Source: Candidatus Latescibacterota bacterium (GTDB lineage: Bacteria; Latescibacterota; UBA2968; GCA-2709665). Taken from it: a DNA stretch of 64,000 nucleotides. Below the pieces are notes generated by a model. It made no database searches. It saw only the letters and a list, made by a program, of their open reading frames with translations, and was not told the origin of the DNA. A program made the position numbers and the translations under genes. Positions 1 to 64,000 of this stretch are shown here, one piece after another (within the stretch, counting starts at the first letter, position 1; each line of letters starts with the position of its first letter). Location of the stretch: contig OZ244744.1 in NCBI GenBank assembly GCA_965219455.1, positions 4,128,001-4,192,000 of the forward strand. The letters run 5' to 3'.

Positions 1-3000
1 TGGTCCGAGAGAAGTTGACGTATGCCCGTTCCCCGCGAACCTGAGAAAGGTACCATGCGCGGGGAACAATGGTCGCACGGCCCTTAAATGCACTGGTCAG
101 GTACTGGAGAACGGATTCCTGCAATCCTCTCCAGGAACGATCCCGGACCAGGCCTCCCTGATACGGGGGTTGGTTGTCCCTCGGCAATCGATAAAATTTG
201 ATTGAAGTCTGTACCGACGTAAATGATAGCGCCGTAAACGTCAGCAATGTGAGGGTGATGGCCGTCAGTCCGGTACGGAGAGGACGTTTTCGCAAATTGG
301 AAATGCCCAGAATTATTGAAGCAGCCGTCGCGCTCAACCTCCCCACGTCCGCCTCGTACGTTCCTGCCGAGGCCTGCTTCATTTTCCGTACCTCTTCGCC
401 GAACTTGGAAACGACAATGAACATCGCAATGCCGCCAAGCGCCATGATCACGAAAGCCAGAAAGATGATGTAGGGCGTGCTGCTCAGCTTGAAGGCCGGA
501 TGGACGTAACGAAGGACAATGAAAAACAGCACGAAGATTCCCGCAAAGCCGCTCAGGCGCCGGGTGATATCCGGAAATCCGAAAAGCAGCCGCTCGCAGA
601 AAAAGGAAAACGGCAGCAGGAGAATGAAATAAAAGATAATCCCACGTACCGTGTCGTTTGCCGTGGACATCACTTCAGGGTATCCGCGGGCTTCCAGCCC
701 CCAGGCCTCCCTGGACGCGGCGATAAACCCTTCGTAGTCGTGGCGGGCCAGGTCCTCACGCGCCCGTTTTAGCGCGTCGGCCGCGTGCGTGTGCAGCTTT
801 TCCAACCGGGCATTCGTTATTCCGTACTGGGCAAGCTGCTTCATCCGGATGTCGTCTATCACCCACATATCCTTGGCGGCCTTGTATGACGGGTAGAGGA
901 TCACGCCGGGAGGATAACCTGCGCCGCGAGACTGCTCCAACAATTCATCGTCCACGTCCCACTTGCCCACGGGGTTTTCCAGAAACTCCTCCGGGGCGTT
1001 TGTCAGCAGGTATTTCACCCCGAACAGGCCCGTGCTCATCAGAATCTTGATGGGATCGGGACTGCCGGTTGTGGGGTTTATCGCGGTAAACGCCACCGCC
1101 GCCCGCGTTACGTCGCCCTCTTTGATGCTCTGGTTCTCAATATAGTAGTAACCGTATTCCAGCGGCTGGGAATCGCCGGCATTCAACACGGTCATAAAAT
1201 CCAGCGCCGAAAGGTAACTGGAATCGATTATTTCAAACACACTGAGAGACCTGCACTTGAAGAGGACCGCCAGCATCTCGTTCTCCCACCATCCGTAGCC
1301 CTGCCGGGCGGGAAACTTCTCCTCGCCTTCCGTACCCAGATCCGGCGCCGATATGATTCGGCCATGGTCGTCGATTTCATATGCCAATATTTGATTTGTA
1401 AACCGGTTGCGCATGATGTTGAAATGGAATCGGCCAGTGGCCTCCACTTCCTCTTTTGTGCCGAATATGGGCCCTGTGGATCGGTCGCTCACGTATTTGG
1501 GGCCTTCCGTGGTTTTGTCCACAATCAAGGTACGTACCCCACCGCAGCTGGCAACCGGCCCGGGCTGTTGATATGTGACGATGGCCCCAGGCACGGGCAC
1601 GCGTGGAATCGCAAAATCGGCATCTCGTTCAAACCACAGAATGCGTCCCTTCATACTGTGGCCAAGGTCCTGCAACTTGAGTTTGGACACCCGGAAGAAC
1701 TCGGGATCTTCCAACGCCTTCAGCAGCATGCCGGTCGCCGTACGGGTTTGCCGGGCCAGGTTGGCGAAGTTGACGAATTCCACCCGGTCGGCGGGCGTAT
1801 CCACCTTTTCACGCGTTGTGGACGGGGTGGCCAGCGTAATCCCTTCCTTGCCAACGAATTTGACCGCCTCGCTGTCGAATCCCAAACGGACGGGCATGTA
1901 GTTCTTCCACGTTCGTTTCGGTGGCGCAACGGCGTCGACGTGACGTTCTTCGCCAGGATAGATTTTGGCCAGGTATTTGTTGAATTTCTTCGCGTACGGC
2001 GCCAGCAGGTTGTTTTCGTAGTTGTTCGTTGACCAGTTCGGGTTGATAAACGTACCGTGTGAGAAACTGGCGATCTCGTCCGTTTCGCTCGACAGGTCGA
2101 ACCCGACGAATAGCCGGAAATCGATCTTCTGTCCGTCCGGAATCTTCTCCCGGAAGTGGTCGCTTTCCCGGGAATGCCTGAAAAGGAAGTCGTTGACGCC
2201 GGACAACCCCTGGAAGTGGGCGCCTGTTACCAGGAATTTTACCGTGTACCGCGGCAGCCGCGACAGTCGTCCCGAGGCGTCTAGCCACGATTTGTCTTTC
2301 AACGCCGCCGCGACATCCAGAAGGGCGGCCAACCCGGTCGCATTCTCCGCACCCGGAGCCAATGCCGGCACCACGGAAATGGCGTCGTAAAACGAACTCA
2401 GGACAACCATCTCGTCCTTCCATTTCCGTTCTTCACGCTCCGTGACAAAGGCGTCGGAGCCAGGCAGGGTGGCGTATATGTTCCACGTGGGAACCTTTTC
2501 CCAGTCCATTTTGGACGTCATTCTCACGAGCGTGGCGTTGGACTCTGCGAGTGCCGCGAGACGGGCCGCGTCGGCTTTCTCCACCCAGAACCTGGGCACA
2601 TCCACCGGTACCTGAAGGAGTTTCTCCTGGGCTTGTCCTCTGCTCACGCCGCCGTTATCGTAGAAAATGATGGCCTGTGCGCCCAACATGCGTGGGTTGA
2701 GATAGTTCTGACCGCAATCGAATTCCATCAACGCGATGCTGTTCGCCACCGGCTTCGAATTCAATGCCCGGAAAGATCCATCACCTGCGTCGATCAGCGC
2801 GCCCGTAACGCCGCCGTCCGGCAGGGAAGGCGTTTGCACGTGATTGGGCCAAAGCCCGTACAGCCGGATCGTGTCTCCGGTTTCCAGAACATCCAGTGTC
2901 GCCCCCTTGTCGATGGGCACGGTGACGTGGTGTTCCTCTACCGTGATATCCTCCAGACCCAGCGCCTCGAAACGGTCTTTGACGTATTCGAAGGCCTTCC

Positions 3001-3271
3001 TGTGCCCCGGATACCCCGGTACCCGGGATCCCATCCCGGCCAGAGCGGATACCGTTTCCTGGAGACTCGCCTCTGAGATCTGATCGGCGAAATCCTGAAT
3101 GCGTTCGTCTCTGTGGGAGGGCTTCTCCACACGCACCTGAGGAACGCTGGGCTTGATATTGAAAACACGAATAAAAAAGTCGGTTACCTGTCCCGGGTTG
3201 AACACGGTAACCGACGAAAGCATGAAAATCGCGATCAGCCACAGAATCGCGCCGCCGAGTTTACGCAGCAT
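1..3271 (-). CDS. Large M28-peptidase-like / FtsX-like permease fusion membrane protein, 3' end outside the window (>1090 aa)
   Basis: Not in the ORF track because it runs off the window. Translated by hand: ATG at 3271 with an AGGAG RBS, MLRKLGGAILWLIAIF...GSRVPGYPG. M28-like SSFYDAISVVPALAPGAENATG and FLVTGAHFQGLSG lie at ~2200-2410. The same frame gives a TM block near 200-660 (RGIIFYFILLLPFSF; NLRKRPLRTGLTAITLTLLTF, FtsX-like). Confidence 0.85.
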   Translation of the reverse strand, partial: MLRKLGGAILWLIAIFMLSSVTVFNPGQVTDFFIRVFNIKPSVPQVRVEKPSHRDERIQDFADQISEASLQETVSALAGMGSRVPGYPGHRKAFEYVKDRFEALGLEDITVEEHHVTVPIDKGATLDVLETGDTIRLYGLWPNHVQTPSLPDGGVTGALIDAGDGSFRALNSKPVANSIALMEFDCGQNYLNPRMLGAQAIIFYDNGGVSRGQAQEKLLQVPVDVPRFWVEKADAARLAALAESNATLVRMTSKMDWEKVPTWNIYATLPGSDAFVTEREERKWKDEMVVLSSFYDAISVVPALAPGAENATGLAALLDVAAALKDKSWLDASGRLSRLPRYTVKFLVTGAHFQGLSGVNDFLFRHSRESDHFREKIPDGQKIDFRLFVGFDLSSETDEIASFSHGTFINPNWSTNNYENNLLAPYAKKFNKYLAKIYPGEERHVDAVAPPKRTWKNYMPVRLGFDSEAVKFVGKEGITLATPSTTREKVDTPADRVEFVNFANLARQTRTATGMLLKALEDPEFFRVSKLKLQDLGHSMKGRILWFERDADFAIPRVPVPGAIVTYQQPGPVASCGGVRTLIVDKTTEGPKYVSDRSTGPIFGTKEEVEATGRFHFNIMRNRFTNQILAYEIDDHGRIISAPDLGTEGEEKFPARQGYGWWENEMLAVLFKCRSLSVFEIIDSSYLSALDFMTVLNAGDSQPLEYGYYYIENQSIKEGDVTRAAVAFTAINPTTGSPDPIKILMSTGLFGVKYLLTNAPEEFLENPVGKWDVDDELLEQSRGAGYPPGVILYPSYKAAKDMWVIDDIRMKQLAQYGITNARLEKLHTHAADALKRAREDLARHDYEGFIAASREAWGLEARGYPEVMSTANDTVRGIIFYFILLLPFSFFCERLLFGFPDITRRLSGFAGIFVLFFIVLRYVHPAFKLSSTPYIIFLAFVIMALGGIAMFIVVSKFGEEVRKMKQASAGTYEADVGRLSATAASIILGISNLRKRPLRTGLTAITLTLLTFTALSFTSVQTSIKFYRLPRDNQPPYQGGLVRDRSWRGLQESVLQYLTSAFKGRATIVPRAWYLSQVRGERAYVNFSRT

Positions 3272-3506
3272 AGTCAACTCCTGAATCTTGAGAAACTCAG
3301 TTTTCGTTTTGGCCGCCCTGTTCGGCGCATTACGACAAAGGACCCGACAGGCGTCCCGGGGTTGCCCGAATGGTATTCCGACGCATTGGCGCGATCTCAG
3401 TTGCGGAAGATCACCAAGCGCATTGCGGATGGTCGCGGAACCCGCCCCTGCGGTAGCCGATGGTCAATTCCGAAATGCAGGCCGTCGCGGGAATCAACGA
3501 AATTTT

Positions 3507-3535
3507 GATATAACAAATAAGAATACCGTTGTCAA
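3507..3535 (-). promoter_or_regulatory. sigma70-type promoter for the M28/FtsX gene
   Basis: Minus strand reads TTGACA-17 nt-TATATC. Confidence 0.7.
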
Positions 3536-3623
3536 GGCATTTTCTATTGCTCTAATCATCTGATTTTTCTGGCCTTCGTGGCTCATGCCATCCGTGTCCA
3601 CCGACCGGAAACAAGAAAAACGC

Positions 3624-3651
3624 TTGCGTCCGAACACGCTTTTTTTATATT
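3624..3651 (+). promoter_or_regulatory. Possible sigma70 promoter for the LamG lipoprotein
   Basis: TTGCGT-16 nt-TATATT, divergent from the promoter at 3507-3535. Confidence 0.4.
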
Positions 3652-3722
3652 GGTGATCCGCTGTACTGGCCAGTTAAAACGGGTTCATCGATCCTACCCT
3701 CTCCCGAAAGGAGAAGTACCTT

Positions 3723-4583
3723 ATGACATGGTGCCCTCCCCGGCTCTTGCACCTGATCACAATTCCCGTTGCCGCACTCGGTCTTTCTTCCTGCGGGGGT
3801 CCTGAAAAAAAAATCGAGGAAAAGCTCGCAGCGAATGTCCTCTTTTTTGCTAACTTTGACGACAGATCCCGTTTCGAGGCGCTTACGATAAAGAAGGGCA
3901 CGGTCGCTGCGATGGAGACGAGCAGCCCGCCCCGACATGAGTTTACCGGGGGCAAAGAGGATGGCTTCGTTTCATTCGCAAACGGCGCAACCTATCTCAG
4001 CTATCAGGCCAAAGGAAACTTTCCGTACGGTGTGAATAGCCCATGGTCCGGAGGGGTCTCTTTCTGGTTGAGCGTAGATCCAAACAGCGACTTCACGGAG
4101 AAGTTCCCCGAGCCCTTTTCCATCGGAAAGAAGTGGGACGACGCGGTCATATTCGTAGACTTCGAAAAGAGCCAGAAGGATCGCCCTCCCAGCGCCCTTC
4201 GCTTCGGCTGTTATCCCGATAAAACGCGGGCAGTCGCCGAAGAACTGGTAAAACAGTGGACGATCCGGTATGAGAAGCTCAACTGGAAATCCGACCAATG
4301 GCACCATATTGTCGTCACGTGGTCCAATATCAACAGCGGCAACGCCGATGCCGAGTACGCACTCTTCGTCGACGGAGAAGAAATAGGCCGGAAGAAGAAT
4401 ACCCGGCGCGACATTACCTGGAACATGGACGATATGGCCATTCGATTCAACAATTACAAGACCGCCTATTCCGGTAAGATCGACGAAATCGCCGTTTTCA
4501 ATACCATGCTCGACCCGGCCGACGTAATCTATCTATTCAAGCCCAAACGACCATTGAATGTACTCCTGAAAAAAGACAGATAG
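3723..4583 (+). CDS. LamG/concanavalin-A-like jellyroll lipoprotein
   Basis: AAGGAG RBS; lipobox LSSC; LamG motifs QWHHIVVTW, LFVDGEE, YSGKIDEIAVFN. Confidence 0.8.
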   Translation: MTWCPPRLLHLITIPVAALGLSSCGGPEKKIEEKLAANVLFFANFDDRSRFEALTIKKGTVAAMETSSPPRHEFTGGKEDGFVSFANGATYLSYQAKGNFPYGVNSPWSGGVSFWLSVDPNSDFTEKFPEPFSIGKKWDDAVIFVDFEKSQKDRPPSALRFGCYPDKTRAVAEELVKQWTIRYEKLNWKSDQWHHIVVTWSNINSGNADAEYALFVDGEEIGRKKNTRRDITWNMDDMAIRFNNYKTAYSGKIDEIAVFNTMLDPADVIYLFKPKRPLNVLLKKDR

Positions 4584-4771
4584 GTGCCGGGTGGCGATTC
4601 GATTCTCCGACGCGACACGCCAATAAAGCCGATCCTGGCGCCGCGATCGGGAATATAGGCACTCACCCCGGTTTCGTAATTTCTGTCCTGCCGCGGCCGA
4701 TGTGATTCGACATAAGTCGTCAATTGCCTTCCTGTTGCATGGCGTTGTGGCTTGAAAACAGTCTTCATTTT

Positions 4772-4810
4772 AAAAAAGGGGCGATAGAGACGATGCTATC
4801 CCCCCCTTTT
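4772..4810. terminator. Hairpin, possibly a bidirectional terminator
   Basis: AAAAGGGG-c-GATAG...CTATC-c-CCCCTTTT inverted repeat. Confidence 0.45.
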
Positions 4811-4909
4811 CGTGGTCGGGTCCGCGGCTCCCGGCGTCAACGGCCGGTACCGCGAACAGGGCCCGTGTCGACGACATCCTTCCTTCGACGATCGTCCCCC
4901 GGAGTGCCA

Positions 4910-6061
4910 GTGTTAAACTTTCTGATCTTTATTATACCTCTTGGCATCGGCTGGTTCGGAAGCCCGGTGCAGGGCGCTGAAGGCGGGGAGAATGAAGCTG
5001 AACTGGCTCATTTTCGGCGCCTTGTCAGAGTCCGGCCTGAGGACATCCAGGCGAACATTCACTACCAGGACCTGATGCTCAAGTCGGACCGCAGCCGGGA
5101 GTTGCTTGTCGAATATCTGAGGCGCCTGCAGGCCAGACCCGGATCGGCCGTGGGTCTCTACCTGTATGCGCGCCTGCTAACCCGTCCGGATGAGCGACTT
5201 GCCTATCTGAAACGGTCGATAAGTGCCAATCCCGAAATCTTTCAGGCGCGGGTCGATCTGGGCAGGACATTCTACCACAAAGGGAATTATGACTCGGCCC
5301 TGGCGCACTATAAAGCCGCCCTGGAACTCAGACCAAAGTCGGCATTTGTGCGAAATCTGATGGGCCTGGCCTATTACCATAAAGGATACGCCGACCAGGC
5401 GATTGCGGAATACAGACGGGCGGTCAAGCTCAACGACAAGTACACGGATGCTTATCTCAATCTGGGCCTTACCTATATCTACACGGGGAAGACGGACAAA
5501 GCGATAGAAATCTATGAACAGGCGCTTCGATTCCAGTCGGAAGCCACGGAACGCCGGTACATTTACAGAAACCTGGGAATGGCCTATGCTCAGGAAGGAA
5601 ATCTCAGGAAAGCACGGTCCGCCTACCTGAAGGCTCTGGAGATCGATCCCCAATACGGCGAAGCGTATGTAAGCCTCGGCAACCTGGCATTCAACCGCAG
5701 GGACTTCAAGGCCGCCGTCGACACCTACCGAAAGGCGATTGCCGCCGGTGCCGACGACGCTTCGGTCTATCTCAAATTGGGGGTATCCTACTTCAACGTT
5801 CGCAATTACGACAATGCCATCACGCATCTGCAAAACGCGGTAAAGATCGATTCCCTACAGGTAGACGCCTACTTCTACCTGGGTTTGGCCTGCTTTAGAG
5901 ACGGTCGCCACGATAGCGCCCGCGAAGCGCTTGAAACCTACGTACGTAAGGAGAAACGCATTTCGAAGAATTCCGTTGTATTCGACGCCAAGCAACTTCT
6001 GGATGACCTGAATCGCCTTAGAATAAGATCATCCATTCCGGGTACCCAGAAAAAGGAATAG
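4910..6061 (+). CDS. Exported tetratricopeptide repeat protein
   Basis: Many TPR units (e.g. AYLNLGLTYIYTGKTDKAIEIYEQAL). Start placed at GTG 4910 after GGAG, giving a signal-peptide-like N-terminus; the ORF track starts at 4724. Confidence 0.85.
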   Translation: MLNFLIFIIPLGIGWFGSPVQGAEGGENEAELAHFRRLVRVRPEDIQANIHYQDLMLKSDRSRELLVEYLRRLQARPGSAVGLYLYARLLTRPDERLAYLKRSISANPEIFQARVDLGRTFYHKGNYDSALAHYKAALELRPKSAFVRNLMGLAYYHKGYADQAIAEYRRAVKLNDKYTDAYLNLGLTYIYTGKTDKAIEIYEQALRFQSEATERRYIYRNLGMAYAQEGNLRKARSAYLKALEIDPQYGEAYVSLGNLAFNRRDFKAAVDTYRKAIAAGADDASVYLKLGVSYFNVRNYDNAITHLQNAVKIDSLQVDAYFYLGLACFRDGRHDSAREALETYVRKEKRISKNSVVFDAKQLLDDLNRLRIRSSIPGTQKKE

Positions 6062-6265
6062 GAATCCATTGGCGAATAGCCCGCTGACCAGACCGTTCTT
6101 GAATACCTCCCCGACCGTCTCAAGTTCTCCGAAAAACGCGACCATCAGGACCGACAGAACCAACGGCGTCACCGGCGTCCAGCGTTTGGGAACCCCAATC
6201 CATCGAAATAGCAGCGCCCCCAGAACCGAAAGCGCGGCAACACCCAGTTGGTTTTCTAAACCCAT
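6029..6265 (-). CDS. Small holin-like membrane protein (78 aa)
   Basis: GGAG RBS; 2-3 hydrophobic segments; the pattern VPKRWTPVTPLVLSV...GLVSGLFANG resembles small Firmicutes-type phage holins (from memory). Overlaps the TPR gene 3' end by 33 nt. Confidence 0.55.
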   Translation of the reverse strand: MGLENQLGVAALSVLGALLFRWIGVPKRWTPVTPLVLSVLMVAFFGELETVGEVFKNGLVSGLFANGFLFLFLGTRNG

Positions 6266-6745
6266 GGATTTCTCCAGTAGGCTCTGGCAATGCGCACAAC
6301 CGATATATGTATGATTTTTTTGGACCTATGAAATTGTTGAATAGCAAAGAATGTGATGTGCGGAACCGGCGGGCTTCCACATCGGAACCCCCATGCGAGA
6401 AACGAATCTGTGCCGCGCACAAACTGCTGCACGCGCCCGACCTACCGGTGAATTCCGGAGTGCCCGCAATATACCGCTTGCACCCAGGGCACGCAACCGC
6501 AAAGGGTGGCTTGCTGAAGTCGAGGAACCGACCTCACCCGGCTTTGCGGGCGCGGTTTGTCGTAACGTGATCCGTTTTTGGTTCTCGACGATCGTCCCCT
6601 GGCAACACACCCTTTGATGTCTGCATTTCGGGCGTAATTCAGGTCGAATCCGGCCTCGCCGGACCCAGGGAGACTTCCTTCGTATAGCCCTTTGTATGGA
6701 GAATCCATTCACCGCCTGCAGTGACGAAATTTCTAGAGAAATCGC

Positions 6746-6774
6746 TTGACTTTGATGAACTTAAGATGTATCTT
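6746..6774 (+). promoter_or_regulatory. sigma70 promoter of the DUF4398-LDT-PorV-era operon
   Basis: TTGACT-17 nt-TATCTT. Confidence 0.6.
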
Positions 6775-6873
6775 CTTGTCGTATCAGTGCGCTAACTGTG
6801 AGTTGTTTCGGAAATGGTTATTTCTGTTTGACTTGTTGCCAACATTTGAGGTCCTATCAACCAAGGAGGGGAG

Positions 6874-7476
6874 ATGCGATCTGTCCTGAGAATCGGCCTT
6901 GTTGTCTGTTTTGCCGCGGCCTTTGTGGCTTGCGAACAACCTCCCGAAGAGGAAATCAAAGCCGCCGAAGGCGCCCTCAGTAAAGCCAAGGCCGCCGAGG
7001 CCGACGTCTACGCCGAGGAGATTTTCCGTTCGGCCACGAATACCCTGAAAGACGCCAAAGACAAAGTAGAACAAGGCGAATATAAAGAGGCCAGAGCCGC
7101 CGCCATTGAGGCGGAGGAACGCGCAAACCAGTCCGTGTCTCAGGCGGAAACAAACAAGGTCAAAACACGCGACGACGCTCAGGCAATCATCGATTCGACG
7201 TCTCCCAGCGTGGCGGAGGCACGAGAAGCGCTTAGCGCCGCCCCCCGTGGCAAGGGCGCAGATGGAGATTTGGACCAGCTCGATGCAGATCTTGGCGAGG
7301 CCGAAGTGTCGCTGAATAGCGCAAGGGGCAGCCTGGAAAACGGCATGTTCAAGGATGCCTTGGCCCAGGCTCAGGCCGCGGAAAGCAAGTTGGGCGGGGT
7401 ACAGGACGCAGCAAAAACGGCAATGCAGAAAATCGAAGATTGGAAAGAGGAAAACAAAGCCTGGTATCTGCGTTAG
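6874..7476 (+). CDS. Ala-rich helical lipoprotein, DUF4398-like
   Basis: AAGGAGG RBS; lipobox FVAC; PPEEEIKAAEGALSKAKAAEADVYA pattern; coiled-coil character. Confidence 0.75.
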   Translation: MRSVLRIGLVVCFAAAFVACEQPPEEEIKAAEGALSKAKAAEADVYAEEIFRSATNTLKDAKDKVEQGEYKEARAAAIEAEERANQSVSQAETNKVKTRDDAQAIIDSTSPSVAEAREALSAAPRGKGADGDLDQLDADLGEAEVSLNSARGSLENGMFKDALAQAQAAESKLGGVQDAAKTAMQKIEDWKEENKAWYLR

Positions 7477-7511
7477 CCCATTGCCATTTTGTCATTTTCT
7501 TTTCTTAGTTT

Positions 7512-7557
7512 AAACTGGAAAACCGAGAAGCCTGCTCACTTCTCGGTTTTCCAGTTT
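7512..7557. terminator. Perfect 19-bp intercistronic hairpin
   Basis: AAACTGGAAAACCGAGAAG-cctgctca-CTTCTCGGTTTTCCAGTTT. Confidence 0.7.
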
Positions 7558-7562
7558 TAGGT

Positions 7563-8198
7563 ATGGTTTGCATGCGCCGGTTTTCTGTTATTCTGATTCT
7601 GCCTTTGGTGGTCGCCGCCGCTTGCCGGACTCGACCTCCGGACGCCCGTAGCCGGGCTTCCGGTCCAGCGGATACGTCCGCCCCATCCTCCACGGCAGAA
7701 CGTCTTGCGGCGGATATAGAAAGGCTGGAGGCCGCCCTTATCGGATTGATGGATGAAAAGCCACATATTGTAATCGACACGGTTCACAACCACCTGCAGG
7801 TCTGGCATCGAAACCGTCTGTTGGAGGACGCGGTCTGCGCAACCGGAAGCGGAAAGATTCTGTTGGGCGACAAGCGAAAGTCATGGCGGTTCATCACACC
7901 GAAAGGGCGATTCGAAATCCAACGAAAAGTGGTGAATCCGATATGGAAGAAGCCTGAATGGGCCTTTGTGGAGGCGGGACGGAAGGCTCCGGTACTGCCG
8001 TGGGATTTCGGGCGTCTGGATCCCGTCACGCTGGGCAAATATGCCCTGGAGTTGGGCGACGGATACGAAATTCACGGCAACCTCTACCCGAATCTCATCG
8101 GGCGAAACATTACGCACGGGTGCATTCGACTGAACGACGCCGACCTCGAGGCCGCGTTCGTCCGGGCGCAAATAGGAAGCCGTGTCTACATCTATTGA
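7563..8198 (+). CDS. L,D-transpeptidase (YkuD family) lipoprotein
   Basis: Lipobox AAAC; TPKGRF; catalytic motif IHG...ITHGCIRL. Confidence 0.9.
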   Translation: MVCMRRFSVILILPLVVAAACRTRPPDARSRASGPADTSAPSSTAERLAADIERLEAALIGLMDEKPHIVIDTVHNHLQVWHRNRLLEDAVCATGSGKILLGDKRKSWRFITPKGRFEIQRKVVNPIWKKPEWAFVEAGRKAPVLPWDFGRLDPVTLGKYALELGDGYEIHGNLYPNLIGRNITHGCIRLNDADLEAAFVRAQIGSRVYIY

Positions 8199-8776
8199 TC
8201 CTCACTATTACCATCCCCTTCGTCTTGTTCATGCCGTCTCCCGAGGCATGCGCCCAGAGCGTGCCGGACTCGCTCGAACAAGCGCTCAGTAACAGGAAAC
8301 AGGCGCTGGAGCTTGAAGTTCGGTTTGCAAGAAAGAACCCCGACGCCTACTACCTCGTAATCGATCTGCCGTCCCGCAAGGTTTATCTCAAAACCGGTGC
8401 GCACATCTTAAGGTCCTGCGCAATTCAGAAATACCGACTTACGGGAGCGTTGAGCCGGTCGTCTTCGCAACTCCGGATGATCGCCCGGCTCGACCCGGTC
8501 AGCGCCGAACCCGGAAATACCGGACTCAGGCTTCGCGGCCGCCGTTTGCCGCTCGATTTCAGCGGTCGGCTGATTGAGGGTCCCCGTGGTCGATCCAGGT
8601 TGTATTTTTCTCCTGCCCTGCTCATCCAGCCGCACGAATTTTCCTTGCCCGCCAGGACTGGCGGCATCGTCCTTGACTCGTCCGACGTCAAAGCGCTTGA
8701 TTCTGCTCTTCACCCGGGTAGCACCGCCATACTCATACCAATCGTCGACCGCATACCCGGAGAGCTATTCCCGTGA
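8195..8776 (+). CDS. Degenerate YkuD-like exported protein with no catalytic His/Cys
   Basis: TTG start overlaps the upstream stop (TTGA). Has YYLVIDLPSRKVYL and a C-terminal GGIVLDSSDVKAL...PGS in place of HGCIRL. Confidence 0.6.
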   Translation: MILTITIPFVLFMPSPEACAQSVPDSLEQALSNRKQALELEVRFARKNPDAYYLVIDLPSRKVYLKTGAHILRSCAIQKYRLTGALSRSSSQLRMIARLDPVSAEPGNTGLRLRGRRLPLDFSGRLIEGPRGRSRLYFSPALLIQPHEFSLPARTGGIVLDSSDVKALDSALHPGSTAILIPIVDRIPGELFP

Positions 8777-9720
8777 AGCAGCTCCTCCTAACCATTCTGA
8801 CGCTTGCCCTGTCGCACCCCGTACCAGTTCCGGCGCAATCCGAGACCCGTTATTCGGAAGACCCTCTGCTGCTCGGCGCAGGCGCAAGACCTCTGGGGAT
8901 GGGAAGCGCTTTTGTGGCCGTCAGTGACGATGCCACCGCCATCTATTGGAACCCGGCAGGCCTTCAGCGGCTGCGGCGAAGAGAATTGCAGATTCAACAT
9001 GCCGAGCAGTTCGGCGGCACGGTCAACCATGACGTCTTTACCCTTGGCGGCCCTTCTCCGCTCGGCGGCTTTGGCGTCGGTCTCACGCGCCTGGGGGTGG
9101 ACGGCGTCAAGATCACTACCCTTGAGAACCCGACGCTTTCGCCGGGTCCGGACAATCGCCCCGTCGTACGTCGTATCGTGGGTACAACCGAATACCACCT
9201 CCACCTTGCCTTTGGCCGCGGCCTGAGGTCGAATCTGTTCGCGGGTACCGGGGTGAAGCTCGTATCCCGCAGGCTCGGCACCGGTACGGGATCGGGATTT
9301 GGTGTTGATTTTGGCATGCTCTATATGCCGCGGCCGGACCTGACGGCGGGCCTGATGATTCGCAATCTCATACCCATGAAGATCACCTTCGACTCGGGTT
9401 CGTCGGAACGGGTCCCGCCTGTCCTTGTCATTGGTCTTGCGTTTGCGCGGCCGGTCGCGGCGTTTGACGGACTGATCACATGTAGCGGGAGTGTCAGCAT
9501 CGGTGAGGAAAAATCTGCCGCAGAAAACCTACAGGGTGTCCGGATTGGCGTAGAATACCTCTACCGGAAAAAGCTGGCCTTTCGCCTCGGCGCACGGGGA
9601 AATCACTTTACCGCAGGTGCGGGCGTCCGACTCCGCGGACGCGTTGCCTTCGACCTCGCCTTTCTGGAACACGGCGAATTGGATAACACCTACCGCATCT
9701 CGGGTTCCTTCTATTTCTGA
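8773..9720 (+). CDS. PorV/PorQ (UPF0164) family outer-membrane barrel
   Basis: Signal peptide; GARPLGMGSAFVAVSDDATAIYWNPAGL; ends SFYF. Confidence 0.85.
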   Translation: MKQLLLTILTLALSHPVPVPAQSETRYSEDPLLLGAGARPLGMGSAFVAVSDDATAIYWNPAGLQRLRRRELQIQHAEQFGGTVNHDVFTLGGPSPLGGFGVGLTRLGVDGVKITTLENPTLSPGPDNRPVVRRIVGTTEYHLHLAFGRGLRSNLFAGTGVKLVSRRLGTGTGSGFGVDFGMLYMPRPDLTAGLMIRNLIPMKITFDSGSSERVPPVLVIGLAFARPVAAFDGLITCSGSVSIGEEKSAAENLQGVRIGVEYLYRKKLAFRLGARGNHFTAGAGVRLRGRVAFDLAFLEHGELDNTYRISGSFYF

Positions 9721-9735
9721 ATCCTGAACACATTC

Positions 9736-10626
9736 ATGCGAAGCGCGACCGATTTCAGATCCGGATATATCGTCATCGCCGGCAAAGCCAACGTGGGAAA
9801 ATCCACGCTGTTTAACCTGCTCGTCGGCGAACGCCTGTCCATTGTGACCGCCAAACCTCAGACCACGCGGCATCGGGTATTGGGCATCCTCACGTCCCGA
9901 ACATCCCAGATGATTTTCCTGGATACGCCGGGAATGCTTCAGCCCGGCTACGGTCTGCACGAGCGTATGTCCGATCAGATAAGGCGTTCCATCAGCGACG
10001 CGGATGTTTTTCTCGGTGTGATCGACGCCTCCGACTTCAAAGCCACCTTCGACCACGAAGTACGCGAAATCCTGCGCAGGGTCAGGCGCCCGCGCATTGT
10101 CGCGGTAAACAAATCCGACCTGGTTTCCGCCGCCCAGGCACAGCGGTGCGTCGATACCGTCAGGAAAGAAGCCGCAGTTCAGGAAGTTCTGCCGGTTTCC
10201 GCCCAAACCGGTTTCAATGTCGAATTGCTCCAGGCCAGTCTTGAGCAGGCGCTGCCTTCAGGTCCCGCATACTACCCCGAAGACATGCTCACCGAGCGCC
10301 CGGAGCGGTTTTTTGTGGCCGAACTCATCCGGGAGGAGATTTTCCTGCAACTCCGGCAGGAGTTGCCCTACGCGACGGCGATCAAAGTGGAGGCGTTCCG
10401 CGAAGGCAAACCCAGAACCTATATCCGGGCCAGCATTGTCGTCGAACGAAAGTCCCAAAAGGGAATCGTCATCGGCGGAAATGGAAAAACCCTCAAATCC
10501 ATCGGCAAAAATGCAAGGGGTAAGATTGAGGCCTTCCTGAACGCCCCGATCTATCTGGATCTGCGTGTGAAAGTTCACCAGAATTGGCGGAAGAAAGAAC
10601 AGGCCCTGCGCGGGTTCGGCTACTGA
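9736..10626 (+). CDS. era: GTPase Era
   Basis: GKANVGKS, KPQTTR, DTPG, NKSD and a C-terminal KH domain (QKGIVIG...WRK). Confidence 0.97.
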   Translation: MRSATDFRSGYIVIAGKANVGKSTLFNLLVGERLSIVTAKPQTTRHRVLGILTSRTSQMIFLDTPGMLQPGYGLHERMSDQIRRSISDADVFLGVIDASDFKATFDHEVREILRRVRRPRIVAVNKSDLVSAAQAQRCVDTVRKEAAVQEVLPVSAQTGFNVELLQASLEQALPSGPAYYPEDMLTERPERFFVAELIREEIFLQLRQELPYATAIKVEAFREGKPRTYIRASIVVERKSQKGIVIGGNGKTLKSIGKNARGKIEAFLNAPIYLDLRVKVHQNWRKKEQALRGFGY

Positions 10627-10650
10627 ACGTGAATTCCAACGAGAGCCATT

Positions 10651-11685
10651 GTGCCTCACGCTATAAAGACGCTGCTCAAATTTGTCATCGGCGTTGCGCT
10701 TTCCGCAGGGTTTCTATGGTTGGCCTTTCATGGTGTCGCGCCAGCTGAAATGTGGTCTGCGGTAAGACAAGCCAGGGTTCACTGGCTTGTCTTAAGTATT
10801 TTTCTGCTCTTTCTGTCGATTCTCCCTCGTGCCTGGCGTTGGCAGATCCTTTTGAAACCCGTCAGTCATCGGATTTCATTTCAGAGAGCCAGCCATGCCA
10901 TTCTCGTGGGTTATGCTGCCACCAACGTCGTTTCCCGTGCCGGGGAGATCGCCCGTGGGGTCGCGCTACAAAAATACGAGCGCCTGCCGTTGAGCGGCAT
11001 TCTCGCCACCATTCTGGTAGAACGGGCGATCGACATGCTGGCCCTCCTTACCTTCCTGGGAGGCGTCCTCTATTTTTCCCGAGAAAAAATCGTCACCGCG
11101 TTCCCATGGATGGAGGGGGTCGCACTCCTCGCACTGGCGGCCACCGTGGGTTTTCTCGTTCTCTTCGTGCTTCTGTCCGTCTACGGTGATCGCGCATTGA
11201 ATATCATGCGTCTGCCTGTCCGCTGGGTCTCCCAATCGGTGGCGGACCGGCTCATTGGAATTCTCCGGTCGCTGTTTCAGGGTCTGGGCGGCGTTCACGC
11301 GACTTCTGGCTATGTCGGCATCCTTGCGTCCAGCATCCTTCTCAACCTGATTTACATTCTGACGTCTTATGCCGCATTCTTCGCCTTCGATTTTCCTTCC
11401 CGGTACGACCTCGGTTTTTTCGACGCCGTCGTGGTCCTGGTAATTTCGACCATAGGCGTGATCATTCCCACCCCGGGAGGAACCGGCACCTACCATTATT
11501 TTTGCAGCCAGGCCCTCAACGCGGTATTCGACGTGCCGATTGCGGATGCTCTGGCTTACGCGACTGTGATGCATGGTCTCGCCTTCATCACTTATCTGAT
11601 CGCGGGCGGCCCGGGGTTGATCCGACTTTTGCTTACCCGCCGGTTGGGCACCGTGGATACGACCGGTTTCCAGAGAAGGAAATAA
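10651..11685 (+). CDS. Lysylphosphatidylglycerol synthase TM-region (UPF0104 flippase-like) membrane protein
   Basis: RAWRW, RAGEIAR, ERAID, PTPGGTG motifs; multiple TM helices. Confidence 0.88.
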   Translation: MPHAIKTLLKFVIGVALSAGFLWLAFHGVAPAEMWSAVRQARVHWLVLSIFLLFLSILPRAWRWQILLKPVSHRISFQRASHAILVGYAATNVVSRAGEIARGVALQKYERLPLSGILATILVERAIDMLALLTFLGGVLYFSREKIVTAFPWMEGVALLALAATVGFLVLFVLLSVYGDRALNIMRLPVRWVSQSVADRLIGILRSLFQGLGGVHATSGYVGILASSILLNLIYILTSYAAFFAFDFPSRYDLGFFDAVVVLVISTIGVIIPTPGGTGTYHYFCSQALNAVFDVPIADALAYATVMHGLAFITYLIAGGPGLIRLLLTRRLGTVDTTGFQRRK

Positions 11686-11687
11686 AA

Positions 11688-11714
11688 AGGACGCGAACGA
11701 TATGTTCGCGCCCT
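11688..11714. terminator. Hairpin between convergent genes
   Basis: AGGACGCGAAC-gatat-GTTCGCGCCCT. Confidence 0.45.
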
Positions 11715-11741
11715 GCTGGAACCAGCCGTTTCACGTCACGA

Positions 11742-12050
11742 TCAGGACTGCAGCCGCCGGGACATTTCCATCGCCTCCTCCGCTTCGTCGATAAGGCCCT
11801 TCTGCTGGTACAGCCTCGAAAGACTCGTATGGGCAAGCGGTTCTTCCGGCGCGATTCGAATCGCTTCCCGCGCGTGCAGAATCGCTTCATCGACCTTGCC
11901 CTGCCTGTCCAGCACCTGCGCCAGACCCAGGTGCCCCATGTAAAAATCCGAATCTTCTTCCAGCGCCCTGCGAAACATCTCGAAAGCCCCGTCCAGGTTG
12001 CCGGTGGAAATCTGCTTTAATCCTTCCCGATAGTGATTTTTAGCCGCCAT
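11742..12050 (-). CDS. Small TPR protein
   Basis: MAAKNHYREG...GHLGLAQVLDRQGKVDEAI...AHTSLSRLYQQKG; start placed at ATG 12050. Confidence 0.8.
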   Translation of the reverse strand: MAAKNHYREGLKQISTGNLDGAFEMFRRALEEDSDFYMGHLGLAQVLDRQGKVDEAILHAREAIRIAPEEPLAHTSLSRLYQQKGLIDEAEEAMEMSRRLQS

Positions 12051-12167
12051 TTGCGCGTACTCCCGAAACCCTGAATTCAGACACCGCCAACGCGCCCCGA
12101 CCGGTTCCGCACCGGTTTCTGGTGGCATGGTACGGAGTTCGATGCCATCGGGGGTGGTTTGGCGATC

Positions 12168-15100
12168 CTAAAAATGTCCTGTCATGTCAATTGAGAAATA
12201 CTGGTGAGGATGGTAGGTCCGTGCGAAATCCGTGGGCCAGGCCAGATCGTATCGGAACAGGAAGTACCCCAGATTCACACGCACGCCGAATCCGTACCCC
12301 GCTGCCATCTGCGGTTTCTCGAATCCGTGTCTGGATTCCCCGCCCCGGAAGTGCTGCGGCACATTGAGCTCAAAGCCGCCGTCGCGGGCGACCCAGCCGT
12401 CTCTCCATTTGGATCTTTCAAAGGCGCCGCCAATGTCCAGGAACAATTCACCCTGGACGTTCTGGAAGAAGAGCGGCAGCGGCCAGCCCATGATCAGTTC
12501 CCGGATGAGGGGAAAACGGAACGCCGCATTGGCCAGCACATACGAATCGCCGGCCAGTTCGAACAATTCCACGCCCCGCAGCGGCCATACAAAACTGGAA
12601 AAGAATATCCGATCCTGGTCCACGTTGGCAAACGTATTGAAATTAGGATTCACGGGATTGTTGACGCCACCTACGAAATAGACTCTCTTGTTGGGGCCGA
12701 AGCTGCTGCCCCCGGAGAGACGAAAGGCAAACGTGTATTCGCCCAGCGCGAGCAGATACTGGCGCAGATCCACATTGAACGCCGCAAAACGCATTCCCGC
12801 CCAACTTCCTTCAATGCCAAGGCGCATCCGGCGTCCGTCCACGGCTCCGAAACGGCTCATCAGCGAGTTGTCGTCCACAAGCGCCAGGTAGGAAACGGCG
12901 GCTCCACGGGAATCGACTTCAGTGCCAGAAAGCCCGCGCAGGTTTCTTCCGGTAAATCCACGTCGTACCCACCGATCGTCGTATCGTTCCCGTTCCAGGC
13001 GTTCGCGGGTAATTCTGATGCCCCGTGTGCCCAGTTCCATCCTGCTGAATCGGCTGAACGGCCGAATCAGGCTTGCTTCGGCGCCGAGATAGCGATCGGC
13101 ATTCAACTGACCGCTGTCGAAGAAGAACAGACGCGTATGGATGGCGCTGAGGTAGTAGTTGGTCTGGTGTTTGAGGTTCTGGTATCCGAGGAAGAGATCG
13201 CTGTCTTTCAGGGAGAAGCTCAACCCTGACTGTATGATGACGCGATGGTCGCCCATCACGTCCGTCAGCGACAACTGGACCAGGCTGCTCACACCGTAGA
13301 AGGTGTCGAAGCCGGCGTTGGCTCCGAAGAATTCCGGTTTGAGTTTCACACGGTATTTGTTCACCGTGAACTCCCTGTTCCAGTCGCGCAGCGTCAGTTC
13401 CCTGTCGCCGTCCGTCTCCAGGGTGTCGGCCCCGGCGCCCTCGTCGTCGTCGCCGCGCGCCTCGGCGGCCGCCAGCGCCATCTGATCCGACATCCACGTC
13501 TCCACCTTCCTGTCCGTCGCCGCCGCCACCACCGTATCCTGTTGTGCGCCGCTGTCCGCGCTGTCGGCCGCCGCGCTTGCCGTCGCCTGCTCCTCCCTGC
13601 GCTCACGCTGCAGTTCCACGAACGGCCGGTCTTCGATACCCGCCAGACGCTTCGCATACCGCGTCAGCGGCAGATCTTCGGTCCCCCGCTTCTTCTTTAG
13701 CGGGTCCTTCATTACGAAGATGTCATAACCGCCCCTGTGAAACGTCGTAAACGCCAGCTTCTTGCCGTCGGCCGACCAGTCGATATACCGCGCCCCCGAC
13801 AACAGATTGCTGATGGGATACACCTGTGAGCCGTCCACGTGCGCGATGTAGATGTTGCCCACGCCCGTCCTGTCCGACACGAACGCCAGCGTCTGCGAGT
13901 CCGGCCCCCACGTGGGATGGCTGTCGTTCACCTCGCTTTCCACCACGCGACGGATCTCCGAACCGTCACGGCGGATCACGAACACGTCATACGTGCCGAA
14001 GACGAAATCCTTCGACCCGTCATACGTCAGGGCCGCCGACGGTCGGTCCGAACTGATGGCGATCCACTCCCCGTCCGGCGACCAGTCCAGGTGCTTCTCG
14101 TCATACGGATCCCGCGTCATGCGCCGCAGCGACTCGTCCTCCACGTTCACGACATACACGTCCGACCACCCGTCCTTCAACCCCACGATCGCGATCTCTT
14201 TCCCGTCGGGCGACCACGTGGGCTCGAACAATCCGTCCAGATCGAACTTGAAGCGCTTCGTCACGCGCCGCTTCCTCACGTCCAGCGTATACAGCGTGTT
14301 CTTGTTACGCGACTTCGCCGCAAACGCGACCTGCTTGCCGTCGGGCGACCACGTGATGCCGGGACGCAGTACGAACAATCCCTCGAAGTCCGACGATCGC
14401 TCGCCCTCCACCAACCGGCCCAGGTCCTGACCGTCGATCGCCGACATCAGATAGATGTCGAACGTGCCCTGACGCTCCGTCACATACGCGATCTTGTCGC
14501 CCTGCGGCGAAAACGACGGCGCGATATTGTAAAAACCACGACCCACAGACGCTTCCGTCAACTGCTTCGCCACCTCCTCCGACACGTGGTGCAGGTTGAT
14601 CTCGTTCCAATACTGACGCTTCAACCACAACTGCCACTTCTCGTCCAGCTCCTCCACACCCTCGCCCACCGATGCCTTCAGCGCCTTGTCCACAGACCGC
14701 GCCGACCGAAACGACGAGATAAACTCCGCCACCTTGTCCTTGCCATACTCCTCTTCGATCATCACGAATACAGACTGACCACCCTTATACGCAAACGCGC
14801 CGCTCAACGCCATCATACCAGGCACATAACCCGTGATCGTCGCGTGACGCATGAAATTGTCGCCCTCACGGTCCCAGCCTCCCTGCGATAAATACTCCGC
14901 CACACCCTCCGCAATCCACAATGGCGGCAACGTCGCCGCCTGCGTCATCATCGCTCCCAGCCACCCGCCGCCCGTCCACATCTCCAATGTCACCACGTGC
15001 GCCAACTCGTGATGTATCACGTGACGGAAATCGCCATAAGATCCCGTATACGGTATCACCACACGACCCTGCGCAAACTCCGTAAATCCGCCCGTAAACT

Positions 15101-15413
15101 CCGACTGCTCCGTCGGCGCGATGTTCGTCACTGAAAAACCGTTGTGCGAGTTGTAGATTACTATCGGATATCGGTCCTTCAAAGTATACTTCAGATCCTT
15201 CTCCAGACGCACCAGCGAGCGCTCCGCCTCCTTCGCCGCAAACTCCGCCGCAGGCTGCGACGCCCTGTCGAAATAGATCTTGAAATGCTCCGTCTCCAGA
15301 TAGTGCCAGTCGTAATCGTCATACGTCACCTTGTTCTTGCCGAAATACTCCTGACCGCCCGCAATACCATACGTGAACAAGGTGATGCCAAATAGAAGGG
15401 ACCACCGGGACAT
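12168..15413 (-). CDS. Gluzincin peptidase-like + PD40/TolB beta-propeller + Omp85 (BamA/TamA-like) barrel fusion
   Basis: AAGGAG RBS, signal peptide, HELAH...WIAEGVAEY, repeated WSPDG, C-terminal barrel with PLRG and GYGFGVRVNLGYFLFRYDLAWP, terminal Phe. Confidence 0.88.
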   Translation of the reverse strand: MSRWSLLFGITLFTYGIAGGQEYFGKNKVTYDDYDWHYLETEHFKIYFDRASQPAAEFAAKEAERSLVRLEKDLKYTLKDRYPIVIYNSHNGFSVTNIAPTEQSEFTGGFTEFAQGRVVIPYTGSYGDFRHVIHHELAHVVTLEMWTGGGWLGAMMTQAATLPPLWIAEGVAEYLSQGGWDREGDNFMRHATITGYVPGMMALSGAFAYKGGQSVFVMIEEEYGKDKVAEFISSFRSARSVDKALKASVGEGVEELDEKWQLWLKRQYWNEINLHHVSEEVAKQLTEASVGRGFYNIAPSFSPQGDKIAYVTERQGTFDIYLMSAIDGQDLGRLVEGERSSDFEGLFVLRPGITWSPDGKQVAFAAKSRNKNTLYTLDVRKRRVTKRFKFDLDGLFEPTWSPDGKEIAIVGLKDGWSDVYVVNVEDESLRRMTRDPYDEKHLDWSPDGEWIAISSDRPSAALTYDGSKDFVFGTYDVFVIRRDGSEIRRVVESEVNDSHPTWGPDSQTLAFVSDRTGVGNIYIAHVDGSQVYPISNLLSGARYIDWSADGKKLAFTTFHRGGYDIFVMKDPLKKKRGTEDLPLTRYAKRLAGIEDRPFVELQRERREEQATASAAADSADSGAQQDTVVAAATDRKVETWMSDQMALAAAEARGDDDEGAGADTLETDGDRELTLRDWNREFTVNKYRVKLKPEFFGANAGFDTFYGVSSLVQLSLTDVMGDHRVIIQSGLSFSLKDSDLFLGYQNLKHQTNYYLSAIHTRLFFFDSGQLNADRYLGAEASLIRPFSRFSRMELGTRGIRITRERLERERYDDRWVRRGFTGRNLRGLSGTEVDSRGAAVSYLALVDDNSLMSRFGAVDGRRMRLGIEGSWAGMRFAAFNVDLRQYLLALGEYTFAFRLSGGSSFGPNKRVYFVGGVNNPVNPNFNTFANVDQDRIFFSSFVWPLRGVELFELAGDSYVLANAAFRFPLIRELIMGWPLPLFFQNVQGELFLDIGGAFERSKWRDGWVARDGGFELNVPQHFRGGESRHGFEKPQMAAGYGFGVRVNLGYFLFRYDLAWPTDFARTYHPHQYFSIDMTGHF

Positions 15414-15551
15414 ATCCAGGCTCCTTAGTTTGTCAACATGCCCTTCGGATACCGTTTTGCATTGGAATTAAACCGGAAGCGTCACGTCTTCGGTATTATA
15501 CAGCCGCTTGTTGGCTTTTGATGTCGCCGCGTTCGGGGTTCACGCTGAGGC

Positions 15552-16397
15552 TCAGCATGAAAAAAACGGGTTGTGCTCCAGTTCCTCAGCAACCGACGTG
15601 ATGGGTCCATGCCCCGGAAAAACGCGGGTTTTCTCATTTCGACACAGGACCTTTTCCACTACCGCCGTGATCTGACCGGCATAAGCCGGTCCCAGCGCGC
15701 CGCCCATGGATCCTGCAAAAAGCGCGTCGCCCGAAAAGAACATTCCGTCTCCTCCATAACCGATTCCGCCCGCCGTATGCCCGGGGAGGCTTACCGCATC
15801 GATGGCGATACGCCCCACGTTCGTGCGCCAGCCGTCGTCCACCAGGTCGGTCACGAGTCCTTTCAGACTTCCAAGAAGACCGAAATCACGTTCGCAACAA
15901 CACACCCGGGCACCGGTTGTCTCCGCGATTTCAGCAAGTGCGCCCACGTGATCCGCATGTCCGTGGGTAAGCAGCACGTGGGTCACCTTCAGACTCATTC
16001 GCTCCGCCATTTCAAAAATCCGCTCGGTCTGGCCTCCCGCGTCGACAATCGCGCCTTCACCTGAAGCCTTGCACTTCAACGCATAGGCGTTCACTTCCAT
16101 ACCCACGTCCAGAATCGTTCGCTCAACGGACAGTCGCGCGTCGTCGTGAGGCGCGTTTCCCCGGTCCGGCACCCATCCCTTCGCAATCCCGAGCAGCTTT
16201 TCCCCATCCAGATGCAGCGCGCCGGCGAGCGCCCGAATACGGCCATCTTCCGGCGTGAGTTCGTAGGCTTCAATCAGTCCGACTTCCTCGGAGGTCAGTC
16301 CCGCCGCTTCTGCAAGCGCCTTTTCCGAAAGACCCCGCCCCCGCCTGGCCTTTCCGACAATATCTCCGAAAAAATCCTCGAGCGTCGTGTATGCCAC
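15552..16397 (-). CDS. MBL-fold metallo-hydrolase (glyoxalase II-like) with N-terminal XRE-type HTH
   Basis: ARRGRGLSEKALAEAAGLT (HTH); THGHADH, PGHT, GDALF, PGHG, NPF. Confidence 0.88.
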   Translation of the reverse strand: MAYTTLEDFFGDIVGKARRGRGLSEKALAEAAGLTSEEVGLIEAYELTPEDGRIRALAGALHLDGEKLLGIAKGWVPDRGNAPHDDARLSVERTILDVGMEVNAYALKCKASGEGAIVDAGGQTERIFEMAERMSLKVTHVLLTHGHADHVGALAEIAETTGARVCCCERDFGLLGSLKGLVTDLVDDGWRTNVGRIAIDAVSLPGHTAGGIGYGGDGMFFSGDALFAGSMGGALGPAYAGQITAVVEKVLCRNEKTRVFPGHGPITSVAEELEHNPFFSC

Positions 16398-16459
16398 GTG
16401 TCCTCCTCCGTTCGAAGGTCATTCGCAATTGGCATGGTCGCTTTCAGGACCATGCCAGT

Positions 16460-16488
16460 ATTATGATATATACAAACGAAAATGTCAA
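16460..16488 (-). promoter_or_regulatory. sigma70 promoter for the HTH-MBL gene
   Basis: Minus strand TTGACA-17 nt-CATAAT. Confidence 0.7.
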
Positions 16489-16504
16489 TTAATTTCGGCC
16501 CTAA

Positions 16505-16664
16505 CAGTCCGTTGATAAAGTTGCTCTGCAGGCGAGGCCGAGCCATTGTGACCGAAGACAAGGCGCGCGACCGAGTCGAATCGGTGCATTCGGGGAGGGA
16601 GCGCAACGCAGTAATGCGGCCACAAGAGCCGGCCGCAGCCCGGATGGACTTTTTCAACGGGCTG
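16505..16664. mobile_element. 160-bp MITE copy 1 (IS5/IS1182-like ends)
   Basis: TIRs CAGTCCGTTGATAAAGT / ACTTTTTCAACGGGCTG; CTAA direct repeat on both sides; near-identical copy at 40001-40160. Confidence 0.88.
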
Positions 16665-16787
16665 CTAAGGCCAGGGACCAACGGCGCAGCGGGGGTGATG
16701 TCACCCACATTTCTCGTTGCATTTCGGGTCGCCAATCCATAAATTCCCGGCGAATCGGATCAGGCCTGGAAGCCTTCCGGAAAGAGA

Positions 16788-17507
16788 ATGGAAGATCGTG
16801 TAACGATGCCAGATAAAACAGTGGCTGCCAGCCCTAAACAACTCGCAGGCGAACGCGCCGCCGATTTGGTGGAAGACGGGATGATCGTTGGTCTGGGGAC
16901 CGGATCGACCGCGTTCTTCGCCATTCGAAAGCTGGGCGAGCGCGTCCGGGAGGGCCTCCGGATACGTGGTATTCCCACGTCCGAACAGTCCCGGATACAG
17001 GCGGAACGCGAAGGTATTCCCCTTATCGATTTCGCCGATACCACCCGGATCGACCTGACTATCGACGGCGCGGACGAGATCGATCCCGCCTTCAACCTTA
17101 TAAAGGGCGGTGGCGGGGCGTTGCTTCGTGAAAAACTTGTGGCCACGGCCAGCCTCCGGGAGATCATCGTTGCCGACGAATCCAAACTCAAGGATCGACT
17201 CGGCGGATTCCCGCTGCCGGTGGAAGTGGTGCCCTTCGGCTGGCAGTTTGTTCGGTTGCAAATAGAAGCCCTGGGGTGCCGCGCCAGTCTCCGTGTCCTC
17301 CAAAACACGGCTTTCGTTACGGACAATGGCAACCACATCATGGACTGCGCCTTTGGCGCCATCGAGGACCCCGCCGACCTTGAACGACGTATTGCGGCGA
17401 TCTGCGGCGTCGTTGAATCCGGACTCTTTATCGGCCTTGCCCACCACATCGTCATCGGCAAAGCCGACGGCACCCTCGAAGAACGCGCCAGACTCCGGCC
17501 GTTGTAG
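16788..17507 (+). CDS. rpiA: Ribose-5-phosphate isomerase A
   Basis: GLGTGST, DGADE, IKGGGGALLREK, TDNGN, GVVESGLF; the start may be ATG 16806. Confidence 0.97.
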   Translation: MEDRVTMPDKTVAASPKQLAGERAADLVEDGMIVGLGTGSTAFFAIRKLGERVREGLRIRGIPTSEQSRIQAEREGIPLIDFADTTRIDLTIDGADEIDPAFNLIKGGGGALLREKLVATASLREIIVADESKLKDRLGGFPLPVEVVPFGWQFVRLQIEALGCRASLRVLQNTAFVTDNGNHIMDCAFGAIEDPADLERRIAAICGVVESGLFIGLAHHIVIGKADGTLEERARLRPL

Positions 17508-17652
17508 CCGCCGCCCGCGCGTTCTTCGCACGTTTACCATTTAATGTTATACATAAGTGACCAATACATATAATGGAAACAGCGCGCTTAATTCAATGTT
17601 GTCGACGATTTTAATGCGCCAACCGTGTCCCCCATCGGATCCGCCTTCCCCG

Positions 17653-17741
17653 GTAGGGGCAACCCTCGTGGTTGCCCAGGTTTACGTGGCGGTGCCTGTG
17701 TCGTCGCAGTGGGGTCGGGCGCCCACAAGGGGCGCCCCTAC
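17653..17741. repeat. Inverted pair of GTAG-type REP elements (BIME-like)
   Basis: GTAGGGGCAACCCTCGTGGTTGCCC (17653-17677) and the reverse complement of GTAGGGGCGCCCCTTGTGGGCGCCC (17717-17741). Confidence 0.8.
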
Positions 17742-17779
17742 CAATGTTTGTGAATTCTCCTGACCTAAAGGGATACTCA

Positions 17780-18682
17780 GTGAGCATTTTTGTCGATAGC
17801 GAAACCCGCGTGGTTGTGCAGGCGATTACCGGAAACGAGGGCTCGTTTCACACGCGTCAGATGCTGGACTACGGCACCCGGATCGTAGCCGGCGTCACGC
17901 CGGGTAAGGCCGGCAATCGCGTCGACGGCGTACCGGTTTTCAATACCGTGTCGGACGCGGTCGACGCCACCGGCGCCGACGTTTCGATCGTGTTTGTTCC
18001 GGCCGCGTTTTCGGCGGACGCGATTATTGAAGCGGCAGATGCGGGCCTGGGCCTGGTTGTGTGCATCAGCGAGGGCATCCCGGTCCTGGACATGATAAAA
18101 GTAAAACACTACCTGAGTTGTCGTTCCACCCGGCTCATCGGTCCCAACTGTCCGGGAATCATCGCTCCCGGCAAAAGTAAAATCGGCATCATGCCGGCCG
18201 AGATTCACCGGAGCGGGAACGTCGGCGTCATTTCCCGCAGCGGGACATTGACCTACGAAGCCGTTGCACAACTGACCGCCCTGGGCCTCGGCCAGTCCAC
18301 GTGCGTGGGTATAGGGGGAGACCCAATTATCGGAACCAGCTTTATCGACTGTCTCGAAGCGTTCGAGAAGGATCCGGACACCGAATGCGTTGTCATTATC
18401 GGTGAGATTGGCGGCGCCGCCGAAGAACATGCGGCGCACTATGTAAAGAGTTCCTTCCACAAGCCCGTCGTCGGGTTTATCGCGGGCCAGACGGCGCCTC
18501 CCGGCAGGCGCATGGGTCACGCCGGAGCCATCATTTCCGGCGGGCAGGGCACGGCGGAAGAAAAGGTCGCCGCCCTCGAAGCCGCGGGAATCCGGGTCTG
18601 CAAAAGCCCGGCCGACATCGGCGAAACCGTGCTGGAGGTTCTGGCGGCCGGCCCGGGTCAGACATCCGCTCAATCCGGTTGA
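17780..18682 (+). CDS. sucD: Succinyl-CoA synthetase alpha subunit
   Basis: GTG start 17780 after AAAGGGA; [35 protein letters not shown]. Confidence 0.97.
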
Positions 18683-18779
18683 CTCCAGAATCGGGCGGCA
18701 ACTTGAGGGGGACGGGCGGGGAGCGTTGTGCGCGTTCCGCTTGAATCCTTGGCCGACGAAGATTGCTGGATAAAAAGGG

Positions 18780-18808
18780 TTGACAATTGAGATAATGTTC
18801 TATATCTT
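18780..18808 (+). promoter_or_regulatory. sigma70 promoter upstream of the OMP-TBDR cassette
   Basis: TTGACA-17 nt-TATCTT. Confidence 0.7.
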
Positions 18809-18934
18809 CTCTCGATTAACCTGCTGTATTGCTTGCGAATTCAATATCTAAGCTCAAATGGTTGGTGTATGCTAAATTGCTACCGCGTAGTCGATTATCA
18901 TAAATTCCGTACGCTTGAAACAGAAGTTCCTTTT

Positions 18935-18973
18935 GGGGGCGTTGCCGGTTTGCTGGCAGGTGCGCCCTTTTTT
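18935..18973 (+). terminator. Terminator-like hairpin inside the cassette leader
   Basis: GGGCG-TTGCCGG-tttg-CTGGCAG-gtg-CGCCC followed by TTTTTT. Confidence 0.55.
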
Positions 18974-19089
18974 GTGGTTAAAAGGGGGTGGGAAATCGAG
19001 CAAGCTGCGAGAGTTTTTTTTGGGGCAGACCGTATAAGGATGTGCAGGGAGGCGGGGTCAAGTCATCGTCCAAGTGTAAGGAGGTGTTT

Positions 19090-19788
19090 ATGAAGGTGTT
19101 CAGGGTTGTTGGCCTGTTGATTCTTGTGTTCACGGTTTCAACTTGGCCCGCAGTTGCCCAGGAAGGGAATTGGGGAGTCGGCGTGTTTGCGAATTACAAC
19201 GTGCCGGTCTTCGGTCTGGGAGACTGGTACGACAACGACTCCAAGTTCGGATTGAACGCGGCCTACGTGCTTGCGTCGAACGTTACGGTGGAAATGGAGT
19301 TTCACCATGGTAATTTCAACGACGGGAGCCTGCTGACCCGCACGTTCACCTGGACCGACGGCAACGATTACACCAGCCCGAACGCGGCAAGCAATATGAG
19401 CCTGAACAGTCTGCTGGTGAACGCGCTCGTCCGCCTGCGGCAGATCGGGCAGCCGTTCGCCGCCAGCAGTTTTGCCTCGTACATCGCGGTGGGCGGCGGC
19501 TTTTACCGGTACAAGAACGACGTCAGCGGGTTGTTGTGGCCCGGGCAGACGGGAGATCTGGTCATCGAAATGGATCCGTTCACCGACCAGCGGTTTGCGC
19601 TCGGGATCAACGCCGGTCTGGGTGTCGAGGCGTTCATAATCGATAACGTGGCCGTGGACCTTCGCGCGCGTTACAATATGATGATCGGGGACCTTCGGGG
19701 CCTGGAAGACTGGGAGCTTTCCGAAACGTTCCCCCTGCAGATGCTGGACCTCGGAGCCGGGGTTAAATTCTACTTCAGCGGGAAATAG
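19090..19788 (+). CDS. Small outer-membrane beta-barrel protein (OmpA-TM/OmpW-like)
   Basis: AAGGAGG RBS and ATG 19090; signal peptide; amphipathic strands SYIAVGGGFY, GINAGLGVE, VDLRARY, DLGAGVKFYF. Confidence 0.8.
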   Translation: MKVFRVVGLLILVFTVSTWPAVAQEGNWGVGVFANYNVPVFGLGDWYDNDSKFGLNAAYVLASNVTVEMEFHHGNFNDGSLLTRTFTWTDGNDYTSPNAASNMSLNSLLVNALVRLRQIGQPFAASSFASYIAVGGGFYRYKNDVSGLLWPGQTGDLVIEMDPFTDQRFALGINAGLGVEAFIIDNVAVDLRARYNMMIGDLRGLEDWELSETFPLQMLDLGAGVKFYFSGK

Positions 19789-19818
19789 CCGCGGAATCTT
19801 TTCGAAGGAGGTCTTCAG

Positions 19819-22800
19819 ATGAATCGATGGAAGTTGTTTGTGGCTTTGCCGGTCGCGCTCTTTGTGCTGGTGGGTTTCACCGCCGGCGCATTCGCTGGAA
19901 CTACCGGTAAACTGACCGGACGCGTCATGGATGCGGCGTCCGGCGAGCCGCTGCCGGGCGTGAATGTCGTTATTGAAGGTACGCGCAGGGGCGCCCAGAC
20001 GGATGTGGACGGATTCTATCTTGTCCTCTCGGTCGATCCCGGCAACATCACGCTGGTGGCGTCGATGGTGGGCTACAACGCGGTTTCGCAGACAGACGTG
20101 CTGATACACGCCGACTTCACCTCAACCGTCGATTTCCAGTTGAAAGAGACCGCGCTGGAAGCCGAGGAACTCGTGGTCATCGCGGAGCGCCCGCCGGTGG
20201 AGCCCGACAAGACCACCAGTCATTACGTGATGGGCGCGGAGCAACTCGAGTCGCTTCCCATGGCGCGATCGGTCACGGATCTGGTCGCGTTGAATCCGGG
20301 CGTGAACCTGACCAACGCCACCGTCATCCGCGGCGGCGACTCCAGGGACGGTATCCTGATGGTGGACGGCGTGGTGCTGCCGAACAACGACGGATACGGC
20401 CGGCAGTTCACCGGCGTCTCCAAGACCGCGGTGCAGGAAATCACGGTGATTTCAGGAGGCGCGAGTGCCGAGTACGGCAACCTGGAGTCGGGCGCGGTTT
20501 CGATCATCACGAAGGACGGCGGACGCGACTTCCGCGGCTGGGGCGACTTTCGCTATACGCCCCCGGGGCAGAAGCACTGGGGTTCCAATCTCTACGAAAG
20601 CGCGTATCACCGTGACAGGCTCAAGTGGGACAACAGGGAGTGGCGCGCGGAAACGGTGATCATTAGCGACGGAGACGATGGCGTTCCGGGAACACCCGAC
20701 GACGACGTGGGTCTGGCGCACAACGCCGTGGACTATACCGACGTCAAGGGCTCCTACATCGAGGGCGGCGTTTCTGGCCCGCTGGGCGACCAGGCCAGCT
20801 TCTTCGCGAGCGCCCGGTGGACCCGGCAGCCCACCGACGTGCTGAATACCGCCACTCGGACTGCCACGGTCGACCCGAGCCTTGGCGCCACCAGCCTCAA
20901 CAGCGTGATGTCGGGCGGGTTCCCCACGCTGAGTACTCCGCTGGATTTCCGCGGAAATGTAAAGCTGACGTTCCGCCCGGGCGCCGACGCGAAGGTGAGT
21001 ATCGGGCACATCAACTCCGTTGCGGAAGTTTACAATAGGGCAACGAACACCCAGCGCGACAGGGCTTCAAACGGTCAGAACGTCTTCCTGCCGGAGGGGT
21101 CCGGCGCGGGCGGGCGCAGAATTACCGACCAGGTCACCTATGCGTCGCTGACCCACACGGTATCCCCGAAGACGTTTTACGAAGCCAGGGTGTCGTTCTA
21201 TGCCACAGCGGAAGATACCCAAAATACCAACTGGCCGAAGGACCAGTTCGGGTTCCCCTTAACGGTATTCGGCGAGAAGGACCTCGACGGCTGGTTCAAC
21301 GTGAAGCCCAACTATGTCGCGAACTATACCATCGCGGACCGGACCCGGCTGAACCTCAAGCTGGACGTGTCTTCGCAGGTCACCAAAGGGCACTTCGTCA
21401 AGGCGGGTATGGATCTGACCCGATACAGCATCTACTACCTGAACTACAATGCGCCCAACCCTAGCCAGCGGATCGTCGACTTCATCACCCACTCCGGCAA
21501 TCTGCCCGACGCGAAAGCCCCCATCAATCCCATTCAGATCGGATTCTATCTGCAGGACAAGATGGAGTTCGAGGGCATGGTGATGAACGCGGGTATCCGG
21601 TTCGACGCGCTGTACACGAACCACGATTTCTACAATGTATCGCAGCTTCAAACGCCGCAGAACCGCTGGCTCATCAAGCACGTGGATATGATCACGGTCG
21701 ACCCGCAGTGGGCGACACAGTTCAGCCCGCGTTTCGGGATCTCCCATCCCATCACGCACCGGTCGGCCTTCCACTTTACGGCCGGACTGTACTCGAAGGT
21801 GCCCGACCTGCTGGAGTTCTTCCGCGAACAGTGGCGGGCCAACGGCCCCGACGCTAATGTGGCCTGGGATGCGTTCCGGGGTCTGCACGGGCAGGTCCGG
21901 ATGGCGAACCCCTACGTTTCCCTCACGCGTACCCGGGCTTACGAGGCGGGCGCCGACTGGAACTTCGTGGCCGACTATACGGCGGGTATGGCGGCCTACT
22001 ACAAGAGCGCCCTGGGCAAGATCAACTCCGGAAGCCGGTACTGGTACGAGCCGCAGCGGACAACGTGGGTCTGGGGCCGCAAGCCCAGCGGTTTCCAGGA
22101 CATGAGAGGGTTTGAGCTGCACGTGCGCAAGGGCTTCAGCCACTACTTCTCTTTCAACGCGGCGATCAACTTCGGTTGGGCGTCCTCCGCGCGCGTGGGT
22201 TCCAACGCCACCATGTTCTATCCCGATTCCTCGTATGTGATGAATTCCGATCAGTATCACACCTGGGAGTGGAACGGTTCCTCGTACGCGCGCAAAGACT
22301 ATACGCTGGAAGAGCGGATGGAATTCGCCGGAAGGGCGGCCAGGAACTGGCGGGGCCGCTCCAACGCCATGATCAACGGCTATCAATACGTTGTCTTCGA
22401 GTTCATGGATATCCAGAAGGCCTACGACGCGCCTGCAAATATGAACGGCGTGTGGCAGCCCACCTACGGCGGCGGCCGGCTGTTCAACCCGAAGAGTTCC
22501 GACCTTCGTATCCAGTCGAGTCTCTCGCTGTATCTGGACACGCCCACGGACTTCGGTCCGGGGCTGCGCCAGTTCCACGTGGCGGGCGGCCTGCGCGCGA
22601 ATATGGTCTGGCGTATCCAGAGCGGCCGTCCCCAGTGGTACACGCCGCCTGGCAAGCAGCCGGAGTTGCGCCACAGGCCTATCCGGACCTGGACAGACCT
22701 GCAGGTTGAGAAGACGCTCGTGGAAGGCGGGCACCGGAACGCTATTTTCTACGTCGAGGTGTTCAACCTGTTCAACCAGCAGGACAGCCCGGTAGCCGGT

Positions 22801-22944
22801 TCCTATCCTGACTTCGTGCGGTGGGGTCTGAACGTCCCCAGGCCAAACGACGGGGACTACCTGACGTACGGCGACTACAACGAGTTGACCCGGTACTACG
22901 GAAAGCCGCGCGAGTTTGGCGTGGGTCTGAGAATCAACTTCTGA
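19819..22944 (+). CDS. TonB-dependent receptor with N-terminal carboxypeptidase-regulatory-like domain
   Basis: AGTTGKLTGRVMDAASGEPLPGVNV; plug IRGG...VISGGASAEYGN; YLQDKME, FSPRFGISHPI; VFNLFN...PREFGVGLRINF. Confidence 0.93.
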   Translation: MNRWKLFVALPVALFVLVGFTAGAFAGTTGKLTGRVMDAASGEPLPGVNVVIEGTRRGAQTDVDGFYLVLSVDPGNITLVASMVGYNAVSQTDVLIHADFTSTVDFQLKETALEAEELVVIAERPPVEPDKTTSHYVMGAEQLESLPMARSVTDLVALNPGVNLTNATVIRGGDSRDGILMVDGVVLPNNDGYGRQFTGVSKTAVQEITVISGGASAEYGNLESGAVSIITKDGGRDFRGWGDFRYTPPGQKHWGSNLYESAYHRDRLKWDNREWRAETVIISDGDDGVPGTPDDDVGLAHNAVDYTDVKGSYIEGGVSGPLGDQASFFASARWTRQPTDVLNTATRTATVDPSLGATSLNSVMSGGFPTLSTPLDFRGNVKLTFRPGADAKVSIGHINSVAEVYNRATNTQRDRASNGQNVFLPEGSGAGGRRITDQVTYASLTHTVSPKTFYEARVSFYATAEDTQNTNWPKDQFGFPLTVFGEKDLDGWFNVKPNYVANYTIADRTRLNLKLDVSSQVTKGHFVKAGMDLTRYSIYYLNYNAPNPSQRIVDFITHSGNLPDAKAPINPIQIGFYLQDKMEFEGMVMNAGIRFDALYTNHDFYNVSQLQTPQNRWLIKHVDMITVDPQWATQFSPRFGISHPITHRSAFHFTAGLYSKVPDLLEFFREQWRANGPDANVAWDAFRGLHGQVRMANPYVSLTRTRAYEAGADWNFVADYTAGMAAYYKSALGKINSGSRYWYEPQRTTWVWGRKPSGFQDMRGFELHVRKGFSHYFSFNAAINFGWASSARVGSNATMFYPDSSYVMNSDQYHTWEWNGSSYARKDYTLEERMEFAGRAARNWRGRSNAMINGYQYVVFEFMDIQKAYDAPANMNGVWQPTYGGGRLFNPKSSDLRIQSSLSLYLDTPTDFGPGLRQFHVAGGLRANMVWRIQSGRPQWYTPPGKQPELRHRPIRTWTDLQVEKTLVEGGHRNAIFYVEVFNLFNQQDSPVAGSYPDFVRWGLNVPRPNDGDYLTYGDYNELTRYYGKPREFGVGLRINF

Positions 22945-22960
22945 GTATGGCAAACCATTC

Positions 22961-22991
22961 GGGGGCGGGCGGTTTTTCCCGCCCCCTTTTT
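22961..22991 (+). terminator. Intra-operon terminator/stabiliser hairpin
   Basis: GGGGGCGGG-8 nt-CCCGCCCCC-TTTTT. Confidence 0.7.
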
Positions 22992-23009
22992 AGAAAGGGA
23001 GAAGCAAGT

Positions 23010-25397
23010 ATGAAACCAGGCATCAAGCTTATGGCGCTTGTCTGCGGCTTGCTCCTGCCAGTGGGCGCCTGGGCTGTAGACCAGAGCGACACCCCGAGGC
23101 TGTCGACCAGCCGGGGGCACGTCCAGGTCAGCTGGAACACGGATGGAACCATGGGCGGGTGGAACTTGGGAAGCGGGCAGACGGGCGAGCCGGATATGTT
23201 CTGGTACCCCGGCTGGGCCAACATCCCCGCGAGCAACGCGAGTTCCAACTATACCCGCCGGGGCGGCAACGCCGTTGGTTTCGGCACCTGGATCATGGTG
23301 GTGGGGCCCGGGGGCGTGGATGCGGCATGGACCGGTCCCAGGGGCAAAAGCGTCGGTATCACCCCGCTGGTGTACGATCCGTCCAGCGGGCCCGAGGTGG
23401 GTCTCGGCGCGGCAACGGAGTGGGAGCAGGGGCGTTACGGGGCGTTCTCGCCGTCCAGCAACTACTGGCCGGGCGTGGACGTGCCGGATGAGATGGACAC
23501 CAGCGCGCCGCCCAGACTCATCCATAACTTCTCGCCCGGTGAATACACGCCGGACGATGCGTTTGCCGAAGAGATTCTGATTACCAAGTGGAACAACAGG
23601 TTCGACATCACGATAACCCGGAAGGTCCACAACTGGGCTCACCAGATGTTCGACGATTTTGTCATCGTGGAATACACGCTCGAAAATATCGGCAGCACCC
23701 GTCACAACGAGGTGTACCTGCCGCTGGTGGCCACCTGGAAAGTCAACGAGACGGCGGACAACAACCAGGGCGGCGGCCGCTGGTGGCGGTGGTTGGACCA
23801 ATCTCTCGACGATCACTTTCGCTACACCGAGGCCGGCAACTACGTGGACGGCGGCCCCGGCGGCCCGGTGTCCATCAGCGCGGCCCGCGTGCAGGGTCTC
23901 AAGCTGAGCTATCAGTTCGACGGCGACAGCCCGTTCAGGGCCTGGGAAGACACCGGCGACCCGTGGATCAAGGATATCGAAACCTCCGACCTCAAGGAGA
24001 TGGCCTTCCCCGACGGCAAACTGGCTTCGCATTCCTTTGTGGGCATGGCGCCGATCGCCTTCGCCGACAACGCTGCAGACCCGAGACACTCGTTCAATAT
24101 GCACGATGCCGGTCAGTACGTGCAACCCGAAGGGGACCAGCCGGTCTACCAGGGCTGGTGGAACGTACGCACCACCGCCGACTACGACGAGCCGGTCCTC
24201 GAGGGCGAGACCCCAGCAGAGGCGTTCGCCAAGCTGACCGCAACCTCCGCGCAGGACAACCCCACCGACGTGGGCGGTTTCACGAACGCGCAGGTGTACG
24301 GTCCCTGGGCATTGGGTCCTGGCGAAAAGGCGAAGGTCGTGGTGGCGTACGTGGCCGGCTCCGGCGCGGAGTATGCCGGCCCTGGCAAGTCGCCAATAGA
24401 CATCTGGCAGTGGTCGGTCACGGCCGACAAGGCCAGCTTTTTTCAGGGCGAGCAGGCGATTGTAGAACACCTGGAGCACGCGATATTCGCCTATCAGAGC
24501 GGTTTTGATATCCCGGATGGTCCTCCCGACATCGACGTCTACGCGAAGAGCGACGAAAACGCCAAGGTGAAGCTGTTCTGGGCCGCCGAGGCCCAGGGCG
24601 CCATTCATCCCGACTACGATGCGGCCGACGTGGCCGGATTCCGCGTCTATCGCGGGCTGCGGGGAACGCTCACGGCCACGGGGCCGTTCTCGCTGGTCGC
24701 CGACCTGCCGGTGGGTGGGCCGCTGCCGGCGGGTGTCACGTACGATGCCGGCGCGGATTGGCCGGTAGCTGCAGCCGAGGGCGACGACGTCTCGGCTGGA
24801 AGCCTGGCTATTCAGGCCAGCCAGGGGCGGCGGGCGGGCCGACCGGGAATGTACGGCTGGTCCGACGCGAGTTCCAATGCCGGATTCTTCTATTACTACA
24901 GCGTGCGGGCCTACCAGAAGCCGCATGATGACTGGGTGAACAACGACGGCACCAAGACCTTCGCGGATCTCCCGCCCAGGGCGCAGAAGTTTCTCCAGAA
25001 TGGGCAGGAGGGGCCGTATTCCAACTTCCTCCAGGTGAACCGGGGGTCCCCGCAGTTGCCGTTCGTGGCTGCCGCGGACGCATTGGAACGCGATATCGTG
25101 GTGGTCCCGAACCCGTACATGGCCAACGGCACCAACGAGTACGGCGGCGGTCTGAGTATCCGGTTTGTAAACGTGCCTTCCAACTCGTACATTTATATCT
25201 TCAACACCGCCGGGCAGCTGATCCAGGTATTGCGCCAGAAGGGTAACCGGTCCAGTGAGACCAGGTGGAACGGCCGTCCTTATTCGACCATCCGGGCGAT
25301 TGTCGGCCCGGGAATCTATTTCTATGCCGTGCACGGCGTGGAAGGTTCGGCAGGCGCCGGAAAGATCAAGACCGGCACATTTGTGGTGATCCGTTAA
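23010..25397 (+). CDS. Large secreted protein with Fn3-like module and T9SS type-A-like C-terminal domain
   Basis: ATG 23010 with signal peptide; PDGP...VKLFW...GFRVYR...YYYSVRAY (Fn3-like); C-terminus IVVVPNPY...IRFVNVP...IYIFNTAGQLI...WNG...GIYFYAV...GTFVVIR. Confidence 0.8.
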   Translation: MKPGIKLMALVCGLLLPVGAWAVDQSDTPRLSTSRGHVQVSWNTDGTMGGWNLGSGQTGEPDMFWYPGWANIPASNASSNYTRRGGNAVGFGTWIMVVGPGGVDAAWTGPRGKSVGITPLVYDPSSGPEVGLGAATEWEQGRYGAFSPSSNYWPGVDVPDEMDTSAPPRLIHNFSPGEYTPDDAFAEEILITKWNNRFDITITRKVHNWAHQMFDDFVIVEYTLENIGSTRHNEVYLPLVATWKVNETADNNQGGGRWWRWLDQSLDDHFRYTEAGNYVDGGPGGPVSISAARVQGLKLSYQFDGDSPFRAWEDTGDPWIKDIETSDLKEMAFPDGKLASHSFVGMAPIAFADNAADPRHSFNMHDAGQYVQPEGDQPVYQGWWNVRTTADYDEPVLEGETPAEAFAKLTATSAQDNPTDVGGFTNAQVYGPWALGPGEKAKVVVAYVAGSGAEYAGPGKSPIDIWQWSVTADKASFFQGEQAIVEHLEHAIFAYQSGFDIPDGPPDIDVYAKSDENAKVKLFWAAEAQGAIHPDYDAADVAGFRVYRGLRGTLTATGPFSLVADLPVGGPLPAGVTYDAGADWPVAAAEGDDVSAGSLAIQASQGRRAGRPGMYGWSDASSNAGFFYYYSVRAYQKPHDDWVNNDGTKTFADLPPRAQKFLQNGQEGPYSNFLQVNRGSPQLPFVAAADALERDIVVVPNPYMANGTNEYGGGLSIRFVNVPSNSYIYIFNTAGQLIQVLRQKGNRSSETRWNGRPYSTIRAIVGPGIYFYAVHGVEGSAGAGKIKTGTFVVIR

Positions 25398-25427
25398 CGA
25401 ACCTCTCGACGTTTAAGGAGAATCGCT

Positions 25428-26471
25428 ATGAAAAAAGGATGGATCATCTTGGGGTTGGTCCTCGTGACCGTCGCTCTCCTTTCCGTGAAGCCGGCGCTGG
25501 CCGTTGAGCAGCCGGCGCCCGGAGCCGAGACGCGCAAAGGGGCGTTGATCGATCCGAAGATGGAGAACGTAGACAAGGCCTGGGGTCTGTGGGCCGAACG
25601 GGTTGGGCTTTCGGAATTCCCCTTCCTGAAGATCGGCCAGGGCGCCCGCGCCGAGGCCATGGGCGGGGCTTACACGGCCATTGCGGACGATATCTCGTCC
25701 GCGTTCTGGAACGCCGCGGGTCTGGGGCACATCGAAAACGTGGCCTATACCCTCAATTACACCCGCTGGCTGGCCAATTCATCAGTGGTTTCCGGCGCGC
25801 TGGCCTTCAATGCCGGGTTCGGAATCATCGGGTTTACGTTCACCAGTTTCGCGCCGGAAGAGTTCGAAGTCACCACGCCCACGGCCCCCTGGGGTACCGG
25901 CACGATGGCGCAGGTGGGGGATATTGCCCTTGGCGCTGTTTTTGCCAAAAAGATGACCGATAAATTCATGCTGGGCGGTCAGATCCGCTGGATGCAGGAA
26001 GATCTCTACCTGGAGAAGGTGTCCACGCTCGACTACAGCATCGGCACCCACTTTTACACCGGGTATCGCAGCAGCCGGATTGCCATGAGTTTCCGGAACC
26101 TGGGTCCGAACGTCAAGGCGACGGAGGGCGGTTTCACGGCCGCCATGCCCACCACCTACTCCCTTGGCGGAGCCATGGAGATTTTCGGTCAGAAGGGCGA
26201 TCCCGGATACTTCACGCTTTCGCTCGAGCACGAGTTCGTGACGGACTTCCGGCCGATTACCCGCGTGGGCGGGGAACTCTGGCTGGAAAACACGTTGGCG
26301 CTTCGCGCGGGTTACCGGACGCATACGGCTCTCGAAAGCTGGAGCGTCGGCGCCGGCCTGAAGCACGAACTGGCGGGCGGTCAGCTGATCACCGTGGATC
26401 TCTCCTACCATAACCCGGATCTGGGTATTTTCGATCCTCCGTTGCGTCTGTCCGTGGGCGGGACGTTCTAA
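25428..26471 (+). CDS. PorV/PorQ family outer-membrane barrel
   Basis: FLKIGQGARAEAMGGAYTAIADDISSAFWNAAGL; LALRAGY; ends GGTF. Confidence 0.88.
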   Translation: MKKGWIILGLVLVTVALLSVKPALAVEQPAPGAETRKGALIDPKMENVDKAWGLWAERVGLSEFPFLKIGQGARAEAMGGAYTAIADDISSAFWNAAGLGHIENVAYTLNYTRWLANSSVVSGALAFNAGFGIIGFTFTSFAPEEFEVTTPTAPWGTGTMAQVGDIALGAVFAKKMTDKFMLGGQIRWMQEDLYLEKVSTLDYSIGTHFYTGYRSSRIAMSFRNLGPNVKATEGGFTAAMPTTYSLGGAMEIFGQKGDPGYFTLSLEHEFVTDFRPITRVGGELWLENTLALRAGYRTHTALESWSVGAGLKHELAGGQLITVDLSYHNPDLGIFDPPLRLSVGGTF

Positions 26472-26493
26472 GGGCGTGACGCGCGCTAAACAT

Positions 26494-26530
26494 AAAGGGG
26501 GGCGGTCCCGCGGGATCGTCCTCCTTTCTT
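26494..26530 (+). terminator. Rho-independent terminator closing the cassette
   Basis: AAAGGGGGGCGGTCCC-gc-GGGATCGTCCTCCTTTCTT. Confidence 0.7.
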
Positions 26531-26645
26531 GTTATAGGTGAAACAAAGAAGCACTCAGCAATCAGTTTTCAGCAGTCAGCTTGAATCAAAGACCCAATCA
26601 TTTGACTTCAGCGCCGTGAAGCGGCAGGACCAGAAGGGGGCGCGA

Positions 26646-26669
26646 CGAGGGCAAGATGCCCTCGCTCCC
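26646..26669. repeat. REP-like palindrome (GGGAG class)
   Basis: CGAGGGCAAGATGCCCTCGCTCCC; single copy in the window. Confidence 0.5.
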
Positions 26670-26858
26670 ATCCGAAATCCGTTTCCTGTTTGAATATCGC
26701 GGGAGTCCGTTGCGGACGTCTGGATTTTCTGCAACCAAATACGACTATGGGCATCATAGATGTTACGGGGAGCGGGAACACGGTTTCCGCTGCTGCGCCG
26801 GGGAGACGACGCGTTCGGCCTGACGTATTGATGCCAACCTGAAACGAGGAAGAAAACG

Positions 26859-29261
26859 ATGTACCGGATTCGATCACGGAGGATGGTTCTCGGGCTCGCG
26901 GCATTGACCCTTATTCTGACGGGAGGTCTGCCAGCCCGCGCGCAAGAAGGAACGCCGGAATCGGACGGGGACTCAACCGCTGTCCCTGGCCCCGACTGGG
27001 AGGTGCAGCGCGCCGTGCGGGTGTACTGGCCGCAATTGGCGGGGGATCCGGCCGGCCACAATACCCGGATCGGATACGCCCGGTTGCTGAAAGCGGATTT
27101 GTCCGGCGCCAGGGAGGCGTTCCAGTCGGCCCTTTCGCAGAACGACGGATTTGCGCCAGCCCACTTCGGCATGGCGCTGGCATCCTATCGGTCGGGGACG
27201 GCGGAGGGAGAAAAAGGAAGGTTTTCCGAGCAGACGATCTACCATGCGTCCCAGGCGGCCGCGCTTTCGCCAGAGTTCGAATTGGCCCACCGGCTTCTGG
27301 GGCGGCTTTATTCCGATATCGAGGACTATGACAAGTCGGTGGATGCCTATGTGCGCTCTCTATCGGTGGAGCCGACGCGGGCGCCCGCGGTGCTCCAGGC
27401 CGTGGTCACAGCCTATATTCGGACGGGCGTTTTAGAGGACTTACCCTCGCAGACGCTGGATTCACTCGAGGTAACGAAGGACGAGGGGTTGTTGTTGCCC
27501 GTGGTCGCGCAGGCATGCGCGAGCCGAAAGGCCCTGGATCTGGCTATGCAGTACTACGGCCGGGGGTTTTCCAGGATGCCGCCCGAGGAACGCCGGTTGT
27601 ACCAGGACGTGAACCTGATCGCCTCCCGGGAGGAGCTTGTCGCCTATCGGGCGACCGCGGATGATCCGGCGGCGCGGCGAGAGTTTCTGGTGAGGTTCTG
27701 GTCGGTGAGGGACCCGGACCTGATGACGGCCGTGAACGAGCGCAAGCTGGAGCACTATCGCCGGGTGTGGTATTCCAGGACCGGATTCTCGGAAAGGGCG
27801 CACCCCTGGGACCGGCGGGGCGAGGTCTATATCCGGTACGGTACTCCGGATTTTCGGTCGACTTCGAGCAGTATGGCGCCGCCAATGCCGGTTTCCGTGG
27901 AGCGGATCAAGGAGCGTGTCGCCCACGATATCTACGGACCCCTGGGTATGGCGGAGGTGGGACGGGGACCGGTGTTCCCGATTCGCAGGATGCACGAGGT
28001 GGGCCTGGATTTCCCCGCCGAAATGCCGCCGGGATCCGACCAGGGCGAAGCGCCGGACCCCCTGGAGGTTGAGGAGGGGGCGCCCGCGCTGATCGACGAT
28101 CCGCTCGCACCGCCCGATATGTCGGCTCTGAATAGCGAAAACTATGAGGTGACCCTGTCCCCGAACCGCACGCAGGCGGCCGGTGGGGACTTCATGTCCT
28201 TCATAAGATGGGAGTCATGGGTGTATACCGGCGTTGCCGGGGGGATCGAAGTTGTGTTTACCAACGAATGGGGGGGCGGGAAGTTCGACTTTGCGCCCGT
28301 GCCCGCGGCGGCATTCGACGACGGCGCGTTGCGGCGCACCAGCCGGATGGTGAAGTACTCTCCCGCGATGGTGATGAACCGGAGCATCCGGCAAATGCCC
28401 GAGCACTATCTGCCCGGCGGCCGGGAGGCATTTCTGGATTTTTTCTACGATCGGGCGACGTTTCGAGGATCCAATGGAAAGACGCGCGTGGAGGTTTATT
28501 ACGGAATTCCACCCCGAAGTCTGCGCGAGACTGAATCTGAAGAGCAGCCCGTGTTCCAGTTGGGCTGCGCGGTGGCCCTGTTCGATACGGAAACCGGACA
28601 TACACTGCTGGACAGCGAAGAACTGGTATTGCGTACGTCGAAGGAACTCTATACGGGGAAAGGAACCTTTATTCCGAATCAGCTTGCGCTGGACGCGAGC
28701 CCGGGCACGTACGAAATGCGGGTACAGGTCAAGGACCTGCTTTCAGGCCATTCGGGCATCTACAAGGAAAGGCTCGAAGTCGAGGATTATTCCCTGGATA
28801 CGTTGAAGCTGAGCGGACTGGAACTGGGGTTTCAGGTATCTACGGAGGGCGGCCTGGAGAAATACGACAAGGGCGGCGGCGTCTGGGTGATTCCGATGAC
28901 AACCAAGACCTATCGGATGAACCAGCATCCGTTTGTATATTACGAAGCCTACGGGTTGAAGCCGGACGCGTTCGGTCAGAGCCGGTTTACGTTGCATTAT
29001 ACAATCCACTCGATGCCGGAGAAGGGCGGTACGTTCGGACGTCTCTGGGCGGGCGCGGGCGCTCTCTTCCGCAGGGGCGAACGAAACCCCGAGGTTTCGG
29101 TATCCACGGAGCAGGTGCGGGAGGAAGTGGATCTCCAGGAGTATTTCGAGATGGATCTCGGGAATGCCAAATCCGGTGTAAACCGGTTGACGGTGCGCGT
29201 TGTGGATCAGAACGGCAACGCGGAGGCGGAGAAGGAGGTCTTGTTCCGGCTGGAGCGGTAG
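26859..29261 (+). CDS. TPR + GWxTD-domain exported protein
   Basis: Signal peptide, TPRs, FWSVRDPD...NERKLEHYRRVWYS...PWDRRGEVYIRYG; C-terminal LKLSGLEL / VYYEAYGL sandwich. Confidence 0.85.
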   Translation: MYRIRSRRMVLGLAALTLILTGGLPARAQEGTPESDGDSTAVPGPDWEVQRAVRVYWPQLAGDPAGHNTRIGYARLLKADLSGAREAFQSALSQNDGFAPAHFGMALASYRSGTAEGEKGRFSEQTIYHASQAAALSPEFELAHRLLGRLYSDIEDYDKSVDAYVRSLSVEPTRAPAVLQAVVTAYIRTGVLEDLPSQTLDSLEVTKDEGLLLPVVAQACASRKALDLAMQYYGRGFSRMPPEERRLYQDVNLIASREELVAYRATADDPAARREFLVRFWSVRDPDLMTAVNERKLEHYRRVWYSRTGFSERAHPWDRRGEVYIRYGTPDFRSTSSSMAPPMPVSVERIKERVAHDIYGPLGMAEVGRGPVFPIRRMHEVGLDFPAEMPPGSDQGEAPDPLEVEEGAPALIDDPLAPPDMSALNSENYEVTLSPNRTQAAGGDFMSFIRWESWVYTGVAGGIEVVFTNEWGGGKFDFAPVPAAAFDDGALRRTSRMVKYSPAMVMNRSIRQMPEHYLPGGREAFLDFFYDRATFRGSNGKTRVEVYYGIPPRSLRETESEEQPVFQLGCAVALFDTETGHTLLDSEELVLRTSKELYTGKGTFIPNQLALDASPGTYEMRVQVKDLLSGHSGIYKERLEVEDYSLDTLKLSGLELGFQVSTEGGLEKYDKGGGVWVIPMTTKTYRMNQHPFVYYEAYGLKPDAFGQSRFTLHYTIHSMPEKGGTFGRLWAGAGALFRRGERNPEVSVSTEQVREEVDLQEYFEMDLGNAKSGVNRLTVRVVDQNGNAEAEKEVLFRLER

Positions 29262-29304
29262 TAAGGGATCGCGACCGAGGATGATGCGGCGGTTCGCCTT
29301 TGTG

Positions 29305-29382
29305 GAATCCAGGAGTCGAGAGTCAGGATTTGGAAGAAAACCCGGGTTTCCTTCCGGATTCTGATTTCCAGCTTCTGGATTC
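29305..29382 (+). repeat. 32-bp imperfect inverted repeat built from heptamer-like units
   Basis: GAATCCAGGAGTCGAGAGTCAGGATTTGGAAG ... CTTCCGGATTCTGATTTCCAGCTTCTGGATTC. Confidence 0.65.
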
Positions 29383-29401
29383 TTCTTTTGTTGGAGCGAA
29401 A

Positions 29402-30619
29402 ATGGAGAAGCTTGCAATCCATGGAGGCCCGAAGGTCCGAACCAGCCCGTTTCCCGAAAGGGCGCCGTTCGGGCAACGGGAAGAGGAACTGTTGATCGCA
29501 GCGGTACGAAGCCAGAATCTATTCGGCAAGAGCGGCAGGTTCGTAAGGGAATTCGAGGAGGCTTTTGCCGACCTCTACGGCGTCAGATACGCGCAGAGTT
29601 CCACGGGTGGATCGGCGGCCATCCACCTTGCCGTGGGGGCCGTGAACCCGGAGCCGGGCGACGAGATCATCACCGCGCCCGTTACCGATCCCGGCAGCGT
29701 GATGCCTATCCTGCAGCAGAATGCGGTGCCGGTATTTGCCGACGTGGATCCGAGGACATTGAACATGACCCCCCGGTCCATCGAAGCGGCCATTACGGAC
29801 CGGACCCGGGCGATTATCCTGGTGCATCTGTTCGGCAGGCCCTGCGACGTGGACGCGGTGGTGGATATTGCGAATAGACACAACCTGGTTCTTATCGAGG
29901 ATTGCAGCCAGGCTCATGCCACCAGATTCAAGGGTCGGTACGTCGGTACCTTCGGGCATATGGGATGTTTCAGCCTGCAGCAGTCCAAACACATGACGAC
30001 GGGCGACGGCGGGATGACCGTTACCAACGACGAGGAGACGTTTGTTCGCCTGAAACTGTTTTCGGATAAGGGTTGGGACTACCGATACATGGGAGAGCGG
30101 GACCACGGCTTCCTGGCGCCGACGTACCGCATGACAGAGATGCAGGGGGCCGTGGGCCTGGCGCAACTCGACAAGGTACGGGCCGTCGTCGAGCGCCGGA
30201 TCCACCTGGGGCGGCTGTTGTGTGAGTTGATTGCGGTTGCGCCGGGAATCGAACCCGTGCCCGGGGAGGCGGATCGGGAGGTGTCGTGGTGGAATTTCAT
30301 ATTTCACGTGACGGGTCACGATCCCGATCGGTTCTGCAAGGCGGTGTCCGCCGAGGGCGTCGGGGTAGGAGCGCACTATATTGGTGACCCGATATTCATG
30401 CGCGGGAAATATCTGACTGAGAAGATCACCTACGGAAATAGCGGATGCCCATTCACCTGCGGGGTGACGGACCGCGAGTACCACTATGGACCCGATACAA
30501 CCCCCCAGGCCGTGGCTGGTTTGCGGACGGTCGCAGTCCGAGGCATCCACGAACATATGGACGAGTCGGACATCCGGGACATCGCGTCCGCAATCAACAA
30601 AGTCGCGGCGATGCTGTAA
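29402..30619 (+). CDS. DegT/DnrJ/EryC1/StrS family PLP aminotransferase
   Basis: ATG 29402 after GGAG; LAIHGG, IEDCSQAH, FSLQQSKHMTTGDGG, YRMTEMQGAVG. Confidence 0.92.
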   Translation: MEKLAIHGGPKVRTSPFPERAPFGQREEELLIAAVRSQNLFGKSGRFVREFEEAFADLYGVRYAQSSTGGSAAIHLAVGAVNPEPGDEIITAPVTDPGSVMPILQQNAVPVFADVDPRTLNMTPRSIEAAITDRTRAIILVHLFGRPCDVDAVVDIANRHNLVLIEDCSQAHATRFKGRYVGTFGHMGCFSLQQSKHMTTGDGGMTVTNDEETFVRLKLFSDKGWDYRYMGERDHGFLAPTYRMTEMQGAVGLAQLDKVRAVVERRIHLGRLLCELIAVAPGIEPVPGEADREVSWWNFIFHVTGHDPDRFCKAVSAEGVGVGAHYIGDPIFMRGKYLTEKITYGNSGCPFTCGVTDREYHYGPDTTPQAVAGLRTVAVRGIHEHMDESDIRDIASAINKVAAML

Positions 30620-30720
30620 CGACGTCCCGTATGCACAACTCCTGTTGCTGCCTGGTATCAATTTTGGGATGTGCATGCCGTACAATATTCGGCTTCCATT
30701 TCCACCGGGTCATATATTCT

Positions 30721-30844
30721 GTAGGGGCAACCCTTGTGGTTGCCCGGTTGCAACTGGCGTTGTAACCCGCCCACGACGTCCGAGTTGTCGGTTTGCAATT
30801 TTCCCGCGATAACGAACGGGTAGGGGCAACCCTTGTGGGTGCCC
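30721..30844. repeat. Two direct GTAG-type REP elements
   Basis: GTAGGGGCAACCCTTGTGGTTGCCC (30721-30745) and GTAGGGGCAACCCTTGTGGGTGCCC (30820-30844). Confidence 0.8.
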
Positions 30845-30905
30845 GCGTGGAATGTTGCAACGCATACCGGTCAATAAGTGGCCGGCCTGCGAATGGAGGA
30901 AACGG

Positions 30906-32519
30906 ATGATTGAAGGAAAGGAAATCCTCACGCCCAGAGGCGCCGTCGCGGCCGGCCCCGCGGAAGCCGCCCGGGTGGGGGCGCGGATAATCGAGCAGGG
31001 TGGAAACGCGATGGACGCGGCGGCGGCGACCAGTATGGCCTGCTGTATGCTGCAGCCGCAGTCCACGGGCGTGATGGGGTACGTGCTGTGCGCCCTGGTG
31101 CTGGACGGGCGGTCCGGGAAGGTGTGGTCTCTGGATGCGAACTCGATCGCGCCCGCGTCGGCGAGTGAGACGATGTACTATGTGATGCCGATGCAGGACG
31201 GGCCGAAGGGAATCAACGAGAACGAATTTCTCTGTTCCGTACGGGACAACGCCAATGTGCACGGACCGCTGGCGGTGGGTCCGCCCGGAATGATGGCCGG
31301 GATGGGGGTATTGTGGGAGCGCTGGGGAAGGTTGAAGTGGTCGGAAATCGTGGCGCCGTCCCTGACGTTGCTGGAGAATGGATTTCCTTTTGGCTCCACC
31401 TCGGGCGCGATTCGGAATCTGCAAGCGGTCATTCGCCGGTTTGAAGCAACACAAGAGCATTTGATGCCGGAAGGGCGTTTGCCCGCGCCGGACGACGTCT
31501 GGCACAGGCGGGACATGGAGAAGTCGTTGACGCGTGCGTGTGAGGCGGGGTGGCGCGACTTCTACGATGGGGAGATCGGGCGGAAGATCGCGGACCACGT
31601 CAGCCTTACCGGCGGTGCGCTTACCAGGGAGGATATGGCGGGCTATATGCCGCGGGTGACCGCGCCTTACGAGACCAGTTACCGCGATGCGACCGTCTAT
31701 GCGGCGATATTGCCGAACGGAGGGCTGACGGCCCTCCAGGTTCTGAATATGCTGGAATGCTTCGAGCCCGTTCCGGGCAATACGGTAACGTACTGGCACC
31801 GGCTGGCCGAAGTGTTGAAATTGGCCTGGCGCGATCGGCTGCTGTATCTGGGAGATCCGGATCACGTGGAGGTTCCGGTCGAACGGCTGTTGAGCAAGGA
31901 CTACGCGGCAGGTCGCGTGGAGTCGGTTCGGCAGTCTCCCGGTCTCGTAGATCGGCGGTCCCCGAGGCCCGAAGGGGATTCGAGGGCTGGGACGCTCCAT
32001 GTTTCGGCGGCGGACGTGGAAGGCAACGTGGCGTCCGTGACGATATCGCAGGGCGGCGCATTCGGGTCCCTGGTCACGGTGCCCGGTACGGGGTTGATTC
32101 TGGGGCACGGAATGTGCCGGCTGGATCCGCGGCCCGGACGCAAGAATTCAGTGGCGCCGGGAAAACGGCCGCTGAACAATACGGCCCCGCTGATGATTCG
32201 CCTTCCGGACCGCGACGTCGCGGCGGGGTTGCCCGGAGGGCGCCGGCTTGTGAGTGTGAATGCGCGGATCGCGCAGAAAATCGTGGATTTCGGCGCAACT
32301 TCCTGGGAGGCGGTGTCCGGCCCCCGGATGCACGTCCAGATGGAGGAGCCCCTGATGGTAACGAGGTCGCTGGACGAGGCCATTCAAGATGGGCTGCTTG
32401 AGATGGGGCACGAATTGGACGTGGTTGGTGGCGTTGCGGGAGGCGCGCATTGTGCGGAATATCTAAAGCTGGAGGGGAAAGTGCGGGCGGGCGGGAACAC
32501 GTGGACGGCTGGCGTTTAG
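30906..32519 (+). CDS. Gamma-glutamyltransferase family Ntn hydrolase (cytoplasmic)
   Basis: GGAGGA RBS; GGNAMDAA; nucleophile context GTLHVSAAD; PGKRP; GLPGGRR. Confidence 0.9.
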   Translation: MIEGKEILTPRGAVAAGPAEAARVGARIIEQGGNAMDAAAATSMACCMLQPQSTGVMGYVLCALVLDGRSGKVWSLDANSIAPASASETMYYVMPMQDGPKGINENEFLCSVRDNANVHGPLAVGPPGMMAGMGVLWERWGRLKWSEIVAPSLTLLENGFPFGSTSGAIRNLQAVIRRFEATQEHLMPEGRLPAPDDVWHRRDMEKSLTRACEAGWRDFYDGEIGRKIADHVSLTGGALTREDMAGYMPRVTAPYETSYRDATVYAAILPNGGLTALQVLNMLECFEPVPGNTVTYWHRLAEVLKLAWRDRLLYLGDPDHVEVPVERLLSKDYAAGRVESVRQSPGLVDRRSPRPEGDSRAGTLHVSAADVEGNVASVTISQGGAFGSLVTVPGTGLILGHGMCRLDPRPGRKNSVAPGKRPLNNTAPLMIRLPDRDVAAGLPGGRRLVSVNARIAQKIVDFGATSWEAVSGPRMHVQMEEPLMVTRSLDEAIQDGLLEMGHELDVVGGVAGGAHCAEYLKLEGKVRAGGNTWTAGV

Positions 32520-32682
32520 ACAGGTCGTGTTCGGGTAGGTGGAGATGACACCCTGTCGGTCGGCGTTGCTGGGGCTGGCTGCAAGTCTTATATTTGTGGT
32601 GAGCTGGTTCTGGCGAGCGGGGATGGACCCCGGGATGGCGTGTTCGCCCACGTGGGAACGTAAAAACGGAAGGAAGCGCGTT

Positions 32683-34650
32683 GTGGCCCAGGCGTCAGAG
32701 GTTGTCCCGACCACAGACTCCGTGTCGCAGATTGACCGGCAGGGGGTAACGCTACGCAGCGTTTTTTTGGCCGGTGGATTGGCGGTCGGGGTGAACCTCG
32801 TGGTGAACTACGTGGAGTACGTTGTCCATGCGTCGCGATTGACGTTGAGTCATTTTCCAATGGGTACTCTGTTGCTCTACCTCCTGCTTGCCCTGGGGCT
32901 GAATCCGCTGTGCCGGTTACTCGCGCGTCGATATGCTTTATCGTCAACAGAACTGCTGGTTGTGCTGGCGGGAGGTCTCGTCGGAGGCGCCATTCCTTCG
33001 GTGGGTCTCACGGGGTATTTTCTGGGGGCGATCGCCGCCCCGTTTTATTTTGCGACGCCGGAGAATCAGTGGGGAGAGTTCTTCCATCCCTATATTCCGC
33101 ACTGGCTGGCCCCCAGAAACACAAACGGCACGCTGAATCACCTGTTCGAAGGATTGCCGCCCGGCGGCTCGATTCCCTGGAGCGTCTGGTTCGTGCCGGT
33201 TGTCTGCTGGATGGGGTTGATTGCTGCACTTTTTTTTGGTTCCGTCTGCCTCGCGGTGATTCTGCGCAAGCAGTGGGTGGAAAGCGAACGCCTGTCTTTT
33301 CCGATTCTGCGACCGGTCACGGAGTTAACGGAACGTACGGAGACGTCGGATTTCCCCAGGCTTTTCTGGATTGGTTTTGCAGTCGCGTTCGGCATTCTGG
33401 CCTGGAATATGATCAACTACTTCGTTCCCGGCTTTCCGCAGATTCCGAATATCCGATGGGGTCCATGGATCAGGTTCGAACGGTATTTTCCGGGTCTGTG
33501 GACGCGGATCAATATGTTTACCATTTCCTTCTGTTATTTTGCCAATATCGACGCTCTGTTCAGCCTCTGGTTTTTCGATCTGTTGTTCATCATTCGCAGT
33601 GGAATTCTGAACCGGCTGGGATACAATGCCAGTTCGTGGTCCCATGCCTCGGGTGATTACCAATGGCTTCCTCTGGGCGCGTTTTTCGCGATGGTGGGAT
33701 GGGGATTCTGGACGTCGCGGAACCACCTGAGGCTGGTTTTCATGAAGGCATTTGGGAGATCCGCCCCGCTGGATGAGAAGGATGAGATGATGTCTTTCAG
33801 GACGGCGGTGTTCGGGCTGATTGTGAGCCTGTTGTTCGCCGTTTTCTGGTGGTGGCAGGCGGGGATGAGTCTTGGCCCTGCATGTGCCTTCGTTCCGGCC
33901 GCGTTCATCCTCTATGTAGGCGTTTCGCGCATCGTATCCGACCTGGGGCTGGTGTTCATCAGCATGCCGGTCGGGCCGCAACGGTTTGTCACGTCGTTGT
34001 TCGGATCGCGGAATCTGTCTGGATCCAGCCTTACCACGCTGGCATTCACGAACGGCATCGCGTCCTACGGGAAGGGTTTGTTCATGCCGTCGGTAATCCA
34101 CGGCACTAAATTGGCGGATGTTTGCCCCCGAGACGGGCGGCGGCGTGTGCTGGCTGCTCTACTGCTGGCCTTCGGTTTGGGGTGTATATTCTCGGTTGTG
34201 TTTACGTTGTATTTGGGATATACGTACGGGGCCTATAATTTCAACGATTGGCCGTTCACGAGGTACAGCAAATCCGGTTTTGGACGTGTGCTGACCCAGA
34301 TGAACAACCCGGAGCCGCCCCATCGTTTGCAGCTGAGCCTGTTTGGTATCGGTGCGGCGGTGATGTCGTTGTTGACGTTTCTGAAGTACCGGTTTCCGTG
34401 GTGGCCATTCCACCCCGTTGGATTCGCGCTGGCCGGTACGGGGACGTCCGTGCGGTATACCGTGTTTTCGGTCTTTCTGGCCTGGGCTATCAAGTTTCTG
34501 ATATTGCGAATCGGCGGGGCGGCGCTCTACCGCCGTTACGTGCCTTTTTTCCTGGGTGTGCTCGTGGGCTATTCCATGGGCGTGGGTGTTTCGCTGATTG
34601 TGGATATGATCTGGTTTCCGGGTGGCGGGCATTCGATCCACGGGTATTGA
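32683..34650 (+). CDS. DUF6785/DUF6784-type multi-pass membrane protein (putative transporter)
   Basis: GTG 32683 after GGAAGGAAG; PFYFATPENQW, RKQWVESERLSFP, WWPFHPVGF, YRRYVPFFLG; many TM helices. Confidence 0.75.
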   Translation: MAQASEVVPTTDSVSQIDRQGVTLRSVFLAGGLAVGVNLVVNYVEYVVHASRLTLSHFPMGTLLLYLLLALGLNPLCRLLARRYALSSTELLVVLAGGLVGGAIPSVGLTGYFLGAIAAPFYFATPENQWGEFFHPYIPHWLAPRNTNGTLNHLFEGLPPGGSIPWSVWFVPVVCWMGLIAALFFGSVCLAVILRKQWVESERLSFPILRPVTELTERTETSDFPRLFWIGFAVAFGILAWNMINYFVPGFPQIPNIRWGPWIRFERYFPGLWTRINMFTISFCYFANIDALFSLWFFDLLFIIRSGILNRLGYNASSWSHASGDYQWLPLGAFFAMVGWGFWTSRNHLRLVFMKAFGRSAPLDEKDEMMSFRTAVFGLIVSLLFAVFWWWQAGMSLGPACAFVPAAFILYVGVSRIVSDLGLVFISMPVGPQRFVTSLFGSRNLSGSSLTTLAFTNGIASYGKGLFMPSVIHGTKLADVCPRDGRRRVLAALLLAFGLGCIFSVVFTLYLGYTYGAYNFNDWPFTRYSKSGFGRVLTQMNNPEPPHRLQLSLFGIGAAVMSLLTFLKYRFPWWPFHPVGFALAGTGTSVRYTVFSVFLAWAIKFLILRIGGAALYRRYVPFFLGVLVGYSMGVGVSLIVDMIWFPGGGHSIHGY

Positions 34651-34731
34651 CCCGCGGCGTGCGGGCACATCGAGTAGCCCGAATATTCTGTCGTCCGACG
34701 CGCGTGGAAAGGTTCGTTCGGGAGGTAAATC

Positions 34732-35958
34732 ATGGCAACGATGGTTGAGCGGTCGGTTGCCCGATCGTGGGAGCTTTACGACATGGCACAGGCGGTTATC
34801 CCGCTGGGTACGCAGACCCATTCCAAGGCGCCGAGGGAGGCGCTGCGCGGCGTGGAGCCGTGTTACCTGGTTCGAGGTGACGGATGCCGGGTGTGGGATG
34901 CCGATGGCAACGAATATATCGATTTCAGGAATGGGCTGGGTCCCATAACCCTGGGGTACCGTTTTTCGGCGGTGGATGATGCCGTCAGGGCGCAACTGGA
35001 AAGTGGCATCGTGTTCAGCTATCCCCACCCCCTGGAGGTCGAGGTCGCACAGCGGCTGGTCGACGTGTTGCCGTGCGCCCAGCGGGTTCGATTTCTGAAG
35101 ACAGGCGGCGAGGCGATGGCGGCCGCGCATCGGCTTTCGAGGGCGTTTACGGAACGGGAACTCGTCCTGACCTGCGGGTATCATGGTTGGGTCAACACGA
35201 TGGCTCGTGGCGGCGTGCCGGAGGCGACACGGAAAACCTATAAGGCGTTGCCGTGGGGTAACATAGAGCCGTATGCAGCGGCGTTCGAAGCTGCACCGGG
35301 TGAGATTGCGGCCGTAAGCGCGGCTTGCGCATATGCGGGAATTGAACAGGGGCGTTCTTTTCTGAGGGAATTGCGTACGTTGACGGAGAAGCACGGGGCA
35401 GTCCTCATTTTCGATGAAATCGTTACAGGGTTCCGCCTGCGTCGCGCCGGGGCGCAGGAGTATTTCGGCGTGATTCCCGACCTGGCGGTGTTTGCCAAGG
35501 GACTGTCGAATGGAGTGCCGCTTTCCTGTTTTGTGGGGAATGCGGCGGTGATGGAGACGGTGAAGGATTGCGTCGTGTCGTCCACCTTTGGAGGGGACAC
35601 GCTCGGGCTGGCCGCGGCACGGGCCGTGCTGGACGTGTATGAACGGGAGGACGTGATCGGCACGCTGTGGAAGCGGGGTAAACAGCTTCACGAAGGCTTC
35701 AATGCGCACAGTGAGAGATTGGGCCTGCCGGCGCGCTTCGTGGGGGCGTCTCCCGTCGGGCAACTGGTATTCGATCATCCGGACGCGGCCCGGCTGTTTC
35801 TCAGGTTCAACGAGGAAGTGCTGAAGCGGGGGATCATCGTCTATTCGGTCTGCTATACCAATTTCTCGCACACCGAGGCGGATATTGACGAGGCCGTCCG
35901 TGCGATGGGCGAGGCGTTGGAAGTGATCGCAAATGAGGGGTTGTTTGAAGGGGGATAA
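34732..35958 (+). CDS. Class III PLP aminotransferase (GSA-aminomutase-like)
   Basis: WDADGNEYID, KTGGEA, GYHGW, FDEIVTGFR, FAKGLSNG, SSTFGG. Confidence 0.92.
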   Translation: MATMVERSVARSWELYDMAQAVIPLGTQTHSKAPREALRGVEPCYLVRGDGCRVWDADGNEYIDFRNGLGPITLGYRFSAVDDAVRAQLESGIVFSYPHPLEVEVAQRLVDVLPCAQRVRFLKTGGEAMAAAHRLSRAFTERELVLTCGYHGWVNTMARGGVPEATRKTYKALPWGNIEPYAAAFEAAPGEIAAVSAACAYAGIEQGRSFLRELRTLTEKHGAVLIFDEIVTGFRLRRAGAQEYFGVIPDLAVFAKGLSNGVPLSCFVGNAAVMETVKDCVVSSTFGGDTLGLAAARAVLDVYEREDVIGTLWKRGKQLHEGFNAHSERLGLPARFVGASPVGQLVFDHPDAARLFLRFNEEVLKRGIIVYSVCYTNFSHTEADIDEAVRAMGEALEVIANEGLFEGG

Positions 35959-35976
35959 CTTTCTTATCTTATTAGT

Positions 35977-38900
35977 ATGCGTTCGCGCCACACCTTGTGT
36001 TCTGTTGTCCGGAGATTTAGAGGTCTGGAGGGACGTTTGTTGAGAAATTGCGCCGTTTTTGTCGCCTTGCTGGGTCTTGCAACCAGCGCCTATGGAGTTC
36101 CGCCCGCGATTTACTCGCCAGACGGCCAGCGGGCCGTCTGGCTGGTGCCGTCCGGGAAGCCGATGGTCCTGCTAACCCAGGTCTGGCACGGGGGGTCCGG
36201 CGGGGGGATGCCCGCCAGGACGGGAATTTACCTGGGCCCGCCTGGAGACGTGGGCTTTCTGCCTGGAGATGGACTGGTCTATCTGGAGCGGGGGCTGGAT
36301 CACGTCGCGTTTGGCACCACACCTCTGGGCAGGCTGACGTCCGACACGCGCAAGCAGCGGCGCCTGCCCCTGGTCCGCAACCGGATCTGGCGAATCGAAG
36401 CATCCGGGGAGACCCTCTGGCCATTGCCCGACGGAATGGATCCTGTCAATATGGCGGTTGCGCCGGACGGTGGCCGGCTGGCTGTTACGGATCACCACGG
36501 TTTGTGGACCGTTGATGCAGTCGGACATGCCAGGTTGCTTGTGCGCGGACACGTGCGAGGCCCCTTAGAGTGGTCGGCAAGCGCGGATGCCGTGTCCGCT
36601 GTGGTGAACGGTAAATTGTCTTTCGTGGGAATGGACGGTGGCGATGCGGCAGCCTGGCGCCCTCTGCGTACGACGGGCGGCGCAACGCCCCCGGTTCGGG
36701 ATCCGGAGCCAGAGATTGACGCGGCAATGCTGTTGGTTCACCAGGCGCTGAACTGGTGGGTGCGGGGTCATCACGCCATGCACAGGGGGGAGTACCGCGG
36801 CGCCAGGGATGCCTACAGAGAATCCGTCAGCAGTTTCAAGGATATACAAAAGACGTATGCTCCAGTGGGGCTGTCCCGGGGAAGCTGCCAGGGCTACATC
36901 GATGGGATTCGAAGCCGTATCAGTAACGACGAAGCCCTGAGGGAAGCGGTTTGCTCGGAGCGCCTGCTGGTTGTGGGTGACCTGATTTCAGAGTTCAATT
37001 CCACACGCGACCAGGGAATAAGAGCAGGCCTGAGCGGGCTTTTGTCATGGGCGTCTGGTGAATTGGAAATGCGGCAGTTGGATGCGTCAGCAATAAAGCG
37101 CGATGTCGCGTTGATTCGGCGTCTTTTTCAATGTCCGGCAACCGACGAGCCGCATATGCCTGAAATTGGATATTATTTTCATCCAATTGTACCGGCCGGC
37201 GGTCCCGTGTTGACCTGCTACTGGCACCGGGGACGGGTGCAGTATCTGATCGGAGGTCCCGGCGGATACGCCGTGGAGGCGCGGAATATGCCGCGCGCCG
37301 GGGTGGATTCACTCTTCAACCTTGGAGTTGCCCGGCTGGATAGCAAAAACGTGGAAGGGTCGATATTTCCACTCCGTGTTGCAGCGCATCAGCGCCCCCG
37401 CGATAAAGATGCGCTTCTTAAGCTGGGATATGCATTTCTCGAGGATAAATACTACAGGGGAGCAAGATGGGCATTCAAGAAGGCTGCAGCACTCACGCGC
37501 AACGACCCCGAGCCCTATTACGGTCTGGGCCTCGTGTTGATGGAACTCCACAACGAACGCTACCAGGCGATTACCTATTTCAGGAAGGCGCTTATCCGGG
37601 ATCGGGATTTCGTGGATGCCCGGTATAAGATCGCTCTCGTGCGGTACATGCTTAACGAGCACGACGTGAAACCCGAACTCGATCGGGTGCTCAAGATCGA
37701 TCCGGAATATGCGGATGCCTATCTGTTGATGGGAGATTGGTACGCCAATTTCATGGAGGATTACGAGGAAGCCATTGTCTGGTACACCCGGTACCTCGCG
37801 ATGCGGCCGACCGATCAGAAAGTGGGCAGGCGGCTGGGGTACGCGTACCTTAAAGTTAAAGATTATGATCGGATTCTGGACAAGGTTCAGGCGTTTACAC
37901 GGGAGTATCCCGATGCCATCGAGCTGATGCCGATCGTGGCTCAGGCCTGCGCCAAGCGCAGCAAGTACGATATGGCGATGGGGTTTTTCTCTACCTACAT
38001 CTCCCGGCTGAAGCAGGAACAGCAGTCGCTTTATTACGACGTCGGACTCATTGCGTCGCCCGAGGAATTGGCCGAATACGAACAGACGTCGGGCGCGGCG
38101 CGGAAAGCGTTTCTGGAACGGTTCTGGAACGTGCGCGATCCGGATATCGGCACGCCTGTAAACGAACGGCTGCTGGAACACTACCGTCGAGTCTGGTACG
38201 CGCATATGGAGTTCTCCGAAGGCAAAGATCCGTGGGATCGGCGCGGTGAGGTGTACATACGGTTTGGAGAGCCGGACCACGTGACCAGTTCGCACAACCT
38301 GAATGCCAGACAGGACCTTTCCGTGCTGCGCGTAAAGGAGCGGCTCGCCACCCAGCTCTACGGAACGCAGGCGATCGGCGCTTCCTTTATGGGGCCCGTG
38401 TTCCCCGTTCGCAACTTCTCGCTGCAGCGCGATATTCTGGGTTTCGAGAGCGACGCATCGGATTTCGGTATTGAGGGTGAGCGCGACGCGTTCACCGGGG
38501 GTGATCCGGACGGCGCCGATTCGAATCTGCGGCAGATGACAACGACGGAGGGAAGCCGGGACGGGGGTTCCTCTAGGGATCGGAGCGACCCGGAACGAGC
38601 AAGCGCCGGGGCGACAATCGGCGCGGCCGGAGATATCGGACAGAGTGCCCCCGAAAACCTGGGCTTCGGTCCTGCGCCGTCCCGTATCAACACGGACATT
38701 TTCGCGGGTTCGGGTTTCAATCCGGTACTTGCCGCCGGCGCGGATCTGGGGTCCACGCCGTGGGCGTCCTGGATCTACCTGAACATCGACGGGGGCATCG
38801 AAATCTCGTTCACCGACGAGTTCAACTCCAGGATTTTTGATTTTACGCCGGTTCCGAATGCGCCCGATTTGAACATCGAGCAGATTACGCGGTTTCGACG

Positions 38901-39786
38901 TTTTTCACCCGAAAAGGTCTTCCATCAGGCGGTTGCTCTGGCCCCGGACTTCTACGCGCCGGAATACCGCCAGACCCCCTACGATTTTCACTACACGTTG
39001 GCCGACTTCAAAGGTTCTGATGGAAAGAGTCTGCTGGAGATCTACTACGGCATTCCGTGCGCGGCGACAAACTACCTGGCCGAACACAACGTCACACAGG
39101 TGGCAGTCCGGCGGCAACTGGCGCTGCTCTCGTCCCTCTCGGGCAAGGTTTACCGGAAAACGGCCGAGGTGTTTTACAAACGGCCGGGCAATCGTACGGG
39201 CCCGGACGTGGTCCTCCCGGACGTGGTCAGGCTGGAAGTGCCGCCGGGCGTCTACAGGCTGGAGGTGAAGGCCCGGGACCGGATGACGGGGCGGCTGGGT
39301 ATATACCGGCAGCAGGTGGTCGTGGAGTCTTACCATAGAGAGGGTCTTCGCGTGAGCGACCTGGAGTTGGCATACAGTGTAGGCGAGGCCGCCGCCAAAC
39401 CCGGCAAATTTGGAAAACATGGGTTGAACGTGGTACCGATGCCCTCTCGAACTTATGGGTCGGGTCAGAACGTGTTTGTCTATTACGAGATCTACAACCT
39501 GAAAAAGGACGATTTCGGACAAACCCAATACCGGGTGGAGTACACGATGGGACCGAAGTCCGGCGGCGTGCTTTCGAGGCTGGCGCAAACGCTCAGGGGA
39601 CGGTCGAACAAAGGGAAGGTTGCGGTCGGGTATGAGCAACTTGGCTTCCAGGATTCGGAAGTCGCGTATACGGAACTCGAATTGGGTGAGGCGCGATCGG
39701 GGCGACACTACCTGACGGTGGAGGTAACGGATTTAAACAGCGGAAAGTCCTTTGTGAAGGAAACCACGTTTGTGGTGCAAAAATGA
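35977..39786 (+). CDS. Large multidomain TPR + GWxTD protein
   Basis: Signal-like N-terminus, propeller-like segment (VAPDGGRLA), TPRs, FWNVRDPD...EHYRRVWYA...PWDRRGEVYIRFGEPD, VSDLEL, VYYEIYNL. Confidence 0.85.
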   Translation: MRSRHTLCSVVRRFRGLEGRLLRNCAVFVALLGLATSAYGVPPAIYSPDGQRAVWLVPSGKPMVLLTQVWHGGSGGGMPARTGIYLGPPGDVGFLPGDGLVYLERGLDHVAFGTTPLGRLTSDTRKQRRLPLVRNRIWRIEASGETLWPLPDGMDPVNMAVAPDGGRLAVTDHHGLWTVDAVGHARLLVRGHVRGPLEWSASADAVSAVVNGKLSFVGMDGGDAAAWRPLRTTGGATPPVRDPEPEIDAAMLLVHQALNWWVRGHHAMHRGEYRGARDAYRESVSSFKDIQKTYAPVGLSRGSCQGYIDGIRSRISNDEALREAVCSERLLVVGDLISEFNSTRDQGIRAGLSGLLSWASGELEMRQLDASAIKRDVALIRRLFQCPATDEPHMPEIGYYFHPIVPAGGPVLTCYWHRGRVQYLIGGPGGYAVEARNMPRAGVDSLFNLGVARLDSKNVEGSIFPLRVAAHQRPRDKDALLKLGYAFLEDKYYRGARWAFKKAAALTRNDPEPYYGLGLVLMELHNERYQAITYFRKALIRDRDFVDARYKIALVRYMLNEHDVKPELDRVLKIDPEYADAYLLMGDWYANFMEDYEEAIVWYTRYLAMRPTDQKVGRRLGYAYLKVKDYDRILDKVQAFTREYPDAIELMPIVAQACAKRSKYDMAMGFFSTYISRLKQEQQSLYYDVGLIASPEELAEYEQTSGAARKAFLERFWNVRDPDIGTPVNERLLEHYRRVWYAHMEFSEGKDPWDRRGEVYIRFGEPDHVTSSHNLNARQDLSVLRVKERLATQLYGTQAIGASFMGPVFPVRNFSLQRDILGFESDASDFGIEGERDAFTGGDPDGADSNLRQMTTTEGSRDGGSSRDRSDPERASAGATIGAAGDIGQSAPENLGFGPAPSRINTDIFAGSGFNPVLAAGADLGSTPWASWIYLNIDGGIEISFTDEFNSRIFDFTPVPNAPDLNIEQITRFRRFSPEKVFHQAVALAPDFYAPEYRQTPYDFHYTLADFKGSDGKSLLEIYYGIPCAATNYLAEHNVTQVAVRRQLALLSSLSGKVYRKTAEVFYKRPGNRTGPDVVLPDVVRLEVPPGVYRLEVKARDRMTGRLGIYRQQVVVESYHREGLRVSDLELAYSVGEAAAKPGKFGKHGLNVVPMPSRTYGSGQNVFVYYEIYNLKKDDFGQTQYRVEYTMGPKSGGVLSRLAQTLRGRSNKGKVAVGYEQLGFQDSEVAYTELELGEARSGRHYLTVEVTDLNSGKSFVKETTFVVQK

Positions 39787-40000
39787 GCCGTTTCGAAAAC
39801 ACGTCTGAAAGGCGCCAATTGGTTCCACTCGTGTATCCACCGAAACCGCCCGGGATACGTCTTTCGGTAAACCGAACTCCCTCCGGTGGGTGGGAATCCG
39901 TCGGTTCAATTTGATGTGATGTCGTGGCGCGCGGACCGACGCGAAGATACTTCGCGCTGTCATCCGACGCGCGAAAAAAAACGCCAAGGAGGTCGTCTAA

Positions 40001-40160
40001 CAGTCCGTTGGAAAAGTTGCTCTGCAGGCGAGGCCGAGACATTGTGACCGAAGACGAGGCGCGCGACCGAGTCGAATCGGGGGATTCGGAGAGGGAGCGC
40101 AACGCAGTAATTCGGTCACAAGAGCCGGCCGCAGACCGGATGGACTTTTTCAACGGGCTG
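40001..40160. mobile_element. 160-bp MITE copy 2
   Basis: CAGTCCGTTGGAAAAGT...ACTTTTTCAACGGGCTG flanked by CTAA/CTAA. Confidence 0.88.
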
Positions 40161-40201
40161 CTAATGTTCGGGAGAGAACGCCGGTGAAGGAGAATTCGCA
40201 C

Positions 40202-41341
40202 ATGGCGCAGGTGCTTCTGTGTTTTGCCCTGTCTGTCTTACTCGCACTTTGCCCGGCGCGCGTGTGGGCCGACAGGATCACCATTGAGGATGTGGACTTT
40301 GACGGGAATGGAATCATCGATCTGACCGATTTTGTCCTTTTTGCACGGGCCTATCAAACGGAAGACGCGATATACGATTTGGACGGCAGCCGCACGGTCG
40401 ACGAACCCGACTTTGAGATTTTCGCATCATTTTTCGGACAGAAAGTTGTCGACGGACCCGTGGTGCCGATACTCAAGCACGAACTCATCGACGTTCCGGC
40501 CGGAGATTTCATTATGGGTACCGACCGGGGGCTGCCTCCGGACGGGCCGGAGCATGTCGTCTACCTGGACGGGTTCCGGATTGACAAGTACGAGGTGAAC
40601 AACGTTCAGTTTATCGCGTTCCTGAACGACAGGAACCGGGGCACCAAAACGGTCGGCCGTACGGCCCCATGGCAAACCGACGAGGATATCGCATACCAGA
40701 ATGCGGCGAATCGGAACCTGGACTCAGAAGACAATGTGCTCTACAATCTGGATTCCAGAGAGGCCGATATCCGGATTTCAATAGACGTACTCGCCGGGAT
40801 CGAAGGGGACGATGATGAGGAGAGCGAGGACCTGGGGCGTACCATCAAGGATGAGTACGTGCTGAAGGCGTTTTATCTCGCCAACCGGGCGGTGACGAAC
40901 GTGACCTGGTTTGGCGCCATGGCCTACTGCGAATGGGCCGGAATGCGCCTCGCCACGGAAGCGGAGTGGGAAAAGGGGGCCCGTGGTACGGACAAGCGGC
41001 CCTACCCCTGGGGTACCGCGACGCCCACCCCGGAGCATGCGAATATCGCCGATCGTGTGGGCCGCACGGTGGATGTCGGCAGCCACCCGAAGGGGTTGAG
41101 CCCCTATGGGGTGCACGATATGTCCGGCAATGCCTGGGAGTGGTGCGAGGACTGGTTTAACCCCGATTACTATGAGGTTTCTCCGAAAGAAAATCCCAAA
41201 GGGCCGGAAGTCGGATTTAACCGTGTGATGCGGGGCGGCTCATGGAGGTTCCGGGATCTTGCCGACACGACCACACGGTGGTTCGATGCGCCGTTTGCGA
41301 CAGATGACCAGATTGGATTCCGGTGCGCGAGTGATTTCTGA
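40202..41341 (+). CDS. Exported FGE-sulfatase (SUMF1/EgtB/PvdO fold) protein with N-terminal dockerin/EF-hand-like module
   Basis: AAGGAG RBS; DFDGNGIIDLTDF..DLDGSRTVDEPDF; RLATEAEWEKGARG, DMSGNAWEW, RGGSW, GFRC. Confidence 0.85.
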   Translation: MAQVLLCFALSVLLALCPARVWADRITIEDVDFDGNGIIDLTDFVLFARAYQTEDAIYDLDGSRTVDEPDFEIFASFFGQKVVDGPVVPILKHELIDVPAGDFIMGTDRGLPPDGPEHVVYLDGFRIDKYEVNNVQFIAFLNDRNRGTKTVGRTAPWQTDEDIAYQNAANRNLDSEDNVLYNLDSREADIRISIDVLAGIEGDDDEESEDLGRTIKDEYVLKAFYLANRAVTNVTWFGAMAYCEWAGMRLATEAEWEKGARGTDKRPYPWGTATPTPEHANIADRVGRTVDVGSHPKGLSPYGVHDMSGNAWEWCEDWFNPDYYEVSPKENPKGPEVGFNRVMRGGSWRFRDLADTTTRWFDAPFATDDQIGFRCASDF

Positions 41342-41402
41342 CGGTCCTGGCATCCGGCTCTACCGGCCGGTCAGATTGGACAAGGTGTGACGGGAAGCGC
41401 AG

Positions 41403-42647
41403 ATGCGACCTGATACGGATAAACTACGGCGGGGTAGGATCTGGCTCTGTATCGGGCTGCTGGCCTGTTTTCTGGCGGCTTGCGGTGATGACAACCCGAT
41501 TGATTCCGACGACGACGACGAACCCATTGCGCCGCCGTCGCTCTGTTCGGATACCCCCGGGACGATCTGTACCTGGGCGGGAACCGGAGATGCGGGTTGG
41601 GACGGAGACGGCAGCGTGCTGTTACTGTCCACGTTCTACTGGCCCGTGGATGTGATGGTCACGCCTGAGGGCCGGGTTTATGTTCTGGATTGGAACAACC
41701 ATCGGGTGCGTCGGGCGGCCATAGGCGATAGCACGTTGGAGACGGCCATCGGCAGCGGCTTCATGGGCGACGGATCCTACGGGCAGTCCGAGCGTATCCC
41801 GCCGGGGGCGTCGGGAAAGTCCGTCAATCTGAGTCATCCGACGCACCTCATCCAGCTTTCGGGCGGGGCGTTTCTGCTGACGGCCTGGCGAAACCACAAA
41901 CTGCGGCTTTTCGATCCCGTCAGTGGCCGGGTGAGGGTATTCCTGGGAGATACGCCGGATTTTTCGGGCGACGGCGGTCCCGCGGAGGATGCGCATCTGA
42001 ACTATCCTTCGCAGACGGTGCTTGCGCCCGGCAATACGCTCTATGTTCTGGATCAGCGCAACTTGCGGGTGCGAAAGATCGATCCCAATGGCGTCATTAC
42101 CACGGTTGTGGGAACGGGCGCGGCCGGATTCAGTGGCGACGGCGGTCCTCCCCATATGGCGCAACTGAATTTCCCTGCAGGCAACAATCCCCCGCCGGCT
42201 GGCGGATTGGCCCTGGCGCCGGATGGCAAGCTCTTTATTTCCGATACGCACAATCAGCGGATTCGACGTGTGGACTTTGAAAGGGATCGGATCGATACCG
42301 TGGCGGGCACGGGCGCCGCGGGATTCAGTGGTGACGGCGGTCCTGCCATACAGGCGAGTTTGAACAACCCGCGCGATCTTCAGTTCGGCCCGGATGGGAG
42401 GTTGTACGTTGCCGATGAGATGAACCATCGCATCCGGGCGATCGACCTGGCTTCCGGGACGATCACGACGGTGGCCGGAAACGGGCAGCCGGGGTTCAGC
42501 GGAGACGGCGGACCCGCCACGTCAGCCGCGTTGAACCGGCCGGCGGGGGTCGCATTTGATGAAGCAAACGGATACCTCTATATTGCGGATACGTTCAACC
42601 ATCGTATCAGGCTTGTCACGTTGGCAAATGTTCTGTCCCTGAAATAG
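41403..42647 (+). CDS. NHL-repeat beta-propeller lipoprotein
   Basis: Lipobox LAAC; repeated TVAGTGxAGFSGDGGPA...LNxP...LYxADxxNHRIR. Confidence 0.9.
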   Translation: MRPDTDKLRRGRIWLCIGLLACFLAACGDDNPIDSDDDDEPIAPPSLCSDTPGTICTWAGTGDAGWDGDGSVLLLSTFYWPVDVMVTPEGRVYVLDWNNHRVRRAAIGDSTLETAIGSGFMGDGSYGQSERIPPGASGKSVNLSHPTHLIQLSGGAFLLTAWRNHKLRLFDPVSGRVRVFLGDTPDFSGDGGPAEDAHLNYPSQTVLAPGNTLYVLDQRNLRVRKIDPNGVITTVVGTGAAGFSGDGGPPHMAQLNFPAGNNPPPAGGLALAPDGKLFISDTHNQRIRRVDFERDRIDTVAGTGAAGFSGDGGPAIQASLNNPRDLQFGPDGRLYVADEMNHRIRAIDLASGTITTVAGNGQPGFSGDGGPATSAALNRPAGVAFDEANGYLYIADTFNHRIRLVTLANVLSLK

Positions 42648-42809
42648 ATTGCCTGAATTCGGCCGTCGAGCGAAGGGAACGCAGCGAGACGGGATGAATC
42701 GACGGATGAATGGTAACATATTTCTGGGACAGAACACTAGTTCGGGAACTCCCTGACGCATTGGTACGTCGTCAATATACGGGTCAGAGGACCTGAAGGG
42801 GGGCTTGTC

Positions 42810-44273
42810 TTGCCGGACCAGCCCAATTTTCTGGTGATTGTGTCGGACCAGCACAACCGGCGGTATATGGGTTGTGGCGGGGATCGGATCGTCCGTACGC
42901 CACATCTCGACGCCCTGGCGGAACGCGGCGTGCTGTTCGAGAATACCTATTGTGGGTCGCCGCTTTGCGTGCCGTCGCGGATGACTTTTCTCACGGGTCG
43001 GCATTCTTCTGACATCGAGGTGTGGTCCAATGCCTGTTTTCTGAGGTCGGATATTCCCACTTTCGCGCACGGTCTCGGGTTGGCGGGATACGAGACGGTG
43101 TTGGGCGGCCGGATGCACTTTGTGGGGCCGGACCAGCGGCACGGCTTCGAACAGCGCATCATGGGAGATGTGTCGGGACCGTTTCCCGGTGGCCCCGGTC
43201 CCGACATGGGGCATATTCCAACGGGGACGACGGGCCAATCCCGTCGGTCTGTCGAAATTTCCGGACCGGGGCGCACATCCTACCAGGCTTACGACGTGGC
43301 GGTGACCGAGGCCTGTCGTGAATTTCTCGCGCGCCGTGACCGGACTGGCGCTGAGCGACCCTTTTGCCTGGTAACGGGGTATGTGCTGCCGCATTGCCCC
43401 TTCATCTGTCCCAGGGACCTATACGAAGAATATTACCATCGGGTGGAAATTCCTACCGTGCCGGAGGGCTACCTGGACCGGCTGCATCCGGCGATCCGGC
43501 TTTGGCGCGAGAAGCGCGGCGTAAACGGACTGAACGAAGACGCGGTGCGCCGCGCGCGCGCGGCCTACTACGGACTTGTCACGTTTATGGATGGTCTGAT
43601 TGGACGGTTGCTGGAGACCCTGGCGTCAACGTCGTACGGAGAGAATACGGCGGTGATATATCTCTCGGATCACGGGGAGATGGCCGGCGAACACGGGATG
43701 TGGTGGAAGAGCAGCTTTTACGAGGGATCCGCTGGCGTGCCGATGATTGCGTCTTTTCCGGGGCGATTCGGAGAAGGGCGGCGTGTGGATGCGGTGACGA
43801 GTCTGCTGGACGTAGGGCCTACGTTGATCGACCTGGCAGGCGGAGATTCCCTGCCGGAGGCTGCAGGTCGGAGTCTGAGATGTTTCCTGGAGGGTGACGG
43901 ACGGGCGCCGGCGTGGTCAAATGAGACTTTTTCGGAGAATTACAGCGGCGCCGACGAGCCGCCGGGAAGGATGGTGCGCCAGGGCCCATGGAAATTGAAT
44001 TACTATCACGGTTACGATGAACCGCAGTTGTTCAACCTGGATGAGGATCCACTCGAATTTGATGACCGGGCGCGGGATCCGGTTTGCGCGGAGGTGAGAG
44101 AAGCGCTGCTGGCGCGTGTCCGGGATGGCTGGAACGGGGGAACGATTCGGCCCAGGCTCCAACGCCGGACGGAGGGGAGGCGGGTTCTGCGGGAGTGGGC
44201 CGGCGCCGTGGAACACGATCTGGCGGATTTCTGGCGGGCGCCTCCGGGTTGTAACGTATTTCCGGAAGAATGA
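42810..44273 (+). CDS. Cys-type sulfatase (choline-sulfatase-like)
   Basis: PNFLVIVSDQH, LCVPSRMTFLTG (CxPxR), GRMHF, SDHGEM, LFNLDEDP. Confidence 0.93.
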   Translation: MPDQPNFLVIVSDQHNRRYMGCGGDRIVRTPHLDALAERGVLFENTYCGSPLCVPSRMTFLTGRHSSDIEVWSNACFLRSDIPTFAHGLGLAGYETVLGGRMHFVGPDQRHGFEQRIMGDVSGPFPGGPGPDMGHIPTGTTGQSRRSVEISGPGRTSYQAYDVAVTEACREFLARRDRTGAERPFCLVTGYVLPHCPFICPRDLYEEYYHRVEIPTVPEGYLDRLHPAIRLWREKRGVNGLNEDAVRRARAAYYGLVTFMDGLIGRLLETLASTSYGENTAVIYLSDHGEMAGEHGMWWKSSFYEGSAGVPMIASFPGRFGEGRRVDAVTSLLDVGPTLIDLAGGDSLPEAAGRSLRCFLEGDGRAPAWSNETFSENYSGADEPPGRMVRQGPWKLNYYHGYDEPQLFNLDEDPLEFDDRARDPVCAEVREALLARVRDGWNGGTIRPRLQRRTEGRRVLREWAGAVEHDLADFWRAPPGCNVFPEE

Positions 44274-44428
44274 GCCGCGGGAGATCGCGCGGAACGGGAG
44301 GTCGGATGCGCAGGCCCTGCTCGGAGGCTGTTTCATATGGATGCTGCGTTCCCGAGCAGGGCGATCTTTTTTCGGAAGTTGCACCAGCGATCCGGGTGAT
44401 CTCGCGGCCCGGCTGTTGAAACGGCAGA

Positions 44429-46159
44429 TCAGTCTTCCATGACGGGCAGGACGACATGCGATGGCCGGTTTGCGTCGTGGAAAACGGTGTTGACCGCGAT
44501 CTGTCCAATGGCTTCTTCGCCGAATGCACCTCCAGTGTTCAAATTTCGGTCGTACCGGGGGAAATCGCTGCTGGTGACTTCGATACGCAGGCGGTGACCT
44601 GACAGGAACACCTGGGCGGTGGCCGACATGTCTATTTCAAACCTGTAGATCCTGCCCGGCGTCATCAGTTCGGGGCGCTGCAGGGAGTTTCGGAATCGCG
44701 CCCTCAGGATGCCGTCGCAGACGGGCATGGAACGGCCGTCCGGGCAGACGTCGCATAGTCTGACCACCCAGTCCGTATCGGGGGCTGAAGACAGGCCGTG
44801 AAGGATGGCCTTTACGGGGCCGATGATGGTCAGGTCCTGTTTCAGTTCGGCGGAGGTATACGTAAGCATCCGTCCTTCCAGATGCCGATGGTCCACGGGG
44901 CCGAGTGTGGGATAAAAGCGGAGACCGGGCATGGGATCGTTCGGGTCGTATGCGAAACTATCCGCATGTTCGGCCGTATGGGGCGGATCGAAGGTCAGAC
45001 CACCGTTGTTCAACGAGTCCGGATCTCTTCCGGATCCTTCCCGGAGATACGCCGTCCGGTAGGTAATGCCGGGTGGGGGCCAGTCTTCCAGATCCAACCA
45101 TCGGTTGGCACCCATCAGGAAGATACGCACCGGCGGGCCGTCCATAATACCGTTGTCCATTCCCTTTAGCCAGTAGTCGTACCACCGAAGGCGGTGGGCG
45201 TTCATATCGAATGCCGCCTCAGGGCCGAAGTCAAGGTCGCCAACGACCTGTTTGGCCGCGTTGCCCGGTCCATGGATCCATGGACCGATCAACAGGCGTT
45301 GGCCCTCCCGACAGGCCCTGGTGCGCCCGCGTTGCCGAATTCCCCTGAAGCATTCCAGCGTCCCGTCAAGGAAGACGTCGAACCATGCGCCGAAGTGAAG
45401 CATCGGCGTGTCGATGTCGCCGTACCTGGAGGAAATGTTGGTGGACCACCAGTAGGGGCCGTCTTCGGGGTGGTCCAGGTCTTCAAAGTACCAATCGAGC
45501 AGGCCATCCAGGGGCGGGAAGGATTTGAGCGGCAGGTGGTGCTGCCAGTCCTCGTATTCATCGAGTGCGGCTGCCAGACGCGCGGTCTCGGCCGCCAGAC
45601 CCGGTGGGGCGCTCTCGTGTTCCAGTTGGGAGAGAAGGGTCTGCATCGCCCATTTCTGAAAAGGCAGCGAATAGGCGCCGTACCGGTACCAGAAGCCGCT
45701 GTAAAAATCACCGCCGCCTTCCCGAACGAAAAGCGCTTTCAGGTGCGGGGGCCGGGTCGGGGCAACCATGTACTGCGAAAAACCGGAATAGGAGCCGTCG
45801 GCCATGCCCACGTTGCCGTTGGACCAGGCCTGTTTACCGGCCCATTCGATGGTATCGTAACCATCGCGATTGGCCCCCCAGCCGTCATCGCGGAAAGGCT
45901 GCCAATCGCCTTCGGAGGCAAAGGTGCCGCGCACGTTCTGGCCCACGAATACGTACCCCCTGCTGGCGAGGAACTGACCGTTGGACGTACACCGGCCGAC
46001 CAGCTCGTAGGCGACCCGTTCAACGATGACGGGATATCTACCTTCGGGTGCCGGACGGTAGACGTCGGCGCGAAGCACGGTTCCGTCACGCATCCTTATA
46101 GGGATATTGCGTTCTACCATTGTTTCGTAACGTGGCTCGGACAGACCCGTGTTGGGCAT
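44429..46159 (-). CDS. CocE/NonD family serine hydrolase
   Basis: MRDGTVLRADVYRP, RGTFASEG, GSYSG, GAWFD, GPWIH, SSDFPRYDRN. Confidence 0.93.
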   Translation of the reverse strand: MPNTGLSEPRYETMVERNIPIRMRDGTVLRADVYRPAPEGRYPVIVERVAYELVGRCTSNGQFLASRGYVFVGQNVRGTFASEGDWQPFRDDGWGANRDGYDTIEWAGKQAWSNGNVGMADGSYSGFSQYMVAPTRPPHLKALFVREGGGDFYSGFWYRYGAYSLPFQKWAMQTLLSQLEHESAPPGLAAETARLAAALDEYEDWQHHLPLKSFPPLDGLLDWYFEDLDHPEDGPYWWSTNISSRYGDIDTPMLHFGAWFDVFLDGTLECFRGIRQRGRTRACREGQRLLIGPWIHGPGNAAKQVVGDLDFGPEAAFDMNAHRLRWYDYWLKGMDNGIMDGPPVRIFLMGANRWLDLEDWPPPGITYRTAYLREGSGRDPDSLNNGGLTFDPPHTAEHADSFAYDPNDPMPGLRFYPTLGPVDHRHLEGRMLTYTSAELKQDLTIIGPVKAILHGLSSAPDTDWVVRLCDVCPDGRSMPVCDGILRARFRNSLQRPELMTPGRIYRFEIDMSATAQVFLSGHRLRIEVTSSDFPRYDRNLNTGGAFGEEAIGQIAVNTVFHDANRPSHVVLPVMED

Positions 46160-46559
46160 GGGTTACTCCTTTCGCAGGGTTATTTCAATCTAAATCACCG
46201 GATACGACGGGAAAAAGCCCATTCGACGGGCGCGTCGTTGAGAGGATCCTGCGGCCCGTGGGGCACAGCTGCACGTTCGGTATTCCCGTGCAATGTCTCC
46301 TTGCATCGGATCCGGGTTGGAAGTATCATGGCGTACTTCCGGGGCGTGGCTGCAATGAAGCGCATCCGAAATCCGAAGCGGCGGTTTTTGCATTTATTCT
46401 GCGCCTTGACGAGCAAAGATAGGCAATCGAACCGTAGAATTCAATTGCAGACTGCGACCCCGTATGGAAATGGGGAACGCAGAAACGAGCCGGAAAAGTC
46501 GATTGCCTGCGAAAGGCGCGTTTAATTCACTGAGAAAACCGATCGTTGGGAGATAGAGC

Positions 46560-47597
46560 ATGAAAGGTGTCGTGTATCTTGGCGAAAGTGAAGTGGAAGT
46601 TCAGGATTTCGACAGGCCCGAACCGGGCCCGGGACATGTGGTTATCGAAATGAGGGTGGCGGGGTTGTGCGGGAGCGATCTGCACAAGTACCATAGCAGC
46701 CGGGAGTGGGCGAGCGATAGGAAGGGCATGATTTCCGGCCACGAACCGGCCGGGGTTGTCGCCGATGTGGCTGCGGATGTTGAGAATGTGTCGGTGGGCG
46801 ACAGGGTCTGTGTCTACCACACCGTGGGGTGCGGTCACTGTGCGGTCTGTCTATCCGGCACGCCCGTGTTCTGTCCGGACCAGGGGGCGTTTGGCCGGAC
46901 CCGCGACGGCGCCCACGCGGATTACATGGTCACGGACGCCCGGTACTGCATGCCATTGCCGGACAATTTTTCGTTTGCCGTTGGAACGCAATTGGCTTGT
47001 ACGGCAGGGACGGCATTCTCGGCAGTGAACAAGGTATCAAAGCGTCATGGCGATCCACTTGTGGTGTTCGGATTGGGGCCGGTGGGTCTGACAACACTAT
47101 TGATGGGTAAGGCGATGGGATATCGGATGTTCGGCGTGGACATCAACCCTTACAGGATAGATCTGGCGGAGCGTATCGGCGGCGGGGTTGTAATAAACGC
47201 AAAACAGACCGATCCGGTTCAGGCGATCAGCGATCTGACAGGTGGACATGGTGCGGCCGGGGTTGTGGAGTGCTCGGGGAGTGGCACTGCCCGCACACAG
47301 GCGGCAGCGGTTGCGAGGTTGCACGGGACGGTGGTCTACGTGGGCGCCGGCGCTGAGTCGCTTGAAATCGATTTTAAGGATATCCTTCGAAAAGAACTGA
47401 CGCTCAGAGGCAATTCCGTGTATTCGATGGGTGCTTATTTCGATGCCGTCGCGTTCTTGCAGACGCACCGCGTGCCGCTGGACGAAATCGTGACCCATCG
47501 CTTTCACATTGGGCAGGCGAGGGAAGCATTCGCAACCTTCGATAGCGGAGAGACGGGTAAAGTGATTTTCGAATGGGAAGACGGAGAAGGGTCATAA
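46560..47597 (+). CDS. Zn-dependent alcohol dehydrogenase (MDR family)
   Basis: GLCGSDLH, GHE, CGHCAVC...C, GLGPVG. Confidence 0.93.
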   Translation: MKGVVYLGESEVEVQDFDRPEPGPGHVVIEMRVAGLCGSDLHKYHSSREWASDRKGMISGHEPAGVVADVAADVENVSVGDRVCVYHTVGCGHCAVCLSGTPVFCPDQGAFGRTRDGAHADYMVTDARYCMPLPDNFSFAVGTQLACTAGTAFSAVNKVSKRHGDPLVVFGLGPVGLTTLLMGKAMGYRMFGVDINPYRIDLAERIGGGVVINAKQTDPVQAISDLTGGHGAAGVVECSGSGTARTQAAAVARLHGTVVYVGAGAESLEIDFKDILRKELTLRGNSVYSMGAYFDAVAFLQTHRVPLDEIVTHRFHIGQAREAFATFDSGETGKVIFEWEDGEGS

Positions 47598-47629
47598 ATC
47601 CGATCGAGGAGAAACGGAGGGTAAGGGAA

Positions 47630-48706
47630 ATGGCACGGAGAACAAGGGTGGGAATTGTCGGATGTGGTGGCATGGCACGGGGCCATGCCAGCCGGATGAG
47701 TGAGGTCCTGCACCGCGTGGAGATTTCTGCCGTGGCGGATATTGATCCGGCGCGGGCGCAGGCGGTTGCGGAGGTTTTCCCCAATGAGCCAGTGGTTGCG
47801 ACGGAATATGAAGAGATTCTGGATCACGTGGACGCCGTACTTGTGGTGCTGCCGCATCATCTTCACCATCCGGTAGCGGTCCGTTGTCTGGATGCCGGGA
47901 AGCACGTGCTGGTGGAAAAGCCGATGGCCAACAGTGAGCGGGAATGCCTCCGGATGATCGAGGCCGCACAAAGGAACGACCGTGTCCTGATGGTGGCCTA
48001 CTGCATGCGTTTCCATCCTCTGGTTCTGAAGTTCAAGGAAGTGCTGGACAACAGGACATTTGGCGAGGTCTTCCAGTTATCGATCTGGACCGAGCAGCAT
48101 ACCCAGCGGGACCCGGAGAGTTGGCACTGCAGGGCGGGTACTCTTGGCGGCGGGCAGTTCTTTAGCCACGGCTGTCACTATGTCGATTTGATGTTGTGGA
48201 TGCTGGGCAGGCCGGTAAAGGGCGTGCATATGGGAACCAATCGATGTACGCCGTGGATGGAGAGAGAGGGAACGAGTAACGTGTGCATCGAGTTCGAGGG
48301 CGGCGTCCTTGGATATCATTTCGGCACCTGGGGGGCCCGGGGCACCCGGCTCGGATATTCCTTTCACGCACACTGCGAGAAGGGGATGGTCGAACTGAAT
48401 CTGCGCACGGGCCGAGTCGTGTACCTGGGTGATGTTGAAAAACACGTGCCCGGCGAGCACGATCCCGGGCAGCGGGAGATCGTGTTGCTGGAGGAAAACC
48501 ACGCCAAACCCACGGAAGTAGAGATGGCACATTTTATCGATTGTATCGAGTCCGGCCAAAAGCCGTTGACCGATCCCGTATCCAGCCTTGAGGGACTCAA
48601 GGTAATCTGGAAACTGTACGAGGCGGAGGAAACAGACGCTGTGGCTGACCTGAGGGGTCTGGGTCTCGGTACAATGGAAGAAGCGGGGGTCCGCGCAGCC
48701 GGTTAG
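47630..48706 (+). CDS. Gfo/Idh/MocA family oxidoreductase
   Basis: VGIVGCGGMA, GKHVLVEKPMA, GGG...HGCHYVD; start at ATG 47630. Confidence 0.92.
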   Translation: MARRTRVGIVGCGGMARGHASRMSEVLHRVEISAVADIDPARAQAVAEVFPNEPVVATEYEEILDHVDAVLVVLPHHLHHPVAVRCLDAGKHVLVEKPMANSERECLRMIEAAQRNDRVLMVAYCMRFHPLVLKFKEVLDNRTFGEVFQLSIWTEQHTQRDPESWHCRAGTLGGGQFFSHGCHYVDLMLWMLGRPVKGVHMGTNRCTPWMEREGTSNVCIEFEGGVLGYHFGTWGARGTRLGYSFHAHCEKGMVELNLRTGRVVYLGDVEKHVPGEHDPGQREIVLLEENHAKPTEVEMAHFIDCIESGQKPLTDPVSSLEGLKVIWKLYEAEETDAVADLRGLGLGTMEEAGVRAAG

Positions 48707-48779
48707 CGGATCCATCGGGGTTCGCCAGGGAAACGTTGCGAAGAGCCAAAACACACGTCGACTACGGGAGGAATGGCAT

Positions 48780-49748
48780 ATGGATCGTGTCGTGCTTGGG
48801 GAAAGTGGCCTGTCGGTATCGCCGATTTCCGTCGGCACGTGGCAGCTGAGTCCCCGATTTTGGGGGCCGCAGTCGAAGGATGACGCGATGGCTGCGATGA
48901 AGTTCGCGTTCGACCGCGGAATCAACTTTTTCGATACCGCAGAGGCATACGGGGACGGTTATGCCGAAAGGGTACTGGGTGAGGTCGTAAGGGATCTGCC
49001 GAGGGACGAACTTGTGCTGGCGACCAAGGTGTTTAACCATTTCAATCCCGACGGCTCCCGGTATCCGGATCTTTCGCCCGAACACATTTCAGCCCGTTGC
49101 GACGTGTCGCTCAACAGGATGGGCATCGAGACGATTGATCTGTACCTGTTGCATATGTACGATCCGTTGACACCGCTTGCCGATATCGCGGGAACCCTTG
49201 AAAGACTTCGCGACCAGGGGAAGATTCGATGTTACGGGCTGAGCAACCATTCTGTCGAACAATGCCGGGCCCAGCGCCGCTTCGGTGCGTACGCCGTTGT
49301 TCAGCCTCCGTACAGCCTGATCGAGCCGGCCGGAGAGAGCGATCTGTTACCCTATTGCCAATCGGAGAATATCGGGGTGATGATCTATTCGCCCATGCAC
49401 AAGGGACTGCTCAGCGGGAAGTACACCGGAGGAGAGACGTTTGACGACTTCCGGATCAATCATCCCGATTTTCAGGGAGACCGGTTTAATGAATTGTGTG
49501 CGAAGGTGCAGGCCCTGAAGCCGATTGCCGAGCGAAACGGCCTCACGATATACCAGTTGGTGCTGTCAGCCACGCTGATGCATCCGGCGATTCACGTGGC
49601 GATCTGTGGCATCAAGACACCCGATCAGATCGCCGAGGCTGTGGGGGCGGGAGGGAAGCAATTGTCACGCGAAGACTATTTCGCGGTTCGAAATACCGTC
49701 GGACCGGGCAGCCCCAAAATTGCGGACGCCGGCGGCAGCAGGAAGTGA
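48780..49748 (+). CDS. Aldo/keto reductase
   Basis: GINFFDTAEAYGDG, LATK, IDLYLLH, GKIRCYGLSN, YSPM. Confidence 0.94.
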   Translation: MDRVVLGESGLSVSPISVGTWQLSPRFWGPQSKDDAMAAMKFAFDRGINFFDTAEAYGDGYAERVLGEVVRDLPRDELVLATKVFNHFNPDGSRYPDLSPEHISARCDVSLNRMGIETIDLYLLHMYDPLTPLADIAGTLERLRDQGKIRCYGLSNHSVEQCRAQRRFGAYAVVQPPYSLIEPAGESDLLPYCQSENIGVMIYSPMHKGLLSGKYTGGETFDDFRINHPDFQGDRFNELCAKVQALKPIAERNGLTIYQLVLSATLMHPAIHVAICGIKTPDQIAEAVGAGGKQLSREDYFAVRNTVGPGSPKIADAGGSRK

Positions 49749-49919
49749 AGGGTTTATTCGTTTGGAGCGATGTCGCTTTTGGGGTGCCCCGGTTTTCCAG
49801 ATAGGGACAATTCATCCACCCGCAGCGTGTAGGCCTATGCCGGCGCGGTGTGGATCGTCCCGTATCTGATGTACTCTGGTCGGGCCTCTGACGATGGGAT
49901 TGTCGTGAGCGGACCCGTG

Positions 49920-52439
49920 TTATCGCGATACCTCGATGCACACAGGCCCGCTGTCTGTCTGTCCCGGCAGCCGGGTCTGTATGCGATCCCCCGATCGCGA
50001 TCCGTCCTGCGGGATGTCGATACATATTTCGGTATCGCGGCCCGTTCTGTATACAGGCTGGCCTCCCAGAGTTTCGTAGGCCACCGGTGGACAGGTTACC
50101 AGTTGGATCGATTCGTCCTTGAAGACGGCCGACAGTGTTACGGGCCGCCCCGACCTGATGCGGAGTCCGCCGGCACTGAATTCCGTCGCGTGGACCAGTA
50201 TAACGCTCCGCGGCCGCCCGGCAGGATCGCGGGAAATTGAGGCGAAGCGCCCATCCAGCAAAAGACCTTCGGGCCCTGAACCGGAACCGTAGATCGCATG
50301 GCGCTTACCACCGTCCGCGTGCGCGATTTGGATGATGGTTGCGGCCTCGCCCGGGAGAGTCCGGATGTCGGTAGCCAGGGGTTTGTCGACGTAGGCCTCG
50401 TGAACCGCAACAAAGGGCGCATCCGTGCATTGATGGCGAACCATGAGGCTGTGTCTGCCGGGGTCCGGATACGTGTCCAGAAGGAATGCGATCTGCCCCG
50501 GCGAACCCGACACCGTAACCCTGGAAAACAAGCTTCTTCGTCTGCCGTGGTGAGAGGATTCGGGTTCGCCCGGTATACGCCACGTTGCGGCAAAAGCCTC
50601 CTCCGCCAGACCTTCCTTGTATTCCTGTTCGCCCCGCATCACATAAAGCGCCGGGTCGAATGCGGTTCGGTCGTTCATAGCGAGCCGGATCTCTGGCGTC
50701 TCTCCGATACCGTGGTAAAACCAGTCGTGTTTTTTCCCTCCCTGGACGCGGAAGATATCCAGTAGATACCTGTCGAACTGGCAAACGATCCGCCTGTAGA
50801 ACTCCGTCTGCTCATAAATACCGTCTCCGTGGGCCTCGGCTACCTGGCCTGCCGGAAGATCGACGAATGAATGGATGTACGGAATCTGTTCATTCTTGAG
50901 TTGGTCCCCGTGAACCTGGGACGTTTCATCGACGGTTACGGTATTATGGGCGTATGACGCCCCACTGTATATACGCTGGTCGGGATCTTCGTAGCGGGTG
51001 CGTTTCTCGCCGGTCAGCATCCGGTCGTGCGAGTAGGTGATGAGATTCAGTCGATCCGCGTGGGCGTGTCCCGATCCCGGCAGGAGCGCGTTCAGGCCGG
51101 CGTAGAGGCGGTTGCCGTCGGCTTCCCGTTTCAATGCCACGTACCCGCTGGAGAGGTTGGCGCTCCGGTAGGGTACAGGTTTCTTCTCAATGGTGTCTGC
51201 GCCGAACAGGAGTCCGGTCAATCCTCTGTCACCCTCCCGAAGTTCGCGGTACGAGCCCGCTTCATCAACGTTCAGGTAGCGATATCCGATTTCGGCCGTA
51301 AGCGGATAGCTGGCAAGACTCGCGCGCCCTCCCATATCTCCTGTTGGCGCTACAGTCAGGTCCGGAAATGCCTGGGCCGTGAACCATTTGATGGCGCGCC
51401 GCACGGCACGGTAACTGGAGTTTCCGGGGTCCAAACCGTCATAGATCTGCGGCGGGAACAGGTCCGGCATCTGGCGCGACAGCCTGTGGCCGAGTACAAG
51501 TGCGCGGCAGTTCGGACCGAGCGCATACAGATGGTAGGCGCTGCATAGACCCCAGAATCCCCCGTCTGCCAGATAGTTGTTCAGGGTGAGCCAACGCATG
51601 CCGCAGTGGTTGGGGCGCCGTTCGGAAGCGTAATTCCGGTGCCCGAAAGCCCAATCCACGTAGTCCGCGCTTTCGATGGCGCAGCCGACCATCGCTACCG
51701 AACTGAGATAGGCGTACATGCCGTTGTGCCGAGGGCTGCTGTCCTCCTCAACCCGGAACACCCCGTCCGCCCAGTGTTGGAGCAGATTCCGCCGGATCTG
51801 CCGGTGTTCCCTGGGCGTAAAGAGGCCGTCCGTGGATCTCAGCAGTTCGTAGGCTTCCGCCAATGCAAGGACGATGACGCAATCGCCCTCCATGTTATAG
51901 GTCCAGATCACATGCTGGGTGCCGCTTCCTTGCACAGGCAGGGATTTGATATGTTTCGCGAATAGCTTCAGGATCCCGGCGCTTCTTTCGGCGTATGTGC
52001 GATCCATATCGAGAGCGTACAACAGCGCAAGGTTTTGTGCCGCGGTTGCCATCGCCTGGATGTAGTAGCAGCCCCAGCCTTCGTATAGGGTCCCTGCGTA
52101 TTTGCCGGTCAGATGTACCGCCTTGGATTGCTGACTTAGCGCGTGGGCTTCGTCGCACCGCTGGCACATGACTTCGCGATCGTTGAATGGATCAAACCTG
52201 AGCCTTTCCTGGCACACAGGACACATCAGCAGCCAGTATACCTGCATCTTCCGCTTCGGCATCAGCGACTCGATCCGGTCGAGGGATTGCGCCAGCCAGG
52301 GCTGCACACTCTCCGTCAACTCGTCCACGGCCTTTTTCGCCCAGTCATGGGATCGAATCTTCTGCCTGGCCTCTTCCAGGGTTGCCACATCCACGAATCC
52401 GGCCGGATGTATCCATTGCTGCGTATCGACGTCATCCAT
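49920..52439 (-). CDS. Heparinase II/III-like protein (no signal peptide)
   Basis: AAGGAGG RBS and ATG 52439; HN...DGGF..YH; GHAHADRLN; AHNTVTVDE; LLDIFRVQGGKKHDW. Confidence 0.8.
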   Translation of the reverse strand: MDDVDTQQWIHPAGFVDVATLEEARQKIRSHDWAKKAVDELTESVQPWLAQSLDRIESLMPKRKMQVYWLLMCPVCQERLRFDPFNDREVMCQRCDEAHALSQQSKAVHLTGKYAGTLYEGWGCYYIQAMATAAQNLALLYALDMDRTYAERSAGILKLFAKHIKSLPVQGSGTQHVIWTYNMEGDCVIVLALAEAYELLRSTDGLFTPREHRQIRRNLLQHWADGVFRVEEDSSPRHNGMYAYLSSVAMVGCAIESADYVDWAFGHRNYASERRPNHCGMRWLTLNNYLADGGFWGLCSAYHLYALGPNCRALVLGHRLSRQMPDLFPPQIYDGLDPGNSSYRAVRRAIKWFTAQAFPDLTVAPTGDMGGRASLASYPLTAEIGYRYLNVDEAGSYRELREGDRGLTGLLFGADTIEKKPVPYRSANLSSGYVALKREADGNRLYAGLNALLPGSGHAHADRLNLITYSHDRMLTGEKRTRYEDPDQRIYSGASYAHNTVTVDETSQVHGDQLKNEQIPYIHSFVDLPAGQVAEAHGDGIYEQTEFYRRIVCQFDRYLLDIFRVQGGKKHDWFYHGIGETPEIRLAMNDRTAFDPALYVMRGEQEYKEGLAEEAFAATWRIPGEPESSHHGRRRSLFSRVTVSGSPGQIAFLLDTYPDPGRHSLMVRHQCTDAPFVAVHEAYVDKPLATDIRTLPGEAATIIQIAHADGGKRHAIYGSGSGPEGLLLDGRFASISRDPAGRPRSVILVHATEFSAGGLRIRSGRPVTLSAVFKDESIQLVTCPPVAYETLGGQPVYRTGRDTEICIDIPQDGSRSGDRIQTRLPGQTDSGPVCIEVSR

Positions 52440-52632
52440 CCTGCCACCTCCTTTGTTCTCAAACGCCTTTTCCGGCTTTCCCATTCGGAAACAAGATAAC
52501 ATTCGCGTGCCTCTCTGAAAGGTTTTTTCGGTCTTGGGTCGGGACCCTTCGAAGGGATTTTGCACGTGAAGGATGTTTGTATATATTCCGGTAGGTTGGG
52601 CCAATAGCGAACCATACTCCGGAGGAATCGAG

Positions 52633-53442
52633 ATGGGCATGACGGATGAAGAGAAGTTTCGGTTTGATCTGACGGGCTTTCTGGTGCGTCCTGCCATTCT
52701 GAATCAGGATGAAATTGAATCCATTGTCGAGCAGATTGATCGCATCGTACACGATCCGGACTCACTGCCGCCCGAACATCGAACGGTTCCAGGGGGGCCG
52801 TCTAGCGTGTTGATCGATCACCCGAAAGTCGTGGAGGTCTTGCACGAGATTATTGGTCCCGAGATTCGAATGGAAGGTTGTTACTGCGCATGGCGTAATA
52901 AAGGGGAGTCCCACGGCGGGGGGCTTCATGGAGGCGGGCCCAGCCAGATTGATCCGATATTTGGGTACCGTTGCCAGAACGGGCGGATTCACGCGGGGAT
53001 GGTGCGCGTGGTTTTCGAGTTGACGGATGTGCAACCGGAAGATGGGGCCACGCATTTCATCGTCGGCAGCCATAAGGCGAATTTTGAAATGCATCCTGAT
53101 CACCTCTCGATGGAGCCGGGTGAGAGAAGCCCCTTCTTGATGGGATATGGGTGCCCGGCCGGCAGCGCCGTATTTTTTACCGAAAATGTGTGCCACGTTG
53201 GGCCCGAGTGGACCCGCGATACACCACGTATTGCCGTCCTGCACGCCTATTCGCACCTGGCAACACACTGGCACCGGCTGCGTGTGCCTCCGGAAGTGCT
53301 GGACGGCCTGCCGCGAGAGAAGCAAGCCTATTTTCGTGAACCGTGGATTGCCGATTTTCGTACCCGGCCGGCAACTCGGAATACCGTGGACCATTACCTG
53401 AGTTCGGGGGATCCAACGATGCGCACTGCTGTCGGGGACTGA
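52633..53442 (+). CDS. PhyH-like Fe(II)/2-oxoglutarate enzyme with HxG motif
   Basis: GGAGG RBS; FDLTGFLV, LHGG, DGATHFIVGSHK, PAGSAVFFTENVCH, R. Confidence 0.85.
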   Translation: MGMTDEEKFRFDLTGFLVRPAILNQDEIESIVEQIDRIVHDPDSLPPEHRTVPGGPSSVLIDHPKVVEVLHEIIGPEIRMEGCYCAWRNKGESHGGGLHGGGPSQIDPIFGYRCQNGRIHAGMVRVVFELTDVQPEDGATHFIVGSHKANFEMHPDHLSMEPGERSPFLMGYGCPAGSAVFFTENVCHVGPEWTRDTPRIAVLHAYSHLATHWHRLRVPPEVLDGLPREKQAYFREPWIADFRTRPATRNTVDHYLSSGDPTMRTAVGD

Positions 53443-53579
53443 GAGGATTTCTTGTCACGTCTCCCGACGCGTGGAGACCGCGCGGCGGAGCGAAAGGTGC
53501 ACGTTGTCTCGAACCCCTGCGACGGTGTGAGTCGTGGGTCGTAAAAAGGGCTGGCAGCAAAAGACATGGAGCGAGAGCG

Positions 53580-54449
53580 ATGGAAGATTATTCACACGTT
53601 GAGAAGCCTGATCTCGGATATCGGTACGAGTTTGGCATTGAGAATCTGGACGCAATGAGCGAATGTCTGGAGGTGCATGGGTTTGCAATCATCAAGGATG
53701 TGCTGCCTCCGGAACGGGTTGAGAAGCTCAAGCAGGCGGTGTATGACGGCACCGATCCGGAGAGCACGCTGGCGCCGGGTCAGAGCCGTACACGCCATGC
53801 GTGGATCGAGTCCGGGCCGGGAGCATGGACGCTTCTGGAGCATGAGCCGTTCATGGATATTCATCGGCATTTGATCGGTACGGATGAGCTGACCGTGCAT
53901 CGATCGGCCGCTATAATCCGGATTCCGGGGTCTCAGTCTGTGGCATGGCATACGGATTGGTGCGGATATTCGACGGAGATCAAGAATTCGGGTGATATTT
54001 TGAATCGCGGCCTCTGGCCGTCGGGCAAGTGGTTTTATCTGACGGGATCGCGTCCGGTTCATGGCGGATTGTGTGTCATTGAGGATTCCCATGTGGAAGA
54101 TTGGGAAGGGCCGGAGGGGTTCAGAATGACGGCGGACAGGCGGTCGTTTTACCCCGAGGGCGAGGAAGAGCGACCTTATGCCGGGTTTGAAATTCCCGGG
54201 CTTATGCCGCTGTTTACACAGGGCGGGGATATGATTGTATTTGCTCACCGGACGTACCATGGCGCGTTTCCCAACCGGCTGGAGGAGGTAAGACTGTCGT
54301 GTGCCATCGGGTTCAGAGACCGCAAGCACAGAATTGAGGTACCGTGGAAGATCCCGCAGTCGGGTAGATGGTTTCTGGAGAATCTGCCGGGCCATTTACA
54401 GAAATATACGCATGACTATACCAGTATCGACATCGATTGGCGCGGATAA
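53580..54449 (+). CDS. PhyH-like Fe(II)/2-oxoglutarate dioxygenase
   Basis: HGFAIIKDVL, WHTD, GGLCVIEDSH, GDMIVFAHRTYH...R. Confidence 0.88.
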   Translation: MEDYSHVEKPDLGYRYEFGIENLDAMSECLEVHGFAIIKDVLPPERVEKLKQAVYDGTDPESTLAPGQSRTRHAWIESGPGAWTLLEHEPFMDIHRHLIGTDELTVHRSAAIIRIPGSQSVAWHTDWCGYSTEIKNSGDILNRGLWPSGKWFYLTGSRPVHGGLCVIEDSHVEDWEGPEGFRMTADRRSFYPEGEEERPYAGFEIPGLMPLFTQGGDMIVFAHRTYHGAFPNRLEEVRLSCAIGFRDRKHRIEVPWKIPQSGRWFLENLPGHLQKYTHDYTSIDIDWRG

Positions 54450-54512
54450 CGCTCAACCGGCATTGTTGCTCAGAATTTTCCTGTTTAATGCCGGATTGGG
54501 CAGAGGTGTGAT

Positions 54513-55421
54513 TTGAGGACGGTCTACGTGCTGCTGACGATGGACTGCGAGACCGCCAGATCAGACCTGACGCCCTACGCAATCCGGATGTCGGCCAGCG
54601 GCCCGGTTGACTATCGAGAAAGCGGACGGTCGATCCGCGCCTATGTCGAAACGGCAGCCTCGAATGGGTTTCCGGTGACGCTCTTCGCGCATCCGGAAGT
54701 CGCGTCGGAGAATACGGAACTGCTTCTCGAACTGCGGGAGCAAGGCGCGTGTCTGGGGTTGCATCTGCATCCGTACAAGTTTAAAGGCGGTAAATATAAA
54801 TATGACCTTGGGGCGTATTCCGCCGGAGAACAGTCACGGATCGTCAGCGAGGCGATGCAGGTGTGGGAATCCGCGCTGCGTAGCCCGCCTCGTTACTTCA
54901 GGGCGGGCTACTTTTCGGCCAATAACGAGACGTTTCGTGTGCTGAACGAGTTGGGGTTTGCAGGCGGCAGCCTCTCAAACCCAGGGCGGGTCCTGCCAGG
55001 GCACCATAGCGTATGGGCCGGCGCGGAGCCCTACCCCCATCGGGCGGATCTGGAATGTCGTTTGACGCGAGGGACCAGCGAGTTTGTCAACGTGCCTGTG
55101 TCCGGTGCTTTTGGCAGGCCAGTTAAAAGGGGCCATGCAGGCGAGCGGGGCTATGAATGGCCCTATGTGCCGCATAAGTACCCCCACGGGGAAGTAATCC
55201 GGGATGTGCTGGATCGTTTTTCGACCGAGTTGCCGCGGTTTGGCACCATTGTGGCGGATAGCCACAACGATCAGGACTATTCCGATCCCGAGCATCCCGC
55301 ACGGCGAAACCTGGAGGTTATAATCAGATCCATTCGGGATATCTGCAAACAGATGGAGATGCGCGCCGTCGGGGTCACGCTGGATGCCCTGTGTGATCGC
55401 GTCCTGGCGCACGGGGCTTGA
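54513..55421 (+). CDS. Polysaccharide deacetylase-like (NodB/CE4 fold) protein
   Basis: LTMDCE, PVTLF, GLHLHP, FRAGYFS. Confidence 0.7.
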   Translation: MRTVYVLLTMDCETARSDLTPYAIRMSASGPVDYRESGRSIRAYVETAASNGFPVTLFAHPEVASENTELLLELREQGACLGLHLHPYKFKGGKYKYDLGAYSAGEQSRIVSEAMQVWESALRSPPRYFRAGYFSANNETFRVLNELGFAGGSLSNPGRVLPGHHSVWAGAEPYPHRADLECRLTRGTSEFVNVPVSGAFGRPVKRGHAGERGYEWPYVPHKYPHGEVIRDVLDRFSTELPRFGTIVADSHNDQDYSDPEHPARRNLEVIIRSIRDICKQMEMRAVGVTLDALCDRVLAHGA

Positions 55422-55484
55422 GCCAGATCCTGATATTCCGGCCTGAAGGTAAAGATTGGACGCTTTTTCGAAAGGGAGGAGACC

Positions 55485-56306
55485 ATGCGAATCGATTCTC
55501 ACGTGCACGTGTGGACCATGGGGTCGCCGCCGTTCACCCACAACGACGAAATGGCAACCCAGCGGCCGGAATATCCGGGTCTGGTCGAGGATCTCATCAG
55601 GTTTATGGATCTGAACGGCATCGACCGCACCGTACTCATTCAGTGCATGTATCACGGATATGACAATAGTTATATGTGTGACTCTATGCGACGATTTCCG
55701 GACCGTCTGCACGGGGTGGCGTTGATCGATCCCTTGAAAGCGGGCGCGGCTGAGAAGCTGGAACGCCTGCACAGCGAACATGGGGTACAGGGGATGCGGT
55801 TGTATCCGGTAAAGGATAAGGATGCGTCCTGGTTGTCTCGTGACGATCAGACAACGCTATGGGTGACGGCCCGAAGGCTGCGGGTTCCTTTCACATGGTT
55901 TGGCCGCTGCCATCAGATTCCGTTGCTGGAACCGATGTTGCAGCGCTTTCCAGAGGTGAATGTGATCGTGGATCACCTCGGCGAGCCATTTCTTTCAGAG
56001 GGGTTGGACGGGAGTTTCCGGCTCCTGCTGGAGGCGGCGAAATACCCGAATCTCTTCGTGAAAGCCACGCGGATCGACGGGATATCGGCGAAGCCTTGGC
56101 CGCACGAGGACGTTTATCCCTATGTCAAGGCCGTGTACGAGGCGTTCGGGTCCCGGCGGATGCTGGGGTGTACGGGATTTCCGGAGGATCCTCAGCGTGG
56201 CGAGGCTGTTGGTTTCCGTGTCGTTGAGGAAGCGATGGATTTTCTGTCGGATGATGACAAAGCATGGATCTTAGGTAAGACAGCGGATTCGCTCTACGGC
56301 CACTGA
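55485..56306 (+). CDS. Amidohydrolase-2 family protein
   Basis: IDSHVHVW, YDNSY, VIVDHLG, ILGKTADSLY. Confidence 0.88.
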   Translation: MRIDSHVHVWTMGSPPFTHNDEMATQRPEYPGLVEDLIRFMDLNGIDRTVLIQCMYHGYDNSYMCDSMRRFPDRLHGVALIDPLKAGAAEKLERLHSEHGVQGMRLYPVKDKDASWLSRDDQTTLWVTARRLRVPFTWFGRCHQIPLLEPMLQRFPEVNVIVDHLGEPFLSEGLDGSFRLLLEAAKYPNLFVKATRIDGISAKPWPHEDVYPYVKAVYEAFGSRRMLGCTGFPEDPQRGEAVGFRVVEEAMDFLSDDDKAWILGKTADSLYGH

Positions 56307-56323
56307 GTCAAGGAGAAACCGAA

Positions 56324-59311
56324 ATGAAACGGACAAATATCGCGGGTCTGGGGTCCGTGGCAGGAGTGGTTGGTGTGGCGATACTCGGCGTACCATCGTC
56401 GACGTTCGACATGGGGTCTTCGAGAATCGAAACGTATGTGTTTTTGTTGTCCCTCGTGGTTTTTCTGCTGGCGGGGTTCAAGAGCGCCCAGGCTGGACCG
56501 CGCACGATGTACAAACCGCGGGATATCGAAAATGCTCGACGGAACCTGGCGCGCTACGGCTGGGCGAAGGAAATCGTGGAGGGATGGGAGCGGGACGTTG
56601 CGTTGGCGATGCGGCAGGATCGGGCGTTTTTCCATGCGCTGATTCCGGAGTTGACTCCCGGGACCCACTACGGTCAGAACTGCCCCCACTGTGTGGGTAC
56701 GCGGTCGCTGATGGGCGGCGGGCATTTTACCTGGAAGATTGACAGTCCGGACGAAATCACCTGCAGCTCCTGCGGGACGGTGTATCCGAACGCGCGGTAT
56801 GCGGAAACCGGCGTTCTCGAATGCCCGCGCATGGGTCAGCGGTTTACTTACTACCGGACGCCGGAGGAAGTGGCCGATCCGGAGAATCGGGCGGAGCATG
56901 CTCTAAAGTGGCTTGGGGACCGACCCACGATGACGAGTTTCAGCGGTCATATTCGAGACTGCAAGGTGGGCTGGGCCACGGCCCAGGCGTTGACGCTGGC
57001 AAAGCTCTACGCCGTCACGGGGGAGATCGGATACGCACAGCGGGCGGCATGGATTCTGGATCGGATTGCCCGTGTGTTCCCGAACTATCTCTATCATTCT
57101 TACGACGGCAGCATTGCGGATCTACCGCCTGCGGAGGTGGCTGCCAATATGGGCAGAGCGGAGGAGGCGGGTGGACCTCACGGGGGACGTTTCCCGAGGG
57201 GCGCGATTCGCCATGCGTACGGGTTGCACCAGTTTAAAGATTATTCTACGATGAACAATGGGTTCTGGGGCGCCGGCCGGATGAGCGTACATGGGAAGGG
57301 AAGCGACGCCGGGGCGTTGATTGCATTGACGGTTGCCTTTGATTTGATTCGCGGCGCGGAACACCCGGACGGTCGTCCGCTGCTCGGTGAAGAGCCGGAA
57401 CGCCGGATTCTGGAGGATCTTATTCTGGCCGGGTGTGTGGATATGGAACATTGGAATTCTCTCAGCAACAAGGGGACGGCAGTCTTTGCGTTGATCGCCG
57501 CGGTGGGGATGCTTCTGGAACAGCCTGAGAGAGTCCGGCGTGCGCTGGACGGTTTTCACCGAATGCTGGAAGAACGCTACCACCACGACGGGTTCTACGC
57601 GGAGTCGCCCTCATACGGGGCCCACAATCTTGCGAACATGTACGAGCTCACCGATCTGCTGCAGGGATACAGCGACCCGCCCGGATATCGTCCGGGCGAT
57701 GGTGAGCGGATCACACGTCTGGATCTGTTTTCCAGCGGCCGCTTCCATCTCTCCCTGCTGTCTCAGGTGCGGATGTTGGCCCCAGGTAATCGGATGCCGG
57801 TGATCGGGGACACACGTTACGATACCGGAGCGGATCTTCTTTCGGTTGACATGCTTGCCGCCCGTTTGGGTGGTGCCTATGCCGGACTGCTGGAAAGTGT
57901 CCAGGGCGGGAAACTCTCCGAAAAGGGCACCGAATACGCGCTGTGGTACCGGCCGTACGGTCTTAAAGCCGAATTGGCGGTGCTGCCGCTGCGCTCCGAG
58001 TGGTTCCCGGGCTGGCACGTGGGCGTGCTGCGAGGCGCTCGGAAGGCACAAGACACGGCCCTGTTCCTGAATGGCAATGAACATCAGTGGACCGTGCAGA
58101 CCGGTCACCGACAGCAGGATGTACTGAGCTTGAGCATCTATGCCTATGGAGAGGAACTGGCATCGGACCGGGGCTACTTCTCCGGAAGCCGCCAGCTCTT
58201 GCCAGACGGTCGAAGCGGTCAGGTCTGGACGAAGAGCAGTTTTTCGCATAACCTGGTGGTCGTGGATGAAGAGGAACAGGCGACACGGGCGTGTGGCACC
58301 AATCTGGAGCTGTTCGGTCAGGCGCCCGGCATCGAAGTCGTGCAGGCATCGGGTGTGAACGTGTACCCCCAGTGCGAGGAGTATCGACGCACGTGCGTGA
58401 TGGTGACCACACCTGAGGGACAGGTCTATATTTTGGATCTCTTCAGGGTTAAAGGAGGGCGGACCCACCAGTACAACTTCCACTGCAACGGTTCGCCGAT
58501 CGAATTCCGGCCGGCGGAGCCTGCCCCGCAGCCCACCGAGGTGTCGGATGCATGGGGTACGTGGCTCGAGAATACGCACGGGACGTCGCCGGAAGAACCG
58601 ACCACATTTACCTGGCAATTCAGGGATGTGAATCTGGATTTGACACTCCTCAATACACCGGAACGGATCGTGATCGGCGATGCTCCGGGATGGCGGGTTT
58701 CGACGACTGATGAGTTGAAGAAACCAGCGATCAGGCAGATTTTCGCGGAGAACAGGGCCGGGGTTGGCAATGCGGATCTTGCCAGCCGGTATGCCGCCGT
58801 GGTCGCGCCCTACAAATCCGGAGGGTCACCGGTGGTTGGGGCGAGGTTGCTGGAAGATGATCCGGATTCCGGCGTTCTTGCGGCTGAGGTAAAGCTGGCT
58901 GGGCGGACCGATTATATCATCTCAACACTGGATCAGATCGAGCGCAAGGTGGGCCCGGTGACTGTAGCCGGACAGTTTGCCTTTGTGTCGGTGGACGATC
59001 GGGGGGCAGCCCTTCAGGGCTATCTGCTGAACGGCACGACACTGAAGTGCGGCGACTTACAGATTTCGCGTGGGGAGCCAAACACGACTTTGAAGGTGCA
59101 GTCGGTGGAGGACCGGACGTTCCACCTTGCCGACCCGTTGCCGGACCCGCAGGGTGTCGTCGGCTCCTATTTACTGGCCGGTGGGGAGCCCCAAACGGGT
59201 TTCGAGATTGAATCTGCCACGGAAAACGCGATTACGGTCAGAGACTATCCTGCGATTCCAACCGAGACGATAACAATTTTGAATTCCGGTTGGGCAGATA
59301 CGCAAGGTTGA
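56324..59311 (+). CDS. Exported heparinase II/III-like protein
   Basis: AAGGAG RBS; hydrophobic leader; DGFYAESPSY, GHRQQDVL, DRGY, SHNLVVVD, LDLFRVKGG.THQY. Confidence 0.85.
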   Translation: MKRTNIAGLGSVAGVVGVAILGVPSSTFDMGSSRIETYVFLLSLVVFLLAGFKSAQAGPRTMYKPRDIENARRNLARYGWAKEIVEGWERDVALAMRQDRAFFHALIPELTPGTHYGQNCPHCVGTRSLMGGGHFTWKIDSPDEITCSSCGTVYPNARYAETGVLECPRMGQRFTYYRTPEEVADPENRAEHALKWLGDRPTMTSFSGHIRDCKVGWATAQALTLAKLYAVTGEIGYAQRAAWILDRIARVFPNYLYHSYDGSIADLPPAEVAANMGRAEEAGGPHGGRFPRGAIRHAYGLHQFKDYSTMNNGFWGAGRMSVHGKGSDAGALIALTVAFDLIRGAEHPDGRPLLGEEPERRILEDLILAGCVDMEHWNSLSNKGTAVFALIAAVGMLLEQPERVRRALDGFHRMLEERYHHDGFYAESPSYGAHNLANMYELTDLLQGYSDPPGYRPGDGERITRLDLFSSGRFHLSLLSQVRMLAPGNRMPVIGDTRYDTGADLLSVDMLAARLGGAYAGLLESVQGGKLSEKGTEYALWYRPYGLKAELAVLPLRSEWFPGWHVGVLRGARKAQDTALFLNGNEHQWTVQTGHRQQDVLSLSIYAYGEELASDRGYFSGSRQLLPDGRSGQVWTKSSFSHNLVVVDEEEQATRACGTNLELFGQAPGIEVVQASGVNVYPQCEEYRRTCVMVTTPEGQVYILDLFRVKGGRTHQYNFHCNGSPIEFRPAEPAPQPTEVSDAWGTWLENTHGTSPEEPTTFTWQFRDVNLDLTLLNTPERIVIGDAPGWRVSTTDELKKPAIRQIFAENRAGVGNADLASRYAAVVAPYKSGGSPVVGARLLEDDPDSGVLAAEVKLAGRTDYIISTLDQIERKVGPVTVAGQFAFVSVDDRGAALQGYLLNGTTLKCGDLQISRGEPNTTLKVQSVEDRTFHLADPLPDPQGVVGSYLLAGGEPQTGFEIESATENAITVRDYPAIPTETITILNSGWADTQG

Positions 59312-59373
59312 AACACGGGCCGATTCATTCAGGCTCGCAGGCCTTTTGCCGGGATGCATTGGGGAGGGATTTC

Positions 59374-60411
59374 ATGCAGATTTTCGATCGATACGCAGAT
59401 CTCGTGAGATGGACGGAAACAAGAGGATTCAAGCCGACCAACCTTGGATGTGCGCCGGACGGAGCGCCGGTGGTGTGTCTCAGAACAGGAGGCGAGAAGA
59501 TGCCGGCGATATTCATCAGCGCCGGCAGCCATTCGACGGAACAGGCGGGCGTAGGGGCGGCCGCCGGGCTCCTGGACGAATTGGAGACCGAGCATCAGGT
59601 CTATGTGATTCCCAGTCGCGATCCCATGGGGATGAATGGGTACGGGTACGCGCTGAGCTTGAGCCTGGGCGAGGAGCCGGAACTGGGTTCGGTTGAGGAT
59701 GTTCGGGCATTCCTGAAGGCGCGGGGCGAGGTGCTTTACGAACAGGACGGGACGGTTCTTGCGATTATAGGTGAGTACGGGTATTCGACGACGGGTCTTC
59801 TCGGTCGTTTCGAGGTGGGGGCCGATTTTCTGCAACCCCTTTTTGGCAGACGGATCTTCTATCCTTCGAGCGAGGAGGGCATCGAAGGCACGGCGCAATG
59901 CCAGAGAGCCTATACACTGATTGTCAGCCCGGAAGGCGAGGTGTTGCACATCAACCGGTTTCACGATACGCCGTGGGCGCCGGTTGAATCCCGCTGCGTG
60001 CGCAATCTGATGGCGAGGATCCGGCCGGGACTTACGCTGGACCTCCACGAGTATGGAGGAGACGGTTTCTGGTTCTCGGCGCGGCATCAGCAAAATGAAG
60101 ATGACGAATTGTGGGAAAAGCGAATGGCCGATGCGATGATTCGGGCTGTCGCCGGTTCCGGGGCGCAGCTTGCGCCTCAAGGCTATGCGCCCGGTGCGTT
60201 CTTCGAGACGGGTGAACGCGGCGTGCTCTGGCTGATTGCGGCGGAACGCGGCGAAGGGTTGAATCTGGCCGATTACGGGGCGAACAGGTACGGACCCTCG
60301 TTCACGATAGAAACGGGGATGACGATGAAGGGCGGTTACCAGGAGCGAGTGGAAACGTCCATGCTGGCGGCTCGTACAGCGATTTCGGTTTTTGAGGATC
60401 GCTGGCGATGA
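59374..60411 (+). CDS. M14 carboxypeptidase/deacylase-like Zn hydrolase
   Basis: AGSHSTE (HxxE), RDPMG, INR, LDLHE, FTIET; ATG 59374 after GGAGG. Confidence 0.7.
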   Translation: MQIFDRYADLVRWTETRGFKPTNLGCAPDGAPVVCLRTGGEKMPAIFISAGSHSTEQAGVGAAAGLLDELETEHQVYVIPSRDPMGMNGYGYALSLSLGEEPELGSVEDVRAFLKARGEVLYEQDGTVLAIIGEYGYSTTGLLGRFEVGADFLQPLFGRRIFYPSSEEGIEGTAQCQRAYTLIVSPEGEVLHINRFHDTPWAPVESRCVRNLMARIRPGLTLDLHEYGGDGFWFSARHQQNEDDELWEKRMADAMIRAVAGSGAQLAPQGYAPGAFFETGERGVLWLIAAERGEGLNLADYGANRYGPSFTIETGMTMKGGYQERVETSMLAARTAISVFEDRWR

Positions 60412-61607
60412 GAAGGGAGACACCGGTGGCAGAGCCCCATGATTCCTGCGAATCCCTGCTTCAGGCGATGGTCGGATTCGACACCGTCAATTCGGCGATT
60501 TCCGGGAAGCCGGATGCGGAGCGGGCGCTTTCGGTGTATATGGAGGGGCAGGCTGAGGCAATGGGGCTCGATACGCGCCGATTGCCGGTGACAGGGGACG
60601 GGTTCAATCTGTTGGTCACTCACCAGGTGGATCGACAGGCGCCGTGGCTGCTGTTTGAAAGCCACCTTGATACGGTGAGCGTTGACGGGATGACGGTGGA
60701 TCCGTTCGAGGGACGGATTCTGGGCGGGAGACTGTATGGTCGGGGCGCGTGCGATACGAAGGGTACGGGCGCGGCAATGTTTTGGGCGCTTTTTCGATAC
60801 CGTCAGCGCGGGGGCCGGAACAACGTGGCGATCCTGTTTACCCTGGACGAGGAGATCGGAAAGACGGGCGTACGCACCTTTGTGGCGTCGCAGTTACCGG
60901 ACCTGGGCTGGCGGCCGGTGGGTGTGGTCGTGGGTGAGCCCACAAAACTTCGGGCCGTGGTTGCTCACAACGGCGTGGTGCGCTGGCGAATTCGGACGCA
61001 GGGCGTGGCCGCCCACTCTTCGAATCCCGGCAGAGGACGGTCCGCCATTGGCATGATAACGGAGGTGATCGGGGCGCTCGAGGAACGCTATATTCCCCGT
61101 CTGACGGCTGAACATCCTCTGACAGGCAAGGCGCAATGCAGCATCAATCTCATCAGGGGCGGGACCCAAATCAACATTATCCCGGAACACTGCGAGATTC
61201 ATGTGGACAGGCGCCTGGTGCCAGGCGAGGATCCGGACACGGTCATACCGGCGGTGGAACGCATTCTGGATGAACTTCGGGCGGGCAATCCGAATTTGAC
61301 GGTCGTTCAGGAAGCGCCCGACATGTTGGATAGCCCGCTGGACCCGACAGGAGGCAGAGAGTTCGGCGCATTCGTGGCCTCTGTGCTGAAATCGACGGGT
61401 CTGCCGGACGGCCTGACCGGCGTCGGCTACGGGACGGATGCCAGCAGCTTCAGCCGTGTGGGTATCCCGGCGGTTGTTCTTGGGCCGGGGGACATCGCAC
61501 AGGCACACACGGCAGGCGAGTGGATCGATCTCGGGCAGTTGAATTCAGGCGTTGACGTGTACCACAACCTGATGATGAGCAAGGTGCCAATGCATTTTTT
61601 AGAATAA
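60408..61607 (+). CDS. M20 family metallopeptidase (ArgE/DapE-like deacylase)
   Basis: ESHLDTV, GRGACDTKG, DEE, GEPT, AHSS, GTDA, AH; ATGA overlap with the upstream gene. Confidence 0.92.
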   Translation: MRRETPVAEPHDSCESLLQAMVGFDTVNSAISGKPDAERALSVYMEGQAEAMGLDTRRLPVTGDGFNLLVTHQVDRQAPWLLFESHLDTVSVDGMTVDPFEGRILGGRLYGRGACDTKGTGAAMFWALFRYRQRGGRNNVAILFTLDEEIGKTGVRTFVASQLPDLGWRPVGVVVGEPTKLRAVVAHNGVVRWRIRTQGVAAHSSNPGRGRSAIGMITEVIGALEERYIPRLTAEHPLTGKAQCSINLIRGGTQINIIPEHCEIHVDRRLVPGEDPDTVIPAVERILDELRAGNPNLTVVQEAPDMLDSPLDPTGGREFGAFVASVLKSTGLPDGLTGVGYGTDASSFSRVGIPAVVLGPGDIAQAHTAGEWIDLGQLNSGVDVYHNLMMSKVPMHFLE

Positions 61608-61761
61608 ATTGGCTATATCGGATTTATTGCCAGGTTTTCCTTTTCTGAGATTGGTAGCTGTTTTTACCCGCAAATTTGTTTTGGCAGGGACACTCTCGTT
61701 GTTTCGAAAGGTCGTCGAGAGACAAATCCTTTTTTCGTATGGAATTCATTTATGTAAGAGA

Positions 61762-62325
<564 letters not shown>

Positions 62326-62458
62326 TTACCGAGTTCCGAGCTTCCCGCTCCATTCCTCCTGACAGTGAACCCGGGTCGCGTTGTGGATTCGAATATAGCA
62401 CCCTATGCGTTGCCAACCATCCAAATTGCGGTTGACATCGCCCATCCTGCATCCGCGC

Positions 62459-63214
62459 CTACGCCTTATCCCATTCCGCATGAACAGTGCAGGCCGAAAG
62501 TTGAACTCGTCTGACCGTTATCTTTGCATCGGACCGGTCGATCGCCACCACTGCCGCCACGCGATCTCCAACGGTACATTCGATCACTGGCGCATCCCGT
62601 TCGAAGACCTTTAGGGGCGTCTGCTGAATGGAGTTAAAGATGCTGATCGGAACCTCAACAAGCTGATACTTGTGCGGGATCTTGCCAATGTCTTCCCGAA
62701 ACGCTCTGAGCATGACGATCTGAGTAACGGCCCTCTGGTACTGCCTGAACAATTCAAGTGTACGGTCTCGTCGATCTCTGGCGGTGCGTACGTCCTGAAT
62801 CCACGCGGCCTCCGTCAGTTTGGAAATGTGCAATGCAGTCTTGGTTAAGTTCTTGGCTGCAGTGGATTTTAGAGACAATCGCCGACGGTTACCTGACTTA
62901 GGACGAACGACCATATCAACAAATCGCTGAGTTCGGGAGCCAGGAGGATCAACTGACCAGTTAAGGTGTTCACAGGCGTTTCTGAACACAGTCTCAAACG
63001 ACGAGAGCCCCAACGGCTCGGTAGTAGCTCCATGGTGAACCGATAAAGCAAGCCCGAAGTATTCAATCCAGTCTGGCTCACCCGTCAGCCATGTTCCTCT
63101 AGATCGAATGTTGGCACTCGGAGGTTTCGCCAAGGATTCCATAACCCTTGCAACGAATTCGATCTTGACCGGTGAGAATGCATCGAGAGTTGCCTTGAGT
63201 TCATCAAGCGTCAT
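62459..63214 (-). CDS. Type II restriction endonuclease, SmaI-like
   Basis: VHH...FE, SLKSTAAKNL...HISK..E, YQLVEVP and C.VH..WD match R.SmaI motifs as I recall them; ATGA overlap with the MTase. Confidence 0.72.
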   Translation of the reverse strand: MTLDELKATLDAFSPVKIEFVARVMESLAKPPSANIRSRGTWLTGEPDWIEYFGLALSVHHGATTEPLGLSSFETVFRNACEHLNWSVDPPGSRTQRFVDMVVRPKSGNRRRLSLKSTAAKNLTKTALHISKLTEAAWIQDVRTARDRRDRTLELFRQYQRAVTQIVMLRAFREDIGKIPHKYQLVEVPISIFNSIQQTPLKVFERDAPVIECTVGDRVAAVVAIDRSDAKITVRRVQLSACTVHAEWDKA

Positions 63215-64000
63215 GATACGCACAACCGCCGTTCAATCAGGTCCACGAAACCGGGCTTGAGTTCAATCCCAACCCACCTTCGCCCAAGTTCACGTGCCGC
63301 CAGTAGAGTTGTTCCCGAACCCGCATACGGGTCGAGTACGATACTGTCGTCTCTGCTTGTGATGGCTACGCAGCATCGAGCAACCGATAGAGGCATCATC
63401 GCAGGATGGTCATCCGCCTTCCCATTTACGCGCTTCACCGGTTCAGTGGGAATCTCCCAAACCGTTCGAAGGCGACGGTCACGCGGCCCCTTGACGATTT
63501 CGTGGTCGTAGTAATAGTCCTTGTCTTTTGACAAGAGGAAAACAGTCTCGTGAGCTTTGGTTGGCCGGTCTTGAACGGACTCAGGATGGGCGTTCGGCTT
63601 GTGCCAAATGACTTCACTACGAACCCACCAACCCGCATCCTGTAGAGCGAACGCCAATCTCCAGGGAACACCTATCAAGTCCTTTGGCTTAAGTCCTTCC
63701 GGCGTCGGCGGTCGCACTGCCATAGCGCGTGCACGGTTTTTTCGATCTGGCGCCCGATATTTCCGGTTGCCGGATGTGTAGGAATCACCAACGTTCAGCC
63801 AGACAGTGCCATCGTCGCGCAAGACACGCCTTATCTGCTCGAAGGTGCAAACAATGCTCTTGACGTAGCCGCGCAGGCTGTCGTCCCGCCCAATCTGTTC
63901 CGCAACCCCGTAATCGCGCAGTGACCAATAGGGCGGTGACGTGACAACGGTCTGAATGGACTTTTCAGGGAGAAGCTTCAGAGCTTGCGTGGCATCGCCG
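63211..64000 (-). CDS. Beta-class N4-cytosine (N4/N6) DNA methyltransferase, 5' end outside the window
   Basis: VVTSPPYW at ~63925-63948, WLNVGDSY, KDLIGVPWRLAFALQ, HPA, VLDPYAGSGTT. Confidence 0.92.
   Translation of the reverse strand, partial: GDATQALKLLPEKSIQTVVTSPPYWSLRDYGVAEQIGRDDSLRGYVKSIVCTFEQIRRVLRDDGTVWLNVGDSYTSGNRKYRAPDRKNRARAMAVRPPTPEGLKPKDLIGVPWRLAFALQDAGWWVRSEVIWHKPNAHPESVQDRPTKAHETVFLLSKDKDYYYDHEIVKGPRDRRLRTVWEIPTEPVKRVNGKADDHPAMMPLSVARCCVAITSRDDSIVLDPYAGSGTTLLAARELGRRWVGIELKPGFVDLIERRLCVS

Follow-up and report, generated by a model that had tools for sequence, protein, structure and literature searches.

The window, by which we mean the whole 64,000-nucleotide stretch of Latescibacterota DNA that was analysed, contains four co-oriented genes on the forward strand. 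All four open reading frames begin with signal-peptide-like N-termini, in line with an earlier note on this DNA, which had described four co-oriented exported genes. The first gene (19090-19788) encodes a small outer-membrane β-barrel protein (OMP) of 232 aa with a signal peptide, and the small barrel proposed in the note is borne out by a PF13505 match of 34 bits (cut-off 28.7). It is followed by the genes for a TonB-dependent transporter (TBDT) of 1041 aa (19819-22944), a 795-aa protein (23010-25397) and a 347-aa outer-membrane barrel of the PorV/PorQ family (25428-26471). No description of such a cassette was found in the literature searched, which lay outside subscription journals and bioRxiv supplements.

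The arrangement is widely conserved. Synteny was assessed with the window proteins as tblastn queries against the loci of the best 80 of 167 relatives, almost all of them Latescibacterota MAGs. A PorV-family gene was located directly downstream of the 795-aa-type gene in 80 of the 80 loci, and a TBDT gene directly upstream of it in 78, both misses being contig ends. The small OMP gene was located upstream of the TBDT gene in 73 loci; four of the misses were contig ends and three were undetected. The median gaps along the gene order were 21, 65.5 and 16 nt, the last of these separating the 795-aa gene from the PorV-family gene. The 795-aa-type proteins, referred to below as partner proteins, form 24 clusters at 75% identity, and the gene order is fixed among paralogous cassettes though their identity is only about 30-35% or, more broadly, 30-45%. 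This gene order is not due to chance. Neighbourhood conservation, which the earlier note had named as a check on its proposal, is evident in this set of relatives. At least eight copies of the cassette within the 80 loci belong to a single chromosome (OZ244960.1), and the next chromosomes carry 6, 6, 5, 4 and 4 copies. OZ250150.1 carries a locus that is 96% identical to the window cassette. When 18 representatives were compared, the distance matrices of the four proteins correlated with each other (r = 0.56-0.78), and the observed value was reached in 0 of 2000 permutations for any pair. The correlation between TBDT and partner (r = 0.78) was the highest of the six protein pairs. By this measure of sequence distance, the four cassette proteins were shown to co-diverge.

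Several candidate expression signals accompany the genes on the forward strand. A promoter-like site at 18780-18808 (TTGACA, 17 nt, TATCTT) matches at 10 of 12 positions, and both hexamers recur in all 10 rows of close orthologues within a 12-row upstream alignment. The number of promoter-like sites in the region (5) is not above that of shuffled sequences (3.7 ± 1.8). The single promoter of the earlier note corresponds to this conserved promoter-like site. The 5' leader of about 280 nt (18809-19089) is a putative attenuator. A 24-nt box at about 18868-18892 is conserved within it, and farther downstream a hairpin of terminator-like form (18935-18967) runs into a U-run (18968-18973). Both the hairpin and the U-run recur in each of 10 orthologous leaders, with changes among the bases of the stem. 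No Rfam family was identified when 18600-27000 was scanned at E <= 1, the sole match being a chance one to SgrS (15.6 bits; gathering score 37). Folding placed a G+C-rich hairpin with nine G-C pairs and a T-run (22961-22991; the hairpin itself 22961-22986) between the TBDT stop codon and the beginning of the 795-aa gene, in a 65-nt spacer that folds at -24.5 kcal/mol. Orthologous spacers retain a hairpin with differing stem sequences, and 6 of 21 paralogue-representative spacers are only 14-29 nt long and have no hairpin. A further terminator-like hairpin lies 3' of the PorV-family gene (26494-26527; 15 pairs, 8 G-C, weak T-run). The note had counted this as the one terminal terminator, a count that has to be corrected for the stronger hairpin at 22961-22986 and for the conserved leader hairpin at about 18935-18973. 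The hairpin and T-run between the TBDT and partner genes could uncouple their expression. With regard to codon use, the note was numerically right that the cassette is richer in C-ending codons than its downstream neighbours: C3 is 0.41-0.45 in the four cassette genes and 0.26-0.36 in the next six genes, with GC3 of 0.78-0.82 and 0.69-0.76, respectively. C3 values of at least 0.40 also occur in SucD, an S15 peptidase gene and two others. The cassette is probably expressed at a high level, and the putative leader attenuator and the hairpin in the TBDT-partner spacer may tune its expression.

The TBDT consists, in this order, of a signal peptide, a CarboxypepD_reg-like domain (CarbopepD_reg_2 at 72 bits; PF13620 at 63.6 bits), a TonB-box-like EELVVIA, a plug and a barrel region of about 800 aa. 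The plug (PF07715, residues 132-227) scored 39.7 bits against a cut-off of 23.9, and five paralogues match this family too. The likeness of EELVVIAERP (about residues 115-124) to a TonB box was judged by eye only; E117, V120, E123, R124 and P125 are nearly invariant in the alignment. The 801-aa barrel region matched no Pfam barrel family at E <= 1. In a Foldseek search of the PDB with the AF2 model (pLDDT 75, pTM 0.72), TBDTs ranked at the top (E 2e-24, TMt 0.60-0.78), and the model confirmed an ordinary plug and 22-strand barrel fold. The domain matches and the predicted fold both agree with the 1041-aa TonB receptor of the note. A SusC-type reading has to be abandoned, since TIGR04056 gave 59.6 bits (cut-off 368.25) and covered model positions 2-206 only (the N-terminus), and Foldseek placed classical TBDTs above the SusC chains (TMt 0.46-0.50). 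Because the TBDT is not SusC-like by HMM or by fold ranking, the analogy with the SusCD lid is functional only. As the note had remarked, a SusD-like lipoprotein is missing: a Pfam scan of 39 window ORFs yielded no SusD-type family, and the gene downstream of the TBDT has neither a family match nor a lipobox.

That downstream gene encodes the 795-aa partner protein. The note had assigned it to no recognisable catalytic family, and the whole protein indeed matched no Pfam or NCBIfam model, nor was a catalytic family or motif detected in it. In the compact AF2 model (pLDDT 74, pTM 0.79), residues 1-696 (23010-25097) start with a signal peptide and a variable N-terminal part and continue with a β-sandwich core (about 169-450), a helical stretch and, at about 506-640, an Fn3-like domain. 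Residues 697-795 form a C-terminal T9SS-like sorting domain (CTD), which together with the stop codon occupies 25098-25397. Foldseek returned weak partial matches only (TMq <= 0.26), to sandwich and Fn3 domains; those of the β-sandwich core were to non-catalytic sandwich domains of glycoside phosphorylases, GH116 and a polysaccharide lyase. PorZ (5m11) matched the model with a probability of 0.63 and a TMq of 0.11. Against PDB sequences, the family profile gave one chance match (E 0.52) and the CTD profile no match at E <= 10. The nearest clusters in the ESM Atlas were unnamed hypotheticals, and residues 25-505 gave no usable match among the named clusters. Distant relatives of the protein numbered 3718 at E <= 1e-3, 1164 at E <= 1e-10 and 95 at E <= 1e-30, and a repeat search with a wider alignment gained one protein only. 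In 28 of the 150 listed relatives, Pfam detected no family beyond sub-threshold FlgD_ig, CHU_C, Por_Secre_tail and fn3. One relative of 1262 aa carries Ig-like domains.

The C-terminal motifs to which the note had drawn attention (VVPNP, GIYFY and GTFVVIR) are present in the 795-aa protein and conserved, the motifs of the family being VVPNPF, IRF, GxYFY and G.F..I[KR]. DSSP on the AF2 model counted seven strands between residues 697 and 793, in keeping with the predicted compact β-sandwich of a T9SS CTD. The window protein stayed below the cut-offs of both CTD models, with 19.8 bits against 23 for the type A model TIGR04183 (E 5.6e-4, last 116 aa) and 20.5-20.7 bits against 27 for the type B model CHU_C (PF13585). 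Among 24 members of the family, CHU_C was matched at E <= 0.01 by 11 (best 5.3e-7), Por_Secre_tail (PF18962) by two and FlgD_ig by one. The likeness to type B is at least equal, and a type A reading of the domain is not supported. The CTD profile matched partner proteins alone (82 of 82 matches among 7945 ORFs), no other protein with the same CTD being found in the window and the 80 loci, and this fits a cognate pair of CTD and barrel. Lipoprotein anchoring of the partner was rejected, in agreement with the note, because a lipobox-like string occurs in only 1 of 78 partner proteins. The C-terminal residue is R or K in 78 of 78.

The barrel encoded next to the partner belongs to the PorV/PorQ family, as had been claimed (NF033709, 150 bits, cut-off 90), and the same model was matched by 25 of 25 cassette barrels at E <= 1e-5. 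It is neither PorV proper (NF033710, 57.8 bits; equivalog cut-off 250) nor PorQ proper (NF033711, 58.9 bits; equivalog cut-off 220), and PorP/SprF is absent among the families reported for the cassette barrels. The adjacency of the two genes in every locus, with so short a gap, supports a PorV dedicated to the CTD protein, as the note envisaged. A complex of PorV residues 26-347 and CTD residues 680-795 was modelled in three runs with three controls. It scored 0.87 in each run, whereas the best control scored 0.00, and the PorV-CTD half of the multimer check suggested in the note thus came out in its favour. Of 157 solved complexes 116 attained the mark for this score, as did 2 of 215 mismatched pairs, rates that are only rough, own alignments having been used. 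The runs had at least 82% of their contacts in common, the pLDDT of the partner was at least 77, and the interface lay on the conserved CTD motifs. The model supports recognition of the CTD by the PorV-family barrel and, with high confidence, its docking onto it. Solved PorV-CTD assemblies exist, and the score may echo likeness to these rather than binding of this particular pair.

The pair resembles the attachment pairs of the T9SS (PorZ-PorQ, PorU-PorV and type B proteins on PorP/SprF-like barrels) in combining a C-terminal signal domain, predicted to be a β-sandwich, with a cognate barrel gene immediately downstream, and in the docking modelled here. It differs from them in that the barrel passes neither equivalog model, the CTD of the window protein is under both cut-offs, and the pair lies within a TonB-transporter operon, in at least eight copies in one chromosome and outside Bacteroidota. 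Type B CTD proteins are described as anchored on PorP-like barrels (PMC9143113), cognate shuttle genes as genetically linked to their substrates (PMC12618676), and the CTD as retained by PorA, PorU and PorZ (PMC11285876). The cassette might also be read as an adhesin and its anchor, in which the 795-aa protein and the PorV-family barrel would serve attachment or motility in the manner of SprB and SprF and would merely be embedded in transporter operons. The type B-like CTD in 11 of 24 members, the Fn3-like domain and the cognate barrel gene immediately downstream, as with type B substrates (PMC12618676, PMC9143113), are in keeping with such a role. However, the barrel is of the PorV/PorQ family, with no PorP/SprF among the families reported, the 795-aa protein is compact rather than a long repetitive adhesin, and the strict linkage to the TBDT and the small OMP would be left unexplained. 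We regard an adhesin-anchor pair as highly improbable.

Contrary to what had been supposed, the cassette is not self-contained, since DUF6785/DUF6784 membrane proteins and GWxTD proteins travel with it. In the window, an 800-aa protein with a GWxTD domain and TPRs is encoded on the same strand at 26859-29261 (TIGR04514, 50 bits, cut-off 28). A GWxTD-like match was found in 42 of 80 loci, and 30 of the 80 have it in the same orientation, with its start no more than 3 kb downstream of PorV. The polytopic DUF6785/DUF6784 protein (32539-34650, forward strand; DUF6785 at 381 bits, DUF6784 at 82 bits), for which hydropathy predicts 14 hydrophobic segments, two of them overlapping, is a candidate inner-membrane permease. 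Its gene lies about 6 kb from the cassette in the window, with three other genes between. Homologues occur in 61 of the 80 loci, which represent 16 of the 24 clusters. In 60 of the 61 the best match is co-oriented and downstream of PorV, often 25-800 nt away; the exception, locus L045, has it upstream and on the other strand. The neighbours in 12 paralogous loci include sulfatases and PhyH, GFO/IDH/MocA, xylose-isomerase-like, GH4, M20 and S15 proteins, together with regulators of the GntR, LacI and sigma-54 types. In the window, a sulfatase, an FGE-like enzyme, heparinase II/III-like proteins, aminotransferases and GGT are encoded nearby, and these point to sulfated or amino-sugar-rich polymers. 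The multiple copies, the co-divergence of the parts, the frequent permease-like gene and the varied catabolic and regulatory flanks are all consistent with the analogue of a polysaccharide utilisation locus (PUL) that the note had proposed.

T9SS core genes were not recognisable in the window and the 80 loci. No ORF there has the size of SprA (about 2,300 aa or more), the largest encoding 2002 aa, and an FGE-domain protein (40184-41341) scored 62 bits on the GldK model (cut-off 350). No paper linking Latescibacteria with the T9SS was found in the literature searched, which leaves room for an export module in which the TBDT would secrete a protein or would be a T9SS-independent translocon for the CTD protein, with the PorV-family barrel as shuttle or anchor. 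The TBDT resembles the Oar-type TBDTs of Myxococcus xanthus, which likewise have a CarboxypepD_reg domain before the plug and a barrel protein of about 1000 aa or more. However, no sequence family joins the Oar barrel and that of the cassette TBDT, and we know of no CTD-PorV partner for Oar. Oar reportedly acts in the secretion of PopC in Myxococcus (PMC6434023), and the PF13620 domain and a barrel that belongs to no Pfam family would suit such a function. Against it, the TBDT fold is predicted to be an ordinary one, the co-oriented permease-like gene and the catabolic enzymes around the cassettes fit import, and the occurrence of as many as eight paralogues on one chromosome, amid varied metabolic genes, resembles that of nutrient transporters. 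Export is therefore very unlikely in our judgement.

Taken together, we consider the chances about even that the cassette represents a single copy of an outer-membrane module of Latescibacterota that is conserved, has been duplicated repeatedly and serves nutrient capture and uptake. In such a module the 795-aa protein would be exported by Sec and then by a T9SS-type route. It would retain its CTD and be held non-covalently on the cell surface by the cognate PorV-family barrel, beside the TBDT, where it might act as a substrate-binding and possibly processing partner. In Bacteroidota, this role falls to SusD and SGBP lipoproteins. The TBDT would import the captured substrate with energy from TonB, the DUF6785/DUF6784 protein would then move it across the inner membrane, and separate paralogous cassettes might serve separate substrates. 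It is also conceivable, although we think it unlikely, that the genes form a co-regulated but physically uncoupled system, the 795-aa protein being a T9SS-type secreted or surface enzyme or adhesin that acts on an extracellular polymer while the TBDT imports the products alone. The weak matches of the core to domains from carbohydrate-active proteins suit an enzyme of this kind, the hairpin between the two genes permits differing dosage, and a precedent is reported from F. johnsoniae, whose locus for chitin utilisation employs the T9SS (PMC5127042); the arrangement would resemble a T9SS-secreted enzyme of a Flavobacterium PUL. On the other hand, each TBDT has one partner gene in 78 of 78 loci with the upstream region present, the distances of TBDT and partner correlate most closely of all the pairs, no catalytic family or motif was detected, and a private PorV-family barrel suggests a lasting tether rather than release.

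The uptake module would have much in common with SusC/SusD (RagA/RagB), namely a large TBDT with a carboxypeptidase-regulatory-like N-terminal domain in tandem with one cell-surface partner gene, and, as in the corresponding PULs, many paralogous copies per genome with variable catabolic and regulator flanks. It differs in that the TBDT fails the SusC model and does not have SusC as its nearest fold. Furthermore, SusD is a TPR lipoprotein, whereas the partner here is β-rich, belongs to no family and has no lipobox, and the cassette also contains a PorV-family barrel and a small OMP and, in most cases, is joined by a DUF6785/DUF6784 membrane protein. More tentatively, and with doubts of our own, we propose that PorV-family barrels have a second role outside secretion, in which each of many TBDTs of Latescibacterota would have its own substrate-binding partner, fixed to the surface by a retained T9SS-like CTD that plugs into a private barrel, and not by a lipid. 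With the small OMP, these proteins would make up a four-protein outer-membrane machine coupled to a so far uncharacterised permease family (DUF6785/DUF6784), as a phylum-level counterpart of the SusCD utilisome that does without lipoproteins.

Latescibacterota is a widespread uncultured phylum that is rich in sulfatases, and to our knowledge the capture of polymers by TonB-dependent transporters of FCB-group bacteria outside Bacteroidota is largely unknown. If the uptake module is real, its binding partner would owe its anchorage to a secretion-signal domain and a PorV-type barrel of its own, not a lipid tail, and the PorV family, known as a shuttle, would gain a role as a permanent anchor in the uptake of nutrients. 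The module would also provide the first functional context for three orphan families (the 795-aa family, DUF6785/DUF6784 and the GWxTD neighbours), and the cassette would be a genomic marker, as susC and susD are, for substrate-utilisation loci in Latescibacterota. As modelled here, it looks like a new way of building a nutrient-capture machine, in which a TonB importer works with a surface protein that is apparently plugged into its own PorV-type barrel.

As the earlier note had claimed, four closely packed genes were found on the + strand within 18780-26530. They encode a small outer-membrane beta-barrel (OMP) of 232 aa (19090-19788; PF13505 34 bits, cut-off 28.7), a TonB-dependent transporter (TBDT) of 1041 aa with a signal peptide, a CarboxypepD_reg-like domain and a Plug domain (19819-22944), a 795-aa protein, here called the partner, which as a whole matches no Pfam or NCBIfam family (23010-25397), and a PorV/PorQ-family protein of 347 aa (25428-26471). 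The lack of a recognisable catalytic family for the partner and the lack of a SusD-like lipoprotein had likewise been proposed; no SusD-type family was found among the 39 scanned ORFs of the window. The proposed PorV/PorQ barrel stands as a member of that family (NF033709 150 bits, cut-off 90) but not as PorV or PorQ proper, being far under the cut-offs of both equivalogs (57.8 against 250 and 58.9 against 220). A second PorV/PorQ-family gene is present at 8773-9720 (NF033709 113 bits against 90; PorV2 model 95 against 325). Its context differs from that of the cassette: it overlaps the stop codon of a family-less ORF, an ORF upstream carries an L,D-transpeptidase-like motif (read by eye), and no protein with a C-terminal sorting domain (CTD) adjoins it. 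Another gene, on the - strand at 12168-15413, encodes an unusual 1081-aa fusion protein in which a peptidase MA-like domain is joined to TolB/PD40 beta-propeller repeats and, at the C-terminus, an Omp85-like segment.

When one genome per species was scanned, 167 sites encoding relatives of the partner were obtained, and the window proteins were compared by tblastn with the best 80 of the 167. These loci come nearly all from Latescibacterota MAGs. Loci sharing about 90% identity with the window bear conflicting labels, with L004, L005 and L007 standing under one and L002, L003 and L012 under the other of Gemmatimonadota and Latescibacterota. The gene order is conserved: the PorV-family gene lies directly downstream of the partner gene in 80/80 loci, the TBDT gene directly upstream in 78/80 (both exceptions at contig ends), and the small OMP gene upstream of the TBDT in 73/80 (4 exceptions at contig ends, 3 undetected), with median gaps, read from the small OMP to PorV, of 21, 65.5 and 16 nt. 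Most of the loci are paralogues with partner identities of 29-37%, and the partner proteins form 24 clusters at 75% identity. Counted within the best 80 of the 167, one chromosome carries 8 copies, followed by others with 6, 6, 5, 4 and 4. On one contig, two paralogous cassettes (L017 and L021) stand back to back and divergent, with the small-OMP genes facing each other's promoters. The distance matrices of the four proteins in 18 representatives correlated pairwise with r = 0.56-0.78, and for no pair was the observed value attained in any of 2000 permutations. These correlations show that the cassettes have duplicated and diverged as wholes. Judged by such comparisons, the cassette is conserved and duplicated as a unit, and its genes are not neighbours by chance.

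In the reading that we prefer, to which we give an even chance, the partner would be exported with its CTD retained and held at the surface by its private PorV-family barrel beside the TBDT. There it would capture or present substrate for the TBDT, and a DUF6785/DUF6784 membrane protein would carry out the final import step. The highest of the correlations was that between TBDT and partner; co-divergence alone does not demonstrate binding. The same parts might operate with no physical coupling between the two proteins, which we hold to be rather unlikely though worth keeping in mind.

The TBDT has an N-terminal CarboxypepD_reg-like domain (PF13715 72 bits, PF13620 63.6 bits), followed by a TonB-box-like EELVVIA (read by eye), and a Plug domain (39.7 bits); the remaining 801 residues matched no Pfam family at E <= 1. 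Its AlphaFold2 model, built with 22 paralogues, is a plug-in-barrel (pLDDT 75, pTM 0.72). Membership in the SusC family was rejected. The SusC/RagA model TIGR04056 matched the N-terminal 206 positions only, with 59.6 bits where 368 are required, so that the TBDT has a SusC/Oar-style N-terminal domain yet does not belong to the SusC family. In the Foldseek ranking against the PDB, SusC chains (TMt 0.46-0.50) stood below PhuR, PirA, Cir, PfeA and FusA (E 2e-24 to 1e-22, TMt 0.60-0.75). An Oar-like role in export (PMC6434023) would suit the N-terminal domain; we consider this role improbable.

Relatives of the partner were scarce in a word-indexed search (only 20, the best being a 'hypothetical protein, Candidatus Latescibacteria'), while a profile run against 1.84 billion representatives gave 3718 proteins at E <= 1e-3, of which 1164 reached E <= 1e-10 and 95 reached E <= 1e-30. 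The AlphaFold2 model from 17 sequences (pLDDT 74, pTM 0.79) has an ill-defined N-terminal region, then a beta-sandwich core at residues about 169-450 with a short helical segment after it, an Fn3-like domain at about 506-640 and seven C-terminal strands at 697-793. Foldseek gave weak partial likeness only (TMq at most 0.26), to non-catalytic sandwich domains of GH94, GH116 and GH65-type enzymes, a polysaccharide lyase and Fn3 receptors. Look-alikes in the ESM Atlas were clusters without a name, most frequent in Gemmatimonadota and Ignavibacteriota, and no named cluster resembled residues 25-505. Paralogues differ most in the N-terminal region (mean identity 29.5% against 40-45% elsewhere). Lipoprotein status was rejected for the partner family since only 1/78 members has a lipobox-like string.

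[quoted passage not shown] The T9SS-type CTD proposed for the partner is supported by the seven strands and by conserved motifs (VVPNPF, IRF, GxYFYVV and terminal G.F..I[KR], the last residue being R or K in 78/78 proteins), but the last 116 residues, scanned alone, scored below the cut-offs of both type A (TIGR04183, 19.8 bits against 23) and type B (CHU_C, 20.5 against 27). Among 24 family representatives, matches at E <= 0.01 were obtained with CHU_C in 11, Por_Secre_tail in 2 and FlgD_ig in 1. A profile of this CTD, run against the window and the loci (7945 ORFs), gave 82 matches, all of them to cassette proteins. When the barrel (26-347) and the partner tail (680-795) were modelled together, the suggested PorV-CTD interface was predicted with a score of 0.87 in three runs (best of 3 controls 0.00), at least 82% of contacts in common and a partner pLDDT of at least 77; it is built from the conserved CTD motifs. 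The mark for this score was reached by 116/157 solved complexes and 2/215 mismatched pairs, counts that apply only roughly here, where the alignments were specific to the analysis. The model supports binding of the partner CTD by the PorV-family barrel. PorV-cargo assemblies have already been solved, so the score may represent likeness to these rather than binding by this pair itself. Partner and barrel could also be an adhesin-anchor pair; we rate this a shade lower still than the export role.

The anchor would work like the PorQ-PorZ and SprF-SprB pairs, although the barrel belongs to neither equivalog, PorV or PorQ, and the CTD scores below the cut-offs of type A and type B alike. There are precedents for such an anchor: type B proteins retain the CTD and dock on PorP/SprF-like cognate barrels (PMC9143113 and PMC12618676), and the CTD of PorA, PorU and PorZ is not removed (PMC11285876). 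The preferred surface-capture reading would likewise resemble SusCD/PUL systems in its working, but the tests for SusC and SusD membership failed. Our literature search found no paper linking Latescibacteria with T9SS (type IX) or joining Latescibacteria, SusD and TonB; among the matches listed for PorV with TonB-dependent receptors, no such cassette was described.

Expression signals are more numerous than the one promoter and one terminal terminator first claimed. A promoter-like site at 18780-18808 (10/12 positions) is kept in the 10 close-orthologue rows of a 12-row alignment, and a weaker hairpin (26494-26527) lies 3' of the PorV gene, but further hairpins are found in the 5' leader and between genes. 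The leader of about 280 nt (18809-19089) contains, at about 18868-18892, a box of 24 nt that looks invariant and, at about 18935-18973, a terminator-like hairpin with a U-run, both present in 10/10 orthologous leaders. As this hairpin is preserved despite stem changes, the leader is likely an attenuator; no Rfam family matched it, and it may represent an attenuator, or an element resembling a riboswitch, of an undescribed kind. Between the TBDT and partner genes, a hairpin of 9 G-C pairs with a T-run (22961-22991) is kept by orthologues with differing stem sequence, while 6/21 folded spacers of paralogue representatives are too short for a hairpin. This hairpin could determine the TBDT:partner ratio or lend stability to the mRNA upstream of it. 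The suspected codon bias was confirmed, the four genes exceeding their downstream neighbours in C3 and GC3, which is compatible with high expression.

The view of the cassette as self-contained did not survive. A polytopic DUF6785 + DUF6784 membrane protein with 14 hydrophobic segments (two overlap) is encoded at 32539-34650, and homologues occur in 61/80 loci and 16/24 clusters. The best match is co-oriented and downstream of PorV in 60/61, often 25-800 nt away; in L045, the exception, it lies upstream on the opposite strand. This linkage makes an inner-membrane permease the likely role of the uncharacterised family. GWxTD-domain proteins recur beside cassettes in 42/80 loci, and the window has two, with TPR (26859-29261 and 35977-39786). 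No paper found in the search mentions DUF6785, DUF6784 or GWxTD.

The flanks of 12 paralogous loci contain sulfatases, PhyH dioxygenases, GFO/IDH/MocA oxidoreductases and xylose-isomerase-like, GH4, M20 and S15 proteins, with GntR, LacI and sigma-54 regulators. Further along the window are, among others, DegT and class III aminotransferases, GGT and a large catabolic island (40184-61607) with an FGE-like enzyme, an NHL protein, a sulfatase, an S15 peptidase, several oxidoreductases, two heparinase II/III-like proteins, PhyH, an amidohydrolase and an M20 peptidase. A restriction-modification pair, a SmaI-like endonuclease adjoining a DNA methylase, is located at 62459-63822 on the - strand, where G+C falls to 0.53. 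By its annotated gene content, the neighbourhood of the cassettes has the logic of a substrate-utilisation locus, and the enzymes of the island suggest that it serves the use of sulfated polymers.
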